Shown piece by piece: positions 1 to 15,323 of a DNA stretch of 15,323 bases. The notes beneath the pieces were generated by a model. The model did not search any database. It was given only the letters and a program-made list of their open reading frames with translations, and had not been told where the DNA came from. Both the position numbers and the translations under genes were made by a program. This stretch comes from a virus (Duplodnaviria; Heunggongvirae; Uroviricota; Caudoviricetes). Positions within the stretch are counted from its first letter, which is position 1, and each line of letters opens with the position of its first letter. The stretch spans positions 1 through 15,323 of IMG/VR virus record IMGVR_UViG_2609459790_000002. The stretch is one strand, 5' to 3'.

Positions 1-8
1 GGCCCGCG

Positions 9-58
<50 letters not shown>

Positions 59-681
59 ATCCCCGCATAGTCATCATCACAGATTTCAATGACATCACCT
101 GGTACATGGCGAAGCCCTTCGGCACCCACGCTGAAGTCCACGGTCTGCGTTTCCAGCAGTTCCGTTTTAATCAGCCACAGCCCGGCTCGGTGCGCCTGCC
201 CCCGCCTGGTACAGCCAAAGGCATCCATCTTCGTGACGTTACGACCGTAACGGGCAATGGCCTGCGTGTCCTCCACAAGCTCTGTCGCCGTCTCCCAGCC
301 GTTATCCGGGTCAATCCAGTTCACCTCAACGGCATTATGGCGGTCCTTCAGGGCGCTGAAGCTGTAGCGGAACGGCGCGCCATCATCCGGCATCACCACA
401 TTACTGCGGTTATAGGTCCACACCTTATCTGATGGTCGGTCCTGCACGAACGTCAGCGTCTGCCCGTTCCATACCGGCATACAGCGCATCGCCGAGCAGA
501 AATCACTGAGAACATCCCACGCCTTACGCTGTGTGGTCAGCCAGGCATTACAGGTGATGCGCGGCTCCGTGCCGCCAAAACCGTCCGGCACCGACTGGTC
601 GCAACACTGGCCGATGACATACAGCGCCCATTTATCCACATCTGCCGCACCAAGACGTTTACCCATGCCGTAGCGCGGGTG
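59..681 (-). pseudogene. Internal fragment of a lambda J-like tail tip / host-specificity protein (no start, no stop in window)
   Basis: Minus-strand frame whose codons end at plus coordinates divisible by 3 is open from about 681 down to 59. Hand-translated segments: KRLGAADVDKWRLYVIGQCCDQSVPDGFGGTEPRITCNAWLTTQRKAWDVLSDFCSAMRCMPVWNGQTLTFVQDRPSDKVWTYNRSNVVMPDDGAPFRYS (361-660), NVTKMDAFGCTRRGQAHRAG (181-240), EGLRHVPGDVIEICDDDYAGISIG (59-130). I recognise this from memory as the central region of lambda gpJ. Absent from the ORF track because it has no stop codon. Confidence 0.65.
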
Positions 682-916
682 GCTGGAGATCTGTCTCGCT
701 GGCCTGCCGCAGTTCTTCAACTTCCCGGCGCAGCTTTTCGTTCTCAATTTCAGCATCCCTTTCGGCATACCATTTTATGACGGCGGCAGAATCATAAAGC
801 ACCTCATTACCCTTGCCACCGCCTCGCAGAACGGGCATTCCCTGTTCCTGCCAGTTCTGAATGGTACGGATACTCGCACCGAAAATGTCAGCCAGCTGCT
901 TTTTGTTGACTTCCAT
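659..916 (-). pseudogene. nohA: Terminase small subunit Nu1 homologue, truncated after about 79 conserved residues (Qin nohA/nohQ type)
   Basis: Track ORF MEVNKKQLADIFGASIRTIQNWQEQGMPVLRGGGKGNEVLYDSAAVIKWYAERDAEIENEKLRREVEELRQASETDLQP matches the lambda Nu1 N-terminus as I recall it (winged-helix DNA-binding part), then diverges into PALRHG-stop at about nt 680. ATG at 914-916 lies immediately downstream of cosB as in lambda. Confidence 0.8.
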
Positions 917-940
917 TGTTCATTCCACGGACAAAAACAG

Positions 941-1140
941 AGAAAGGAAACGACAAAGGCCAAAAAGCCCGCTTTCAGCACCTGTCGTTTCCTTTCTTTT
1001 CAGGGGGTATTTTAAATAAAAACATTAAGTTACGACGAAGAAGAACGGAAACACCTTAAACCGGAAAATTTTCATAAATAGCGAAAACCCGCGAGGTCGC
1101 CGCCCCGTAACCTGTCGGATCACCGGAAAGGACCCGTAAA
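941..1140 (-). other. Lambda-type cos site: cosB (R1, R2, R3 gpNu1 boxes) and cosN with the 12-nt cohesive-end sequence
   Basis: Minus strand reads GGGCGGCGACCT (plus 1094-1105), the lambda cohesive end. Flanked on one side by the CGTAACCTGTCGGATCACCGGAAAGGACCCGT lambda right-end sequence, on the other by CGCGGGTTTTCGCTATTTATGAAAATTTTCCGG. R3-like box at plus 1042-1054, R2-like 984-997, R1-like 941-954 (CGTTTCC(N)TTCT type). Recognised from memory of the lambda genome ends. Confidence 0.75.
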
Positions 1141-1304
1141 GTGATAATGATTATCATCTACATATCACAACGTGCGTGGAGGCCATCAAACCACGTCAAA
1201 TAATCAATTATGACGCAGGTATCGTATTAATTGATCTGCATCAACTTAACGTAAAAACAACTTCAGACAATACAAATCAGCGACACTGAATACGGGGCAA
1301 CCTC

Positions 1305-1538
1305 ATGTCAACGAAGAACAGAACCCGCAGAACAACAACCCGCAACATCCGCTTTCCTAACCAAATGATTGAACAAATTAACATCGCTCTTGAGCAAAAA
1401 GGGTCCGGGAATTTCTCAGCCTGGGTCATTGAAGCCTGCCGCCGGAGACTGTGCTCAGAAAAAAGAGTTTCTTCTGAAGCAAACAAAGAAAAGAGTGACA
1501 TTACTGAATTGCTCAGAAAACAGGTCAGACCAGATTGA
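1305..1538 (+). CDS. ynfO: Small basic prophage protein (YnfO-like), 77 aa
   Basis: ATG at 1305, first gene after cos; position matches the Qin gene order nohA-ynfO-ydfO. Arg/Thr-rich N-terminus. Symbol assigned by synteny and recollection, not by search. Confidence 0.55.
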   Translation: MSTKNRTRRTTTRNIRFPNQMIEQINIALEQKGSGNFSAWVIEACRRRLCSEKRVSSEANKEKSDITELLRKQVRPD

Positions 1539-1595
1539 AGCAATTTAGATAATCGTGCAGACTACGCCCCCTCATATCACATGGAAGGTTTATCT

Positions 1596-2006
1596 ATGGA
1601 TCAGGTAGTCATTTTTAAACAAATATTTGATAAAGTTCGAAACGATTTAAACTATCAATGGTTTTATTCTGAGCTAAAACGTCACAATGTCTCACATTAC
1701 ATTTACTATTTAGCCACAGAGAATGTTCATATTGTATTAAAAAATGATAATACAGTGTTATTAAAGGGCCTAAAAAACATTGTGTCTGTCAAATTTTCAA
1801 AGGATAGGCATCTTATAGAAACGACCTCTAATAAGCTGAAATCCAGAGAGATCACATTTCAGGAATACAGAAGAAACCTTGCTAAAGCAGGAGTTTTTCG
1901 GTGGGTTACAAATATCCACGAACAAAAAAGATATTACTATACCTTTGATAATTCATTACTATTTACTGAAAGCATCCAGAAAACTACACAGATCTTACCA
2001 CGCTAA
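1596..2006 (+). CDS. ydfO: DUF1398-family prophage protein (YdfO-like), 136 aa
   Basis: Track ORF 1581-2006. The ATG at 1596 has a GGAAGG SD 7 nt upstream (1584-1589) whereas 1581 has none, giving 136 aa. Synteny with Qin ydfO. Confidence 0.6.
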
Positions 2007-2157
2007 ACCATAACGTCCGGCTTCTCTCACTCCTGAGCCGGACTGCATTGGTTTAATAAAAACCATCAACAATTGTGATTTAGATATTCGGAACCATTCA
2101 AATATAACAAAACCCCGTAAAAACGAGGTTTATGGATAAATTTTATTATTGAATACA

Positions 2158-2334
2158 TCAGATTAAATTAATCTTGACATCATAGCTTTCAAGACCCGTC
2201 ATTTTTTCCCGTGCGGTAAACTGAATACTGGTAACTTCTTTCCCGGTCTTTTTCTTAAGTTCAATAATTTTTTTTGTTATATATTCAGAAATATCTGCTT
2301 CTGCTTTTGTTTTTAAGTTTTCAATATTCATCAT
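2158..2334 (-). CDS. gnsB: GnsA/GnsB-family small protein, 58 aa (missed by ORF track, under 60 aa)
   Basis: Hand translation of minus strand: MMNIENLKTKAEADISEYITKKIIELKKKTGKEVTSIQFTAREKMTGLESYDVKINLI, stop TGA at 2158-2160. AAGAGGAA SD 6 nt upstream of tandem ATG ATG (2329-2334). The FTAREKMTGLESYDVK core is the GnsA/GnsB signature as I recall it. Start could be the second ATG (2331). Confidence 0.7.
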   Translation of the reverse strand: MMNIENLKTKAEADISEYITKKIIELKKKTGKEVTSIQFTAREKMTGLESYDVKINLI

Positions 2335-2502
2335 TTCCTCTTTTAGTCTGTTATGACTTTCCAGTTACACAGTAAGTCGATTATATGGTGCAAACGTGTA
2401 AAAGATAAGATGAAACATCGCAATAATCAACATACGATAGTCTAAATTTTACACAAACAGACAAAGAGAATTTTCCTGAATTATCAATGCAATAGCATCA
2501 AA

Positions 2503-2733
2503 TCAACTCAAGAGCCTTATTGCTGCTTCCAGAATTTCTTCTGAAGTAACATGTCGATCCGCGGCTACATAAATGACTTTATGATCTCCGGTCAGAGATG
2601 GAAACCCTGCGGCCATTACAGTAAGGTGTGTTTTTTCGCCATTTGGATATTCACGCATGATGGTGTTAACTCCAGTCATCGCTGGCACTACCACTGCTGG
2701 TTCAGAGTTAAAAAAAACTATGATTTTTTTCAT
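2503..2733 (-). CDS. ynfN: Small hypothetical prophage protein (YnfN-like by position), 76 aa from ATG
   Basis: Track ORF 2503-2775 begins at a TTG; the first ATG is at 2731-2733 (MKKIIVFFNSEPAVVV...). Located between gnsB and cspI as ynfN is in Qin. Start codon is uncertain. Confidence 0.45.
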   Translation of the reverse strand: MKKIIVFFNSEPAVVVPAMTGVNTIMREYPNGEKTHLTVMAAGFPSLTGDHKVIYVAADRHVTSEEILEAAIRLLS

Positions 2734-3004
2734 GATGTTACCGTAGTATGTGAGTATCCATCGAATAGACACCAAGCAAAAAAGCTCCCGAAGGAGCCTT
2801 CATTTTCACTTTTTTAAATCCAACGACAGACGGCTGGCATTTAAGTATTGTGAAATATTATCAAATGTAATCATCATTGATTTACAAAAGATACATTTTG
2901 CCCCGAAAGGATTCATGTCAGAAACATCAAAAGATGATGTTCTATACTGGGAACCATGACAACACGGGCATCTAAAGTGAATATGGTTTGTAATATTGTC
3001 TACC

Positions 3005-3217
3005 TCAAAGCGCCACTACATGAACAGCGGCAGGACCTTTAGGTCCGTTCTCAATACCAAATTCAACTTCCTGATTCTCAGTTAATGTTTTGAAATCGTT
3101 GCTCTGAATTGCTGAGAAATGGACAAACACATCTTTGCTGCCATCTTTCGGCGTGATGAAACCAAAACCTTTTTCAGGGTTAAACCATTTCACTAAACCA
3201 GTCATTTTGTTAGACAT
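3005..3217 (-). CDS. cspI: Cold-shock protein, CspA family, 70 aa
   Basis: [70 protein letters not shown] carries RNP1 (KGFGFI) and RNP2 (VFVHF) motifs. AAGG SD 8 nt upstream of the ATG. Sequence and position match Qin cspI. Confidence 0.9.
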
Positions 3218-3579
3218 AATTATTACCTTTTGAAGAAATTAGCCCTTGGGCAGAATGGTCCGAAAAAAAATATCAGAGAGAAAAACCAACAAGGAAATCT
3301 CAAGAGGTACAAATAATAAAATTATAACAATGACTGCTTCAGATAAATTTGTAACAAACCAGAACACCATTAACGCATGATTAACCACCCATAGCAAGGA
3401 TTACTTTTGTAAAGAAAAACACAGCAATGAAAGAATAGCTTTATTTATTAATAAAACGTGTCATTCTGATTAAGACCTTTTATCTTACCCTTAAGATTTC
3501 AGGAATTTTGGCTCATGGAAGAGTCCTTTTTATTTAAATTTTACATTCCGCGATGTAAATGTTCCGATTTAATATTACC

Positions 3580-4603
<1,024 letters not shown>

Positions 4604-4607
<4 letters not shown>

Positions 4608-4915
4608 AGATATTTATGATGAGGACGCTCGTGCTTATTGGCAGGATTTTCAATCTTAAAGGAGTACTGATGCTGCAGATAAGACTCAACTTTTTCTGAC
4701 AATTTTTCTGCTACTTCCAGGAAGACTTGCCGGACGCTCCTTCTGGCTGCTGCCTCATAAAACTCCAGCGCAGCTCCTTCAACACGGTCCATGGCGACAT
4801 CCAGGTCAAAAATTTCACCGTCAAAGCGTTCTTTGTCCTGTAAGGCTACAGTTACCGTAACTTTATTCTCAAAATTACGGACTCCTTTCACAACCAGTTC
4901 ATAGTCTTGAGTCAT
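4604..4915 (-). CDS. ydfR: Lysis-cassette accessory protein (YdfR / DUF1327-like), 103 aa
   Basis: ATG at 4913-4915 with an AGGAGA SD 8 nt upstream. Sits between holin and endolysin as in Qin. Function unknown. Confidence 0.65.
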
Positions 4916-4919
4916 TGGA

Positions 4920-5135
4920 TTACTCTCCTCTCGCAGCCTTACGCCTGTCTTCTTTAATCTTGAAATAAAGATTTGTCAGATACGTCAGCAGGCCAAAAAC
5001 CAGGCTACCCAGCACACCGATTGCAGCCCACTGTGACGGAGTTACTTTATCGAGTAACTGCAATGCCCAGAAACCAGCATTACCCGCCGATGTGCCATAG
5101 GCAACACCTGTTGTTAACTTATCCATTGATTTCAT
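4920..5135 (-). CDS. essQ: Class II holin (phage 21 S-like) with dual-start motif, 71 aa
   Basis: [71 protein letters not shown] has two TM segments. Met1-Lys-Ser-Met4 is a holin/antiholin dual start. GGTGAGGA SD directly upstream of the ATG at 5133-5135. The track ORF extends to 5210 without SD support. Confidence 0.8.
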
Positions 5136-5354
5136 ATCCTCACCCCGATGTACACGGATGGTGCAATATGTTTGAAAAGATCGGAGTCTACGGGGTAGTT
5201 TTGACAGCACACGTTGTTCTCAACGGCGCTAAAAAAACATACACATTAAAAATGTGGGTAATTATTTTGAAAGAAAGTCATATATAAAATAATAATACGA
5301 GAAATGTTTTCATATTTAGTGTACTGTATACGGCCATTTATACAGGAAAAGCCT

Positions 5355-5525
5355 ATGTCAGAACGTAAAAACTCAAAATCACGCCGTAATTATCTCGTTA
5401 AATGTTCCTGCCCAAACTGCACCCAAGAGTCAGAACACAGTTTTTCAAGAGTACAAAAAGGTGCCCTTTTGATCTGCCCTCATTGCAACAAAGTATTCCA
5501 GACAAATCTTAAAGCTGTAGCCTGA
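5355..5525 (+). CDS. Small zinc-ribbon protein, 56 aa (CxxC...CxxC), possibly the Qin YnfU-type small protein
   Basis: MSERKNSKSRRNYLVKCSCPNCTQESEHSFSRVQKGALLICPHCNKVFQTNLKAVA has two CxxC pairs (CPNC, CPHC). AGGAAAA SD 8 nt upstream of the ATG at 5355. Track ORF 5304-5525 is the longer version. Confidence 0.5.
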   Translation: MSERKNSKSRRNYLVKCSCPNCTQESEHSFSRVQKGALLICPHCNKVFQTNLKAVA

Positions 5526-5577
5526 TTGATTTTATTAGTAACAAGTATTTTTTATATTTTAATAATATATTTAAAGC

Positions 5578-5607
5578 AGATAATAAAAAACCCGCCTGAG
5601 CGGGTTT
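5578..5607 (-). terminator. Rho-independent terminator (minus-strand oriented), between the Zn-ribbon ORF and cspB
   Basis: Stem AAACCCGC (5588-5595) / GCGGGTTT (5600-5607) with a 4-nt loop. On the minus strand it is followed by TTTTTTATTAT; the plus-strand side has a weaker U tract. Confidence 0.55.
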
Positions 5608-5888
5608 GAGATTGTGGTGCTTTTTGTGGGAGTCATCCACTTACGCACTTTGTTTTGCCATGCCAGCAGTTAGCTTCTGCTGTAAAACTATTCATGCAGC
5701 AAACCTGCACTTCACCACAATGGTTAGCATACTTTTCCTGATTAAGATTTTGCCAAATATGCTAGCCATTGTTTCATGTATTGGACCTCCTTACTTTTTA
5801 TTAAAGAGATCCAATATTCACTACTCTGTCCGTATCTCTACTCAGGCATCAGCCTTCTTCGTTATCGTATACAGACGAGCGATGAATT

Positions 5889-6104
5889 TTAATCAGTAAT
5901 GATGACATTTGCTGCTGCAGGACCTTTAGCACCACTCTCTATAGAGAAGGTAACCTTTTGACCTTCAAATAAGGTTCGATAATTATCATTCTGAATCGCA
6001 GAAAAATGCACAAACACATCTTTACTACCATCAACAGGAGAAATAAAGCCGAAACCTTTATCAGCGTTAAACCATTTTACTAAACCAGTCATTTTATTTG
6101 ACAT
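5889..6104 (-). CDS. cspB: Cold-shock protein CspB, 71 aa
   Basis: [71 protein letters not shown] with RNP1/RNP2 motifs. AAGGAA SD 7 nt upstream of the ATG at 6102-6104. Long AT-rich 5' leader region as in csp genes. Confidence 0.9.
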
Positions 6105-6404
6105 TCTACATTCCTTAACTTGAGCCTTTCGGCATAAATGGTTTGCATAACAGAAACGACTTCGTACTTAATTGGAGAGACTCAAAGAAGGAATAAGTGA
6201 ATAACACCTGAAATGAGAACTGCTTTAGTAAACTACTTCGTATATCGTCTGTTCTTCAAACCGACGCAATCATTAACGCATAGTTGAACATATGAAGCAA
6301 TGTTTATTTTAGACATCCAGCCATCTTCAACCCCATCAAAAAACTATAGCTTTCTTCAGGAACGTGTGTATAGTGCGCCAAGTTATCAGTATTAAGGAAT
6401 TTTT

Positions 6405-6617
6405 TTGTCCCGTAAAATGACAGGAATTGTCAAAACCTTTGACGGCAAAAGCGGCAAGGGTCTTATCACCCCATCCGATGGTCGTATCGATGTCCAGCTT
6501 CATGTTTCAGCGCTCAATCTCCGCGATGCAGAAGAAATTACCACCGGATTACGCGTGGAATTTTGCCGGATAAATGGTCTGCGTGGCCCTTCAGCTGCCA
6601 ATGTTTACCTTTCATGA
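6405..6617 (+). CDS. cspF: Cold-shock-protein-family paralogue CspF, 70 aa (TTG start)
   Basis: [70 protein letters not shown]. First codon is TTG at 6405 with an AAGGAA SD 5 nt upstream. Divergent from cspB. RNP motifs are degenerate, as in CspF/CspH. Confidence 0.85.
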
Positions 6618-6671
6618 GCTATATTAAAGCTTTAATTTCAGGCCCCATCGGATCACACATGGAGAGTTTTT

Positions 6672-6761
6672 ATGAATAACCCCGTCTGTCTTGATGACTG
6701 GTTGATTGGCTTTAAAAGCTTATGCTGTACTTTGGCCGTAATAGCTCTGCTAATAATATAA
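6672..6761 (+). CDS. Candidate 29-aa small hydrophobic protein (speculative)
   Basis: ATG at 6672 preceded by GGAGAG (6661-6666) with a 5-nt spacer. [29 protein letters not shown] ends in a hydrophobic stretch. Lies between cspF and the downstream terminator. No homology could be checked. Confidence 0.25.
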
Positions 6762-6907
6762 TAAGCAGACTCATTGTGTTTAGGGACATTGTACTGGAAG
6801 AAAACATTTTAAACATCAGGCAAATAACCAAGTCACCAGCTAAATAATAAGTTAACAGACATGAGTCCCGGGATGAGATTCAACATTACCATTGCCCCAT
6901 TTAAAGC

Positions 6908-6946
6908 ACAAAACCCGCTCATCAGCGGGTTTTCTACTTTTTCTTA
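6908..6946. terminator. Bidirectional rho-independent terminator (cspF terminator on plus strand; tR'-like on minus strand)
   Basis: Stem AAACCCGC (6911-6918) / GCGGGTTT (6925-6932) with a 6-nt loop. Plus strand continues TTTTCTACTTTTTCTT; minus strand continues TTTTGTGCTTT. Lies about 40-60 nt downstream of the predicted late promoter. Confidence 0.6.
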
Positions 6947-6978
6947 ACGTCGGGTATACAAAGCCCATCGTTGAAAAA

Positions 6979-7007
6979 ATTTTATCCATATTTTTTGAAA
7001 AATGCAA
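6979..7007 (-). promoter_or_regulatory. PR'-like sigma70 late promoter immediately downstream of Q (TTGCAT-N17-TAAAAT)
   Basis: On the minus strand: -35 TTGCAT (plus 7002-7007), 17-nt spacer, -10 TAAAAT (plus 6979-6984). Located 30-60 nt after the quuQ stop, the canonical place for the Q-modified late promoter in lambdoid phages. Confidence 0.5.
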
Positions 7008-7038
7008 ACATCATGTCGCCATCTTCAGCAAAAATCAT

Positions 7039-7791
7039 TTATCTCGTCACCTTCCTCAATTGCGCTTCCGCGTATGCTTCTTCCTGCCAGCACTTTGTTA
7101 CCAGTTTACCAATGACGTCCGCATACCCCTTATACCACTGATAATCGGTCAGGTCTGGTACCAGCTTCTGGACATGACGTCGTGCCAGCGTGGTCGGTAA
7201 ACGACTAAACCGGTTTCCATTACAACGCCCACAAATCTTATATACCGGTACGCCATGAAACCGGGTTCTTTTTTCATCCAGAACAATCCCTTTACCCTTA
7301 CACCCTCTGCACGCTGTGCTGGCTTCGCCCTTACCATGGCAATGCTGACATAGTTCCTTCACCCATTCTTCCTTGATTACAGATTCCCCGCGTCTGTAGT
7401 GTTTCACCACTTCGCGCAATACATTATAAAATCCCGTACCTGAACAATGCTCACAGCGAGCCTTACTTGCCGCAGACCTGGAGTAATCAGCAAAGGCAAA
7501 ACTCACGAGGTAAGGAATAATCTGTAACCGGATTTCTTCACTCAATTTGTTCAATGTCGGGTTATCCAGTGCCATCGCGTAATTTAGCAGGCCTTCAATC
7601 GCAAACTGAGGGTCCTGAACACCAACTTTTGCCAGAAATAAGGCCAACCCAAGTGGTGCTTTCGACTGCACCATCCCCTGCGCTGCCATTACATCCGTAA
7701 TTGTTAAACAACCGGTGCCTGTCGCTGGAGCGTCATCGCTCAATTTTGGAGATTTTGGGGAGTAATATTTTGGTAAGGCTTCAAGGTTCAT
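7039..7791 (-). CDS. quuQ: Late-gene antiterminator Q (phage 82/21-type) with four CxxCxGxG zinc-finger repeats, 250 aa
   Basis: ATG at 7789-7791 (MNLEALPKYY...) with a GGAG SD about 7 nt upstream. Track ORF extends to 7821 but would overlap the upstream gene by 17 nt. Contains CEHCSGTG, CQHCHGKG, CRGCKGKG, CGRCNGNR. Position between ydfU and the late promoter matches Q. Confidence 0.8.
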   Translation of the reverse strand: MNLEALPKYYSPKSPKLSDDAPATGTGCLTITDVMAAQGMVQSKAPLGLALFLAKVGVQDPQFAIEGLLNYAMALDNPTLNKLSEEIRLQIIPYLVSFAFADYSRSAASKARCEHCSGTGFYNVLREVVKHYRRGESVIKEEWVKELCQHCHGKGEASTACRGCKGKGIVLDEKRTRFHGVPVYKICGRCNGNRFSRLPTTLARRHVQKLVPDLTDYQWYKGYADVIGKLVTKCWQEEAYAEAQLRKVTR

Positions 7792-7804
7792 GCTCGTTCT
7801 CCAC

Positions 7805-8854
7805 TTACGCCAGTACGCCAATTGCCAGCGCGCGATCGATAAAACGAAATATCAGCTCCAGTTGGGAGCCATACTTATCTTCAAATGCCACTGTATCCGT
7901 ATGCAGCTCGTTGTGATGCTTTCTGCACAAAGGCAACACAAAGAGATCATGTGCTTTTGTTCCCATTCCGCCCTGCCCGTGACCAATCAGATGATGCGGA
8001 TCGTCGGCTGGCATACCGCAGCAAGCACACGGCTGTGTCTTAACCCAACGTGTGTATTTCTCCTTAACCCAGCGGCGACGTTTAGGCAGCTTCATGAAAG
8101 ATTCCGGAGACTCTGGATCAACGGTGATGCTTACCACCGTCTTTTCCTGTGGTGATTTTTGTTGCTGGTGGGCGTAAGGCAACGGTGCAAGATTTTTTGT
8201 GCGTTGTTTCAATATGCTGGTGGCGGTCTGCTCTCCCGGTACGATGTCGCTTTCGCGGTACACCGAGCAGATTTTTTCCGCTGGTAATCCCAGCGAACGA
8301 CGCGATACAGCCTCAGGTAGTGCATCCACCACCTGATTGCAGACCGCCCACCAGGATAATTCAGCCAAAGATAATTCCCGCTCCTGCGTACCGCTTATTG
8401 CGTGACGGATGACGTCAATCACCCATGCTGTCAGATTTTGTTGAGCAAGCAGCTCCAGTGATTCCGATGTCTGGTCACGCAGTTGGTTGTCGCAGTGCCA
8501 GCACAACACCATTGCGCCGGTACCATAACGGTGAATGACTGTTTCAGTGTGATGGTAATCGCCATTAGGCCACTGGCAGGATGTAACATGACGTAATAGC
8601 CAGTCGGACAATGCGCCAACGCCGCCAGCAGCACGAATCACCCGTTCGTTACTAAAAAACGGCAGCAATGTTTTGTCTTCCGCCAGCGGCTGGCGAACGG
8701 CAGGAACGACTCCGGATGGCAGATTACGCATGCTTTTTGGTTCCGGTTCCACCAGCACTCGAGGATTATGAAATATCTGTATGGATTCACGGCCCGGCTT
8801 AAGGACCACCAGCCCAAGCTCAGGCACCAGAACAGGTCTAAGTAATACCCGCAC
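7805..8854 (-). CDS. ydfU: DUF968-family prophage protein YdfU-like with C-terminal HNH-like Cys/His motif, 349 aa
   Basis: Chosen start is GTG at 8852-8854 with GGAGG 4 nt upstream, one nt after the TAA of the upstream ORF. Track ORF extends to 8893 (GTG, no SD); first ATG at 8731 has no SD. C-terminus has CACCGMPADDPHHLIGHGQGG...LCRKHHNELH. Confidence 0.65.
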   Translation of the reverse strand: MRVLLRPVLVPELGLVVLKPGRESIQIFHNPRVLVEPEPKSMRNLPSGVVPAVRQPLAEDKTLLPFFSNERVIRAAGGVGALSDWLLRHVTSCQWPNGDYHHTETVIHRYGTGAMVLCWHCDNQLRDQTSESLELLAQQNLTAWVIDVIRHAISGTQERELSLAELSWWAVCNQVVDALPEAVSRRSLGLPAEKICSVYRESDIVPGEQTATSILKQRTKNLAPLPYAHQQQKSPQEKTVVSITVDPESPESFMKLPKRRRWVKEKYTRWVKTQPCACCGMPADDPHHLIGHGQGGMGTKAHDLFVLPLCRKHHNELHTDTVAFEDKYGSQLELIFRFIDRALAIGVLA

Positions 8855-8855
8855 G

Positions 8856-9134
8856 TTACCTCCAGATCCGTTGCTGGAAAGTGCGGGACGCACGTGGTGG
8901 GCGTTCGGAATAAGGCAGCCTGACAGAGATTATCCAGTGCCGATAGTCGAGACTGAGAGCTTTCTTAACCTCGAACCCGCGCCTGCGGTAAGAATGAATC
9001 AGCCATTCGGCCTGTTCTGCAGTGCATGGAGGGTGCTGGAACCATTCAGACTTGAATGCGTGAGAATACCGCCCGTGCGTGCAGGCAAGAACGGGCGAAT
9101 TATCAGAATTGTAATATTTTGCGTTGCGTGCCAT
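8856..9134 (-). CDS. Hypothetical 92-aa prophage protein, translationally coupled to ydfU
   Basis: ATG at 9132-9134 with a GGAGAA SD 5 nt upstream. Its stop TAA (8856-8858) abuts the ydfU GTG. Protein MARNAKYYNSDNSPVLACTHGRYSHAFKSEWFQHPPC... is not recognised. Confidence 0.5.
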   Translation of the reverse strand: MARNAKYYNSDNSPVLACTHGRYSHAFKSEWFQHPPCTAEQAEWLIHSYRRRGFEVKKALSLDYRHWIISVRLPYSERPPRASRTFQQRIWR

Positions 9135-9200
9135 CGGTTTTCTCCGGTGGCACGGTGTTACTCAGCGGGAGTTCAGCCCCGCGCAAGATTGTAGATGAGT

Positions 9201-9452
9201 TTATTCTCCTGAAAAAGCAGAAAAGCCAGCTTTTATTCCGATCTCTTTCAATGCCTGTAATGAAGTGACAAACTCACCTTCGCGCAAGATAAATCCGTCC
9301 GTGACCCGAGCATCCACAAAATTAATTAACGCAGCCCCATTCTTTCGCAAACACATAATGCGGTAATGACTAACAAGATTTCCATTTTCAACGCACACAG
9401 CATAGAGGCCATCTTCACAAAAAATTTTACGCAGTTCTTCGATGTTCATCAT
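9201..9452 (-). CDS. rem: Small prophage protein Rem-like, 83 aa
   Basis: Tandem ATG ATG at 9447-9452 with a GGAAGGA SD 5 nt upstream. Its position immediately downstream of the relBE-hokD terminator matches rem in Qin. Identity by synteny and length only. Confidence 0.55.
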   Translation of the reverse strand: MMNIEELRKIFCEDGLYAVCVENGNLVSHYRIMCLRKNGAALINFVDARVTDGFILREGEFVTSLQALKEIGIKAGFSAFSGE

Positions 9453-9565
9453 CAGAATCCTTCCGGATAATTAGCTCTCCCCTTTAAGGGACCATCCCTC
9501 TTATCCCTGCGCGCTACTTAAGTATTTTTGATTCTATTCCGGCACCGTCCAGAACTTCAAACGCG

Positions 9566-9600
9566 TTGAAAATAAAAACAAAAACCCGCCGAAGCGGGTT
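9566..9600 (-). terminator. Rho-independent terminator of the relB-relE-hokD operon
   Basis: Stem AACCCGC (9583-9589) / GCGGGTT (9594-9600) with a CGAA loop. On the minus strand it is followed by TTTTTGTTTTTATTTT. About 68 nt downstream of the hokD stop. Confidence 0.65.
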
Positions 9601-9668
9601 AAGTGCGGGTGCGTTGAGGATGCCTGCCACATCAGAGGTGGCGAGGGATTTCTCCCCCGCCGGGTCTC

Positions 9669-9824
9669 TTACTCCTCAGGTTCGTAAGCTGTGAAGACAG
9701 CGACCTCCGTCTGGCCGGTTCGGATTCGTACCTCGCAGAGGTCTTTCCTCGTTACCAGTGCCGTCACTATGACGGTTAAACAGATGACGATCAGGGCGAT
9801 TAACATCGCCTTTTGCTGCTTCAT
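9669..9824 (-). CDS. hokD: Hok-family type I toxin HokD (RelF), 51 aa (missed by ORF track, under 60 aa)
   Basis: Hand translation: MKQQKAMLIALIVICLTVIVTALVTRKDLCEVRIRTGQTEVAVFTAYEPEE. ATG at 9822-9824 with an AGGAGA SD 8 nt upstream; TAA stop at 9669-9671. Hok signature TM helix and LCE motif; third gene of the relBE operon. Confidence 0.85.
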   Translation of the reverse strand: MKQQKAMLIALIVICLTVIVTALVTRKDLCEVRIRTGQTEVAVFTAYEPEE

Positions 9825-9895
9825 AGCCTGCTTCTCCTGTCAACGCAAAGCAGAAGTGTCACCTTCGGTGCGAAACAGAGATGTCATGCTTTGGT

Positions 9896-10183
9896 TCAGA
9901 GAATGCGTTTGACCGCCTCGCTATATACTTCCGAGCGTTCTCTTTTCCCAACAGAAATCACGAAAACGACAACTTTCTCGTCTATAACCTGGTATACAAG
10001 GCGATAGCCTGAAGACCGGAGCTTAATCTTGTAACAATCAGGCATACCACGGAGCTTGTTTGCTTCAATCCGGGGTGACTCAAGTACTTCAACCAGCTTC
10101 TTTTTCAACTGTTCACGTACCGTCGAGCCCAGCTTTCGCCATTCCTTTAGTGCCCGCTCGTCAAAATCCAGAAAATACGCCAT
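9896..10183 (-). CDS. relE: Type II toxin RelE (ribosome-dependent mRNA interferase), 95 aa
   Basis: MAYFLDFDERALKEWRKLGSTVREQLKKKLVEVLESPRIEANKLRGMPDCYKIKLRSSGYRLVYQVIDEKVVVFVISVGKRERSEVYSEAVKRIL is recognised as E. coli RelE. Its ATG overlaps the relB TGA (TGATG). Confidence 0.92.
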   Translation of the reverse strand: MAYFLDFDERALKEWRKLGSTVREQLKKKLVEVLESPRIEANKLRGMPDCYKIKLRSSGYRLVYQVIDEKVVVFVISVGKRERSEVYSEAVKRIL

Positions 10184-10422
10184 CAGAGTTCATCCAGCGT
10201 CACACGTACTGGCTTAGGATTACGAAGCCGTTCTTTCACTATCTCCACAAGTTCAGCATCTTCATCACTCAGGAGTGTCTGTTTGAACGGCAAGCGTTCA
10301 TTGTCAGCGATATACTCGAGCATGAGACGAAGCGCTTCAGAAGGAGTTACACCCATTTTTTCAAGCGCGGCGTAAGAACGCGCTTTAAGTTCATCGTCAA
10401 TACGCAGGTTAATGCTACCCAT
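10183..10422 (-). CDS. relB: Type II antitoxin RelB (RHH DNA-binding), 79 aa
   Basis: MGSINLRIDDELKARSYAALEKMGVTPSEALRLMLEYIADNERLPFKQTLLSDEDAELVEIVKERLRNPKPVRVTLDEL is recognised as E. coli RelB. AGAGGTG SD upstream of the ATG at 10420-10422. Confidence 0.92.
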   Translation of the reverse strand: MGSINLRIDDELKARSYAALEKMGVTPSEALRLMLEYIADNERLPFKQTLLSDEDAELVEIVKERLRNPKPVRVTLDEL

Positions 10423-10475
10423 GTCTTACACCTCTTGTAATTACAAATGTCATTACAAGTATCGCACTACAACAT
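10423..10475 (-). promoter_or_regulatory. relBE promoter/operator region (relO) with TTGTAAT-type repeats
   Basis: Directly upstream of relB: CTTGTAATTACAAATGTCATTACAAG contains inverted and direct TTGTAAT / ATTACAA repeats, consistent with the RelB-RelE-bound operator. Confidence 0.55.
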
Positions 10476-10571
10476 GCTTAGGGCAAGTCACGAAGGAAGT
10501 CAGAAAGTAGTCGTAAGAACGGTGATCACTGTCCGCTTTGTGCCAGAAGCGGATGTTACTTCTTGCATATT

Positions 10572-11483
10572 TCAATTTTCTTCTCCCCACAGCGGTGTAT
10601 CTCCTAACGCTTTAGCAATAAAATCAACAAAGCTGCGAACCTTGAAAGGAATACGGATCGCGCTGGGATAAACAGCCTGAATAGTAAGTTCAGTCGTCCG
10701 GTATGCTGGCAGCAGCTTTATCAGCTTGCCCTGCTTAATATGCTCGCCAAAAACAAAGTTGGGCCCGTAAGCAATGCCTGTTCCGGCCAGTACGGATTCA
10801 AGAAGCAACTGAATGTTATTGGCAGTCATACGGCATGGGCCTTCAATACTGTGCGGCCTGCCTTGTGCATCATAAATCGTCCAGTCTCCCGCTGAAACCG
10901 CCTGGCTGAACGCCAGTCGAGGCGCACGGGAAAGATCATCCGGCGTCTCTGGTGTGCCATGTTTTTTCAAATACTCCGGTGAAGCGCACAAAACCATCCT
11001 GCAAGGTGCCAGCCGCCGCGTAACCAGTGTCGGATCCTCAAAACGCCCAACTCGGATGGCAACATCGATTCGATTTTCGAGCAGATCGGCGTATTTATCC
11101 TCCAGTACAACGTCCAGACTGACCTCCGGAAATTGCTCCAGGTAGCGTGATACGATCCTACCAAGATGCATTGCACCGAAGGCGACCGGTGCTGCAACGC
11201 GAAGCAACCCCTTCGGTGTTTTCTGAACATCACTGGCTTCCCGGTTCGCATCCTCAAGAACCTCAAGAATAACTTTGCAACGTTCATAATACCGCTCACC
11301 GGCATCCGTCAGGCTAAGACGGCGTGTTGAACGCTGAAGAAGTCGTACATTTAGATCAGATTCTATAGCGCTGACATGCTTTCCTGCCATTGCAGCCGAA
11401 AGCTTAAAACGTCTCGCGGCGGCGGCGAAACTGCCTTCATCCACTGCCGCGATAAAAATCTGCATGCTGGTGAACCTGTCCAT
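10572..11483 (-). CDS. LysR-family transcriptional regulator (LTTR), 303 aa
   Basis: N-terminal wHTH signature MDRFTSMQIFIAAVDEGSFAAAARRFKLSAAMAGKHVSAIESDLNVRLLQRSTRRLSLTDAGERYY followed by a substrate-binding domain. Divergent from the adjacent hydrolase gene. Confidence 0.85.
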   Translation of the reverse strand: MDRFTSMQIFIAAVDEGSFAAAARRFKLSAAMAGKHVSAIESDLNVRLLQRSTRRLSLTDAGERYYERCKVILEVLEDANREASDVQKTPKGLLRVAAPVAFGAMHLGRIVSRYLEQFPEVSLDVVLEDKYADLLENRIDVAIRVGRFEDPTLVTRRLAPCRMVLCASPEYLKKHGTPETPDDLSRAPRLAFSQAVSAGDWTIYDAQGRPHSIEGPCRMTANNIQLLLESVLAGTGIAYGPNFVFGEHIKQGKLIKLLPAYRTTELTIQAVYPSAIRIPFKVRSFVDFIAKALGDTPLWGEEN

Positions 11484-11595
11484 AACTTACCACCATTCGA
11501 TAATCAGAGTATCGGCTGTCGACACAATTACGCTGATTATCATCACTCATGACAGCAATTACCATTACCTTAATGACATGAAGAGGCATGAGACG

Positions 11596-12756
11596 ATGAA
11601 AATTAAGGTGAATGGAACGGGTATCCACATTGAGCAACAGGGCAGCGGTGAAATTGCACTGGTATTTTTGCATTATTATGGCGGTTCATCCCGTACATGG
11701 GAGAGCGTGATAAGTCAGTTACCTGACCACTACCGCACAGTTGCAATCGACCACCGGGGCTGGGGGGGCTCAGACGCACCTAAATCAGGATACCGAATTG
11801 GTGACCTTGCTCGGGATGCCGAAGGGGTTATTTCAGCGCTTGAGCTTAAACGCTACATTCTTATTGGCCATTCGATGGGGGGAAAAGTTGCCCAACTGAT
11901 GGCGTCGCGTCGGCCTGCAGGTCTTGAAGGCCTGATGCTTATCGCTCCCTCTCCACCTTCACCTATGCGTCTCACGCCTGAGCAGCGCGATACGTTATCC
12001 AGCGCATATAACAGCCGCGAATCTGTCGGCTTTGTGATTGATAATGTCCTGACAGCGGGGGCACTAAGTTCTGCTCTGCGTGAACAGGTAATCGAGGACA
12101 GTTTGAGGGCCTCATCCGAGGCCAAAGAAGGCTGGCCTAATACGGCTATCGGCGAAGACATTACCCAGGAAGTGGCCTCAATTAATGTCCCTGTGACGGT
12201 CATTTCAGGGGAGTTGGATCGTGTAGACCTTCCGGCTACTCTGCAAAGAGAATTGCTGCCCCTTATTTCACATGCATCAATGTATATTATTCCAGACGTC
12301 GGACATCTCTTGCCTCTGGAGGCCCCTACAGAGGTCGCCAGCCACCTGTTAAAATTTACAGCCGCCATTGAAGGGGGGACAGCAGTCTACCATTCGCCTG
12401 TCGAAACGATAGCCGCGTTTGATGATGCTTTCAATGCAGGCAGGGTTGATGACCTGCTGGCTCTGTTCAGTAACCGTGCCACTATGAAAATGACTGATGG
12501 TGTGGTCATCGAAAGCGATCCTGAAAAGCTTCGGGACACTTTTTTGTCACTGACATCATCCCAGCCAGTTATCAGAAACCATATCCGCTCGATCCTCTCC
12601 GCCGGTGAAATTGCTCTGCTTATTATTGACTGGACTTTGACCATAACCACCAAGGATAGAACACTGCACGAAGAGTCCGGTACAGCAACGCAGGTGTTGT
12701 TGCGAAGCGTTGACGGAGGTTGGCGGCTGCTGATTTCAAATCCATCAGGAACGTAG
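11596..12756 (+). CDS. Alpha/beta-hydrolase fused to a C-terminal NTF2-like / SnoaL-like domain, 386 aa
   Basis: ATG at 11596 with an AAGAGG SD 9 nt upstream; earlier in-frame ATGs at 11464 and 11578 lack an SD and would overlap the LysR start. Nucleophile elbow GHSMGG, HRGWGGSD motif, His in PDVGHLLPLE. The C-terminal 115 aa (AAFDDAFNAGRVDDLLALFS...WRLLISNP) is NTF2/SnoaL-like. Confidence 0.8.
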   Translation: MKIKVNGTGIHIEQQGSGEIALVFLHYYGGSSRTWESVISQLPDHYRTVAIDHRGWGGSDAPKSGYRIGDLARDAEGVISALELKRYILIGHSMGGKVAQLMASRRPAGLEGLMLIAPSPPSPMRLTPEQRDTLSSAYNSRESVGFVIDNVLTAGALSSALREQVIEDSLRASSEAKEGWPNTAIGEDITQEVASINVPVTVISGELDRVDLPATLQRELLPLISHASMYIIPDVGHLLPLEAPTEVASHLLKFTAAIEGGTAVYHSPVETIAAFDDAFNAGRVDDLLALFSNRATMKMTDGVVIESDPEKLRDTFLSLTSSQPVIRNHIRSILSAGEIALLIIDWTLTITTKDRTLHEESGTATQVLLRSVDGGWRLLISNPSGT

Positions 12757-12936
12757 TGAGTTCAGTAAGAATAGCTTGCGCTAGCAATATCGCGTGGCTG
12801 CAGAGAGGTAAGTGACATCCGCCACCACCCGCATGCCGTTTTAAGGCATGCGGTAATAACGATGAGCGCAAGATTGCTGTTATGTCTTGCTGCTTTCGGA
12901 GCGCCTGCTTTTCGCTCTTAGCGGACATTAGCATAG

Positions 12937-14499
12937 GCTATTTACCATAACGCCTCATTACGCGCACCGCCCAGACTGACTCAGCGCGTTTCTGGCATAT
13001 CCCCGGTAAAACAAGTAACAAACCACCCGAAAATGAACACCAGAAACGCGACTTAAGAATCTACCCTATGAATGGATATGCACTCAACCGAATCGATCTT
13101 GGTTTCAATCTTTTTTATCGGGATCAGGCTTCTTTTTAGGTAACTTCGGGGGCTTAACTTGCTGATGACTTTGCGTTCGGCGCGTAAGCCAGGGATGGTC
13201 AGCTTTAGGTTTAACATAGTATTTTGAGCGTAAATCAATACGGGCATTATCCACTCGTTCATGGACACTCTTTTCATCATCCAGTGGTATAGGCTCCGGG
13301 CCATCAACATACTTTTCCCAGCCCAGCGCTTTCCCGTCATACAGAACGTTAATTTCACCGTCAAAGTTCTCGCATACAGTAACAACCGAATGCCTAAGTC
13401 GATATCCCCGGCCCTCACTGCGTACCTGAAACGCACTGCTTTTGTACTGGAAAGTGAGATTTTTAGACAGAACGCGCTTCGCCTGTAGGCTGAAGATATA
13501 ACCCAGTTCCTCTTCAGAATGGTGCACATCAAGATGAGCATTATCAGTAGTACGAGGCGACGTAGCGAACCGGTTGTTATAGGCTTCAATAAAGGTCGGC
13601 AACCATGCATTTGCTGTTTCAATATCACTGATATTCTGAAGCCGCATTTCTTTGACCAGCCTGTCCTGTAGTGTCTGATTGGCGCGCTCTACCCGCCCTT
13701 TTGCCTGCGGGCTGTTGGCATGGATTGGCTCGATGCCCAGTGTCTTTATCGCACGAGTGAACTGGGTCAGCTCACCTTCCCGCTCTGGGTTATTTACCCT
13801 GAATATACTGTGTCTATCAGAGTAGAGAGCGAGCGGTACGCCATGATCATTAAGGTAACCCCGGAGGGTTTCCATGTAAGCCCGGGTTGTTTCAGCAGGC
13901 ACAAAACGCAACGCCATCAACGCACTGGTGGCATCATCAATGAAAACGATCAGTGTACATCTGGGGCCTCGATTTTCAAACCAGTCATGAGGTGAGCCAT
14001 CAATCTGGATCAGTTCACCGTAAGATGGTCGTCGCATGCGGCGTTGATATATACGGGCAATTTTACGACGGCGTTCACGCCATAACCCCTCTTCTATCAT
14101 CCACTTTCTGAGAGTTTCAACGGATAAAGATAAACCGTGTATCTCGCGCAATTTTTCGCACGCAAACGTAGGTCCAAAATCAGCGTAACGGCCTTTGAGG
14201 AGTGAAATTACTGTTGCTCTGAATTCAGTAGAAAAGGAATTATTAGGACGCTTTCCACGTCGGTGGGAAACCAGACCAGAAGGCCCTTCATTTCTATACC
14301 GTTGCACCAGACGTTTAACCTGCCGAATAGAAATGCCAATGCGTGCCGCAGCTTGTTCCTGAATAATCTGAAGTCGGTGGAGTTCCTTATGACTCATCGT
14401 AACAGTCTCTTTGATCATGAAAAATCCCCCAGAGAATTGTCTGGGGACATTTTAGAATGGTTCAAAGGGGACATTACAGCTTGGTGTTAACAATAGCCT
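12937..14499 (-). mobile_element. Insertion sequence carrying the 437-aa DDE transposase; terminal inverted repeats not resolved (ends approximate)
   Basis: Single transposase gene with about 80-170 nt flanks. The only candidate terminal match found by eye is AGGCTATT (12937-12944) against AATAGCCT (14492-14499), which is at chance level. Boundaries are therefore provisional. Confidence 0.35.
13105..14418 (-). CDS. DDE transposase with rve integrase-core domain (IS481/ISNCY-like), 437 aa
   Basis: N-terminal HTH (GISIRQVKRLVQRYRNEGPSGLVSHRRGKRP), DDE-type core (LIQIDGSPHDW..., LALYSDRHSIF, ...RVERANQTLQ) and a Lys/Pro-rich basic tail. ATG at 14416-14418 with a GGGGGA SD. Family assignment is from motif recollection only. 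Confidence 0.8.
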   Translation of the reverse strand: MIKETVTMSHKELHRLQIIQEQAAARIGISIRQVKRLVQRYRNEGPSGLVSHRRGKRPNNSFSTEFRATVISLLKGRYADFGPTFACEKLREIHGLSLSVETLRKWMIEEGLWRERRRKIARIYQRRMRRPSYGELIQIDGSPHDWFENRGPRCTLIVFIDDATSALMALRFVPAETTRAYMETLRGYLNDHGVPLALYSDRHSIFRVNNPEREGELTQFTRAIKTLGIEPIHANSPQAKGRVERANQTLQDRLVKEMRLQNISDIETANAWLPTFIEAYNNRFATSPRTTDNAHLDVHHSEEELGYIFSLQAKRVLSKNLTFQYKSSAFQVRSEGRGYRLRHSVVTVCENFDGEINVLYDGKALGWEKYVDGPEPIPLDDEKSVHERVDNARIDLRSKYYVKPKADHPWLTRRTQSHQQVKPPKLPKKKPDPDKKD

Positions 14500-14797
14500 G
14501 CTTCTCCGTGCCTTTCGGCACGTAAGAGGCTAACCTACATGTGTCTAGCATGAAATTGGCCTCAGATTAATGTTAAGCGTCTTGCAGGACGCGTAATGTT
14601 AACTGGGGCTTTTCTCTATCTGCCGTTGGTGTCCATGCCCGAGGCAGATAGCCTCAAGCACCCGCAGTCATTCTACTTAACTAAGATTTCCCCGCAAACC
14701 GTTTTTGTCCAGCACAGTAAATATCCAACTAAACCAATGGAGTTCGCTGTATTTACCGCCAGTATTCAATGCACATGACCGCCATGAACACCCCTAA

Positions 14798-15323
<526 letters not shown>

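Follow-up and report, generated by a model that had tools for sequence, protein, structure and literature searches.

A nu1-J deletion junction as one of several scars in the eroding Qin cryptic prophage of Escherichia coli

The junction between nu1 and J that lies near one end of the 15,323-nucleotide stretch of DNA analysed here (hereafter the window) is very probably an ordinary deletion scar of the Qin prophage, one branch of an erosion made up of many events. The element in the window is Qin, a cryptic lambdoid prophage of E. coli, and positions 46-1105 are the remnant of its packaging end. At least seven deletion versions of this one decaying prophage exist, and the version in the window, here called type C, is one of them. 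In the order of events proposed below, a junction between J and the side-tail-fibre gene stf would have come first. The illegitimate deletion that fused nu1 after codon 79 to codon 282 of J, with the trinucleotide CCA shared between the two, would have followed later, in the course of an ongoing stepwise erosion of the nu1-J interval. What remains at the joint is an intact cos, an 85-aa nu1 stub and an out-of-frame fragment of J.

Alignment to the lambda genome (blastn against NC_001416) locates the joint to within three base pairs. Read on the minus strand, window 1105->680 corresponds to lambda 1-427 with 98.1% identity, a match that spans cosN, cosB and nu1 codons 1-79 and ends ...SETDLQP, and window 682->50 corresponds to lambda 16347-16979 with 94.0% DNA identity. 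Three base pairs, window 680-682 (TGG on the plus strand, CCA on the minus strand), belong to both alignments, and comparison of the parental and junction sequences shows that CCA was kept once. One parental copy encodes Pro79 of nu1 (lambda 425-427) and the other lies in J (lambda 16347-16349). There is no filler DNA, the two lambda-homologous alignments abutting with their 3-bp overlap, and at the joint the J reading frame is +1 relative to nu1. The lambda DNA absent from the joint (lambda 428-16349) amounts to about 15.9 kb and in lambda consists of head and tail genes.

These results agree in most respects with the preliminary description of the DNA, which had placed a junction between nu1 codon ~79 and the middle of a J-like gene. 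The blastn, Pfam and PDB matches all support that junction, and pairwise alignment with lambda Nu1 and J matches both halves and puts the joint at 680-682. The J-like product that had been read on the minus strand in another frame is indeed gpJ, residues 282-490 in frame +1. Its extent had been given as 59-681, but homology continues down to window 46; similarly, a large gap between the two points in lambda is confirmed, but its size is about 15.9 kb as measured and not the 17 kb or so first proposed. A continuous gene across the joint had been named as the finding that would argue against a deletion, and among 50,697 phage records there is none that spans both halves contiguously.

How was the joint made? 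The hallmarks of a short-homology deletion are present, namely CCA in both parents, one copy at the joint and no filler, with a homology of 3 bp only. Chance alone would give an overlap of 3 bp in roughly one of every 20-60 random joins, so the overlap is weak evidence for a microhomology mechanism. The sequence of the joint nevertheless suggests a short-homology deletion independent of RecA, with replication slippage and end-joining as candidate routes. Deletion mediated by an insertion sequence was considered and rejected, as no insertion sequence, transposase ORF or repeat is present at the joint. A search for repeats there found none longer than 10 nt and recovered only the inverted repeat formed by R1 and R2 of cosB. 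No Rfam match falls at the joint, and a promoter and terminator scan of window 1-1600 yielded nothing exceeding shuffled expectation.

On the nu1 side, the minus strand carries a truncated nu1 (nohA-type) ORF of 85 aa at 659-916, identified by Pfam, PDB and ORF translation. It starts MEVNKKQLADIFGASIRTIQNWQEQGMPVLRGGGKGNEV... and ends ...SETDLQPPALRHG before the stop codon (window 916->659), and is made up of gpNu1 residues 1-79 followed by six out-of-frame residues (PALRHG). The ORF matches positions 1-81 of the 164 positions of Pfam Phage_Nu1 (PF07471, E 1e-48), as well as the structures of the lambda gpNu1 N-terminal domain (PDB 6hn7 and 1j9i, the latter over 1-68). Residues 1-79 differ from lambda gpNu1 at a single position, residue 75, which is T instead of A. 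The stub has the N-terminal winged-helix DNA-binding domain and the start of the linker, and is without the C-terminal part responsible for self-assembly and gpA binding (about residues 100-181). It is on this basis a fragment rather than a functional terminase subunit, and in the genome of E. coli BUCT2930 the PGAP/RefSeq annotation describes it as 'terminase small subunit, incomplete, missing C-terminus'.

The J side of the joint is an internal fragment of a lambda J-like tail-tip protein (46-682, minus strand), supported by blastn, Pfam Phage-tail_3 and PDB 8iyk. The J frame reads HPRYGMGKRLGAADVDKWALYVIGQ... and is stop-free to about window 50; translated 681->52, it aligns to lambda gpJ residues 282-490 (PDB 8iyk/9e7m, E 1e-143). 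Identity is 98.4% to phage mEp460 and 94% to lambda. Residues 282 to about 493 of J lie inside the window, and the full gpJ/TipJ architecture is absent from it. In complete genomes with junction C the fragment extends up to codon ~701 of 1132 (lambda nt 17605), where a 207-bp piece from the 3' part of a side-tail-fibre gene takes over, followed by tfaQ and pinQ. An ATG at 664-666 (minus strand), which overlaps the nu1' stop codon (ATGGGTAA), opens a J-frame ORF that is 421 aa long in complete genomes and is called as a gene in loci L024 and L027. RefSeq annotates the J piece of BUCT2930 as 'host specificity protein J, incomplete, missing N- and C-terminus'.

Within the window the J fragment is cut short by positions 1-45, which consist of GGCCCGCG and then exactly 40 C. 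Every genome match starts at window 46; no E. coli genome matches window 1-45, and BUCT2930 (locus L001) has ordinary J sequence there. These 45 positions are most likely a poly-G/C sequencing or assembly artefact at a contig end that cuts off the J remnant, rather than part of the prophage, and the poly-C start suggests that the window begins at the end of a draft contig.

An intact cos site lies upstream of nu1'. The cos region (917-1105, minus strand) has 5 differences from lambda in 190 nt and contains the 12-nt cosN cohesive-end sequence at 1094-1105. The gpNu1-binding repeats are R3 at 1042-1053 (with one substitution), R2 at 986-997 and R1 at 941-952; the inverted repeat I1 detected by the repeat search corresponds to R1/R2. 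Set against lambda, the window has a DNA identity of 98% over cos and nu1 and 94% over J, with the R1-R3 and cosN motifs conserved. Could a truncated nu1' that keeps its whole DNA-binding domain beside its own sites interfere with the packaging of an incoming lambdoid phage? This is speculation; nothing found backs the idea, and no function is ascribed to the joint. Contiguous with cos, as in a prophage, is a homologue of the lambda right end (1106-1304, minus strand; database alignment), and window 680-1300 aligns unbroken, with 98.7% identity, to lambda/DE3 prophage records annotated 'nu1' and 'cos site'.

The genes beyond cos identify the element. The first of these is ynfO (DUF3950; 1305-1538, plus strand), which anchors the Qin identification, and with it come ydfO, gnsB, ynfN, cspI, rzpQ, rrrQ, ydfR, essQ, cspB, cspF, quuQ/ydfT, ydfU, rem, hokD, relE and relB, so that the characteristic Qin gene order from cos rightwards is found in the window. 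Identity to the annotated Qin of BUCT2930 is 99.96% across the 10.5 kb of window 46-10550, and identity to the Qin of K-12 is 99.67% across window 683-4290. The Qin-like identity proposed in the first reading is thereby upheld, by the gene order together with the match to BUCT2930. The Qin of BUCT2930 adjoins ydfJ-ynfT-ydfK-pinQ-tfaQ, and in all complete genomes with the same junction that were inspected the element sits beside ydfJ / ynfT-ydfK-pinQ. Further into the window, Rfam matches at gathering level comprise cspA-type thermoregulator leaders at 2978-3363 (upstream of cspI) and 5873-6265 (upstream of cspB), and a sok antitoxin RNA at 14492-14663, near the right end. Window 13105-14418 (minus strand) holds an uninterrupted ORF for a 437-aa ISNCY-family transposase. 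In BUCT2930 RefSeq divides the identical sequence in two, a transposase pseudogene labelled 'incomplete' and 'ydfW', which covers the last 49 codons, and from this arrangement ydfW appears to be the tail of an ISNCY-family transposase.

The Qin prophage of K-12 (b1544-b1579) is the same element: its gene order and cos agree with those of the window, and its nu1 homologue, likewise truncated, precedes tail-gene debris, tfaQ and pinQ. However, K-12 Qin joins nu1 (to lambda nt 719) directly to stfQ, without J sequence, whereas the window joins 79 nu1 codons to J codon 282 and does not contain the K-12 junction of nohA (189 aa) to stfQ. The window is a different allele of the Qin element of K-12, and the K-12 reference carries a different, independent scar. 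The K-12 genes nohA (189 aa) and stfQ are a deletion fusion in their own right, in which nu1 is followed by out-of-frame stf (L003 7799-8368 and 6886-7848).

More closely related alleles were catalogued with a shared J'-stf' probe, after which each distinct match was inspected. The genomes that fully cover the probe (32/32) all fall into seven types, defined by the lambda DNA that they retain. Type C (the window and 25 genomes) retains lambda 1-427 and 16347-17605. Type B (FDAARGOS_1337) retains 1-699 and 16138-17605, and type A (160-11H1) 1-583 and 15670-17605. Type N (NCTC9040) has kept three segments (1-697, 2179-3464 and 16137-17605), and type T (TB06053, AJ1, 300709 and WS4437A-1) five (1-697, 2179-3501, 5294-5626, 9780-10687 and 15668-17605), giving four internal junctions in the nu1-J interval. 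Type P1 (1332KP) retains 1-956 and 13434-17605, and type P2 (P13-6 and four others) 1-956, 13434-13575 and 16534-17605. The sister Qin alleles, represented by FDAARGOS_1337, 160-11H1, NCTC9040, TB06053, 1332KP and P13-6, have the same flanks, J allele and J-stf junction as the window, but their endpoints in the nu1-J interval are unlike those of the window and several hold gene fragments that the window lacks. The junction of J 17605 to stf' is common to all seven alleles (C, A, B, N, T, P1 and P2). Per 5.5 kb of flank these alleles show 0-5 SNPs (<=0.1% SNP divergence); the left flank of K-12 has 57 SNPs and is about 1% divergent.

Some of the sister alleles keep pieces of A, W, B, C, G, T, H, L, K and I. 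Type T has kept the 3' end of A with W, B, C, G, T and H, whereas the P alleles have kept the 5' end of A with L, K, I and the 5' end of J. As these pieces are complementary, the common ancestor must have carried most of the head-tail region. Insertion sequences are also found in or beside the remnant in several relatives. They are ISCro1 (IS66 family) in cos, where lambda nt 1-137 have been removed, IS1 between ynfO and nu1', and IS3 adjoining pinQ, with part of tfaQ lost (L010 12386-15001, L013 11386 onward, L026 8846-9543 and L006 498-1660). These insertions are further, independent decay events.

The joint had first been described as the scar that makes the prophage defective, and this part of the description is not borne out, because the J 17605-stf junction is found in all seven alleles and is probably older. 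On parsimony, a junction common to all alleles predates their divergence, and hence junction C, by which time the C-terminal part of J (aa ~702-1132) and most of stf would already have been lost. The window ends, in its artefact, before J-stf, and the presence of the older junction next to joint C is read from the 25 complete genomes with the same joint. From these sequences we infer that the nu1-J joint was probably neither the first nor the only inactivating lesion, and that the prophage was defective beforehand. The J-stf junction may, on the other hand, have spread by recombination instead of descent.

The amount of DNA removed by event C could range from 477 bp to about 15.9 kb, depending on the precursor. 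Derivation of C in one step would lose 477 bp from type B, 832 bp from A, 1,766 bp from N, 3,413 bp from P1, 3,504 bp from T and up to 15.9 kb from a less eroded ancestor; P2 was discarded as a precursor, the derivation being impossible. Polarity was assessed from SNPs in about 12 kb of flanks at 17 loci. The pattern is star-like and no SNP ties C to another allele. The C clade has internal polymorphisms of its own and is thus not obviously younger than the other alleles. Type C may be as old as these, and a single step of 15.9 kb may have produced it straight from an ancestor with little erosion.

This leads to the best-surviving of the alternative explanations, in which one deletion of ~16 kb, from nu1 codon 80 to J codon 281, disabled a previously functional lambda-like prophage. 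A single large event would fit endpoints that lie 15.9 kb apart in lambda, an ancestor that must have held most of the head-tail region and flank SNPs that do not connect C to any eroded intermediate. As the disabling event, however, it is unlikely, since parsimony places the J 17605-stf junction of the seven alleles before C, and uneroded copies of the haplotype number 0 in 5,426 complete E. coli genomes. An origin of junction C within a stepwise erosion that had already begun remains the preferred reading.

Are the deletion endpoints of the Qin alleles distributed at random? The 11 junctions recorded for related alleles include three pairs of independent endpoints that lie within 3 bp of each other. 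These are J 15668 (H-J in type T) with J 15670 (nu1-J in type A), J 16137 (B-J in type N) with J 16138 (nu1-J in type B), and nu1 697 (nu1-A in types T and N) with nu1 699 (nu1-J in type B); they are located at L002 3843-3849, L006 4314, L007 11213-11217 and 13773, L008 10749 and 12036, and L005 about 9247. For the two coincidences in J, simulation of uniform, independent endpoints (six endpoints in the 2.1 kb of J) gives p about 5e-4. The endpoints of the window (nu1 427 and J 16347) are not re-used.

Another prophage, DLP12, carries the type B junction (nu1 699 to J 16138) as well, in E. coli B (REL606, BL21), C and ATCC 8739. In these strains DLP12 (nohD-J) likewise has a cos-nu1 remnant joined out of frame to internal J sequence, but it occupies another locus, its endpoints (nu1 nt 699 and J nt 16138) are unlike those of the window, its J is complete to the C-terminus with stf and tfa downstream, and its J allele is about 5% divergent. 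Around the type B junction, DLP12 of REL606 (L005 7777-10303) and the Qin of FDAARGOS_1337 (L002 2376-4902) align gap-free over 2,527 bp with 95.9% identity, including a mismatch-free tract of 388 bp around the joint. The presence of type B in both suggests that this junction either arose more than once, at a 7-bp imperfect microhomology (TGNTACC), or passed between DLP12 and Qin.

More generally, endpoint re-use may reflect hot spots, nested deletions or the exchange of junctions between Qin and DLP12. Structural hot spots might be formed, for example, by palindromes (CACTG...CAGTG/CATCGATG) that lie directly 5' of J 16137. Chi sites were rejected as the cause, there being no GCTGGTGG on either strand in the L007 or L012 remnants. 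Simple nested deletion from N to B or from T to A is possible on paper; it would need endpoints 0-3 bp from older junctions, with microhomology of only 2 bp. That the nu1-J interval as a whole is a record of non-random deletion formation, through hot spots or junction exchange, is a tentative and rather doubtful proposition.

The DLP12 case bears on a second alternative for the window itself, that its junction formed in another lambdoid element, resident or incoming, and entered Qin from there through homologous recombination or gene conversion. Type B, present in DLP12 as well as in the Qin of FDAARGOS_1337, provides a precedent for such a transfer. Junction C, however, occurs only in a Qin context wherever the context was examined (25 complete genomes), with both flanks 100% identical to those of other Qin alleles and no second copy of the junction reported elsewhere, and import is less likely still than a single large deletion. 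Formation of the joint within Qin is again favoured.

The distribution of junction C leaves little doubt about its reality. A 241-bp probe centred on the joint matches 25 of 5,426 complete E. coli genomes in a single piece with 100% identity, and the exact 85-aa fusion product occurs in 2,226 blocks of a public assembly index. Whether related strains share the junction had been raised in the preliminary description, and these 25 genomes and 2,226 index blocks show that they do. Junction C is real and, as the type C allele, is stably inherited on one Qin haplotype. RefSeq annotates both genes as pseudogenes in genomes with the junction, and in the form of the 'incomplete' flags of its pipeline the scar was already on record. 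The weakest alternative, an assembly chimera in the source contig of the window, could appeal to the obvious artefact with which the window opens (40 C) and to a 2.36-kb segment of it that is absent from all complete E. coli genomes, but it is practically refuted by the recurrence of the joint, base for base, in 25 independently finished genomes and thousands of assemblies.

The 2.36-kb segment is a foreign cassette at window 10551-12906 (2,356 bp), which stands in place of a 975-bp segment of ordinary Qin comprising the 3' part of ydfV and flxA. Protein domain matches place two genes in it, on the minus strand one for a LysR-type regulator (10572-11483) and on the plus strand one for an alpha/beta-hydrolase that has a SnoaL-like tail (11596-12756). 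None of 5,426 complete E. coli genomes matches the cassette. Its counterpart in CP4-like integrative islands of other Enterobacterales is a module with 99.8-99.9% identity, and an exact 44-mer from the cassette is present in representatives of Hafnia, Enterobacter, Ewingella, Klebsiella grimontii and Cedecea. The left crossover falls within TGTGCCAG, between GTCCGCTT/AAGCGGAY arms, and the right crossover within the CGCTC of CGCTCAYAGCGGAC. In the islands, the border motifs belong to a unit of ~65 bp that recurs at the boundaries of cargo modules and also adjoins the gene for a 200-aa Xer-like tyrosine recombinase. On sequence grounds the cassette looks like a site-specific cassette exchange. 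Look-up of the border ORF gave no match for the chimeric left border in public assemblies, and an exact 40-mer scan gave none in metagenome contigs; the border is either rare or an assembly chimera. The LysR/hydrolase cassette is unrelated to the nu1-J junction.

A single scar of this kind matters little in itself, and junction C has a modest use as a lineage marker for one Qin allele. If a specific mechanism underlies the re-used endpoints, the erosion of cryptic prophages would be partly directed, and junction C would be a mere bystander in the series. Of wider meaning is the occurrence of seven deletion states on a nearly SNP-free haplotype, according to which this prophage decays by many small and medium-sized deletions at a pace that far outruns point mutation.

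Follow-up and report, generated by a model that had tools for sequence, protein, structure and literature searches.

A lambda-type cos site in a deletion variant of the cryptic prophage Qin of Escherichia coli

Gene content of the Qin remnant

The stretch of DNA analysed here, which we call the window, comprises 15,323 nucleotides of an IMG/VR virus record (IMGVR_UViG_2609459790_000002). It carries a complete lambda-type, "complex" cos site on the minus strand at 941-1140 with the subsites cosQ, cosN, I2, R3, I1, R2 and R1. To the left of cos lie a truncated gene for the terminase small subunit Nu1 and an internal fragment of the tail-tip gene J, and to the right follow genes in the order known from Qin, which as a whole runs pinQ-tfaQ ... 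cos-ynfO-ydfO-gnsB-ynfN-cspI-rzpQ-rrrQ-essQ-cspB-cspF-ydfT-ydfU-rem-hokD-relEB-ydfV. Window positions 680-10550 are collinear with Qin of MG1655 at 99.86% identity, and positions 46-10550 are collinear at 99.96% identity with the Qin region of strain BUCT2930, which adjoins ydfJ. Judged from sequence comparison, the window is thus the Qin cryptic lambdoid prophage of E. coli, integrated at ydfJ, in a deletion variant that fuses Nu1 codon 79 to J codon 281. The ydfJ junction lies outside the window and the location at ydfJ is read from the relatives; the window also stops short of the integrase end of the element. Of 5426 complete E. coli genomes, at least 37 share this Nu1-J fusion, BUCT2930 being the one most like the window. 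The BUCT2930 chromosome matches window 1-3000 in one place only, while other genomes with this Qin variant do so in up to nine places.

The truncated Nu1 open reading frame (659-916, minus strand, ATG at 916) encodes 85 amino acids. Residues 1-78, including the winged-helix DNA-binding part, are those of lambda except for A75T, and are followed by seven unrelated out-of-frame residues and a stop. The Pfam domain Phage_Nu1 matched this frame with E=1.4e-48 over profile positions 1-81 of 164, and the corresponding segment of BUCT2930 is annotated by PGAP as a terminase small subunit pseudogene. The deletion junction itself is located at 679-680, where the sequence passes from the equivalent of lambda bp 427 (Nu1 codon 79) directly into codon 281 of J, and the missing DNA is equivalent to lambda 428-16346 (about 15.9 kb). 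Lost with it are the remainder of Nu1, the genes A, W, B through FII and Z through I, and J up to codon 280. What remains of J (46-684, minus strand) corresponds to lambda J residues 281-493 with 96.7% identity by tblastn and ends at the window edge; PGAP annotates it in BUCT2930 as a pseudogene of "host specificity protein J". An earlier note on this DNA described the prophage as having lost terminase and all morphogenesis genes. This holds for gene A and the head genes, which are absent, and for the truncated Nu1, but "all" slightly overstates the loss, since relatives keep a central J fragment (residues 281-710), a remnant of the side tail fibre gene and an intact tfaQ. In BUCT2930 a second deletion has removed lom, the final part of J and the larger portion of the side tail fibre gene; the stf remnant, intact tfaQ and pinQ are left.

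Three segments of the window depart from BUCT2930 or from Qin. Positions 1-45 hold a run of about 38 C in place of genuine J sequence; BUCT2930 is normal there and the segment had no match in E. coli genomes. The run looks like a sequencing or assembly artefact at a contig end (a poly-G/poly-C tail) and not like biology. At 10551-12906 a segment of 2356 bp stands where Qin has a 975-bp segment with flxA; none of the 5426 complete E. coli genomes contains it. Its sequence agrees at 99.3% identity with the Klebsiella michiganensis plasmid pLH71-A, and it encodes a LysR-family regulator (10572-11483, minus strand) and an alpha/beta-hydrolase of 430 aa with a SnoaL-like tail (11464-12756, plus strand), a gene pair that in other genomes is cargo of CbtA/CbeA-type islands. 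Finally, an IS has inserted at the right end of the window, beside the open reading frame of an ISNCY-family transposase at 13105-14418; positions 14798-15323 encode, on the minus strand, the C-terminal part of its DDE_Tnp_1 (IS5/IS4-type) transposase.

Subsites of cos and their comparison with lambda

Lambda and the window share a homologous block of 789 bp, in which lambda 48141-48502 followed by 1-427 corresponds to window 1467-680, with 98.2% identity in a pairwise alignment and without rearrangement. The match to the lambda ends is homology and not chance. On the minus strand lambda bp p corresponds to window position 1106-p for p≤136 and to 1107-p for p≥138, and at the right end of lambda bp q corresponds to 1106+(48502-q). 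Order and orientation of all subsites are the same as in lambda, and from about lambda 48167 through bp 52, a stretch that takes in cosQ, cosN and I2, the two sequences are identical.

The packaging-termination subsite cosQ (GGGTCCT; 1129-1135, minus strand), which equals lambda 48473-48479 (coordinates reportedly those of Wieczorek and Feiss 2001), agrees with lambda in sequence and in its distance to cosN in both the pairwise and the multiple alignment. In general, cosQ is a conserved site of 7 bp (PMC4669245). With cosN defined as in PMC9026076, this subsite occupies 1092-1107 on the minus strand and consists of the 12-nt cohesive end GGGCGGCGACCT at 1094-1105 plus two flanking bp on each side. 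There is a single exact copy of GGGCGGCGACCT in the whole window, its flanks are identical to lambda, and mapping to lambda places the nick sites at 1105/1106 on the top strand and 1093/1094 on the bottom strand. The I2 spacer (lambda bp 18-50; extent from PMC4856287), which sets the critical distance from cosN to cosB, lies at 1056-1088 (minus strand) and equals that of lambda in sequence and length.

Within cos, the differences from lambda all lie in cosB and are five in number, namely C53T, A73G, T102C, one base fewer at bp 137, and C151T. The first of these, at window 1053, is the one change in R3 (lambda bp 50-65; 1041-1056, minus strand), the critical TerS-binding site. The spacer between R3 and R2 (lambda bp 66-108; 998-1040, minus strand) carries A73G (1033) and T102C (1004); it holds the IHF site I1, which has been placed between these two boxes (PMC4669245). 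The I1 segment proper, lambda bp 74-101, is identical and the distance from R3 to R2 is unchanged, so that I1 appears to be preserved. Also unchanged is the spacing between cosN and R3, which is the critical one (PMC9026076). R2 (lambda bp 109-124; 982-997), a TerS site on the plus strand and hence inverted relative to R3 and R1, is identical to lambda. The R2-R1 spacer is one base shorter, and the accessory TerS site R1 (lambda bp 151-166; 941-956, minus strand) is altered in its first base only (window 956). The R-box core CGTTTCCKTTCT has three matches in the window, all of them within cos and in the lambda arrangement (1042-1053, minus; 986-997, plus; 941-952, minus), and none of 200 shuffled sequences contained three matches. 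The adjacent N-terminus of Nu1 is identical to lambda for 74 residues. The earlier note had called this an apparently intact lambda-type cos with cosN, three R boxes and lambda end sequences, and our comparison bears this out: the segment 941-1140 spans R1 to cosQ exactly and, aligned to lambda, neither cosN nor the R boxes carry a substitution that appears disruptive.

Beyond cosQ, the homology to the lambda right end (lambda 48141-48502; 1106-1467, minus strand) overlaps the 5′ part of ynfO (DUF3950; 1305-1538, plus strand). The first ~160 nt of ynfO (1305-1467) are identical to the unannotated right end of lambda (48141-48300) and the similarity then stops, which indicates a mosaic boundary inside ynfO, with lambda holding only its 5′ remnant.

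Natural alleles, commonness and recombination

The cosB differences raise the question whether cos might be a dead relic, in which C53T, the shortened R2-R1 spacer or C151T abolishes terminase binding. R3 is the most mutation-sensitive of the R boxes (PMC9026076), the changed base lies inside it (bp 50-65), and lambda has a C at the corresponding position of R1 and R2 as well, hence in all three R boxes. However, the segment of R3 in contact with TerS as seen by NMR is bp 55-63, and the genetically important positions are bp 56, 58 and 59 (Murialdo and Feiss, PMC9026076; Feiss et al. 2015, PMC4669245). At each of these positions the window retains the lambda base, C53T falling outside the contact segment, while R1, which carries C151T, is only accessory (PMC4669245).

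Further evidence came from a multiple alignment of cos from the window, lambda, K-12 Qin, the K-12 prophage DLP12 and ten lambda-like phages. T53, G73 and C102 are found together in the phages 2H10, phiSTEC1575-Stx2k, PhiR29_1 and Stx1_112808 as well as in DLP12; both A73G and T102C occur in seven of the ten phages. The one-base-shorter R2-R1 spacer is the common state, being present in all ten other phages compared and also in K-12 Qin and DLP12, so that reference lambda is the outlier. T151 was found in 2H10 and phiSTEC1575-Stx2k, and these two phages combine all five alleles and differ from the window only at bp 134 within lambda bp 1-200. In contrast to the window both are complete, with full terminase and morphogenesis genes, and they show several differences upstream of cosQ on the right-end flank. 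A phage with the exact 216-bp cos of the window was not found, the best matches being 98.1-98.6% identical. The prefix "Lambda_" in the name of 2H10 is in keeping with how Mathieu et al. 2020 (PMC6969025) named the coliphages they cultured, although 2H10 itself does not appear in their text, and the records of the PhiR phages give propagation hosts.

The terminases encoded by these phages are informative as well. Nu1 residues 1-69 of 2H10, phiSTEC1575-Stx2k, PhiR29_1 and Stx1_112808 are identical to those of lambda, and over the first 100 residues the four differ from lambda by A75T only, or by S70L and A75T in the case of PhiR29_1. The recognition helix (residues 17-24) and the wing (residues 31-39) thus lie within the stretch that is the same as in lambda. 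A lambda-type DNA-binding domain would accordingly seem to work naturally on this cosB allele. C53T as an inactivating change was rejected, since it is carried by phages with Nu1 residues 1-69 identical to those of lambda; its neutrality is read from natural phage alleles only, and we found no mutational data for bp 53 in the literature. Since the cosB alleles of the window are present in isolated phages with a lambda-like Nu1, cutting of the Qin cos by the terminase of a lambda-specificity helper is likely, and we consider a dead site very unlikely.

Contrary to what the earlier note had implied, the retention of such a site does not appear unusual. A 216-bp cos query had matches in 4592 of 5426 complete E. 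coli genomes (85%), with a median of two places per genome and truncated copies among them, and the cos sites of defective K-12 prophages have already been published. The DLP12 cos, which lies upstream of nohD and also shares the short spacer with the window, has been described together with its role in recombination with lambda (PMC3945230; PMC545071). The cos upstream of nohA in K-12 Qin occupies the same chromosomal locus with the same gene order (tfaQ ... cos, ynfO, ydfO, gnsB, cspI, lysis genes, Q). PGAP leaves cos unannotated in every E. coli genome among the matches listed for the cos query. The cos in Qin is therefore real, ordinary and already known, with nothing new in kind, and the Nu1-J junction is no more than a particular decay allele.

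To the left of cos, Qin at ydfJ exists in at least three independent deletion variants. In NCTC9040 (locus L017, 8380-11640) Nu1, part of A, W and part of the portal gene are kept (Nu1-A'-W-portal'), in K-12 (locus L002, 4886-6368) a 189-aa NohA is joined to stfQ, and in the window Nu1 breaks off at codon 79 and J follows from codon 281 on (Nu1(1-78)-J(281-)). Despite their different end-points, all three variants keep cos and everything to the right of it.

Between the window and K-12 Qin we counted 14 differences across 680-10550. Ten of these fall within the 280 bp of 774-1053, which cover the 5′ part of Nu1 and R1 through R3, and four within the other ~9.6 kb, corresponding to a divergence of about 3.6% versus 0.04%. 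The R3 alleles differ as well, K-12 Qin having G54A where the window has C53T. From this uneven distribution it would follow that the cosB/Nu1 segment must have been swapped by recombination with another lambdoid sequence in one of the two lineages. As proof of cutting at cos this patch was rejected: to the right of R3 the window, lambda and K-12 Qin are identical, the right boundary of the patch falls in this sequence and is not locatable, and hence the patch is not attributable to cos cutting.

Packaging from a lone prophage cos

The cos of the window differs from that of lambda in its setting: it sits in a prophage remnant without the terminase large subunit or head genes, and it is a single chromosomal copy instead of a concatemer junction. 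Sternberg and Weisberg are said to have described in 1975 that packaging from a lone cos gives doc particles, and Espion and colleagues reportedly rescued the Qin late region together with cos into lambda qin phages in 1983; our literature search on lambda qin hybrids, on nohA, cos and Qin, and on doc particles found nothing usable. For a prophage cos, Feiss et al. 2015 (PMC4669245) described that the terminase of an infecting phage starts at the site and encapsidates the adjacent bacterial DNA, that the motor stalls once the head is full, leaving a tailless and non-infectious particle, and that alternatively a downstream crossover gives a recombinant phage. Termination requires a downstream cosQ and cosN (PMC4669245, PMC4856287). 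Of the two ends created by cutting, Complex I shields the one with cosB, and nucleases have access to the one with cosQ (PMC4856287). In crosses between lambda and DLP12 the recombinant junctions cluster beside cos (PMC3945230).

Applied to the window, these findings suggest the following course of events. [quoted passage not shown] As Complex I it would then remain bound to the cosB end and move toward lower window coordinates, taking up DNA in the order Nu1', J', stf', tfaQ, pinQ and ydfK, followed by ydfJ and host genes. Without a downstream cosQ and cosN the head would fill, the motor would stall, and the particle would remain tailless and non-infectious, while the free cosQ-side end would be accessible to exonucleases and to recombination. 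The window contains a single cos and ends 1.1 kb to the left of it, so that a second cos may be present outside the window, 38-51 kb downstream in the source genome. The realistic outputs would thus be a few wasted proheads and recombinants between phage and prophage (marker rescue, mosaicism around cos), and not transduction of neighbouring host DNA. The cos itself probably owes its survival to decay deletions whose end-points chanced to lie on its left, and to a segment that would be young and renewed time and again by recombination with lambdoid DNA entering the cell, and not to selection.

The earlier note had proposed that a helper could cut and package this cos and thereby mobilise neighbouring DNA. 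The first part is likely to stand, as the site is intact by all available sequence criteria. The second part does not fit the stalled, tailless particles of Feiss et al. 2015 and the single cos in the window and in BUCT2930. If a lone cos did give infectious particles, about 45 kb of chromosomal DNA on the left side of Qin (ydfJ, ydfI, dcp, dgcZ, eamA and beyond) could be moved in this way, but what is known of lambda packaging argues against it.

A stronger form of mobilisation would be that cos is kept by selection as a hitch-hiking device, with Qin or the flanking chromosome being a cos-type satellite, similar to a PICI or a cosmid, that is transferred by lambda-type helpers. Satellites that exploit lambda-like helpers by means of a cos exist (PMC6739421, PMC9026076), and Gram-negative cos-type PICIs and cosmids resemble the locus in having a cos without a terminase of their own and in relying on a lambda-like helper (PMC9026076). 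The retention of cos in all three Qin deletion variants could be read in the same way, and integrase and excisionase of the BUCT2930-type Qin are apparently intact. However, the cos is a single one and the BUCT2930 element of about 22 kb is below the packageable size for lambda. PICIs moreover have a private cosB, the TerS-redirecting protein Rpp, and induced excision and replication, none of which were seen in the window or in annotated relatives: the cosB of the window is of the lambda type and, being the helper's own, offers no packaging advantage, the neighbouring gene is the truncated Nu1, and neither an rpp-like gene nor a replication module is annotated in BUCT2930 or K-12 Qin. Selection for the retention of cos was also rejected, as cos shows no conservation beyond that of the flanks, which are without function (identity to lambda is about 98% throughout the 789-bp block), and truncated copies without cosB occur in other genomes. 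Together with the stalled, non-infectious particles predicted by published work (PMC4669245), this makes a satellite very unlikely indeed.

Another way in which the locus might matter is by acting against superinfecting phages, either with cos as a decoy that wastes proheads or with the 85-aa Nu1 fragment poisoning the helper terminase or occupying cosB, loosely like Rpp. The Nu1 frame does keep its start codon and the first 78 residues, the Rpp proteins of PICIs have a TerS-like DNA-binding domain (PMC9026076), and fewer viable progeny result when packaging starts at prophage cos sites (Feiss et al. 2015, PMC4669245). But one chromosomal cos per genome copy would use only one to few proheads per cell, in line with the one to four packageable passive prophages per cell given by Feiss et al. 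2015 (PMC4669245). The Nu1 fragment furthermore sits at the distal end of the late operon, where synthesis would have to await Q-dependent late transcription, and its truncation point is not conserved, K-12 and NCTC9040 having longer and different forms of Nu1. We regard an anti-phage role as exceedingly improbable. It is hardly less improbable that cos and Nu1 codons 1-78 are jointly active, with cos being cut upon infection while the DNA-binding fragment is expressed from the Qin late operon, and with the joint effect being either interference with helper packaging (Rpp-like or dominant-negative) or a programmed entry point for recombination that feeds Qin genes into phages and refreshes the prophage, the ten of 14 differences within 280 bp being the footprint.

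Overall, we consider it highly probable that this is the ordinary, complete lambda-type cos of Qin, which can be cleaved by a helper and from which, as a lone cos, packaging would stall without productive transfer. Its meaning beyond correct annotation is small: it shows that a cos of lambda specificity is still present in this Qin deletion variant. Lambda-type phages may lose a few proheads at the Qin cos in such strains and may recombine there. Feiss et al. 2015 (PMC4669245) state that E. coli C was chosen as indicator because it lacks lambda cosN and holds hardly any DNA of defective lambda-like prophages, so as to prevent recombination with such DNA, and phage work would likewise need a cos-free indicator strain to avoid recombination at a prophage cos.

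Follow-up and report, generated by a model that had tools for sequence, protein, structure and literature searches.

A Qin-type lambdoid prophage: probable late regulatory cassette and, next to it, a cargo slot with cold-shock genes

In phage lambda the late promoter pR' lies right after the Q gene and is followed by the 6S RNA, the terminator tR' and, at the end of a leader of ~0.6 kb with one small ORF, the holin gene. The −35 hexamer, a 17-nt spacer, the −10 hexamer, 6 nt, AACGAT and GGG stand there in this order, RNA polymerase makes a sigma70-dependent pause 16–17 nt from the start, and a short terminated RNA, the 6S RNA of ~194 nt, is made without Q. Parts of the Stx phage literature describe stx as co-transcribed with the late genes under pR'; in the phage Stx2c_PV98-693 a cargo of methylase, tRNAs and toxin genes lies directly after the T-run of tR' and before the holin, and the examined ORFs (141 aa, 75 aa, methylase, stxA and stxB) and both tRNAs all point in the late direction. 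The morons of lambdoid phages (Hendrix/Juhala) are single promoter-gene-terminator units which are present or absent at one junction, deviate in base composition, have their own expression signals and are expressed from the silent prophage. In E. coli K-12, the cryptic lambdoid prophage DLP12 (quuD, nmpC, essD) combines the cargo gene nmpC and a P21-type holin with a promoter that shows a very strong sigma70 pause and has a hairpin terminator behind it; this paused promoter (NC_000913.2 576452, plus strand) comes after nmpC and ~170 nt upstream of essD, so that the cargo stands upstream of the promoter.

The DNA studied here is a stretch of 15,323 nt, called the window, whose own positions are used throughout. 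Over positions 4900–7900 it shows 100% identity to Qin, a cryptic prophage of E. coli K-12, and 680–10550 match K-12 Qin at 99.86% identity. We consider it very probable that this part of the window comprises the late control region of a lambdoid prophage of the Qin type and, behind it, a standard phage cargo slot. The layout of Q, PR', tR' and cargo is genuine but ordinary, and the arrangement was already known; current views are left unchanged. A preliminary description of this DNA, made from the sequence, had proposed the PR' and tR' assignment, which is supported by homology with the lambda promoter and its pause element, by a Q protein of family PF03589, by conservation of promoter, pause element and hairpin in phages with this Q gene, and by published start, pause and 3'-end maps. 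The elements of the cassette and the slot are as follows.

7039–7791, minus strand: ydfT/quuQ, antiterminator of the lambda Q family (K-12 annotation, Pfam, BLASTP)
6979–7007, minus strand: probable PR' late promoter, TTGCAT (7007–7002), N17, TAAAAT (6984–6979) (sequence, lambda pR' layout)
6955–6972, minus strand: start site 6972, pause element AACGAT (6972–6967) and pause sites 6956 and 6955 (published K-12 maps, alignment)
6906–6933, minus strand: probable tR' intrinsic terminator, hairpin 6933–6910 with RNA 3' end 6906 (Term-seq, folding)
5148–6905, no strand: variable cargo slot, from tR' to the holin ribosome-binding site (homology breakpoints, GC)

As in lambda, the Q of Qin belongs to the same Pfam family, the promoter follows it at once with the same spacing of elements and the same pause, a short terminated RNA is expected without Q, and the holin lies downstream. 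The two systems differ in the length of that RNA, ~67 nt in Qin and longer in lambda, and in the leader to the holin, which in Qin measures 1.84 kb and holds four genes, probably expressed independently. They also differ in Q itself: the ydfT/quuQ product (PF03589, E = 3.6e-54, 181 bits, cut-off 26.7) is 33% identical to lambda Q by BLASTP (E = 2e-40) but, unlike it, carries in its zinc-ribbon arm a 48-aa insertion with extra CXXCXGXG motifs, and also matches the Pfam family DnaJ_CXXCXGXG. A literature search on quuQ/ydfT function returned nothing. Qin is cryptic in K-12, and Q may be unexpressed there.

The PR' hexamers lie 32–61 nt past the Q stop codon. Both were correctly located beforehand, and a start site is mapped downstream of them. 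On consensus alone the promoter, called good in the preliminary description, is mediocre: the promoter scanner parses the site as TTTGCA-18-TAAAAT with a score of 9/12 and finds 12 promoter-like sites in the region where 12.4 are expected from shuffled sequence. A claim of statistical notability by consensus was therefore dropped and, with sites at chance level, the case for PR' rests on homology and published mapping. Element by element (−35, N17, −10, 6 nt, AACGAT and GGG) it matches lambda pR', with AACGAT at +1 to +6 in both. The promoter is nearly invariant across six phages and prophages, AACGATGGG is the same as in lambda and invariant in the alignment of six relatives, and the spacer is similarly conserved among phages sharing this Q gene; a putative Q-binding element would sit in this spacer, between −35 and −10.

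Published K-12 maps place a dRNA-seq start at NC_000913.2 1640446, minus strand (the Thomason 2015 site, as quoted in Sun et al. 2021), which is window position 6972, where the preliminary description had expected a minus-strand start near 6970. Sigma70-affinity RNET-seq gives two pauses, at NC_000913.2 1640430 and 1640429 (scores 5783 and 6881), 16 and 17 nt downstream of this start. In the sigma70/delta-greAB sheet, apparently sorted by score, the pause with score 6881 stands in row 12 and that with score 5783 in row 24, for a sample with 12,211 reported pauses; they are among the strongest sigma70-dependent pauses in the K-12 genome. A strong 'orphan' transcript end and a top sigma70-dependent pause of K-12 can now be assigned to the Qin late promoter. 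The SMRT-Cappable-seq tables hold no entries for genes of this region. A 51-aa ORF at 6852–7007, hypothetical in PhiR42_1, was rejected as merely overlying PR', the pause element and tR'.

On the other side of the slot lie the lysis genes, preceded by a pair of sites that bear on how these genes are transcribed.

3580–5135, minus strand: lysis cassette (annotation; Pfam Phage_holin_2_1, DUF1327, Phage_lysozyme)
4920–5135, minus strand: essQ, P21-type holin
4604–4915, minus strand: ydfR
4074–4607, minus strand: rrrQ
3580–4077, minus strand: rzpQ
3630–3884, minus strand: rzoQ
5261–5296, no strand: overlapping promoter-like sites TTGAAA-18-AATAAT (plus) and TTTATA-16-AATAAT (minus) (scanner, Shimada 2014)

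The holin had been placed about 1.8 kb beyond the promoter, in agreement with the essQ ATG at 5135, 1837 nt from the start site. Lysis might instead be driven by a local promoter upstream of essQ (TTTATA-16-AATAAT, 5288–5261, minus strand), PR' then yielding only a short, irrelevant RNA. The scanner scores this site at 9/12, the same hexamers were given by Shimada et al. 2014 as the constitutive RpoD promoter of essQ on the basis of genomic SELEX, with H-NS noted, and the essQ-cspB spacer also has SELEX peaks of other sigma factors. SELEX, however, gives neither strand nor start site, the DNA upstream of essQ is AT-rich with promoter-like sites at chance level, and it is overlapped from the other strand by a higher-scoring site, the predicted ynfU promoter TTGAAA-18-AATAAT (10/12 in the scanner), which fits ynfU, a well expressed gene that was not annotated in 2014. 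Moreover, the site lies inside the exchangeable cargo and outside the holin module: homology on the holin side begins only 12–28 nt ahead of the holin ATG in phages with the same holin, so that no conserved promoter is part of the module. We regard lysis driven in this way as unlikely, even if a local promoter at the SELEX site could contribute to lysis gene expression. The minor-sigma peaks in the essQ-cspB and cspB-cspF spacers were not taken as promoters, since this DNA is rich in AT and bound by H-NS.

The Q/PR'/tR' module (8122–6910) is found at 89–90% identity in SfV, mEp460, Ayreon, PhiR47_1 and the Stx2c phage (89% in Stx2c_PV98-693); in the same five phages homology breaks at 6910, right at the tR' hairpin, and resumes with the holin module at 5147 or 5161, 12–26 nt ahead of the holin ATG. 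The intervening slot, from tR' to the holin ribosome-binding site, measures 1.76 kb and holds four accessory genes in Qin. It is occupied by a small ORF without assigned function and orf48 in SfV, by small ORFs and a methylase in Ayreon and mEp460, by four tRNAs in PhiR47_1, and by a methylase, tRNAs, StxA and StxB in the Stx2c phage. The GC content is 38.0% in the cargo, 47.0% in the lysis genes and 50.5% in Q plus ydfU. The earlier reading of these genes as morons thus finds support in the exact breakpoints (6910; 5147/5161), in the different cargo in the slot of relatives and in the low GC; the slot is an exchangeable stretch of DNA. Unlike the single-gene moron, the Qin block is a composite of four genes in two divergent/convergent pairs, but it is the same in kind: like the lambdoid morons, it is present or absent at one junction and deviates in base composition, and it probably has its own expression signals and expression from the silent prophage, as seen most clearly for cspB. 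Compared with Stx2c_PV98-693, it has the same position directly after tR' and before the holin, but is without known virulence role and has three of its four genes antisense to the late direction; in DLP12, by contrast, the cargo does not lie downstream of the terminator as it does here.

The hairpin terminator just downstream of Q was seen correctly from the sequence. The 73-nt RNA that contains the hairpin 6933–6910 folds at −30.4 kcal/mol (z = −6.1), a U-run follows on the minus strand, and Term-seq in K-12 maps a 3' end at 1642356, minus strand, which is window position 6906, in all three growth conditions. The short PR' RNA, from 6972 to 6906, has ~67 nt. Since Term-seq leaves 5' and 3' ends unlinked, RNA ending at 6906 could partly derive from ydfU-ydfT transcripts. 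That the hairpin is instead the terminator of cspF-ynfS, brought in with the cargo, is highly improbable: these genes point at it, and the plus strand has a scanner call with the tail CTACTTTTTC and a fold of z = −5.8, but the hairpin belongs to the Q module, occurring in SfV, Ayreon and the Stx2c phage, all without cspF, with loop changes that preserve the stem, the homology of the module stops just past it, and the 3' end mapped there is on the minus strand (6906), none being listed by Term-seq for the plus strand. On the plus strand, too, the tR' hairpin is terminator-like, and it probably serves both directions.

The cargo itself, together with a second slot past the lysis genes, comprises the following elements.

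6672–6761, plus strand: ynfS, 29-aa small protein, antisense to the late direction (K-12 annotation, Pfam YnfS)
6405–6617, plus strand: cspF, divergent CspA paralogue, antisense to the late direction (annotation, Pfam CSD E = 5.6e-22)
5873–6265, minus strand: cspB mRNA, 161-nt cold-shock leader (6265–6105) and CDS (6104–5889) (Rfam, Pfam CSD)
5774–5815, minus strand: 14-bp hairpin (5815–5780) and dominant cspB RNA 3' end (5776/5774), without U-tract (Term-seq, fold)
5588–5607, no strand: hairpin between the convergent cspB and ynfU (scanner, folds z = −4.1 and −4.6)
5355–5525, plus strand: ynfU, 56-aa zinc-ribbon protein, antisense to the late direction (annotation, Pfam YnfU E = 3.5e-31)
2978–3363, minus strand: cspI with cold-shock leader, second cargo slot past the lysis genes, late direction (Rfam, annotation, Pfam CSD)

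The preliminary description had recognised a Zn-ribbon ORF, which is ynfU, as well as cspB and cspF in the insert; all three are present, but ynfU, like cspF, lies on the opposite (plus) strand, and ynfS was missed. It had also counted three CspA paralogues in less than 4 kb, and indeed cspF, cspB and cspI (3005–3217) fall within 3.6 kb. All three proteins match the cold-shock domain PF00313 (~70 aa) over its full length (CspB E = 9.8e-32, CspI E = 1.6e-31, CspF E = 5.6e-22), and pairwise identities among CspB, CspI and CspF are 69%, 42% and 46%, the value for CspF and CspB being 42%. The cspA thermoregulator of Rfam, RF01766 (gathering score 78), is matched by cspB with 158.8 bits (E = 4e-42) and by cspI with 112.8 bits; the Rfam search gave no RF01766 match for cspF. 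The divergent cspF-cspB pair, intergenic control region included, shares ~77% identity over ~0.6 kb with the chromosomal cspH-cspG, which occurs in nearly all E. coli but, unlike cspF-cspB, adjoins no Q gene or lysis cassette among the matches seen.

The four cargo genes are probably expressed independently while the prophage is silent, and cspB is under cold-shock control. YnfS has been detected as a protein in published data, and YnfU has the highest level among newly found small proteins. The signals of cspB are a cspA-type leader and its own 3' ends, and on the same strand an RNA 3' end at 6184 depends on Rho and a region of Rho termination is mapped at 6087. The insert genes had been credited with their own terminators, which is right only in part, 3' ends being mapped for cspB and ynfU. 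The dominant cspB ends at 5774–5776 (Term-seq scores 0.6–2.5 million), however, follow the 14-bp hairpin, obtained from a fold of 5760–5890, without a U-tract; the hairpin 5588–5607 has a T-run after it on the minus strand but the 3' end mapped there, at 5610, belongs to the plus strand alone (Term-seq 1641060, plus strand, ynfU). For cspF, neither promoter nor 3' end is mapped in the published data examined, and a plus-strand 3' end of cspF-ynfS is absent from the Term-seq map. An 11-codon ORF with a perfect Shine-Dalgarno (TAAGGAGGT-N7-ATG, ~5776) was discarded, TAAGGAGGT being the 3' arm of the 14-bp cspB hairpin.

The published K-12 maps show that RNA polymerase with sigma70 starts at PR', at 6972 on the minus strand, and pauses 16–17 nt downstream because sigma70 re-binds the −10-like AACGAT. 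Without Q, termination at tR' leaves an RNA of ~67 nt, the counterpart of lambda 6S RNA. Q (ydfT/quuQ), judging from its family membership, would join the paused complex and render it termination-resistant. The modified polymerase would then pass tR', ynfS and cspF on their antisense sides, the Rho-sensitive leader of cspB, this gene itself with its 3' hairpin, the 5607–5588 terminator and the antisense side of ynfU, and finally reach essQ, ydfR, rrrQ, rzpQ and cspI. By analogy with the stx genes, the late-oriented cspB and cspI would also be carried on the late operon transcript after induction. We infer Q-dependent read-through to essQ from the family membership of Q and from phage genomes of the same layout. 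K-12 Qin could be used as a harmless model for a Q-modified polymerase crossing cargo that is transcribed head-on. The genes cspF, ynfS and ynfU are transcribed head-on to the late direction, which could lower read-through.

That the insert blocks late transcription, as the preliminary description had allowed, through terminators, the Rho site of the cspB leader and convergent promoters, and that this is one reason why Qin is cryptic, appears extremely doubtful. Between PR' and essQ the minus strand does hold two canonical intrinsic terminators, a Rho-dependent region and the 14-bp hairpin, with two head-on transcription units. The same cargo, however, is found in deposited phage genomes, in PhiR42_1 (99.95–100% identity, the region being identical) and in 2H10, Tritos and HannyBb (94–99%), ynfS being deleted in Tritos; each of these genomes, of which that of PhiR42_1 measures 48.7 kb, has complete lysis and packaging genes, which argues that the cargo is no block to late transcription. 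The phages of the PhiR panel are, by description, temperate and plaque-forming, and PhiR42_1, judging from its record and this description, would form plaques as well. Besides, PMC9388147, which gives a definition of the Q cassette, describes Q-loaded complexes as ignoring terminators over thousands of bp, Stx phages with a 90% identical Q module carry several kilobases of cargo at the same place, and the hairpin stems have merely 6–10 bp, except for the 14-bp one at 5780–5815, which is without U-tract.

In E. coli the cassette is common: the Q module is present in 2415 of 5426 complete genomes, and in 1608 of those 2415 the csp cargo is contiguous with it. The slot that holds Shiga toxin genes in pathogenic phages is thus occupied by cold-shock genes in ~30% of the E. 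coli genomes.

Q-dependent late transcription might also be affected by the cargo, acting as a conditional brake on the modified polymerase or through feedback by CspB and CspI, but we consider this rather improbable. A brake would tune the amount of Q-modified transcription that reaches the holin and hence lysis timing by temperature or growth state, whereas in a feedback CspB and CspI made from the late transcript would act on antitermination or late mRNA structure. CspA-family proteins act as transcription antiterminators, and CspE reportedly interferes with Q-mediated antitermination in vitro; a literature search on CspE and Q-mediated antitermination yielded nothing usable. Candidates for a brake within the 1.8-kb leader are the head-on promoters of cspF-ynfS and ynfU, the Rho-sensitive cold-shock leader and the long hairpin. 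A non-passive cargo would be consistent with three of its four genes being antisense and with the block being conserved as a whole in about a third of the E. coli genomes.

Positions 4900-7900 of the window match the Qin cryptic prophage at 100% identity, both in E. coli K-12 MG1655 and in many further strains; across 680-10550 the match to K-12 is 99.86%. With window coordinates equal to NC_000913.3 minus 1635450, the K-12 annotation gives the following gene order:

Genes of the Qin lysis region (window coordinates, strand)
3005-3217, minus, cspI
3580-4077 / 3630-3884, minus, rzpQ / rzoQ
4074-4607, minus, rrrQ
4604-4915, minus, ydfR
4920-5135, minus, essQ
5355-5525, plus, ynfU
5889-6104, minus, cspB
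6405-6617, plus, cspF
6672-6761, plus, ynfS
7039-7791, minus, ydfT/quuQ
7805-8854, minus, ydfU

The region under study therefore coincides with the stretch that separates the Q gene (ydfT/quuQ) from the holin gene essQ; neither the genes nor their location nor the moron concept is new. To the right of relB (10551-15323), as at 1-679, the window differs from K-12, and none of the complete E. coli genomes covers at least 80% of this stretch, which holds:

Features of the part differing from K-12
10572-11483, minus, LysR-type regulator
11464-12756, plus, 430-aa ORF, read as a candidate hydrolase-like fusion
13105-14418, minus, 437-aa transposase (ISNCY family per annotation in matching genomes)
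14492-14663, minus, sok RNA (Rfam, 104 bits)
an IS5-like fragment

Downstream of Q, the minus strand reads TTGCAT (7007-7002), 17 nt, TAAAAT (6984-6979), TTTTTC, AACGAT (6972-6967) and GGG, as compared with TTGACT, 17 nt, TAAATT, TGACTC, AACGAT and GGG in lambda pR'; the spacing is equal and the sigma70-dependent pause element AACGAT does not differ. The tR' hairpin (6933-6910) is followed by UUUUGUGCUUU, and the 73-nt RNA folds at -30.4 kcal/mol (z = -6.1). The preliminary description had proposed a good sigma70 promoter with a hairpin, as expected for PR'/tR'. This assignment is supported by lambda homology and the K-12 maps, but by consensus the promoter is only average (9/12 in the promoter scan), and promoter-like sites are not enriched in the region (12 found vs 12.4 expected by chance). 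As far as sequence goes, the case for PR' rests on homology to lambda pR', not on consensus score.

Published genome-wide K-12 maps confirm the start/promoter, the pause and the terminator alike. RNET-seq of sigma70-affinity samples from delta-greAB cells found pauses at NC_000913.2 1640429 and 1640430 (minus; scores 6881 and 5783), rows 12 and 24 of a sigma70 sheet that appears score-sorted, the total for this sample being 12,211 (Sun et al. 2021, PMC7876045, Supplementary Data 1). The closest start site quoted there, 1640446 (Thomason et al. 2015), is 17 and 16 nt away. Here the offset between the two NC_000913 versions is +1976 (cspB at 1641339 in version 3), in agreement with where version-2 SELEX data place the cspB-cspF spacer; this puts the start at window 6972, on the first A of AACGAT, just where lambda has it. 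Thus the minus-strand start near 6970, whose absence would have spoken against the late promoter, is mapped. Under each of the three growth conditions, a curated Term-seq 3' end, labelled 'orphan', lies at 1642356 (minus), window 6906 (Adams et al. 2021, PMC7815308, Supplementary file 1); since Term-seq leaves ends unlinked, some of this RNA could derive from upstream. A stationary-phase-only minus-strand 3' end at 6738, 168 nt past tR' and antisense to ynfS, where the fold is not above shuffled sequence, implies some tR' read-through or a start between 6906 and 6738.

In the sigma70 pause list, rows 2 and 4 fall to a DLP12 start site (NC_000913.2 576452, plus; region 880-1000 of the K-12 DLP12 locus), about 170 nt upstream of essD and followed by a hairpin terminator. 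In DLP12 the nmpC cargo lies upstream of the paused promoter, whereas the Qin cargo lies downstream of the promoter's terminator.

The spacer genes were rightly described as morons, as indicated by sharp breakpoints, other genes in the same slot of relatives and low GC (38% in the cargo, 47% in the lysis genes, 50.5% in Q plus ydfU). In pairwise BLAST, SfV, Ayreon, mEp460, PhiR47_1 and Stx2c_PV98-693 share 8122..6910 at 89-90% identity, a segment that runs from the 3' part of ydfU through Q, PR' and the pause element to tR'. Q-module homology stops at the final terminator base; for phages sharing the P21-type holin, similarity restarts no earlier than 5147 or 5161, which is 12-26 nt ahead of the essQ ATG.

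Cargo between tR' and the holin gene
Qin: cspF-ynfS, cspB, ynfU
SfV: small ORF of unknown function, orf48
Ayreon, mEp460: small ORFs, DNA methylase
PhiR47_1: 141-aa ORF, four tRNAs
Stx2c phage: methylase, tRNA-Met, tRNA-Arg, StxA, StxB

The Qin block is textbook moron behaviour at the classical Q-to-S slot. The Q module occurs in 2415 of 5426 complete E. coli genomes and the csp block in 1619, the two being contiguous in 1608. Tritos lacks 6608-6865, that is ynfS and the final cspF codons, which are therefore dispensable in that genome. In HannyBb (2394-3997 of its locus) the Q 3' end and PR' (window 7096..6956) are duplicated, with about 1.55 kb between the copies holding a minus-strand ORF of 94 aa whose C-terminus is hydrophobic; from its sequence, this looks like an additional cargo insertion via recombination at PR'.

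Late transcription should meet several minus-strand obstacles: tR' itself; the 3' end seen at 6738; Rho-dependent termination, with a 3' end at 6184 inside the cspB leader and a termination region at 6087; the hairpin of 14 bp (5815-5780) where cspB RNA ends; a terminator at 5607-5588; and cspF-ynfS and ynfU, which are transcribed head-on. Complexes carrying Q are described as disregarding sites of pausing and termination for thousands of base pairs (PMC9388147). A local site, TTTATA-16-AATAAT (5288-5261, minus), listed by genomic SELEX as a constitutive RpoD promoter of essQ, with H-NS noted, may contribute to lysis gene expression, but is unlikely to be its only driver: it lies within the cargo, not the holin module, and a better plus-strand site (10/12) overlaps it and fits ynfU. 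No conserved promoter belongs to the holin module itself; the phages with csp cargo must therefore obtain lysis gene expression by transcription across that cargo. Blockage by the insert, the other outcome considered at the outset, is therefore very unlikely, the same arrangement being present at 99.95-100% identity in the 48.7-kb genome of PhiR42_1 (PhiR phages are described as a plaque-forming temperate lambda-relative panel) and at 94-99% in 2H10, Tritos and HannyBb, the lysis genes being complete in all of them. Apart from small corrections, the earlier observation and its interpretation stand; Q-dependent read-through driven by the Qin Q protein is predicted.

Pfam places QuuQ in the lambda-Q family (PF03589, E = 3.6e-54). 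Its identity to lambda Q is 33%, and relative to that protein it carries a 48-residue insertion, common to the entire SfV, mEp460 and Stx2c Q group, in the zinc-ribbon arm, the part of lambda Q contacting DNA and sigma region 4. The insertion brings two extra CXXCXGXG motifs, with a Pfam match to the DnaJ central domain.

As for the cargo genes, an Rfam search of the window found the cspA-type cold-shock leader (RF01766) for cspB (158.8 bits, full) and cspI (112.8 bits), not for cspF. The divergent cspF-cspB unit, control region included (5990-6613), is ~77% identical over 0.6 kb to cspH-cspG, a core-genome chromosomal pair in nearly all E. coli; it is a module duplicated between chromosome and prophage. 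The main cspB RNA 3' end (5776/5774, minus; Term-seq scores 0.6-2.5 million) is 113 nt past the stop, at the foot of the 5815-5780 hairpin, which has no U-tract; it probably reflects processing or a halted exonuclease, not a terminator or gene. The hairpin 3' arm does read as a perfect Shine-Dalgarno followed by ATG and 11 codons, a gene reading that we disfavour. The small zinc-ribbon protein YnfU has been verified and shows the highest expression of its discovery set; YnfS was likewise detected. Reporter libraries in MG1655 use the essQ-cspB spacer (5148-5620) as a chromosomal 'landing pad'; this spacer includes the expressed ynfU and sits in the predicted late transcript, which could affect assays if Q is ever active.

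Follow-up and report, generated by a model that had tools for sequence, protein, structure and literature searches.

The ydfU locus of the Escherichia coli K-12 Qin prophage: a putative HNH endonuclease and an independent small gene in a ninR-type block

Introduction

YbcO (DUF1364, PF07102), a 96-aa protein of the DLP12 prophage with a solved structure (PDB 3g27), consists of a zinc-containing finger alone, and a nuclease role has been predicted for it (PMC4999995). Lambda NinG/Rap (PF05766), a branch-specific endonuclease, is placed in group 24 of the His-Me finger proteins (PMC5714182), and two further kinds of phage HNH nuclease, the RecA-dependent nuclease Ref of P1 (PF16786, PDB 3plw) and the Orf-HNH fusions of Gram-positive phages (HNHc_6, PF16784), have been tied to recombination (PMC5714182, PMC4118853). 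YdfU was named with YbcO in His-Me finger group 7 in a 2017 classification (PMC5714182), and a zinc-finger motif of HNH type had been described for DUF968 in 2014 (PMC4118853). A literature search found no biochemical or genetic report on YdfU, on YbcO or on the small protein encoded upstream of ydfU, and no nuclease activity shown for either of the first two.

We analysed a window of 15,323 nucleotides (IMG/VR record IMGVR_UViG_2609459790_000002, positions 1 to 15,323), which is the cryptic prophage Qin of E. coli K-12 and matches C600 and J53 at 100% identity. A preliminary description of this DNA had proposed that ydfU and a 92-aa ORF upstream of it form a coupled module with no established function, and that this module was a candidate for an uncharacterised enzymatic system. 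The statement on function holds for experiments, but the HNH class of the protein had already been published, and the proposal of an uncharacterised enzymatic system is not supported.

Results

The ydfU locus within the Qin prophage

The explanation that we consider best, with a probability of roughly 0.7, is that the locus forms the last part of the early-right (ninR) genes in the lambdoid prophage Qin, in which YdfU is a putative HNH DNA endonuclease and the small ORF an independent gene, so that two independent phage genes would lie end to end right before the late-gene antiterminator Q. RefSeq gives the order rem / hypothetical / ydfU / ydfT (Table 1), and overlapping or abutting start and stop codons are the norm for all gene pairs of this region. 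The functional relatives PhiR42_1 (99% identity), mEp460_ev081 and Tritos have this block as well. Rem is known as a DicA antirepressor (PMC10448788); its match to SocB (E 0.0099, 14.9 bits versus a cut-off of 210) was rejected as noise. No LexA box was found upstream of rem in positions 9453-9660, a promoter and terminator scan gave counts no higher than the shuffled expectation, and no expression of ydfU or the small ORF in K-12, where Qin is cryptic, was seen in the PIRT-Seq supplements.

Table 1 Features of the ydfU locus, with positions in the window.
Feature	Position	Strand	Remarks
ydfT (quuQ), Q-type antiterminator	7039..7791	(-)	13 nt downstream of ydfU; Pfam Antiterm 4.2e-54; RefSeq annotation
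ydfU (b1560)	7805..8854	(-)	349 aa, GTG start (8854-8852); DUF968 / PHROG 96 His-Me finger protein
YdfU C-terminal YbcO-like His-Me (HNH) domain, about aa 268-349	7808..8053	(-)	hhalign, Pfam, residue conservation
Finger core motif C276..C279..D285-P-H287-H288..D303..P308..C310..H313-H314..H318	7901-8029	(-)	
YdfU variable linker, about aa 194-250	8105..8275	(-)	predicted disordered, pLDDT < 50; indel-rich, gapped alignment columns
YdfU N-terminal domain, about aa 1-190	8285..8854	(-)	PHROG 11007 covers aa 2-134
Second Cys/His cluster, putative structural zinc site: C93, H101, C118, C121, then D122-N123	8486..8578	(-)	residue conservation
Gene junction	8852..8863	(-)	GGAGG 8863-8859 = codons W91-R92 of small ORF; TAA 8858-8856; one spacer base; GTG 8854-8852
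92-aa ORF	8856..9134	(-)	PGAP WP_012304870.1 'hypothetical protein'; PHROG 1212 / N15 Orf QD1 family
Small-protein conserved core, aa 27-92	8859..9056	(-)	beta-alpha-beta-beta fold + basic C-terminal tail PRxSRTFQQRIWR
N-terminal 26-aa extension	9057..9134	(-)	only in Escherichia/Shigella (Qin-type) form; predicted disordered
rem, DicA antirepressor	9201..9452	(-)	66 nt upstream of small ORF

A longer reading of ydfU (362 aa from an upstream GTG at 8893) is possible; however, distant homologues begin in register with the 349-aa form (MRVLL / MRALL / MKALL), which shows that this start, that of the preliminary description and of RefSeq, is correct. YdfU matches DUF968 (PF06147) and PHROG 96 far beyond chance: in the Pfam search DUF968 scored 256.8 bits against a gathering cut-off of 27.8 (E 1.4e-76; aa 160-346, profile positions 1-171/171) and was found in 34/34 diverse homologues, and PHROG 96 'HNH endonuclease' matched over the full length of the protein (2.8e-171). 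YdfU would have three parts, an N-terminal domain of ~190 aa for which the Pfam copy searched has no family, a disordered linker and, at the C-terminus, a His-Me (HNH) finger resembling YbcO. Where the YdfU N-terminus was fused to other domains, the products proved to be chimeras with tail, capsid or portal proteins and were read as deletion scars of decaying prophages, not as functional architectures.

The C-terminal finger of YdfU resembles YbcO

Nearly all of YbcO aligns to the last ~75 residues of YdfU (hhalign against YbcO / PDB 3g27: probability 89%, E 2e-6, 74 columns), and this domain-level comparison was the sole approach that linked YdfU to a solved structure. In both proteins the first hairpin of a zinc treble-clef carries a His (in YdfU by profile homology), and both occupy the same genomic slot, after a small ORF, beside RusA and before Q. 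They differ in that YdfU carries HH...HH..H in place of the one His of YbcO, whose sequence ends in CHDEID, and in that YdfU adds the N-terminal domain, predicted to contain zinc, and a linker of ~60 aa. HNHc_6 matched Qin YdfU near the threshold but below the Pfam gathering score (E 6.3e-6) and was found in 20/34 diverse homologues, while RecA_dep_nuc, also below the gathering score (E 0.0037), was found in 6/34; these are weak matches of the HNH core to the Orf-HNH fusions, whose Orf/NinB-like domain YdfU does not have, and to Ref, respectively.

The preliminary description had recognised the C-terminal Cys/His residues as an HNH finger, and the DUF968 and HNHc_6 matches, the alignment to YbcO and the conserved residues bear this out. 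The motif, C276-A-C-C279-G...D285-P-H287-H288...L-C310-R-K-H313-H314-N-E-L-H318, is present as described, but two of its spacings had been given slightly wrong (G-x4-DPHH rather than x6, and x20 rather than x18 between HH and LC). As judged from profile homology, reading the protein as HNH was right, but others had published this before.

Residue conservation was counted over 50%-identity representatives of the family. The predicted catalytic His at the end of the first strand is widely kept (H288 in 80/87, H287 in 79/88), as are the predicted metal-ligand His on the helix (H314 in 77/85, H318 in 76/83) and D303 (89/90), and the predicted structural zinc set CxxC...CxxC/H is found as C276 in 79/82, C279 in 66/84, C310 in 75/87 and H or C at position 313 in 68/86. 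The predicted zinc and catalytic residues were conserved in homologues of as low as about 26% identity. H314 and H318 vanish together with H287/H288 only in sequences like PdcB of phage P1. In some lineages the finger Cys set disappears as a group with the His set retained, and PdcB-like lineages show the reverse, a pattern that separates a structural zinc site from a catalytic site. The structural zinc is most likely bound by C276, C279, C310 and H313. The general base would be H288 at the end of the first beta strand, and the catalytic metal would be coordinated by H314 and H318 together with D285 and D303; both these residue roles and a nuclease activity are predictions.

The AlphaFold2 (AF2) model of full-length YdfU was poor (mean pLDDT 60, from an alignment of 41 sequences that were mostly 77-100% identical). 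Its element order (beta 285-288, beta 306-309, helix 311-319) is as expected for beta-beta-alpha-metal, with pLDDT of only 36-82. Foldseek of this model against the PDB gave no significant match, none below E 3, and the Cap5 HNH at rank 3 was set aside as not significant. A PDB sequence search with YdfU alone gave no usable match, and a 34-sequence full-length profile found none at E <= 1 among PDB sequences. Since no confident model of YdfU was obtained, the beta-beta-alpha fold rests on profile homology.

A second Cys/His cluster in the N-terminal domain

The upstream cluster that had been pointed out together with the finger (C93-QWPNGDY-H101-H102...L-C118-W-H-C121-D-N) is present and conserved, with C93 in 80/82, C118 in 84/85, H or C at position 101 in 80/84 and C or H at position 121 in 84/85. 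Positions 101 and 121 are paired as H101+C121 (n=34) or C101+H121 (n=25), never as C+C, a pattern by which the cluster appears to behave as a second conserved zinc site (Cys3His). The predicted zinc content of YdfU is accordingly 2 Zn per monomer. We rejected a duplicated HNH finger (aa 80-130 versus 268-325, hhalign E 0.1, probability 0.6%); the alignment was limited to LCWHxDN with LCRKHHN, and the cluster region is not resolved in the AF2 model.

PdcB of phage P1 is a full-length homologue of YdfU (hhalign E 6e-72, 27% identity) with the same N-terminal zinc cluster, and its gene comes right before lpa, the late-gene activator. Unlike YdfU, it reads HITPY for DDPHH and CQSCQRDIE for CRKHHNELH, so that the catalytic histidines are gone and a Cys4 zinc site is kept. 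With the catalytic histidines missing from this non-essential homologue, cleavage may not be the role for which the family is conserved. The N-terminal zinc domain could then serve a non-catalytic role, such as DNA binding or one linked to late-gene activation, with a dispensable HNH finger: the conservation of C93, C118, W119 and D122 equals or exceeds that of the HNH residues, the cluster is intact in PdcB-like proteins lacking the catalytic His, and the gene immediately precedes the late activator, Q or Lpa, in lambdoid phages and P1. We nevertheless regard this as unlikely, since H287, H288, H314 and H318 are kept in about 90% of representatives, implying that catalysis is under selection in most lineages, and since NinG, YbcO and RusA also adjoin Q, a position that operon order explains.

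ydfU and the small ORF are packed tightly in a shared slot

As first described, ydfU starts on the minus strand with a GTG preceded by GGAGG, one nucleotide past the stop of the 92-aa ORF, which has a Shine-Dalgarno sequence of its own (GGAGAAAACCG before the ATG start). This geometry (ATC TGG AGG TAA C GTG) is conserved, and the junction TGGAGGTAA[C/T]GTG is repeated exactly in 86 related loci. The final two codons of the small ORF (TGG AGG) would double as the ribosome-binding site of whatever gene follows.

In other prophages the gene right after a relative of the small ORF is NinG, YbcO+RusA, RusA or a Dcm methylase, and the slot can be written as the small ORF, then YdfU, NinG, YbcO+RusA or RusA, then Q. 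NinG takes the same ninR position as YdfU, directly after small-ORF homologues, in Gifsy-2, GF-2 and about 20 enterobacterial prophages. The genomic slot alone is shared, and membership of YdfU in the NinG/Rap family was rejected (no Pfam NinG match; hhalign probability 16.6%). RusA adjoins or stands near YdfU in most loci; NinG loci are without RusA, and YdfU and YbcO are usually accompanied by it. In Vibrio phage Cla, the gene downstream of the YdfU homologue is a 91-aa ORF.

The two proteins might form a dedicated two-component system, the small one being an inhibitor or immunity factor, a chaperone or a targeting subunit held at a fixed ratio by translational coupling. All intact Qin-type loci (about 85) do have the 92-aa form before YdfU, one nucleotide apart and with a junction that never varies, its 26-aa extension is restricted to the YdfU-adjacent form, and the gene after the small ORF is, family-wide, almost always a DNA-branch nuclease (NinG, YbcO, RusA, YdfU). 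However, Qin-type loci belong to one close Escherichia/Shigella lineage (77-100% identity) and therefore amount to one evolutionary observation. The short-form homologues are followed by three unrelated nuclease families and by the Dcm methylase, which argues against a specific protein-protein partner, and the short-form ORF is joined at least as tightly (4-nt overlap) to the upstream DUF1367 gene. The small ORF was absent beside the diverged YdfU homologues of Ayreon, ST64B, ST101-KPC2phi6.3, YeP2, EPP-1, Vibrio phage Cla and P1 (7/7); in P1 the place before pdcB is taken by pdcA, which shows no relationship with the 92-aa ORF (E 0.34). The pair matched no PADLOC, toxin-antitoxin or immunity family. 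A dedicated system is therefore improbable: the small-ORF and YdfU families do not co-occur across independent lineages, and what had been taken for a coupled module is the ordinary tight packing of a lambdoid ninR region, with a small ORF that is no specific partner of DUF968.

Homing endonucleases are common among phage HNH ORFs, and P1 pdcB lies two genes upstream of pacA/pacB; YdfU could be a selfish free-standing homing endonuclease or a terminase-associated HNH packaging helper instead of a nuclease for recombination or debranching. We think this quite improbable. The gene keeps a fixed syntenic place directly upstream of Q or Lpa in lambdoid phages of Escherichia, Salmonella, Klebsiella, Yersinia and Edwardsiella and in P1, at 26-80% identity, which looks like vertical descent and not sporadic insertion. 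In lambdoid genomes it is not beside the terminase genes, a Pfam search of YdfU and 34 diverse homologues detected no homing-type DNA-binding modules, and PdcB is without the catalytic histidines.

The 92-aa ORF is a conserved phage gene

The core of the small protein matched the PHROG 1212 profile (1.7e-35, aa 27-92, profile positions 1-66/66), was modelled by AF2 with pLDDT > 90 for about aa 31-70 and has a dN/dS of 0.115, taken over 28 pairs with >= 10% protein difference. Its homologues number 583 across Enterobacterales, and separately annotated homologous genes of 66-69 aa adjoin unrelated genes. The 26-aa extension is missing from these short homologues and has pLDDT < 50 for aa 1-21 and a dN/dS of 0.54. 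All 44/44 distinct DNA variants are 279 nt long, which is not independent evidence of frame preservation because the extraction took only ORFs of 88-93 codons. The 92-aa ORF is thus a real, selected and conserved phage gene, common in the ninR region, and, as had been supposed, separate from ydfU. In MG1655 it occupies 1644306-1644584 on the minus strand, with its start codon at 1644584. That it could be a chance ORF or a frameshifted ydfU remnant, as the lack of any annotation in the 346 bp between ydfU and rem in the MG1655 reference (NC_000913.3) and of any matching Pfam or NCBIfam family might suggest, has next to no probability and is already refuted by the core dN/dS, the homologues, the PHROG 1212 match, the confident AF2 core and the complete N-termini that YdfU homologues possess of their own.

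The only significant structural match to the small protein in BFVD was N15 Orf QD1 (E 8.9e-4, 32% identity). PHROG 1212, N15 Orf QD1 and PY54 ORF47 share with it the beta-alpha-beta-beta core and a WR/WG C-terminus, and the Qin-type protein differs from the N15 QD1 / PY54 ORF47 family in its additional disordered N-terminus. Comparison with its positional analogues in lambda, NinD, NinE, NinF and NinH, gave no homology (hhalign E 0.22-0.76, probability <= 0.3%), and none of 84 family members matched Pfam NinE or NinF. The label 'toxin to Rem' carried by the small ORF in two phage records was disregarded, as no literature or family support was found for it.

Discussion

Gene identity, family membership, residue conservation, purifying selection and synteny, all established here, are consistent with YdfU as a putative HNH nuclease next to an independent small gene. 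With NinG/Rap as the functional model, YdfU would be a DNA endonuclease that processes intermediates of phage recombination or replication, either together with RusA or in its place, and it would fill the slot taken by NinG/Rap or YbcO in other lambdoid phages. Since many loci have both YdfU and RusA, YdfU does not simply stand in for a junction resolvase. This substrate is a prediction, as is any role of the small protein. A more speculative reading, to which we give little credence, is that the PHROG 1212 protein is a general accessory factor for any DNA-branch nuclease of the ninR slot (YdfU, YbcO, NinG, RusA), for example a branched-DNA or host-factor adaptor; a related one would give the Cys3His domain of YdfU/PdcB a conserved non-catalytic function tied to late-gene activation. 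If true, the accessory-factor reading would account for a small ORF glued 5' of four unrelated nuclease genes across Enterobacterales and for a lineage-specific N-terminal tail found only in the YdfU-adjacent form.

The points that follow are modest and do not overturn current understanding. MG1655, the best-annotated bacterial genome, is without an entry for a 92-codon gene that has hundreds of homologues, and these, with the clear purifying selection, justify a gene record between ydfU and rem. YdfU is a y-gene with an assigned fold class, and its residue map, with two putative zinc sites, a predicted catalytic His set and the natural 'dead' variants of P1 PdcB, amounts to a mutagenesis plan. 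Lambdoid phages apparently swap YdfU, YbcO and NinG in one slot beside RusA and Q, which raises the question of what a second branch-processing nuclease adds to a phage already carrying RusA.

Gene layout around ydfU

The 1.9 kb around ydfU and the small ORF are 100% identical to the E. coli K-12 derivatives C600 and J53, are matched in 4,920 of 5,426 complete E. coli genomes and lie, in RefSeq, in the Qin cryptic prophage, where the minus-strand order is relB, relE, hokD, rem, WP_012304870.1 ("hypothetical protein"), ydfU ("DUF968 domain-containing protein") and ydfT (Q antiterminator). All sequence features of the preliminary description (ORFs, GTG start, GGAGG, Cys/His motifs) were found. 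The GGAGG preceding the ydfU GTG lies within the small ORF, whose final two sense codons supply it, and ydfT starts 13 nt past the ydfU stop, so that the whole block is tightly packed. A 362-aa ydfU ORF from an upstream GTG was rejected as a listing artefact because homologues as distant as 26% identity have N-termini aligning with the start of the 349-aa protein. The ORF listing also extends ydfT to a TTG at 7821, overlapping ydfU; aa 158-203 of its product additionally match the DnaJ CXXCXGXG zinc-finger repeat (E 1.5e-8).

Features of the ydfU region
Feature	Position	Strand	Remarks
ydfT	7039-7791	-	Antiterm domain; ATG at 7791 in RefSeq
ydfU	8854 to 7805	-	349 aa, GTG start
Small ORF/ydfU junction		-	TGG AGG TAA C GTG, read from sequence
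Small ORF (92 aa)	9134 to 8856	-	own GGAG-type ribosome-binding site; 1644306-1644584 in MG1655 NC_000913.3
rem	9201-9452	-	antirepressor of DicA per PMC10448788
Promoter-like site	9531-9560	-	TTGAAG-18-TAGAAT, upstream of rem, after the hairpin
Terminator-like hairpin	9583-9600	-	AACCCGCTTCGGCGGGTT, then T run; strong, downstream of hokD

Rem is a demonstrated DicA antirepressor, whose inducing signal is said to be unknown (J Bacteriol 2023, PMC10448788); a LexA box was looked for upstream of rem and none was found, which agrees with that remark. The hairpin and the promoter-like site suggest that the four genes from rem to ydfT could be transcribed as a unit of their own; counts of such sites in the region showed no excess over shuffled expectation. 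An Escherichia-type rem/small ORF/ydfU/Q block was also found on a 22.9-kb contig (L093; JAGZPX010000007.1) filed as a Veillonella parvula metagenome-assembled genome, which is probably a binning error.

YdfU carries a conserved HNH-finger motif

In Pfam, aa 160-346 of YdfU matched DUF968 (1.4e-76), while aa 268-328 gave HNHc_6 just below threshold (6.3e-6) and a weak RecA_dep_nuc match (0.0037); among 34 diverse homologues, DUF968 was present in 34 and HNHc_6 in 20. PHROG 96 ("HNH endonuclease") covers the full length (2.8e-171, PHROGs), and the profile of the YdfU C-terminus aligned with a YbcO profile anchored on 3g27; this alignment (74 columns) spans YbcO almost completely (probability 89%, E 2e-6). 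Together with the conserved Cys and His residues, these matches support the proposed HNH fold class. The motifs themselves were described correctly, but their spacings were slightly wrong, being G-x4-DPHH rather than x6, and x20 rather than x18 before LCRKHHNELH.

The HNH assignment is already published. DUF968 and DUF1364 are assigned to His-Me finger group 7 in Jablonska et al. 2017 (PMC5714182), who name Qin YdfU and DLP12 YbcO (PDB 3g27) and give RusA and Q as neighbours; the C-terminal zinc-finger HNH motif of DUF968 is given by Curtis et al. 2014 (PMC4118853), and a nuclease role was predicted for YbcO by Kaur and Subramanian 2016 (PMC4999995). No activity or phenotype of ydfU was reported in the literature searched.

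An exhaustive search yielded 2,885 relatives among 50%-identity cluster representatives, and residues were counted in the best 150 of these, aligned to the family profile. The counts were obtained for C276 (79/82), C279 (66/84), C310 (75/87) and His/Cys at position 313 (68/86), as well as for H287 (79/88), H288 (80/87), H314 (77/85), H318 (76/83), D303 (89/90) and P308 (84/86). Lineages without C279 also lack C310 and the His/Cys of position 313 but keep every histidine of the other set, while PdcB-like sequences keep the four Cys and have lost H287, H288, H314 and H318 together. This separate loss points to a structural zinc site (C276, C279, C310, H313) distinct from a putative catalytic set, in which H288 is likely the general base and the metal would be surrounded by H314 and H318 along with two acidic residues, D285 and D303. 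An AF2 model built from closely related sequences was poor (mean pLDDT 60); in it, two strands (285-288 and 306-309) and a helix (311-319) follow the beta-beta-alpha order, and Foldseek of this model against the PDB gave no significant match.

A second putative zinc site in the N-terminal domain

The upstream Cys/His cluster of the preliminary description was also conserved in the best 150 of the 2,885 relatives (C93 80/82, C118 84/85; W119 and D122 at least 90%). With few exceptions, Cys or His occupies positions 101 and 121, paired as H101 and C121 34 times, C101 and H121 25 times, two His 11 times and two Cys never. Such complementary variation is the behaviour of metal ligands, and from these alignments we read the C93 cluster as a second, putative Cys3His zinc site in the ~190-aa N-terminal domain, for which the Pfam copy searched contains no family. 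An origin as a duplicated HNH finger was not detectable (hhalign E 0.1), and residues 91-120, with pLDDT <50, leave the cluster unresolved in the AF2 model.

YdfU-Q read-through fusions (P0123, P0124, P0126) carry PF27659 in precomputed Pfam annotation; this model, outside the Pfam copy searched, may be a new one for the N-terminal domain. In many database "proteins" (P0326, P0370, P0371, P0437, P0354, P0306), the YdfU N-terminus is joined to tail-tip J, tail-fibre, capsid or portal domains; these resemble scars left by deletions in prophages undergoing decay, or chimeras from assembly, and not real architectures.

The 92-aa ORF is a separate gene

A profile search with the small ORF returned 583 relatives. 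The majority are proteins of 66-69 aa, which occur in prophages of Salmonella, Citrobacter, Klebsiella, Enterobacter and Kluyvera and in phages of Yersinia, Edwardsiella, Erwinia and Hafnia. Escherichia/Shigella homologues (63-99% identity) keep a 90-92-codon frame. Relative to Qin, dN/dS was 0.115 in the conserved core (aa 27-92); in the N-terminal 26 residues, which are specific to Escherichia, it was 0.54. The small ORF is under purifying selection and is a separate, real gene. Its earlier description as unrecognised holds for the curated MG1655 annotation (NC_000913.3), where the 346 bp ydfU-rem gap contains no annotated gene, but not for other K-12 assemblies, in which PGAP calls it.

In the AF2 model of the small protein (84-sequence alignment), the beta-alpha-beta-beta core is predicted with confidence (pLDDT >90 for about aa 31-70), the N-tail is disordered, and the prediction of a basic helix at the C-terminus is weak. 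No family was found in Pfam, NCBIfam or PADLOC, and the protein is unrelated to NinB, NinD, NinE, NinF and NinH of lambda. In two GenBank phage records (vB_EcoS-689R5, L004:3501-3779; vB_EcoS-640R1, H28), a homologue is called "toxin to Rem", a label for which no supporting family match or paper was found.

The small ORF and ydfU are not an obligate pair

The two genes had been suggested to look like a coupled module and to be a candidate for an uncharacterised enzymatic system. Neighbours of the small ORF were classified at 128 loci, which were drawn from genomes of phages, viral contigs and a single genome of each species. In every case YdfU came after the 92-aa form at a 1-nt gap, and rem usually lay 66 nt ahead of the small ORF. 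An identical junction, TGGAGGTAA[C/T]GTG, was present in 86 loci. All loci of this kind belong to one Escherichia/Shigella lineage. After the 66-69-aa form, which usually overlaps the next gene by 4-25 nt and usually follows a DUF1367 gene (4-nt overlap), the neighbour varies: NinG in about 20 loci (Gifsy-2 and GF-2 among them), YbcO then RusA in about 11 (among them mEp237, phiES15 and ST974-OXA48phi18.2), RusA then YdfU in 3 (Chris1 among them) or, in Erwinia phage 59, a Dcm methylase. Conversely, the small ORF is missing upstream of the YdfU homologues of Ayreon, ST64B, ST101-KPC2phi6.3, YeP2, EPP-1, Vibrio phage Cla and P1. The pair is thus not an obligate two-gene system, and the idea of a dedicated coupled enzymatic system is wrong or at least unsupported; the abutting stop and start are the usual packing of the ninR operon. 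At the C-terminus of the small ORF, the conserved Trp-Arg/Gly codons also serve as the ribosome-binding site of the next gene, which probably accounts for part of their invariance. The genes constantly found next to YdfU are a late activator immediately downstream (Q in lambdoid phages, Lpa in P1) and, in lambdoid phages, RusA nearby.

Possible role of YdfU

His-Me finger enzymes with structural zinc are established phage branch-processing nucleases (T4 endonuclease VII, P1 Ref), the comparison with Ref being supported here solely by the weak RecA_dep_nuc match. YdfU occupies the slot of the branch-specific endonuclease NinG/Rap and of YbcO, next to the Holliday-junction resolvase RusA and just before late-gene activation. 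Given this common slot and these nucleases, we take YdfU to be a putative zinc-stabilised, divalent-metal-dependent DNA endonuclease, which would act on recombination or replication intermediates prior to packaging, with substrate or partner recognition possibly supplied by the N-terminal zinc domain.

Phage P1 encodes a full-length homologue, PdcB (hhalign E 6e-72), which keeps both zinc-type Cys clusters; its gene, pdcB (L130:2405-3448, the P1 locus), immediately precedes lpa, the gene of the late promoter activator, in an arrangement that mirrors ydfU-Q. Unlike in YdfU, the catalytic histidines are replaced, and PdcB is non-essential; pdcA is unrelated to the 92-aa ORF. This cautions that at least one branch of the family presumably has a role other than cleavage.

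Modestly new are the residue-level map of YdfU with its second putative zinc site, a natural catalytic-dead clade of the family, the evidence for a selected gene absent from the MG1655 annotation, and the slot-swapping of YdfU, YbcO and NinG behind a common small gene.

Follow-up and report, generated by a model that had tools for sequence, protein, structure and literature searches.

relBE at the right end of an ISEsa1-like transposon that probably severed hokD from sok in a prophage hok/sok locus

The relBEF locus has been studied since the 1980s, and the co-transcription of relB, relE and hokD (relF) is published knowledge (Gotfredsen & Gerdes 1998, as cited in PMC5120126, which also reports a relE-hokD spacer of 71 nt). 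The 5' end of the relBEF mRNA has been mapped, and northern blots with relB, relE and relF probes revealed the same full-length RNA, which was lost when the relBEF promoter was deleted (Kasari 2013, PMC3598666). A residual RNA hybridizing to relE and relF after this deletion was ascribed by Kasari et al. to a promoter created by the deletion itself, and the relF portion was the most abundant mRNA fragment after toxin-induced cleavage (PMC3598666). The literature portrays hokD as a hok locus that a "major genetic rearrangement" stripped of its canonical components; it was published earlier that relBE is integrated into hokD and that the ancestral hokD/mok frame of ∼70 codons is truncated. Reviews regard the K-12 hok loci other than hokB as inactivated, and the HokD coding sequence has been reported to be toxic on expression. 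Insertion sequences of the IS1202 family have 5'-TGT ends and target duplications of 5-6, 15-17 or 27-28 bp; passenger genes are carried by some members ("transporter IS", for example tISKpn21), and certain members insert specifically at dif-like sites. ISfinder lists one element of this type, ISEsa1, at 1609 bp with no target duplication.

We analyzed positions 1 to 15,323 of the IMG/VR virus record IMGVR_UViG_2609459790_000002 (the window; this whole stretch of 15,323 nt). Our reading, to which we give a probability of roughly 0.9, is that relBEF is a single operon and that a transposon inserted into an intact prophage hok/sok locus and cut hokD off from Sok (Table 1). The present analysis showed the gene order, the absence of sok, the terminal repeats and the target duplication, as well as the empty sites and the repeated occurrence of the element in other hok loci; co-transcription and HokD toxicity are taken from the literature.

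Table 1. Features of the relBE-hokD region and of the surrounding transposon (window coordinates)
Feature	Position	Strand	Description
hokD 3' UTR	9573..9668	minus	fbi box CCTCAACGCACCC at 9619-9607; terminator stem 9600-9583, T run to 9573
hokD (relF)	9824..9669	minus	Hok-family membrane toxin, 51 aa; Pfam HOK_GEF, 83 bits, E=1e-23
Target-site duplication, right copy	9823..9837	minus	15 bp, GGAGAAGCAGGCTAT; provides the hokD Shine-Dalgarno and the "AT" of its ATG
ISEsa1-like (IS1202-family) transposon	9838..14492	minus	4655 bp; terminal repeats, 15-bp duplication, empty-site comparison with CFT073
IRR	9838..9863	plus	Right terminal inverted repeat, read inward, TGTCAACGCAAAGCAGAAGTGTCACC; occupies most of the relE-hokD spacer
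Mini-ORF	9840..9887	minus	15 codons (MTSLFRTEGDTSALR) inside the relE-hokD spacer; read from sequence
relE	10183..9896	minus	Type II toxin, mRNA interferase, 95 aa; Pfam ParE_toxin, 51 bits, E=2e-13
relB	10422..10183	minus	Type II antitoxin, 79 aa; Pfam RelB, 112 bits, E=1e-32
relBE promoter and relO operator	10435..10486	minus	Sequence reading
Palindromic site, relB-side cargo edge	10531..10554	plus	GTCCGCTTTGTGCCAG/AAGCGGAT; three cargo types diverge within
Cargo of the window copy	10552..12906		Pfam and NCBIfam matches
LysR regulator (cargo)	10572-11483	minus	Pfam/NCBIfam
Alpha/beta-hydrolase-SnoaL protein (cargo)	11464-12756	plus	Pfam/NCBIfam
Palindromic site, transposase-side cargo edge	12904..12927	plus	CCTGCTTTTCGCTC/TTAGCGGAC
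Transposase	13105..14418	minus	437 aa; NCBIfam NF033594 transpos_ISNCY_2, 456 bits (cut-off 250)
IRL	14467..14492	minus	Left terminal inverted repeat, TGTTAACACCAAGCTGTAATGTCCCC
Severed 5' hok leader	14492..14663	minus	Rfam RF01794 sok, 104 bits, E=4e-23, model positions 1-157
Target-site duplication, left copy	14493..14507	minus	15 bp, GGAGAAGCAGGCTAT

The relB-relE-hokD arrangement described in the initial annotation is real: the minus strand carries the three ORFs, the stop codon of relB overlaps the start of relE in TGATG, and a single terminator follows hokD. The close spacing of relE and hokD also held, but the gap (9825..9895) is 71 nt rather than 72; the operon call had the genes right but left the minus strand unstated and overlooked the severed hok leader 4.65 kb upstream. 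A RelB-domain antitoxin gene lies 5' of, and overlaps, the gene for a RelE/ParE-fold toxin, as in type II RelBE systems, and both proteins are identical to those of K-12. The whole relB-relE-hokD stretch is 99.9% identical to relBEF of the E. coli K-12 Qin prophage, where RefSeq annotates all three genes (relB as WP_000534858.1, relE as WP_000323025.1), and the same arrangement occurs in 1157 of 5426 complete E. coli genomes. The third gene encodes a Hok/Gef-family toxin of ∼50 aa that is identical to RefSeq HokD (WP_000813254.1) and to the protein encoded by the intact hok/sok locus of CFT073. Its 3' region is homologous to that of intact hok/sok loci and retains the fold-back (fbi) element and the terminator hairpin; in the predicted fold of the intact CFT073 mRNA (z=-7.8), CCUCAAUGCACCC, which corresponds to the fbi box, is base-paired to the 5' tac box.

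We read a relBE promoter with a -35 element TTGCCC (10486-10481) and a -10 element GATACT (10463-10458) that match 8 of 12 consensus positions. Just 5' of relB, at 10458..10435, lie palindromes (TTGTAATGACATTTGTAATTACAA); in the identical K-12 sequence, these are known to be bound by the RelB/RelE complex. This promoter/operator segment is 100% conserved across all aligned transposon copies. A terminator scan of the minus strand gave one intrinsic terminator 3' of hokD (stem 9600..9583, followed by a T run) but none in the relE-hokD spacer. A pattern scan for sigma-70-like promoters at a threshold of 9/12 found no site on either strand of the spacer and none around the orphan hok leader; the known relBE promoter (8/12) also falls below this threshold, so the scan is weak negative evidence, and the spacer may hold a weak non-consensus promoter beyond its reach. 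The single transcription unit proposed earlier is supported both by the spacer, in which neither a terminator nor a sigma-70-like promoter was detected, and by the published northern blots (PMC3598666; also co-transcription as cited in PMC5120126). The spacer does contain a mini-ORF that starts 8 nt past the relE stop and whose TGA falls inside the tip of the IRR, 15 nt upstream of the hokD ATG. On reading the sequence, no obvious ribosome-binding site precedes it, and it is conserved because it is made of transposon-end sequence.

The region in front of hokD is not that of a hok/sok locus. Homology with intact hok/sok loci reaches upstream no further than 9837, 13 nt from the ATG, and the 58 nt 5' of this point are transposon-end sequence; the gene has neither a contiguous Sok antisense RNA gene with its target in the hok mRNA leader nor an overlapping mok frame with 5' tac/ucb elements. 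A search of 9300-10600 against all Rfam families at E<=10 gave no sok (RF01794) match near hokD and merely sub-threshold chance matches to terminator-containing sRNA models (isrK at 25 bits, and others). The initial annotation had suggested that hokD lacks a sok module of its own and had named a sok promoter opposite the hokD leader as the result that would speak for an independent module; we sought such a promoter and did not find it, and the suggestion stands on the Rfam, promoter and homology results alike. One could still imagine that hokD forms an entire, independent hok/sok module that has a promoter and a Sok RNA of its own and merely adjoins relBE, since most hok genes have such a module, including those for identical HokD proteins in other prophages, and since the 3' UTR is preserved whole, including its fbi box and terminator. 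This is hardly credible: apart from the missing sok match and the abrupt end of homology, the spacer is a transposon end that is 100% conserved beside unrelated hok genes, and the published relF signal requires the relBEF promoter (PMC3598666). The independent-module reading is already contradicted. We also considered GCTTTGCG, 5' of hokD, as an R1 hok stem-loop and rejected it, as it is the transposon IRR and is identical beside unrelated hok genes.

The missing 5' part of the locus is present in the window at the far side of the transposon. This severed leader matches the corresponding part of the intact CFT073 locus at 92.5% identity, spans the region of the tac box, ucb, the start of mok and the target and promoter of Sok, and ends in the "AT" of the former hok start codon; the tac box GGGTGCTTGAGG was located only here, at 14663-14652. 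A three-way alignment showed that the leader junction and the hokD junction, each of which contains GGAGAAGCAGGCTAT, together make up the intact CFT073 locus. A plain split of leader and hokD without duplication was rejected, as the two halves overlap by exactly 15 nt. This direct repeat is exact and sits precisely at both homology breakpoints, and we estimate a chance of ∼1% for such a 15-nt exact repeat to occur anywhere in 4.9 kb; its length is within the range of IS1202-family elements.

The repeat encloses a unit that reads, from its left end, IRL, transposase, cargo, relB promoter, relB, relE and IRR. IRL and IRR are identical at 19 of 26 positions and both begin with TGT, as expected for the imperfect repeats of ∼22-28 bp with 5'-TGT ends of this family. 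The transposase is a DDE transposase of the IS1202 family (ISNCY), and copies with 98-100% identity to it carry the RefSeq name "IS1202-like element ISEsa1 family transposase"; by protein alignment, the window transposase equals the plasmid copies, whose full length is 446 aa (WP_004196353.1), except for a 9-aa deletion in the N-terminal HTH. K-12 ydfW is a C-terminal remnant of this transposase; IRL and the leader are missing from K-12, together with most of the transposase gene.

Units with identical IRL and IRR occur elsewhere at 3307, 6093 and 12843 bp, along with other copies. The 3307-bp copy sits in a different, R1-like hok with the duplication GGAGAAGAAGGCCAT, and the 12843-bp copy, which carries ncr/chr metal-resistance cargo plus relBE, lies at a non-hok site with a 16-bp duplication. 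At a second hok locus, the reconstructed empty site matches intact plasmids at 100% over 270 nt. Removal of the element and one copy of the repeat yields an exact match to both empty sites (this one and the CFT073 locus), so the insertion was precise. These results bear on whether the relBE-hokD junction could have come from an unspecific prophage rearrangement, by deletion or illegitimate recombination, with the repeats coincidental. Earlier papers mention no more than a major genetic rearrangement, K-12 has no left end, and ISfinder gives ISEsa1 no target duplication, all of which would fit such an event; yet identical ends bounding units of 3.3, 4.7, 6.1 and 12.8 kb with perfect 15-16-bp duplications that differ in sequence and site, the two exact empty sites, and the low chance of an exact 15-nt repeat such as the one at both breakpoints make it very unlikely. 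Transposition thus appears to account for the structure, and the multiple insertion sites point to mobility.

The limits drawn here disagree with the ISfinder entry for ISEsa1 in both length and duplication. We looked near 12880-12930 for the inner right end of a 1.6-kb IS and found no IRL-like repeat, just the palindromic site at the cargo edge. Across loci, an identical IRR with relE and relB just inside was present at more than 20 loci of other species, and relE and relB lay directly inside every enterobacterial IRR examined (one genome per species); two E. coli loci gave a degraded match only. Duplications of 13-16 bp (mostly 15-16) were found at 14 of 18 end pairs examined, representing ∼9 distinct target sites, and two further end pairs lacked a clean duplication. 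The duplicated sequences differ among loci (GGAGAAGCAGGCTAT, GGAGAAGAAGGCCAT, GGAGAAGAAGCCATG, GATGTTAGCCATG and GATATGCTGACAAA), and the two copies agree within each locus.

The cargo is the variable part of these units. In the window, the LysR-hydrolase cargo stands where K-12 has flxA and the 3' segment of ydfV; at the relBE position it is absent from all complete E. coli genomes, and a local BLAST of the window cargo against all retrieved loci gave no match. It is 99.2% identical to a module on the K. michiganensis plasmid pLH71-A, and the same kind of palindromic site flanks the LysR/hydrolase module in unrelated contexts. The sites have the form GTCCGCT-N10-AGCGGAC, and arrays of cassettes occur in L075-L082.

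Insertions are found in about 12 distinct Hok start regions of other enterobacteria, next to at least 8 different Hok proteins, and the transposon-end sequence of the spacer is 100% conserved beside unrelated hok genes. In nearly every hok insertion, the duplication preserves the hok ribosome-binding site and ATG. A GGCAA-like pentamer just beyond the duplication is shared by 13 of 16 distinct IRL flanks, non-hok sites included, and one insertion is in the opposite orientation (L049/L050). We asked whether the association with hok could instead descend from one ancient insertion, spread by descent or homologous recombination rather than by target preference. Exactly the same flanks do occur in several species: the IncHI2-type hok recurs in L023, L059, L028/30 and L036/42, and these flanks are one insertion spread on plasmids. 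As an account of the whole set, however, a single ancient insertion is improbable, given that element ends and relBE are ∼100% identical and the flanking Hok proteins and duplications strongly different, that duplication copies match within each locus, that one orientation is reversed, and that the pentamer extends to non-hok flanks. We found no description of this transposon or its hok preference in the searchable open-access literature.

Based on these results, we propose the following origin of the operon. An ISEsa1-like transposon with relBE beside its right end would have entered the region of the hok ribosome-binding site and start codon, and the 15-bp duplication would have put a copy of the Shine-Dalgarno and "AT" ahead of the hok reading frame. 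The promoter and leader of hok, along with sok, would thereby have been stranded at the element's far end, so that the insertion would explain why hokD is without the Sok antitoxin, the mok frame and the tac/ucb leader. Because of the duplication, hokD would keep its translation start but depend on relBE read-out for transcription: one RelB/RelE-autoregulated promoter/operator 5' of relB would drive a single mRNA that passes relB, relE, the terminator-free 71-nt spacer and hokD, and ends at hok's own terminator.

The hokD start region is base-paired in predicted minimum-free-energy folds, and mok-dependent activation has been lost, from which we infer that translation of hokD from the relBEF mRNA is probably weak. 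It is a serious possibility, only a little below even odds, that hokD here is a functionless relic, transcribed and essentially untranslated, and that the tripartite operon has no meaning beyond relBE; this is favored by the loss of mok-coupled activation, tac/ucb and Sok control, by the predicted pairing, and by the reviews that deem K-12 hok loci except hokB inactivated. Against it are an intact ORF, the same as in complete loci, the toxicity of HokD when expressed, the abundance of the relF piece after toxin-induced cleavage (PMC3598666), and the fact that, through the duplication, almost all hok insertions retain the ribosome-binding site and ATG of the gene itself.

Taken jointly, the observations allow a broader reading, which we hold tentatively at close to, but short of, an even chance: relBE would be the conserved right-end module of an ISEsa1-type transposon whose limits have been missed and which targets hok and exchanges cargo. 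On this account, the E. coli relBE may not be a free-standing "chromosomal TA locus", and the limits of ISEsa1 would have been missed since it was catalogued at 1.6 kb without target duplication. The element would make 15-16-bp duplications and insert preferentially, in one orientation, at hok start regions on plasmids and prophages, and the site may be picked via a pseudo-end-like GGCAA motif one duplication length away. The resident type I toxin would be unhooked from its promoter and Sok and re-wired to the type II TA promoter of the transposon, and cargo (flxA-ydfV, ncr/chr metal resistance or LysR-hydrolase) would be swapped at the two 24-bp palindromic sites.

The relBEF operon itself adds nothing new, and the absence of sok at hokD is textbook knowledge. 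The one fresh point is that relBE lies at the end of a transposon that landed on a hok start and severed hok from its RNA antidote. This offers a concrete mechanism for the "major rearrangement" of hokD, namely a targeted transposon insertion whose 15-bp duplication saves the translation start of the toxin. It also suggests that relBE travels as an addiction/read-out module of a transposon that repeatedly enters hok loci of plasmids and prophages, which bears on the mobility of type II TA systems and on the frequent disruption of chromosomal hok loci. Should the limits catalogued for ISEsa1 be wrong, the annotation would need correcting, including that of the nickel/chromate-resistance copies on clinical plasmids.

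Compared with known systems, the locus is closest to K-12 relBEF in the Qin prophage, with which it shares, besides the near-complete DNA identity, the protein accessions, the gene overlap, the spacer length and the terminator. It differs in retaining IRL, a full-length transposase ORF and the severed hok leader, which K-12 has deleted, and in carrying LysR and hydrolase genes as cargo in place of flxA and the 3' part of ydfV. With hok/mok/sok (parB) of plasmid R1 and the CFT073 hokD locus, it has in common the Hok-family toxin, the 3' UTR (fbi and terminator) and the ribosome-binding site. Unlike in those loci, no hok promoter, tac, ucb, mok start, Sok target or sok gene stands in front of hokD; these elements lie 4.65 kb off as an orphan, and transcription comes from a type II TA promoter. 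In mazEF-mazG and other type II TA operons with a downstream gene, the TA cassette likewise has no terminator of its own and is transcribed through into the neighbor, but the gene reached in this way here encodes a toxin of a different TA type, and the junction derives from a defined transposon end. Finally, the transposon resembles the ISEsa1/IS1202 family (ISNCY) in its transposase, its imperfect ∼26-bp repeats with 5'-TGT ends and its 15-17-bp class of duplication. In contrast to the catalogued ISEsa1 (1609 bp, no detectable duplication), it is a unit of 3.3-12.8 kb that always ends in relBE and makes 13-16-bp duplications, and in contrast to site-specific family members that use dif-like sites, it prefers hok start regions.

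The three genes of the operon lie on the minus strand and are closely packed, the latter as the initial annotation described, and ORF coordinates and Pfam matches confirm this arrangement, including the TGATG in which the relB stop overlaps the relE start (see the table). The spacer between relE and hokD, previously counted as 72 nt, measures 71 nt, which is also the published value (PMC5120126). A pattern scan found a single intrinsic terminator on this strand, 3' of hokD, and in the spacer it detected neither an intrinsic terminator nor, on either strand, a sigma-70-like site. Operator palindromes (TTGTAATGACATTTGTAATTACAA) lie immediately 5' of relB, next to what we read as a candidate relBE promoter that scores below the promoter-scan threshold; the 5' end of the relBEF mRNA has been mapped experimentally (Kasari et al. 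2013, PMC3598666).

Features of the window
Feature	Position	Strand	Description
relB	10422..10183	minus	79 aa; Pfam RelB, E=1e-32
relE	10183..9896	minus	95 aa; Pfam ParE_toxin (covers RelE), E=2e-13
hokD	9824..9669	minus	51 aa; Pfam HOK_GEF, E=1e-23
relE-hokD spacer	9825..9895		
Mini-ORF	9840-9887	minus	15 codons
Candidate relBE promoter	10486-10481, 10463-10458		-35 TTGCCC, -10 GATACT
Operator palindromes	10458..10435		
fbi box	9619-9607		
Intrinsic terminator	9600..9583	minus	stem, followed by T run
Transposon-like segment	9838..14492		4655 bp
Direct repeats	9823-9837, 14493-14507		15 nt, exact
Transposase	13105-14418	minus	437 aa; NCBIfam transpos_ISNCY_2, 456 bits
Terminator-like hairpin	14426-14447	minus	followed by ATTTTT
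Orphan leader	14663..14492	minus	full-length RF01794 match, 104 bits
Cargo	10552-12906		LysR regulator, alpha/beta-hydrolase-SnoaL
Palindromic sites	10531-10554, 12904-12927		~24 bp; arms GTCCGCT/AGCGGAC, 10-nt spacer
cspA-type 5' UTRs (RF01766)	2978-3363, 5873-6265	minus	113 and 159 bits

Positions 9400-10550 are 99.9% identical to relB-relE-hokD of the E. coli K-12 Qin prophage, where RefSeq annotates all three genes, and the same arrangement occurs in 1157 complete E. coli genomes out of 5426. Co-transcription has been shown by experiment: on northern blots, the relB, relE, and relF probes all revealed one full-length RNA that was absent after deletion of the relBEF promoter, and the relF portion was the commonest fragment following toxin-induced cleavage (Kasari et al. 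2013, PMC3598666). Co-transcription is credited to Gotfredsen & Gerdes 1998 in the citation given by PMC5120126, and expression of HokD has been published as toxic. The spacer lacking terminator and promoter-like site and the single published RNA both support the proposed single transcription unit. The mini-ORF in the spacer starts 8 nt past the relE stop, has its own stop within the transposon tip, 15 nt ahead of the hokD ATG, and lacks an obvious ribosome-binding site; it might hand ribosomes on from relE to a gene beyond the transposon right end.

It had also been proposed that hokD lacks a separate sok and depends on the relBE transcript. The Rfam sok model (RF01794), which extends from hok mRNA +1 to the hok AUG, has no match in 9300-10600, even at E<=10. 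Its full-length match instead lies at the orphan leader, the severed hok 5' leader on the same strand as hokD. In other genomes, hokD copies unlinked to relE match the window at 98-99.6% only from 9838 downstream (megablast), and the leader fragment resembles intact loci as far as 14493. E. coli CFT073, whose encoded protein has the same accession as K-12 HokD, contains leader and hokD contiguously: in a three-way alignment its row (...GGTCAAGGAGAAGCAGGCTATGAAGCAG...) is matched by a window leader row, ...GGCACGGAGAAGCAGGCTAT|TGTTAACACC..., and a window hokD row, ...GCGTTGACA|GGAGAAGCAGGCTATGAAGCAG.... Because RF01794 is negative at hokD and a CFT073-type locus is split in the window, a sok-free hokD controlled through the relBE transcript is supported, as it is by the promoter dependence of the RNA. 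A search around hokD for mok, sok, and fbi elements thus showed sok and the mok leader to be absent and the fbi box to be kept. The orphan leader stops at the "AT" of the lost hok start codon, abutting the transposon left end, and differs from the CFT073 leader beside the ribosome-binding site (GGTCAAGGAG to GG-CACGGAG). By analogy with R1, this altered stretch is presumably where the sok -35 lies, so the sok of the orphan leader may be decaying.

The segment between the two junctions is built like a transposon: an exact direct repeat (GGAGAAGCAGGCTAT) borders it on both sides, and its ends, IRL (TGTTAACACCAAGCTGTAATGTCCCC) and IRR (TGTCAACGCAAAGCAGAAGTGTCACC), are imperfect inverted repeats identical at 19/26 positions with TGT at both tips. 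A transposase gene adjoins IRL, and 98-100% identical copies are named "IS1202-like element ISEsa1 family transposase" in RefSeq; relB and relE with their promoter abut IRR, the element tip being 58 nt from the relE stop. Members of the IS1202 family have 5'-TGT ends and duplications of 5-6, 15-17, or 27-28 bp (Harmer, Pong & Hall 2023, among other sources). Since the hok Shine-Dalgarno sequence falls within the 15-nt duplication, together with the start-codon "AT," hokD retains a ribosome-binding site and ATG just outside IRR.

The only difference between the transposase in the window, which RefSeq labels a partial ISNCY transposase together with "ydfW," and its plasmid counterparts is that 9 aa (QESINRHIT, residues 20-28) have been deleted in frame. 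This loss falls in the N-terminal helix-turn-helix, so the chromosomal copy is probably inactive. A terminator-like hairpin (TCCCCAGACAATTCTCTGGGGG) located between the transposase start codon and IRL would protect the gene from transcription reading in from the hok promoter.

The same IRL and IRR enclose several other elements elsewhere. A 3307-bp copy lies within a different, R1-like hok on Enterobacter asburiae plasmid pEnt261 (duplication GGAGAAGAAGGCCAT); a 12,843-bp copy at a non-hok site of Klebsiella michiganensis pKOCBH-A (16-bp duplication ATCACGGGGCACGATA) carries ncrYCBA and chrBA metal-resistance cargo and again ends in relB-relE; and copies of 6093 and 4487 bp in other genera have identical IRL and IRR. 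With each species represented by one genome, a scan for the ends with a single degenerate pattern gave 63 stretches. relE and relB lie directly inside every enterobacterial IRR examined, with only a degraded match at the E. coli loci L057 and L066, and the IRLs have a complete or partial transposase gene inside. The outer flanks sort into ∼12 distinct hok start regions, which specify at least 8 Hok proteins of different sequence and include one hokE-like gene and one oppositely oriented insertion; a handful are non-hok sites with 16-bp duplications. For a second hok insertion (L023), joining the two flanks with a single repeat copy gives back a hok locus that is present intact on many plasmids of ∼300 kb (100% over 270 nt). 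The element shows ∼100% identity from site to site despite strong divergence of the adjoining hok sequences, from which we conclude that the insertions were independent and recent and are not the legacy of a single ancient event. From this structure, we infer a mobile unit that prefers hok.

A GGCAA-like pentamer (GGCAA, GGCAC, TGCAA, or GGTTA) stands immediately outside the duplication in 13 of 16 distinct IRL-side flanks. For a cousin IS with ends TGTCAACGCAAAGCAGAAATGTCCCC in marine gammaproteobacterial MAGs (L012, L014-L017, L019, L021, and others), GTCAA is found 20-22 nt outside the end in 12 of 25 distinct flanks. The recurrence of these motifs beside insertions suggests that the element may pick its target via a sequence similar to its own tip, lying one duplication length off. 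At L009 (E. hormaechei pMS7884B, 10918-23760), a 12.8-kb ncr/chr/relBE copy has its IRR against a hok start and its IRL ∼50-60 nt farther upstream in what is apparently one and the same hok leader (TCTGAGGCC...). A duplication is missing here, and this layout suggests adjacent deletion or recombination after insertion.

The cargo in the window replaces the 3' part of K-12 ydfV and flxA, and a comparison with 5426 complete E. coli genomes found it at this position in none. The best-matching copy, 99.2% identical, is not part of a transposon and lies on plasmid pLH71-A of Klebsiella michiganensis. Palindromic sites form the cargo edges, and three different cargos part company inside them. The LysR-hydrolase module also occurs on numerous plasmids and chromosomal islands that are unrelated to one another, and in every case these two site types flank it; adjacent modules are set apart by a site pair ∼18 nt apart. 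This arrangement, seen in the window and in L074 and L075-L082, looks like a cassette-exchange system; to our knowledge, the sites do not match the consensus of either dif or attC. The two cspA-type thermoregulator 5' UTRs elsewhere in the window belong to Qin-prophage cold-shock genes and are ordinary.

In the operon as we picture it, transcription would begin at the RelB/RelE-repressed promoter upstream of relB, leave the transposon through the terminator-less IRR, and stop at the hok terminator. The predicted fold of the intact CFT073 hok mRNA (-173 kcal/mol, z=-7.8) pairs the 5' tac box with the 3' fbi box and has leader sequence masking the hok ribosome-binding site; activation of hok mRNA requires 3' processing, mok translation, and no Sok. 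The relBEF mRNA keeps only the hok coding sequence, fbi box, and terminator. In its predicted fold (z=-3.0), the hokD start region pairs with the distal coding region and an IRR-derived GCGUUGA pairs with the fbi box. We therefore expect hokD translation to be probably low, Sok-independent, and proportional to relBE transcription. A rival view, in which hokD rides along but in effect stays silent, has somewhat less than even prospects; the paired start region of this fold speaks for it, the retained ribosome-binding site and ATG against it.

Based on the above results, the initial observation is confirmed and its interpretation supported, and the operon itself, its co-transcription, the absence of a sok module from hokD, and frame truncation by relBE integration were already known. 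The literature holds that hokD lost canonical components through rearrangement and that relBE integration truncated an ancestral frame of ∼70 codons (mok) (Ramisetty & Sudhakari 2019). K-12 has lost IRL, the leader, and 1.2 kb from the start of the transposase gene, with ydfW a C-terminal remnant of the transposase, which is probably why K-12-based work spoke only of rearrangement. In the searchable open-access literature, we found no description of the unit that integrated relBE as a transposon of ISEsa1 type whose ends are defined and whose duplication is 15-16 bp long, of relBE as its constant end module, or of its repeated insertion at hok start regions. We put at about 0.45 the probability that the reading of a relBE-ended, hok-hitting ISEsa1-type transposon is correct and has so far gone undescribed, and regard this context as a moderately interesting by-product of the known relBEF operon. 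Harmer, Pong & Hall (2023) give ISEsa1 a length of 1609 bp, terminal repeats of 15/22, and no detectable duplication; comparison with the elements described here suggests that its right end had been set at the cargo edge.

Follow-up and report, generated by a model that had tools for sequence, protein, structure and literature searches.

The LysR-hydrolase pair of the window (the whole analysed stretch of viral DNA, 15,323 nucleotides) is a self-contained 2.4-kb two-gene cassette that occupies the place of the flxA segment in the Qin prophage, and we consider it probable (at about 60%) that this sensor-hydrolase cassette was swapped into Qin by a site-specific recombinase at heterospecific sites, here called A and B. 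Positions 46-10550 and 12907-15323 of the window are 99.9-100% identical to E. coli Qin, and positions 10551-12906 substitute for 975 bp of E. coli L002 (13505-14479), which comprise the 3' part of ydfV and flxA. The initial annotation placed the pair next to the prophage; since the Qin sequence picks up again at 12907, the pair represents an internal replacement and not cargo beside Qin. On the left, a truncated chimeric ydfV' ORF from the ORF list (10447-10671, plus strand, 74 aa) crosses site B into the cassette, and the 101-aa ydfV of L002 likewise spans its B site; no gene for the exact chimeric YdfV' product is on record, and the source junction itself was not located in public assemblies. 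An assembly chimera was considered unlikely, because both junctions are exact hybrids within conserved sites and other cassettes occur in the same slot with identical outer arms. The GC content, proposed in the initial annotation as a means of comparison, does not set the segment apart (0.507 versus 0.46-0.48, which is not discriminating), GC3 gives no signal either, and Rfam has no match within 10300-13100.

The cassette is bounded by 24-bp dyad sites with the general form GTCCGCTTT/GTGCCA/GAAGCGGAC for B and GTCCGCTTC/TCGCTC/ACAGCGGAC for A (slashes separate the arms from the 6-bp centre, or spacer). In the logos, built from 64 A and 69 B sites, the consensus is GTCCGCTTY/GTGCCA/GAAGCGGAC for B and GTCCGCTTC/TCGCTC/ACAGCGGAC for A; the centre is 95-100% conserved, and the arms consist of seven conserved and two variable positions. 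Comparison of flanks and arms demonstrates that both cassette boundaries are hybrids. At the left boundary (site B, 10531-10554, GTCCGCTTT/GTGCCA/GAAGCGGAT), Qin ydfV supplies the outer arm and the incoming cassette the inner one: the outer arm and the left flank are identical to those of E. coli L002 and plasmid L058, and from the spacer through the inner arm to the right flank the sequence is identical to that of the cassette copies in loci L003-L011 and L048-L057. At the right boundary (site A, 12903-12926, GCCTGCTTT/TCGCTC/TTAGCGGAC), the cassette has contributed the inner arm together with the spacer, and the outer arm derives from Qin. The taxonomic range of the sites is Enterobacterales, where up to five A-B junctions form arrays within 4.3 kb; the two centre types strictly alternate, and in 44 of 49 junctions the A-to-B spacing is 42 nt with a linker fixed at 18 bp.

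In many different contexts, each inner arm stays associated with its cassette and each outer arm with its surroundings, around an unchanging 6-bp centre. Breakpoints were scored by a table of arm/spacer/arm mismatches, since conservation of the sites blurs a histogram of the longest identical stretches too strongly. Among 37 site pairs with only one flank in common, the shared-side arm was identical in 35 and the spacer in 36, and the opposite arm was different in 36. One copy, on plasmid pLH71-A (L001), departs from this pattern and speaks against it, since its inner B arm differs despite the shared flank. The same LysR-hydrolase cassette is linked to six distinct B arms on its outer side and to five or six distinct outer A arms. 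The A-18 bp-B linker unit assorts independently of both adjoining cassettes. Moreover, one slot with identical outer arms harbours three cassettes, namely flxA in L002, the LysR-hydrolase pair in the window, and a CDF transporter with cytochrome b in L058; the last is 99.9% identical to an island copy (L004), and the homology begins and stops within the spacers. This sharing of one slot by three cassettes, together with the segregation of half-sites, points to site-specific cassette exchange. We suggest that the cassette entered Qin through exchange at both sites, displacing the resident flxA cassette, and that the reaction would be catalysed by a site-specific recombinase joining B with B and A with A. 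Such an exchange would be a natural counterpart of recombinase-mediated cassette exchange, with a layout similar to that of the Acinetobacter dif modules.

Judging from genetic linkage, the best candidate for this enzyme is a 200-aa tyrosine recombinase, which would act in trans on the Qin slot. It possesses a XerC-like catalytic domain with HxxR and RY motifs, and the A and B sites have the composition of tyrosine-recombinase core sites: inverted arms, a 6-bp asymmetric overlap, and exchange inside the centre (35-36 of the 37 pairs). In many elements the recombinase gene is itself enclosed by an A and a B site; in E. coli and Mixta the A site precedes it by 63 bp and the B site follows after 19 bp, and in three independent contexts it is located exactly at the linker position. 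It lies within ~3.5 kb of the LysR-hydrolase cassette in 15 of 19 island contexts and is present in 889 of the 5,426 E. coli genomes.

Short-homology recombination would also tend to resolve in the centre, where conservation of the sites is highest, and breakpoint mapping alone is therefore no proof of enzymatic exchange. One can suppose that A and B are repeated intergenic palindromes, REP-like or terminator-like, between which cassettes are swapped by RecA or the lambdoid Red/RecET functions with no dedicated recombinase. This explanation, which we regard as unlikely but worth serious weighing, accords with the nature of the sites as short conserved repeats (2,194 of the 5,426 E. coli genomes contain them, always between genes) and with the need for crossovers to lie in identical tracts; in addition, the window has no recombinase gene, and many site-bearing loci have no 200-aa recombinase within 8 kb. 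However, the identity tracts between different copies are just ~6-15 bp long, which is well below the lengths used efficiently by RecA or Red. The organisation of the sites also argues against it, including the core-site layout with its invariant asymmetric centre, the alternation of centres and the fixed linker, as do the independent assortment of this linker and the tyrosine recombinase gene residing at its position.

The initial annotation regarded the pair as acquired mobile cargo, and this assumption is confirmed: the pair is horizontally acquired, since none of the 5,426 complete E. coli genomes searched contains it and identical proteins occur in many genera of Enterobacterales (Hafnia, Citrobacter, Klebsiella and others, with near-identical cluster members in Rahnella and Erwinia). 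The opposite case, an ordinary conserved chromosomal pair with a known substrate, was looked for and not encountered. Cassette copies 99-99.9% identical to that of the window are present in plasmids and CP4-like islands of Klebsiella, Citrobacter, Hafnia and Yersinia, and in an IncFII plasmid and ~19 island contexts the cassette ends at the equivalents of ~10531 and ~12926. Diverged cassette lineages, one on an Enterobacter plasmid (~80% nucleotide identity) and others in Pantoea-type loci (74% protein identity), are also bounded by B on one side and A on the other.

Both genes of the cassette are as first described, with identities and positions supported by Pfam matches and the starts of homologues. 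The 303-aa LysR-type transcriptional regulator (10572-11483, minus strand), divergent from the hydrolase gene, has the composition of its family: an N-terminal winged helix-turn-helix (PF00126 HTH_1, 7.4e-17) and a C-terminal substrate-binding domain (PF03466 LysR_substrate, 3.5e-39), both above gathering scores. The nearest NCBIfam models, YafC and AaeR, are far under their cut-offs, and the exact protein is on record as MULTISPECIES Enterobacterales. The 112-bp divergent control region (11484-11595) contains the dyad CGATA-N7-TATCG (11498-11514) and the motif ATTATCA (11536-11542), which in the alignment are unchanged among the window, Pantoea-type loci and Paraburkholderia, whereas the remaining spacer diverges. 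From this conservation, the two motifs are likely to constitute the LysR operator; strictly read, the dyad is of the A-N11-T type, and the LysR operator type is T-N11-A. The pair and its putative operator dyad are kept from the window to Pantoea and Paraburkholderia with no further neighbour conserved, which speaks for a functional link between the two genes. Most likely, the regulator senses a small molecule and turns on the divergent hydrolase gene.

The hydrolase (11596-12756, plus strand, 386 aa) was characterised by Pfam, homologue alignment and an AlphaFold2 model (pLDDT 92.8, pTM 0.91). A longer ORF annotated in RefSeq (start at 11464, 430 aa) has an N-terminal extension conserved in no homologue, and the start proposed here, M-x-I-x-x-NGT, is found in 45 of 45 aligned homologues. 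Residues 1-260 form the alpha/beta-hydrolase domain (Abhydrolase_1, 3.4e-26), and the GHSMGG nucleophile elbow noticed at the outset occupies residues 91-96 (nt 11866-11883); the triad Ser93/Asp208/His237 is invariant in the 45 homologues, and the order of a G-x-S-x-G elbow, Asp and His is that of serine hydrolases. The C-terminal SnoaL/NTF2-like domain (SnoaL_2/DUF4440, residues ~261-386, nt 12376-12753) was probably also recognised correctly: its own Pfam scores are just under the thresholds (SnoaL_2, 26.6 versus 27; DUF4440, 23.2 versus 25.2), but homologues bear precomputed PF12680 (SnoaL_2) or PF14534 (DUF4440) matches, the model has the helix-plus-curved-sheet pattern with three helices and ~six strands, and a sequence search of this domain against PDB gave a weak match to YybH only (2gxf, NTF2-like, uncharacterised, E=0.0065). 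The fusion is indeed uncommon, as first thought. It represents a single uncharacterised family in which clustering at 50% identity leaves essentially one other full-length representative of ~389 aa; the NTF2 part has its closest kin in free-standing proteins of ~125-140 aa, Foldseek detected no solved structure in PDB with both domains, and no description of such a fusion was found in the searched literature.

In Foldseek comparison with PDB, the hydrolase fold resembles aryl esterases, enol-lactonases and haloperoxidases (TM 0.8-0.87), and the nearest fold and sequence matches are the aryl esterase 1va4, the enol-lactonase 2xua and the AHL-degrading Est816 (5egn). The enzyme has no close relative among characterised proteins. 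Identity with PcaD, the 3-oxoadipate enol-lactonase, was rejected (107 bits versus the TIGR02427 equivalog cut-off of 255.85 in NCBIfam), as were BioH, MenH, RutD and the macrolide-esterase equivalogs, with scores far below the cut-offs. The divergent arrangement of a LysR gene and an alpha/beta-fold serine hydrolase is shared with LysR-controlled catabolic or detoxification modules such as those of PcaD-type enol-lactonases and the Pseudomonas fluorescens aryl esterase. Unlike these modules, the pair has no pca or other pathway neighbours (pca genes are absent beside it in ~30 loci), stays far below the equivalog cut-offs, has the oxyanion loop HYYGGS, and carries an NTF2-like domain missing from all solved relatives. 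We suppose that the protein is a cytoplasmic Ser-Asp-His enzyme of the alpha/beta fold, probably an esterase or lactonase; small-molecule detoxification or signal degradation, as first proposed, would be a plausible role for the pair.

The fused domain probably contributes to the substrate pocket or to an oligomer interface. The NTF2-like fold, as well as the alpha/beta-hydrolase fold, includes catalytic families (SnoaL cyclases, ketosteroid isomerases, limonene epoxide hydrolase), and the domain could itself be an isomerase, a cyclase or an epoxide-hydrolase-like enzyme, making the protein a bifunctional catalyst of two steps and not a hydrolase with an accessory part. We find this rather unlikely. 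The domain is strongly conserved, with Asp276, Asn280, Trp346, Gln366, Trp376 and Asn382 invariant or nearly so, and has weak sequence matches to a steroid isomerase and polyketide cyclases; however, its top match is the uncharacterised YybH, the isomerase matches are non-significant (E>0.2) and restricted to the first helix, and the conserved residues belong to the FDxAxNxGD helix and the GTxTxV strand. Since these residues are typical of the fold, an active site is not identifiable from them, and no catalytic residues could be recognised in the domain.

The B/A slot lies within a relBE-carrying IS1202-family element with target duplications. This 4655-bp unit (9838-14492), which comprises relE, relB, the slot and a transposase gene, was delimited by its inverted repeats and by the empty site found in L020. 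The repeats (IRL 9838-9863, IRR 14467-14492) are identical at 19 of 26 positions and have TGT...ACA ends; the 15-bp target-site duplication has its left copy at 9823-9837 (ATAGCCTGCTTCTCC, overlapping the hokD start codon) and its right copy at 14493-14507. The toxin-antitoxin genes relE (9896-10183) and relB (10183-10422), both on the minus strand, are passengers of the unit. Its DDE transposase is encoded by an ISNCY/IS1202-family (ISEsa1-like) ORF of 437 aa (13105-14418, minus strand; NCBIfam ISNCY_2, 7e-137), the 3' end of which bears the name ydfW in E. coli annotations; the transposase is annotated in L002 and on plasmids. In the ends, the repeats and the long duplication, the unit agrees with the IS1202-family (including the “transporter IS” with passenger genes), in which a subgroup with a large DDE transposase has TGT...ACA ends, imperfect inverted repeats of 24-26 bp and target duplications of 15-16 bp (PMC10132070). 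ISEsa1 as defined in ISFinder is 1609 bp long with no target duplication, whereas the unit described here is 3.3-4.7 kb or longer, varying with cassette and IS insertions, and has relBE passengers and an internal cassette slot; the inner end of the 1609-bp element was not located, and the repeats at 9838 and 14492 were used instead. An independent copy of the unit, with its own 16-bp duplication, is present in the Klebsiella pneumoniae plasmid L058, and the relBE-carrying unit also exists without the LysR-hydrolase cassette.

The two IS elements reported to follow the pair are present: the ISNCY-type ORF and the end of an IS5-family ISKpn26 (14798-15323, minus strand, beginning GGAAGGTGCGAATAAG and cut by the window end). 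The initial annotation described the pair as flanked by IS elements, which implies delivery by the ISNCY/ISEsa1-like element and ISKpn26 through composite or one-ended transposition. Two IS elements less than 2 kb to the right, one of a type which does mobilise passenger genes, agree with such a scenario. Nevertheless, we reject an IS-bounded or composite transposon as the vehicle of the pair and consider it highly improbable, because E. coli genomes bearing these very ISNCY and ISKpn26 copies lack the pair and have flxA in that position, and because the boundaries are A/B sites in every context, mostly with no IS nearby. Furthermore, there is no IS on the left side, and the inverted repeats of the transposon, with their target duplication, are situated well beyond the cassette ends and enclose relBE too.

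The exchange of cassettes at A and B sites has its closest parallel in the Acinetobacter dif modules, which are reported to be discrete units with short recombination-type sites of alternating orientation, in which half-sites define the module (PMC13141974, PMC6449649). They carry resistance, toxin-antitoxin or metabolic cargo and, as here, keep identical boundaries across replicons. The IS elements which target dif-module sites in Acinetobacter are relatives of ISAjo2 (PMC10132070). A site-targeting IS is seen here too, as an IS110-family end lies at the arm/centre boundary of A sites at two loci. Xer dif module sites are 28 bp long and composed as XerC(11)-6-XerD(11). The A and B sites share with them the alternation and the recurrent identical module boundaries, but measure 24 bp (7+2, 6, 2+7), have near-symmetric GTCCGCT arms, and bear no resemblance to the 11-6-11 consensus. 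The A/B system also differs in having two centre types, in its occurrence in Enterobacterales, in its hosts, which include prophages, CP4-like islands and IncF plasmids, and in its candidate enzyme, a dedicated 200-aa recombinase, while dif modules use the host XerCD.

Integron gene cassettes are similar in being mobile units with no mobility gene of their own, in forming arrays with imperfect palindromic sites and a tyrosine recombinase at the array, and in being independent of promoters. By analogy, the A-18 bp-B junction might fold as a single-stranded attC-like hairpin at which a recombinase inserts or excises circular cassettes, a reading to which we assign little probability. A and B are near-inverted copies of one another, and the 66-bp junction can form a long imperfect hairpin with mismatches at both centres (-17.7 kcal/mol, z = -4.1); the junction arrays resemble cassette arrays, and in many islands the recombinase gene is found at the array. 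However, a reaction of the attC type would leave a single boundary at each junction, whereas boundaries are found in both the A and B centres and the linker is exchangeable separately. In Qin, the cassette was replaced and not added, in a slot composed of a single B and a single A with no full junction; the cassette evidence here is for replacement, whereas integron cassettes are inserted. Neither the attC consensus (GTTRRRY) with its R''/L''/L'/R' boxes nor an IntI-type integrase was found in the window or the compared loci. Unlike attC/IntI cassettes, those described here have two heterologous boundaries and their own regulators and promoters, and frequently hold more than one gene, with no uniform gene orientation.

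The shufflon (Rci recombinase, sfx sites) also has sites of alternating orientation with a conserved asymmetric centre, and the sfx core of the R64 type, 5'-GTGCCAA-3' (PMC4176322), nearly matches the B centre, GTGCCA(G/A). In contrast, the conserved right arm of sfx is missing here, Rci is about twice as long as the 200-aa protein, with which it gives no NCBIfam or tblastn signal, and shufflons work by inverting pilV segments where they stand, with no transfer of cargo from one replicon to another.

Beyond the Qin case, we suggest tentatively, at somewhat short of even odds, that Enterobacterales possess an undescribed cassette-exchange system, in which modules bounded by heterospecific 24-bp A/B sites are swapped one-for-one among prophages, IncF plasmids, CP4-like and P4-like islands and an IS1202-family transposon, probably served by the minimal junction-borne 200-aa tyrosine recombinase. 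No description of the sites was found in the searched literature by queries which included repeat-flanked cassettes and the literal site sequences, and such repeats are not mentioned in a 2026 paper on P2/P4 defence hotspots. If it exists, this would be a third natural cassette system besides integrons and the Acinetobacter dif modules, its modules would include regulated enzymes such as the present one, metal transporters, toxin-antitoxin genes and anti-phage systems, and flxA of K-12 with the slot beside relBE would be a resident example. Annotators could then delimit cargo modules by a simple sequence signature, and genome engineering would gain a ready heterospecific site pair and a very small recombinase.

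The LysR-hydrolase cassette itself is a clean portable sensor-plus-hydrolase unit, and its regulator and conserved putative operator may lead to the substrate via a reporter screen. In E. coli EC102 (L019), the junctions part a nuclease-helicase pair, an ATPase-DUF4435 pair and a catabolic cluster, and anti-phage systems would be among the modules moved if the exchange is enzymatic. Such an exchange would explain how the boundaries of modules come to be identical to the base in mobile elements with no relation to each other, over a whole bacterial order, with neither transposases nor long homology being needed.

The window is 99.9–100% identical to Qin-bearing E. coli chromosomes at positions 46–10550 and 12907–15323, and the 2,356 bp between them, which carry the LysR regulator and the hydrolase, stand in for 975 bp of ordinary E. 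coli comprising the 3′ part of ydfV and flxA. The gene order in ordinary Qin genomes is relB, then ydfV, flxA, ydfW, and the ISNCY transposase. The initial annotation described the pair as cargo next to the prophage, flanked by IS elements. The idea of cargo holds in spirit, but the pair replaces ydfV′-flxA inside Qin rather than lying beside the prophage within an IS-bounded block. The two IS elements said to follow the pair are indeed present to its right, but are not its vehicle: genomes lacking the pair have them too, and IS-mediated delivery was therefore rejected. Positions 1–45 do not align to the E. coli genomes that match the remainder of the window, and the first 500 bases, located in phage tail pseudogene remnants, are unusually GC-rich (0.63).

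The pair was found in none of the 5,426 complete E. coli genomes searched at megablast and blastn sensitivity. The cassette is 99.0% identical to part of pLH71-A, an IncFII plasmid of K. michiganensis, and copies with 99.7–99.9% identity reside in CP4-like islands and other integrative elements, the island neighbours being YeeP-like GTPase, DUF932, antirestriction, RadC, and CbtA/CbeA genes. Database records of the exact hydrolase protein come from Hafnia, Citrobacter, and other Enterobacterales, and those of the exact regulator from Yersinia; near-identical members of the hydrolase cluster occur in Klebsiella, Rahnella, and Erwinia.

Whatever the context, cassette copies begin to match the window at about 10531 and stop at about 12926, and both ends are 24-bp dyad sites, designated B (left, 10531–10554) and A (right, 12903–12926). 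Their logos are GTCCGCTTC/TCGCTC/ACAGCGGAC for A (64 distinct copies) and GTCCGCTTT/GTGCCA/GAAGCGGAC for B (69 distinct copies), with the 6-bp centre conserved at 95–100%, exceeding the arms. Cassettes are oriented from B to A, and successive cassettes are separated by an A site and then a B site, whose starts lie 42 nt apart in 44 of 49 junctions. The largest array, in Rahnella, comprises five junctions in 4.3 kb. A strict junction motif recovered 25 stretches from about 23 species, all belonging to Enterobacterales, and a looser search detected junctions in 2,194 of 5,426 E. coli genomes, intergenic in all cases.

The breakpoints of exchange were compared in 37 pairs of sites sharing one flank and differing in the other. 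Of these pairs, 35 had identical arms on the side of the shared flank, 36 had identical centres, and 36 had different arms on the unshared side. For the LysR-hydrolase cassette, one centre with its inner (cassette-side) arm and cassette is joined to six outer (context-side) B arms and to five or six outer A arms; the sole exception to the arm rule is pLH71-A, where the inner B arm is different. Both sites of the window are hybrid, combining outer arms of Qin with inner arms of the cassette. The linker unit, made up of the outer A arm, 18 bp, and the outer B arm, assorts independently, since five different cassettes adjoin it upstream. Two diverged cassette lineages, one in Pantoea-type loci and one on an Enterobacter plasmid (~80% nucleotide identity), are likewise bounded by B and A.

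In the K. pneumoniae plasmid pKP5076-1, relE and relB precede an outer B arm identical to that of the window, as is the outer A arm found further along. The “slot” of the plasmid between B and A is filled by a CDF transporter and cytochrome b cassette, which is 99.9% identical to a cassette in CP4-like islands, the homology beginning and ending within both centres. The occupation of one slot by three cassettes (flxA in ordinary E. coli, LysR-hydrolase in the window, and CDF transporter with cytochrome b in pKP5076-1) represents direct evidence for one-for-one cassette replacement at a fixed position.

The core site of tyrosine recombinases consists of inverted arms round an asymmetric 6-bp centre, within which the exchange occurs, and recombinase-mediated cassette exchange uses two non-pairing centre types flanking a segment. 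Based on this core-site anatomy and on the two non-pairing types of centre, we propose a natural cassette exchange in which B would recombine with B, and A with A. Short-homology recombination between the sites, acting instead of a recombinase, competes seriously with this proposal, since the longest tract in common is again the centre; a folded hairpin, as in integrons, is also a possible route for the cassettes. Our candidate for catalysing a recombinase-mediated exchange is a tyrosine recombinase of 200 aa, which comprises an XerC-like catalytic domain only and possesses the HxxR and RY motifs. In place of the usual 18-bp linker, E. coli and Mixta have its gene at exactly the linker position, 63 bp downstream of an A site and 19 bp upstream of a B site. 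The gene with its bracketing sites lies at 12784–13491 of an island context (L004), at 7987–8670 of an E. coli Qin-like prophage (L020), and at 7343–8000 of a further stretch (L028); in a Qin-like prophage it occurs at the equivalent position. In most island contexts, the LysR-hydrolase cassette is ~3.5 kb or less from this gene. The window contains no recombinase gene, and 889 of the 5,426 complete E. coli genomes carry the 200-aa recombinase. Its family is broad, with “site-specific integrase” as the sole annotation.

The slot belongs to an IS1202-family-type transposable unit (9838–14492) composed of relE, relB, the slot, and the ISNCY transposase. The unit has TGT...ACA ends with inverted repeats matching at 19 of 26 positions and is flanked by a 15-bp target duplication (9823–9863 and 14467–14507, including the inverted repeats). 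Its empty site is found in the prophage L020 (10660–10780), and an independent copy on pKP5076-1 (L058, 1490–1531 and 7572–7613) has its own 16-bp duplication. Since the slot is inside the unit and the unit inside Qin, the nesting has four levels: the Qin prophage, the relBE-carrying IS1202-family element, the A/B slot, and the LysR-hydrolase cassette. ISEsa1 is listed in ISFinder as 1609 bp long, with no target duplication (PMC10132070). Given the repeats and the 15–16-bp duplications of the relBE unit, the listed ends of ISEsa1 may be misdefined, or the window unit may represent a longer passenger-carrying relative.

The target duplication of the unit overlaps the start codon of hokD (9822–9837), and for this reason the classic relB-relE-hokD (relBEF) order appears to have been created by transposon insertion just upstream of hokD; in the Qin-like prophage L020, which lacks the unit, hokD is alone. 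The annotated ydfV (13401–13706 of L002, an ordinary E. coli) spans the B site, and its 3′ part belongs to whichever cassette fills the slot, which casts doubt on ydfV as a real gene. In the window, the ydfV ORF (10447–10671) is shortened to 74 aa. The outer arm of site A with its flank (GGACATTAGC, 12919–12930) and the inner part of the transposon right inverted repeat (GGGGACATTACAGC, 14467–14480) have the octamer GGACATTA in common, which may be due to chance or represent a transposase-binding motif. On pKP5076-1, the arm and centre of one A site are separated, precisely at their boundary, by an inserted IS110-family element (GTCCGCTTC/ACGCCCTGAGACATTCG ... TGACTATA/TCTCGCTCTTAGCGGAC; L058, 4489–4510 and 5980–6006), and the same element end follows the A inner arm of a hydrolase cassette on another plasmid (L047, ~6480–6500). 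These junctions suggest that the IS110-family element targets A sites, to be compared with the targeting of attC by IS1111-type elements.

The cassette itself encodes a LysR-type regulator (10572–11483, minus strand, 303 aa) with HTH_1 and LysR substrate-binding domains; in an NCBIfam profile search its nearest named families were YafC and AaeR, with scores far under the equivalog cut-offs. The hydrolase (11596–12756, plus strand, 386 aa) has an open frame beginning at 11464, and its RefSeq/PGAP form (WP_048280194.1) has 430 aa, with the start inside the LysR gene. Since all 45 aligned homologues begin at M-x-I-x-x-NGT, we place the start at 11596; the annotated start is probably wrong because none of the homologues keeps its 44-residue N-terminal extension. 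GHSMGG occupies residues 91–96, and Ser93, Asp208, and His237, as well as an unusual HYYGGS oxyanion loop, are invariant in the alignment. The C-terminal 125 residues score slightly below the Pfam thresholds for SnoaL_2 and DUF4440, and this assignment is backed by precomputed domain hits in homologues, by a confident AlphaFold2 model (pLDDT 92.8, pTM 0.91), and by weak similarity to YybH, an NTF2-like protein. The divergent arrangement and the hydrolase, whose C-terminus is probably NTF2-like, are therefore borne out as initially annotated.

The two-domain architecture represents a single coherent family of ~387 residues, whose members are 53–99% identical to the query and form at least 120 clusters (Pantoea, Tatumella, Paraburkholderia, Caballeronia, Trinickia, and Duganella). 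A search with the NTF2 part, clustered at 50%, yields essentially one further full-length fusion representative, the rest being stand-alone proteins of 125–140 aa, and a PDB search with the two-domain model found no solved structure that combines the two domains. Structures onto which the alpha/beta part can be superposed are those of aryl esterases, non-haem haloperoxidases, a 3-oxoadipate enol-lactonase, and Est816, an AHL-degrading esterase. Since the top NCBIfam model, PcaD, scores 107 bits against a cut-off of 256, the hydrolase belongs to no named equivalog. The divergent pairing is kept in Pantoea-type loci and Paraburkholderia, with no other conserved neighbour among the loci compared, and the dyad CGATA-N7-TATCG with ATTATCA is invariant in the control region from the window to these loci. 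This joint conservation marks the pair, as judged from sequence, as an old, self-sufficient sensor-plus-enzyme unit. We infer that the hydrolase is an esterase or lactonase whose expression is inducible and whose substrate is a small compound, probably of plant or soil origin.

The closest analogue of the A/B system is the dif-module system of Acinetobacter plasmids, which is laid out in the same way but with other sites and probably another enzyme. Cassette arrays are common to integrons and the A/B system, but the sites, enzyme, and replacement behaviour are not. The shufflon sfx core GTGCCAA is nearly the same as the B centre, but the remainder of the site is unlike. In the literature searched, including by literal site sequence and with incomplete coverage, we found no description of the A/B sites. 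The gene pair alone is of modest interest, and its packaging and mode of exchange are the more interesting result. In E. coli EC102, junctions (L019, 6160–6225 and 9004–9069) divide three modules: an ATP-dependent nuclease and UvrD-helicase pair, an AAA ATPase and DUF4435 pair, and a catabolic lactonase/amidohydrolase/LysR cluster. Since these junctions separate anti-phage-type modules, such modules use the same A/B packaging as the LysR-hydrolase cassette.

Follow-up and report, generated by a model that had tools for sequence, protein, structure and literature searches.

[quoted passage not shown] In the stretch of viral DNA analysed here (the window, 15,323 nucleotides), such a regulator gene lies back to back with the gene of an alpha/beta-fold hydrolase, its presumed target, and the region between them contains an inverted repeat with widely spaced arms around a GTCGAC core. 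The original prediction tentatively read this repeat as the LysR operator. We asked whether the repeat is the element that the regulator recognizes, or whether its arms belong to smaller units, and orthologous loci were compared to decide between these explanations and others.

The divergent gene pair and the inverted repeat between its starts

The regulator has the architecture of a LysR-type protein, with an N-terminal HTH_1 domain (PF00126, 7.4e-17, residues 6-63) and a C-terminal, PBP2-like LysR_substrate domain (PF03466, 3.5e-39, residues 89-292), both above the gathering scores, in about 300 amino acids. Its best solved relative was 3hhg (1.8e-50, full-length match), and 3mz1 and 3szp/3t1b were also matched; we take these structures to be those of Neisseria meningitidis CrgA and Vibrio cholerae AphB. 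The best NCBIfam models were YafC, AaeR, and TtdR, all with scores far below the cut-offs (222 against 470 for YafC), and for this reason the regulator is not considered an orthologue of any named member. These matches place it in the CrgA/AphB/YafC/AaeR-like subgroup of LysR regulators. It has in common with the CrgA/AphB/YafC/AaeR/TtdR subgroup an N-terminus of the form MDxxxxMxxF and a recognition helix of the SxAxxSKH type. The N-terminus MDR(F/L)TS(M/L) is kept in all orthologues of the regulator, and the helix-turn-helix recognition region of the window's protein reads LSAAMAGKHVSAIE.

The size of the intergenic region depends on the start of the hydrolase gene, whose reading frame is open upstream to position 11464; one RefSeq record annotates that longer, 430-aa form. 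The hydrolase orthologues are annotated at 387 aa, single-base indels occur among them upstream of 11596, and a motif of the GAGG/GGAG type is present in them at the place of the Shine-Dalgarno sequence. Because of the 387-aa orthologues, the upstream indels, and the Shine-Dalgarno sequence preceding 11596, the start was set at this position. The intergenic region then extends from 11484 to 11595, between the lysR ATG (11483, minus strand) and the hydrolase ATG (11596), and measures 112 bp, as the original prediction had it. The coordinates of all features are collected in Table 1.

Table 1. Positions of the genes, sequence elements, and terminal hairpins discussed in the text.
Feature	Position	Strand	Basis or remark
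LysR-type transcriptional regulator gene, 303 aa	10572-11483	minus	Pfam HTH_1 and LysR_substrate
Alpha/beta-fold hydrolase gene with C-terminal SnoaL-like/DUF4440 domain, 386 aa	11596-12756	plus	Abhydrolase_1/6 matches
Shine-Dalgarno sequence AGAGG of the hydrolase gene	11582-11586	plus	9 nt before ATG 11596; read from the sequence
Left arm of the long repeat, ATAATCAG	11500-11507		11500-11503 form most of half-site 1 of the 17-bp dyad
Right arm of the long repeat, CTGATTAT	11533-11540		11533-11535 unconserved; remainder forms most of the third half-site copy
17-bp interrupted dyad CGATAA-TCAGA-GTATCG	11498-11514		Proposed high-affinity RBS; 7/8 symmetric pairs in the window
Conserved block that includes the dyad	11495-11518		Consensus ATTCGATAA-N5-TTATCGACTG; information content
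Third half-site copy ATTATCA(T), isolated	11536-11543		Proposed activation-site (ABS) contact; coincides with the predicted -35 TTATCA, 11537-11542
Central palindrome TGTCGACA	11517-11524		Contains GTCGAC; not conserved as a palindrome
Hydrolase promoter, predicted -10 TACCAT	11560-11565	plus	Implies a start near 11572
Left-end 24-nt hairpin GTCCGCT-TTGTGCCAGA-AGCGGAT	10531-10554		Loop nnGTGCCAnn
Right-end 24-nt hairpin GCCTGCT-TTTCGCTCTT-AGCGGAC	12903-12926		Loop nnTCGCTCnn

The 8-bp inverted repeat described in the original prediction is present in this region, its arms 25 nt apart and GTCGAC at 11518-11523 between them, and it is longer than had been reported. Its perfect part measures 9 bp (GATAATCAG at 11499-11507 and CTGATTATC at 11533-11541), and when the arms are extended to 13 nt (11499-11511 and 11529-11541), 12 of the 13 positions are complementary. 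To estimate the chance of such a repeat, the 112-bp intergenic region was shuffled 400 times with its dinucleotides preserved. A perfect 8-bp inverted repeat with a gap of at most 40 nt arose in 5.5% of the shuffles, and the entire 15.3-kb window contains 16 different 8-bp repeats of the same inverted kind, about one per kb, so that the 8-bp form is only marginally unusual. A 9-bp repeat arose in 1.75% of the shuffles and 13-nt arms with at most one mismatch in none of the 400; the extended repeat is beyond chance expectation in the window's lineage. The long dyad has its symmetry centre at base 11520, and GTCGAC with the surrounding palindrome has its own at 11520.5; the two are slightly off, by half a base, and are not strictly concentric. 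A second 8-bp inverted repeat, which spans the hydrolase start (11567-11574 and 11602-11609), was unconserved in the orthologues and was rejected.

Conserved elements in orthologous intergenic regions

The gene pair was found on 13 Klebsiella and Enterobacter plasmids (99% identity in one of them, 79-84% in the others), in 12 GTDB species genomes (regulator 78-100% identical), and in 70 of the 80 metagenome loci that a hydrolase profile had retrieved (regulator 47-100% identical). A search for the pair in complete E. coli genomes gave no match. In all loci with available upstream sequence and a detected LysR gene, the two genes are divergent, with gaps of 109-163 bp among the aligned orthologues. 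The location of the region, flanked by the regulator gene and a target transcribed away from it, is the one expected of an operator. For phylogenetic footprinting, 53 distinct intergenic haplotypes from plasmids, GTDB genomes, and metagenomes were used, with regulators of 59-100% amino acid identity. One outlier, L162, whose regulator is 47% identical, was kept apart from this set, and distant LysR relatives from the GTDB scan (at most 42% identity) that have no hydrolase neighbour were left out. Between 11488 and about 11566 the alignment of the 53 haplotypes has no gaps, an unanchored MAFFT alignment yielded the same conserved columns and blocks, and the conservation of each column was measured as weighted information content over the set.

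Exactly three blocks of high information were obtained, located at 11495-11503 together with 11508-11518, at 11536-11543, and at 11560-11565, and the stretches between them drift. The first consists of ATTCGATAA followed, from 11508, by (A)TTATCG-A-CTG, with 1.2-2.0 bits per column and 0.04-0.5 bits in the spacer at 11505-11507. Within this block lies a 17-bp interrupted dyad of 6-N5-6 geometry, whose half-site centres are 11 bp apart. Its half-site columns carry 1.4-2.0 bits and its spacer columns 0.04-0.5 bits; CGATAA-N5-TTATCG is perfect in 20 of the 53 haplotypes and has a single mismatch in 21 more, the window's copy among them. Of the symmetric pairs, the outer five remain complementary in 48-53 of the 53 haplotypes, and A11495 (1.75 bits) and T11517 (2.0 bits) extend the symmetry further. 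A symmetry of this kind reads as the signature of a dimeric DNA-binding protein and not of a promoter hexamer.

The second block is an isolated further copy of a half-site. All 53 haplotypes have A, T, T, A at 11536-11539, TTATCA is found in 45 of them, and in most orthologues the right half-site of the dyad has the same sequence, ATTATC. This third half-site starts (11537) at a fixed distance of 28 nt past the start of the dyad's right half-site (11509). No consistent partner for it was found across the 53 haplotypes when an activation-site half-site was sought: the best position for a fourth, CGATAA-like half-site, at 11520, matches at least four of six bases in 23 haplotypes, CGATCC-like sequences at 11526-11531 occur in one subgroup, and CGATAA-N11-TTATCG occurs in L144 and L145.

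These blocks divide the long repeat. Beyond the part of the left arm that lies in half-site 1, its four remaining bases are spacer; T11504 shows moderate conservation and 11505-11507 show none. Seen in this alignment, the conserved core of the putative operator would be the 17-bp dyad, which holds the left arm, and the right arm would belong to a separate third half-site placed on a predicted -35 element. The reservation made in the original prediction, that a 25-nt spacing is longer than the classic LysR box, was justified.

The explanation closest to the original prediction is that ATAATCAG-N25-CTGATTAT, centred on GTCGAC, is itself the operator and acts as one symmetric unit. The long dyad is real (12/13 in the window, rare in the shuffles), conservation extends over 5-6 bp at the outer end of both arms, GATAA(T) and (A)TTATC, and in the close Enterobacterales sub-clade the 9-bp arms are 94% pairable when G-T pairs are allowed, a value reached by 3 of 500 shuffles. 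Over the whole set, however, the inner three bases of the arms (11505-11507 and 11533-11535) carry 0.04-0.9 bits. The pairs 11505:11535, 11506:11534, and 11507:11533 are complementary in 5, 13, and 29 of the 53 haplotypes, where independence predicts 12, 13.6, and 20.3, and only the last is modestly above expectation. GTCGAC, which had been proposed as the core, occurs at its position in only 3 of the 53 haplotypes. The palindrome around it is TATCGATA in the plasmid orthologues that form the closest diverged group (hydrolase 74-75% and LysR 85-88% identical), through a compensatory change from G:C to A:T, and it is missing from L015, L016, and most divergent orthologues; of its bases, only T11517 and A11524 are conserved. 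In addition, GATAAT and ATTATC are 37 bp apart from centre to centre, too far for one helix-turn-helix dimer, the compact dyad better explains the left arm, and the symmetry centres of the long dyad and of GTCGAC differ by half a base. We consider it improbable that the long dyad is the binding unit. What stands of the original prediction is the location, the protein family, and the overlap of both arms with conserved half-sites; the 8-N25-8 unit does not. Conservation of the dyad in orthologous intergenic regions, which had been proposed as a check, holds for the outer 5-6 bp of each arm and fails for the inner 3 bp and for GTCGAC.

Complementary arms could also form a functional hairpin in RNA or single-stranded DNA, for example as a leader structure. 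The 51-nt segment folds at -13.7 kcal/mol (z = -2.75), comparably on the other strand, an orthologue of 75% identity folds as well (z = -2.4), and the pairing excess of the close sub-clade (94.4%, 3 of 500 shuffles), although weak, includes one pair that occurs as AU, UA, UG, and CG. An excess of this size is nevertheless within the range that closely related sequences can give. In the divergent majority the long stem fails and only the short 17-bp palindrome folds, no covariation was found in the 53-haplotype set, and no Rfam family matches the operator region. Both arms, moreover, precede the predicted hydrolase start, and a lysR leader would include one of them at most. A structured cis-regulatory RNA or hairpin was rejected, given the absence of covariation and the loss of the stem in divergent orthologues, and we regard this explanation as hardly credible.

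The hexamers GATAAT and ATTATC in inverted orientation are likewise found in Fur boxes, and the element might be the site of another regulator such as Fur. The best match in the intergenic region to the 19-bp Fur consensus (GATAATGATAATCATTATC) is 13/19; no match within three mismatches is present there, and the likeness drops to 9-10/19 in divergent orthologues while the dyad stays intact. The likeness is superficial. The 6-N5-6 spacing also differs from that of the Fur hexamer array, and the element is inherited together with the LysR gene on plasmids and chromosomes and across genera. A Fur box was rejected, and a site for a regulator other than the LysR protein is very unlikely.

The association of the dyad with the regulator was followed through all of the fetched DNA. 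With at most one mismatch, the dyad has 73 matches in 786 kb, where about two would be expected by chance (an estimate), and 69 of the 73 lie in the present intergenic context. In one of the four exceptions, L127, the dyad precedes a second LysR copy (66% identical) by the usual distance, and the divergent neighbour of this copy is a different, MaoC-like gene. The dyad thus follows the regulator and not the hydrolase. It is present with at most three mismatches in 52 of the 53 haplotypes, all of which keep the recognition helix AMAGKHVS, the segment LSxAMAGKHVSxxE being essentially unchanged among them; the helix in two divergent sequences is AMAGK[HY]V, with Y for H and N for S. The outlier L162 has the helix APSQASKHVAALE (SQASKHVA) instead, and in the corresponding position a different perfect palindrome, GACCGAC-T-GTCGGTC. 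As is expected of the operator of a LTTR, the site stays with its regulator and differs where the recognition helix differs.

Promoter predictions and a model for divergent control

A standard promoter scan of the window's region with a threshold of 9/12 found nothing, and in its place candidate pairs were scored by the conservation of their position in the haplotype alignment. On the plus strand, the sigma-70-like pair that ranked first consists of TTATCA, in the second conserved block, and TAnnAT, in the third, with a score of at least 8/12 in 43 of the 53 haplotypes and of 8/12 in the window. TAnnAT always follows TTATCA after 17 nt; TA at 11560-11561 is invariant, and T11565 is nearly so (94% weighted frequency). 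The start predicted from this pair would give the hydrolase transcript a 24-nt leader containing the Shine-Dalgarno sequence, and relative to it the dyad centre (11506) would be at about -66 and the third half-site (11536-11542) at about -36 to -30. In the -35 block, A and T at hexamer positions 3 and 4, which are not consensus bases, occur in all 53 haplotypes, as does an invariant A just upstream. Because these bases make ATTATC identical to the dyad half-site, the conservation of the block argues for recognition by the regulator better than for sigma-70 constraint alone.

Other promoter candidates overlap the same blocks. A second plus-strand pair, with -35 TCGGCT at 11512 and -10 GATTAT at 11535, scores at least 8/12 in 32 of the 53 haplotypes and could explain part of the conservation of the first and second blocks. 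The lysR promoter is ambiguous between two weak minus-strand candidates, one with -10 GATAAT at 11541-11536, the other with -35 TTGCCG and a -10 inside the dyad, which is found mainly in the divergent group. Transcription of lysR would be expected to begin somewhere between about 11500 and 11530.

These predictions suggest a further explanation, in which a dedicated regulator site is dispensed with and the blocks are nothing more than core promoter sequences that overlap between the divergent genes, with GATAAT-like -10 hexamers facing each other at 11499-11504 (plus) and 11541-11536 (minus) and TTATCA plus TAnnAT serving the hydrolase. GATAAT is a 5/6 match to the -10 hexamer on both strands, and position-conserved pairs were found on both, including the minus-strand GATAAT and the right half of the dyad as a -10. 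The candidate -35 partners are poor, however (2-4/6), and promoter elements leave unexplained the strict dyad symmetry with its fixed N5, the symmetric flanking C/G and A/T positions, the dyad beside a LysR paralogue with another neighbour, and the different palindrome where the helix differs. That promoter elements account for all of the conservation is unlikely.

The reading we prefer, and hold to be probable, is that the 112-bp region is a conventional LTTR divergent control region, in which the long inverted repeat is a by-product of the half-site layout. A long repeat appears because half-site 1 (GATAA) and the last half-site (TTATC) necessarily face each other, and the extra complementary bases of the window's copy appear to be lineage-specific. 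As a lesser and more speculative possibility, the extended, 43-bp palindrome may have a function of its own in the Enterobacterales lineage. From the sequences, their conservation and spacing, and the co-inheritance of site and regulator, we infer protein binding, the two promoters, their start sites, and the direction of regulation.

In divergent promoters controlled by LTTRs, a high-affinity site is often found near -65, activation takes place through sites of low affinity near -35 and -10, and in the sliding-dimer model the downstream dimer shifts on induction (PMC4730206). Applied to the present locus, the regulator would bind CGATAA-N5-(G/T)TATCG at 11498-11514 as a dimer of winged-helix domains, with this dyad as its RBS. 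With 14 nt between the lysR ATG and the dyad, the minus-strand promoter must overlap the dyad or lie behind it; protein on the dyad would cover the lysR leader or promoter and repress lysR, which implies autorepression. The hydrolase gene would be transcribed from near 11572 by a weak sigma-70 promoter, formed by -35 TTATCA (11537-11542), a 17-nt spacer, and -10 TACCAT. The second DNA-binding dimer of a putative tetramer would contact a low-affinity ABS, whose one conserved element would be ATTATCA (11536-11542), on the -35; the protein may alternatively form octamers like those of CrgA. With inducer bound, the protein would reposition on the ABS and recruit RNA polymerase to the weak promoter, as the sliding-dimer model describes. 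The enol-lactonase/esterase-like character of the hydrolase and its SnoaL-like domain point to esters, lactones, and aromatic or polyketide-like compounds as candidate inducers.

The proposed arrangement would be that of the classical RBS/ABS operators of LTTRs, such as those of BenM/CatM at benA, CbnR, DntR/NahR, and OxyR, in several respects. Here, too, regulator and target are divergent, one presumably strong interrupted dyad with half-sites one helical turn apart lies beside the regulator start, about 65 bp upstream of a target start that is predicted, and a weaker downstream site would overlie the -35 of a weak target promoter (both predicted). Unlike in the classical operators, only one ABS half-site is conserved, and the literal textbook motif T-N11-A is absent from the dyad, in which GATAA/TTATC gives A-N11-T at the canonical positions and T-N9-A one base further in, although a 17-bp dyad of this geometry is typical of LysR boxes, which measure about 15-17 bp. 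A 6-N5-6 dyad resembles TGAA-N5-TTCA of MetR, and TrpI, rather than ATAC-N7-GTAT of BenM. A literature search for the regulator, or for a GATAA/TTATC half-site associated with LysR, found nothing relevant, and by its sequence features the locus appears to hold a LysR operator of the ordinary type that had not been described before.

The surrounding cassette and implications for the regulator family

The regulator and hydrolase genes form a discrete unit of 2.4 kb, at about 10531-12926, which is at least 98.5% identical in genomes of Klebsiella, Hafnia, Enterobacter, Cedecea, and Ewingella and in metagenome contigs; the flanks are unrelated. A 24-nt hairpin lies at each end, the two being in inverted orientation; the stems covary between loci and the loops are conserved. 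The same pairs of hairpins bound other cassettes on plasmids of Klebsiella, Enterobacter, and Pantoea, some of them in arrays with an 18-nt linker, and the hairpin doublet was found in 262 plasmid records and in 739 of 5426 E. coli genomes. In the one E. coli prophage that was examined, which is P2-like, the doublet lies between the genes for tail-fibre assembly and the tail sheath (the G/FI hotspot) and delimits two cassettes.

The homology between otherwise identical copies breaks off within the hairpin loops, and in the two-cassette array of pLH71-A the outermost half-stems are mutually complementary (GGCAGCT ... AGCTGCC). The loop breakpoints and this complementarity together suggest that the cassettes insert site-specifically into a pre-existing hairpin. 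No Rfam family covers the cassette hairpins and our literature search found no description of them, although older work on P2-like phages may be relevant; Nilsson et al. 2004 and Odegrip et al. 2006 possibly deal with insertions in the P2 hotspot. Only tentatively do we propose that regulator, operator, and hydrolase are carried as cargo by hairpin-bounded gene cassettes of a class that is little described or undescribed. If this is true, the operator would make the cassette a self-contained, portable, and self-regulated module. The context hints at a hairpin-targeted movement of small regulator-enzyme or defence modules between plasmids and P2-like prophage hotspots, and this could matter more than the operator itself.

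For the regulator, which is uncharacterised, and its presumed hydrolase/SnoaL target, our comparison provides a testable and well-supported operator, CGATAA-N5-TTATCG with a -35-proximal ATTATCA, and a promoter model. The pair is spread over plasmids and chromosomes of Enterobacterales, and the stakes are modest; the motif could be used to seek further members of the regulon and to build a reporter for finding the inducer. For LysR-type regulators, the lesson of this locus would be that a long inverted repeat in an intergenic region can reflect the layout of half-sites and not a binding unit.

Hairpin-bounded cassette carrying the LysR and hydrolase genes

The LysR and hydrolase genes form a 2.4-kb cassette (10531-12926 of the window), at the ends of which lie two inverted hairpins of 24 nt each. 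The cassette is found again in several genera with at least 98.5% identity and with unrelated flanks, and the homology breakpoints fall inside the hairpin loops. On 262 plasmid records the same hairpin pairs delimit other cassettes, some of which form arrays with an 18-nt linker. Of 5426 E. coli genomes, 739 contain the hairpin doublet; in the one E. coli genome examined, a P2-like prophage carries it in its tail-fibre/sheath hotspot. The 2.4-kb unit contains no recombinase, no Rfam family was found for the cassette hairpins, and a literature search found no paper on them.

Features of the window and comparison regions listed with the hairpin cassette
Feature	Position	Strand	Description
Left hairpin	10531-10554		7-bp covarying stem, conserved loop nnGTGCCAnn
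Right hairpin	12903-12926		7-bp covarying stem, conserved loop nnTCGCTCnn
Comparison locus L001	3362-8355
Comparison locus L165	7297-10501
Second inverted repeat	11567-11574 / 11602-11609		perfect, 8 bp; ACCTTAAT / ATTAAGGT
cspA thermoregulator 5' UTR	2978-3363	-	Rfam RF01766, full length, 113 bits
cspA thermoregulator 5' UTR	5873-6265	-	Rfam RF01766, full length, 159 bits
sok antitoxin RNA	14492-14663	-	Rfam RF01794, 104 bits
Fur box consensus match	1143-1161	-	16/19; GTAGATGATAATCATTATC

Hydrolase start and other elements of the window

The hydrolase reading frame is open for 132 nt 5' of the true start (11464-11595), overlapping the lysR start, and the RefSeq annotation of NZ_CP100498 lists this 430-aa hydrolase form together with a shortened 297-aa LysR. 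The annotation of orthologues (387 aa), indels in the upstream stretch, and a Shine-Dalgarno sequence point to 11596 as the start codon. The ribosome-binding site and the start codon of the hydrolase gene lie between the arms of the second inverted repeat; this repeat is not conserved in the orthologues with 75% identity and is therefore probably due to chance.

Elsewhere, the two RF01766 matches imply two putative cold-shock-protein-like genes, and the sok match indicates a candidate hok/sok-type post-segregational killing locus, which fits the idea that the window comes from a plasmid. A Fur box match this good arose in only one of 200 shuffles of the window; the match at 1143-1161 has no relation to the LysR locus.

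Operator variants in relatives of the regulator

On the metagenome contig Ga0157290_10000390 (L162), the LysR relative is 47% identical and differs in its recognition helix (APSQASKHVAALE), and in the intergenic region upstream of its gene a perfect 15-bp palindrome, GACCGAC-T-GTCGGTC, replaces the CGATAA dyad. Operator and recognition helix thus seem to have been swapped together in nature. Two soil-metagenome orthologues (L144 and L145) carry a clear extra CGATAA in the stretch that separates the dyad from the final half-site. Their layout is CGATAA-N5-TTATCA and then CGATAA-N11-TTATCG, so that four half-sites can be recognised, the second pair with unusual N11 spacing.

Comparison locus L127 encodes a second LysR copy (66% identical) that is convergent to the hydrolase gene and faces a MaoC-like hydratase gene. 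This copy has kept the dyad, as CGATAG-N5-TTATCG (L127 2214-2230), and the distance to its start is the usual one. The arrangement suggests that the regulator family controls more than one kind of target.
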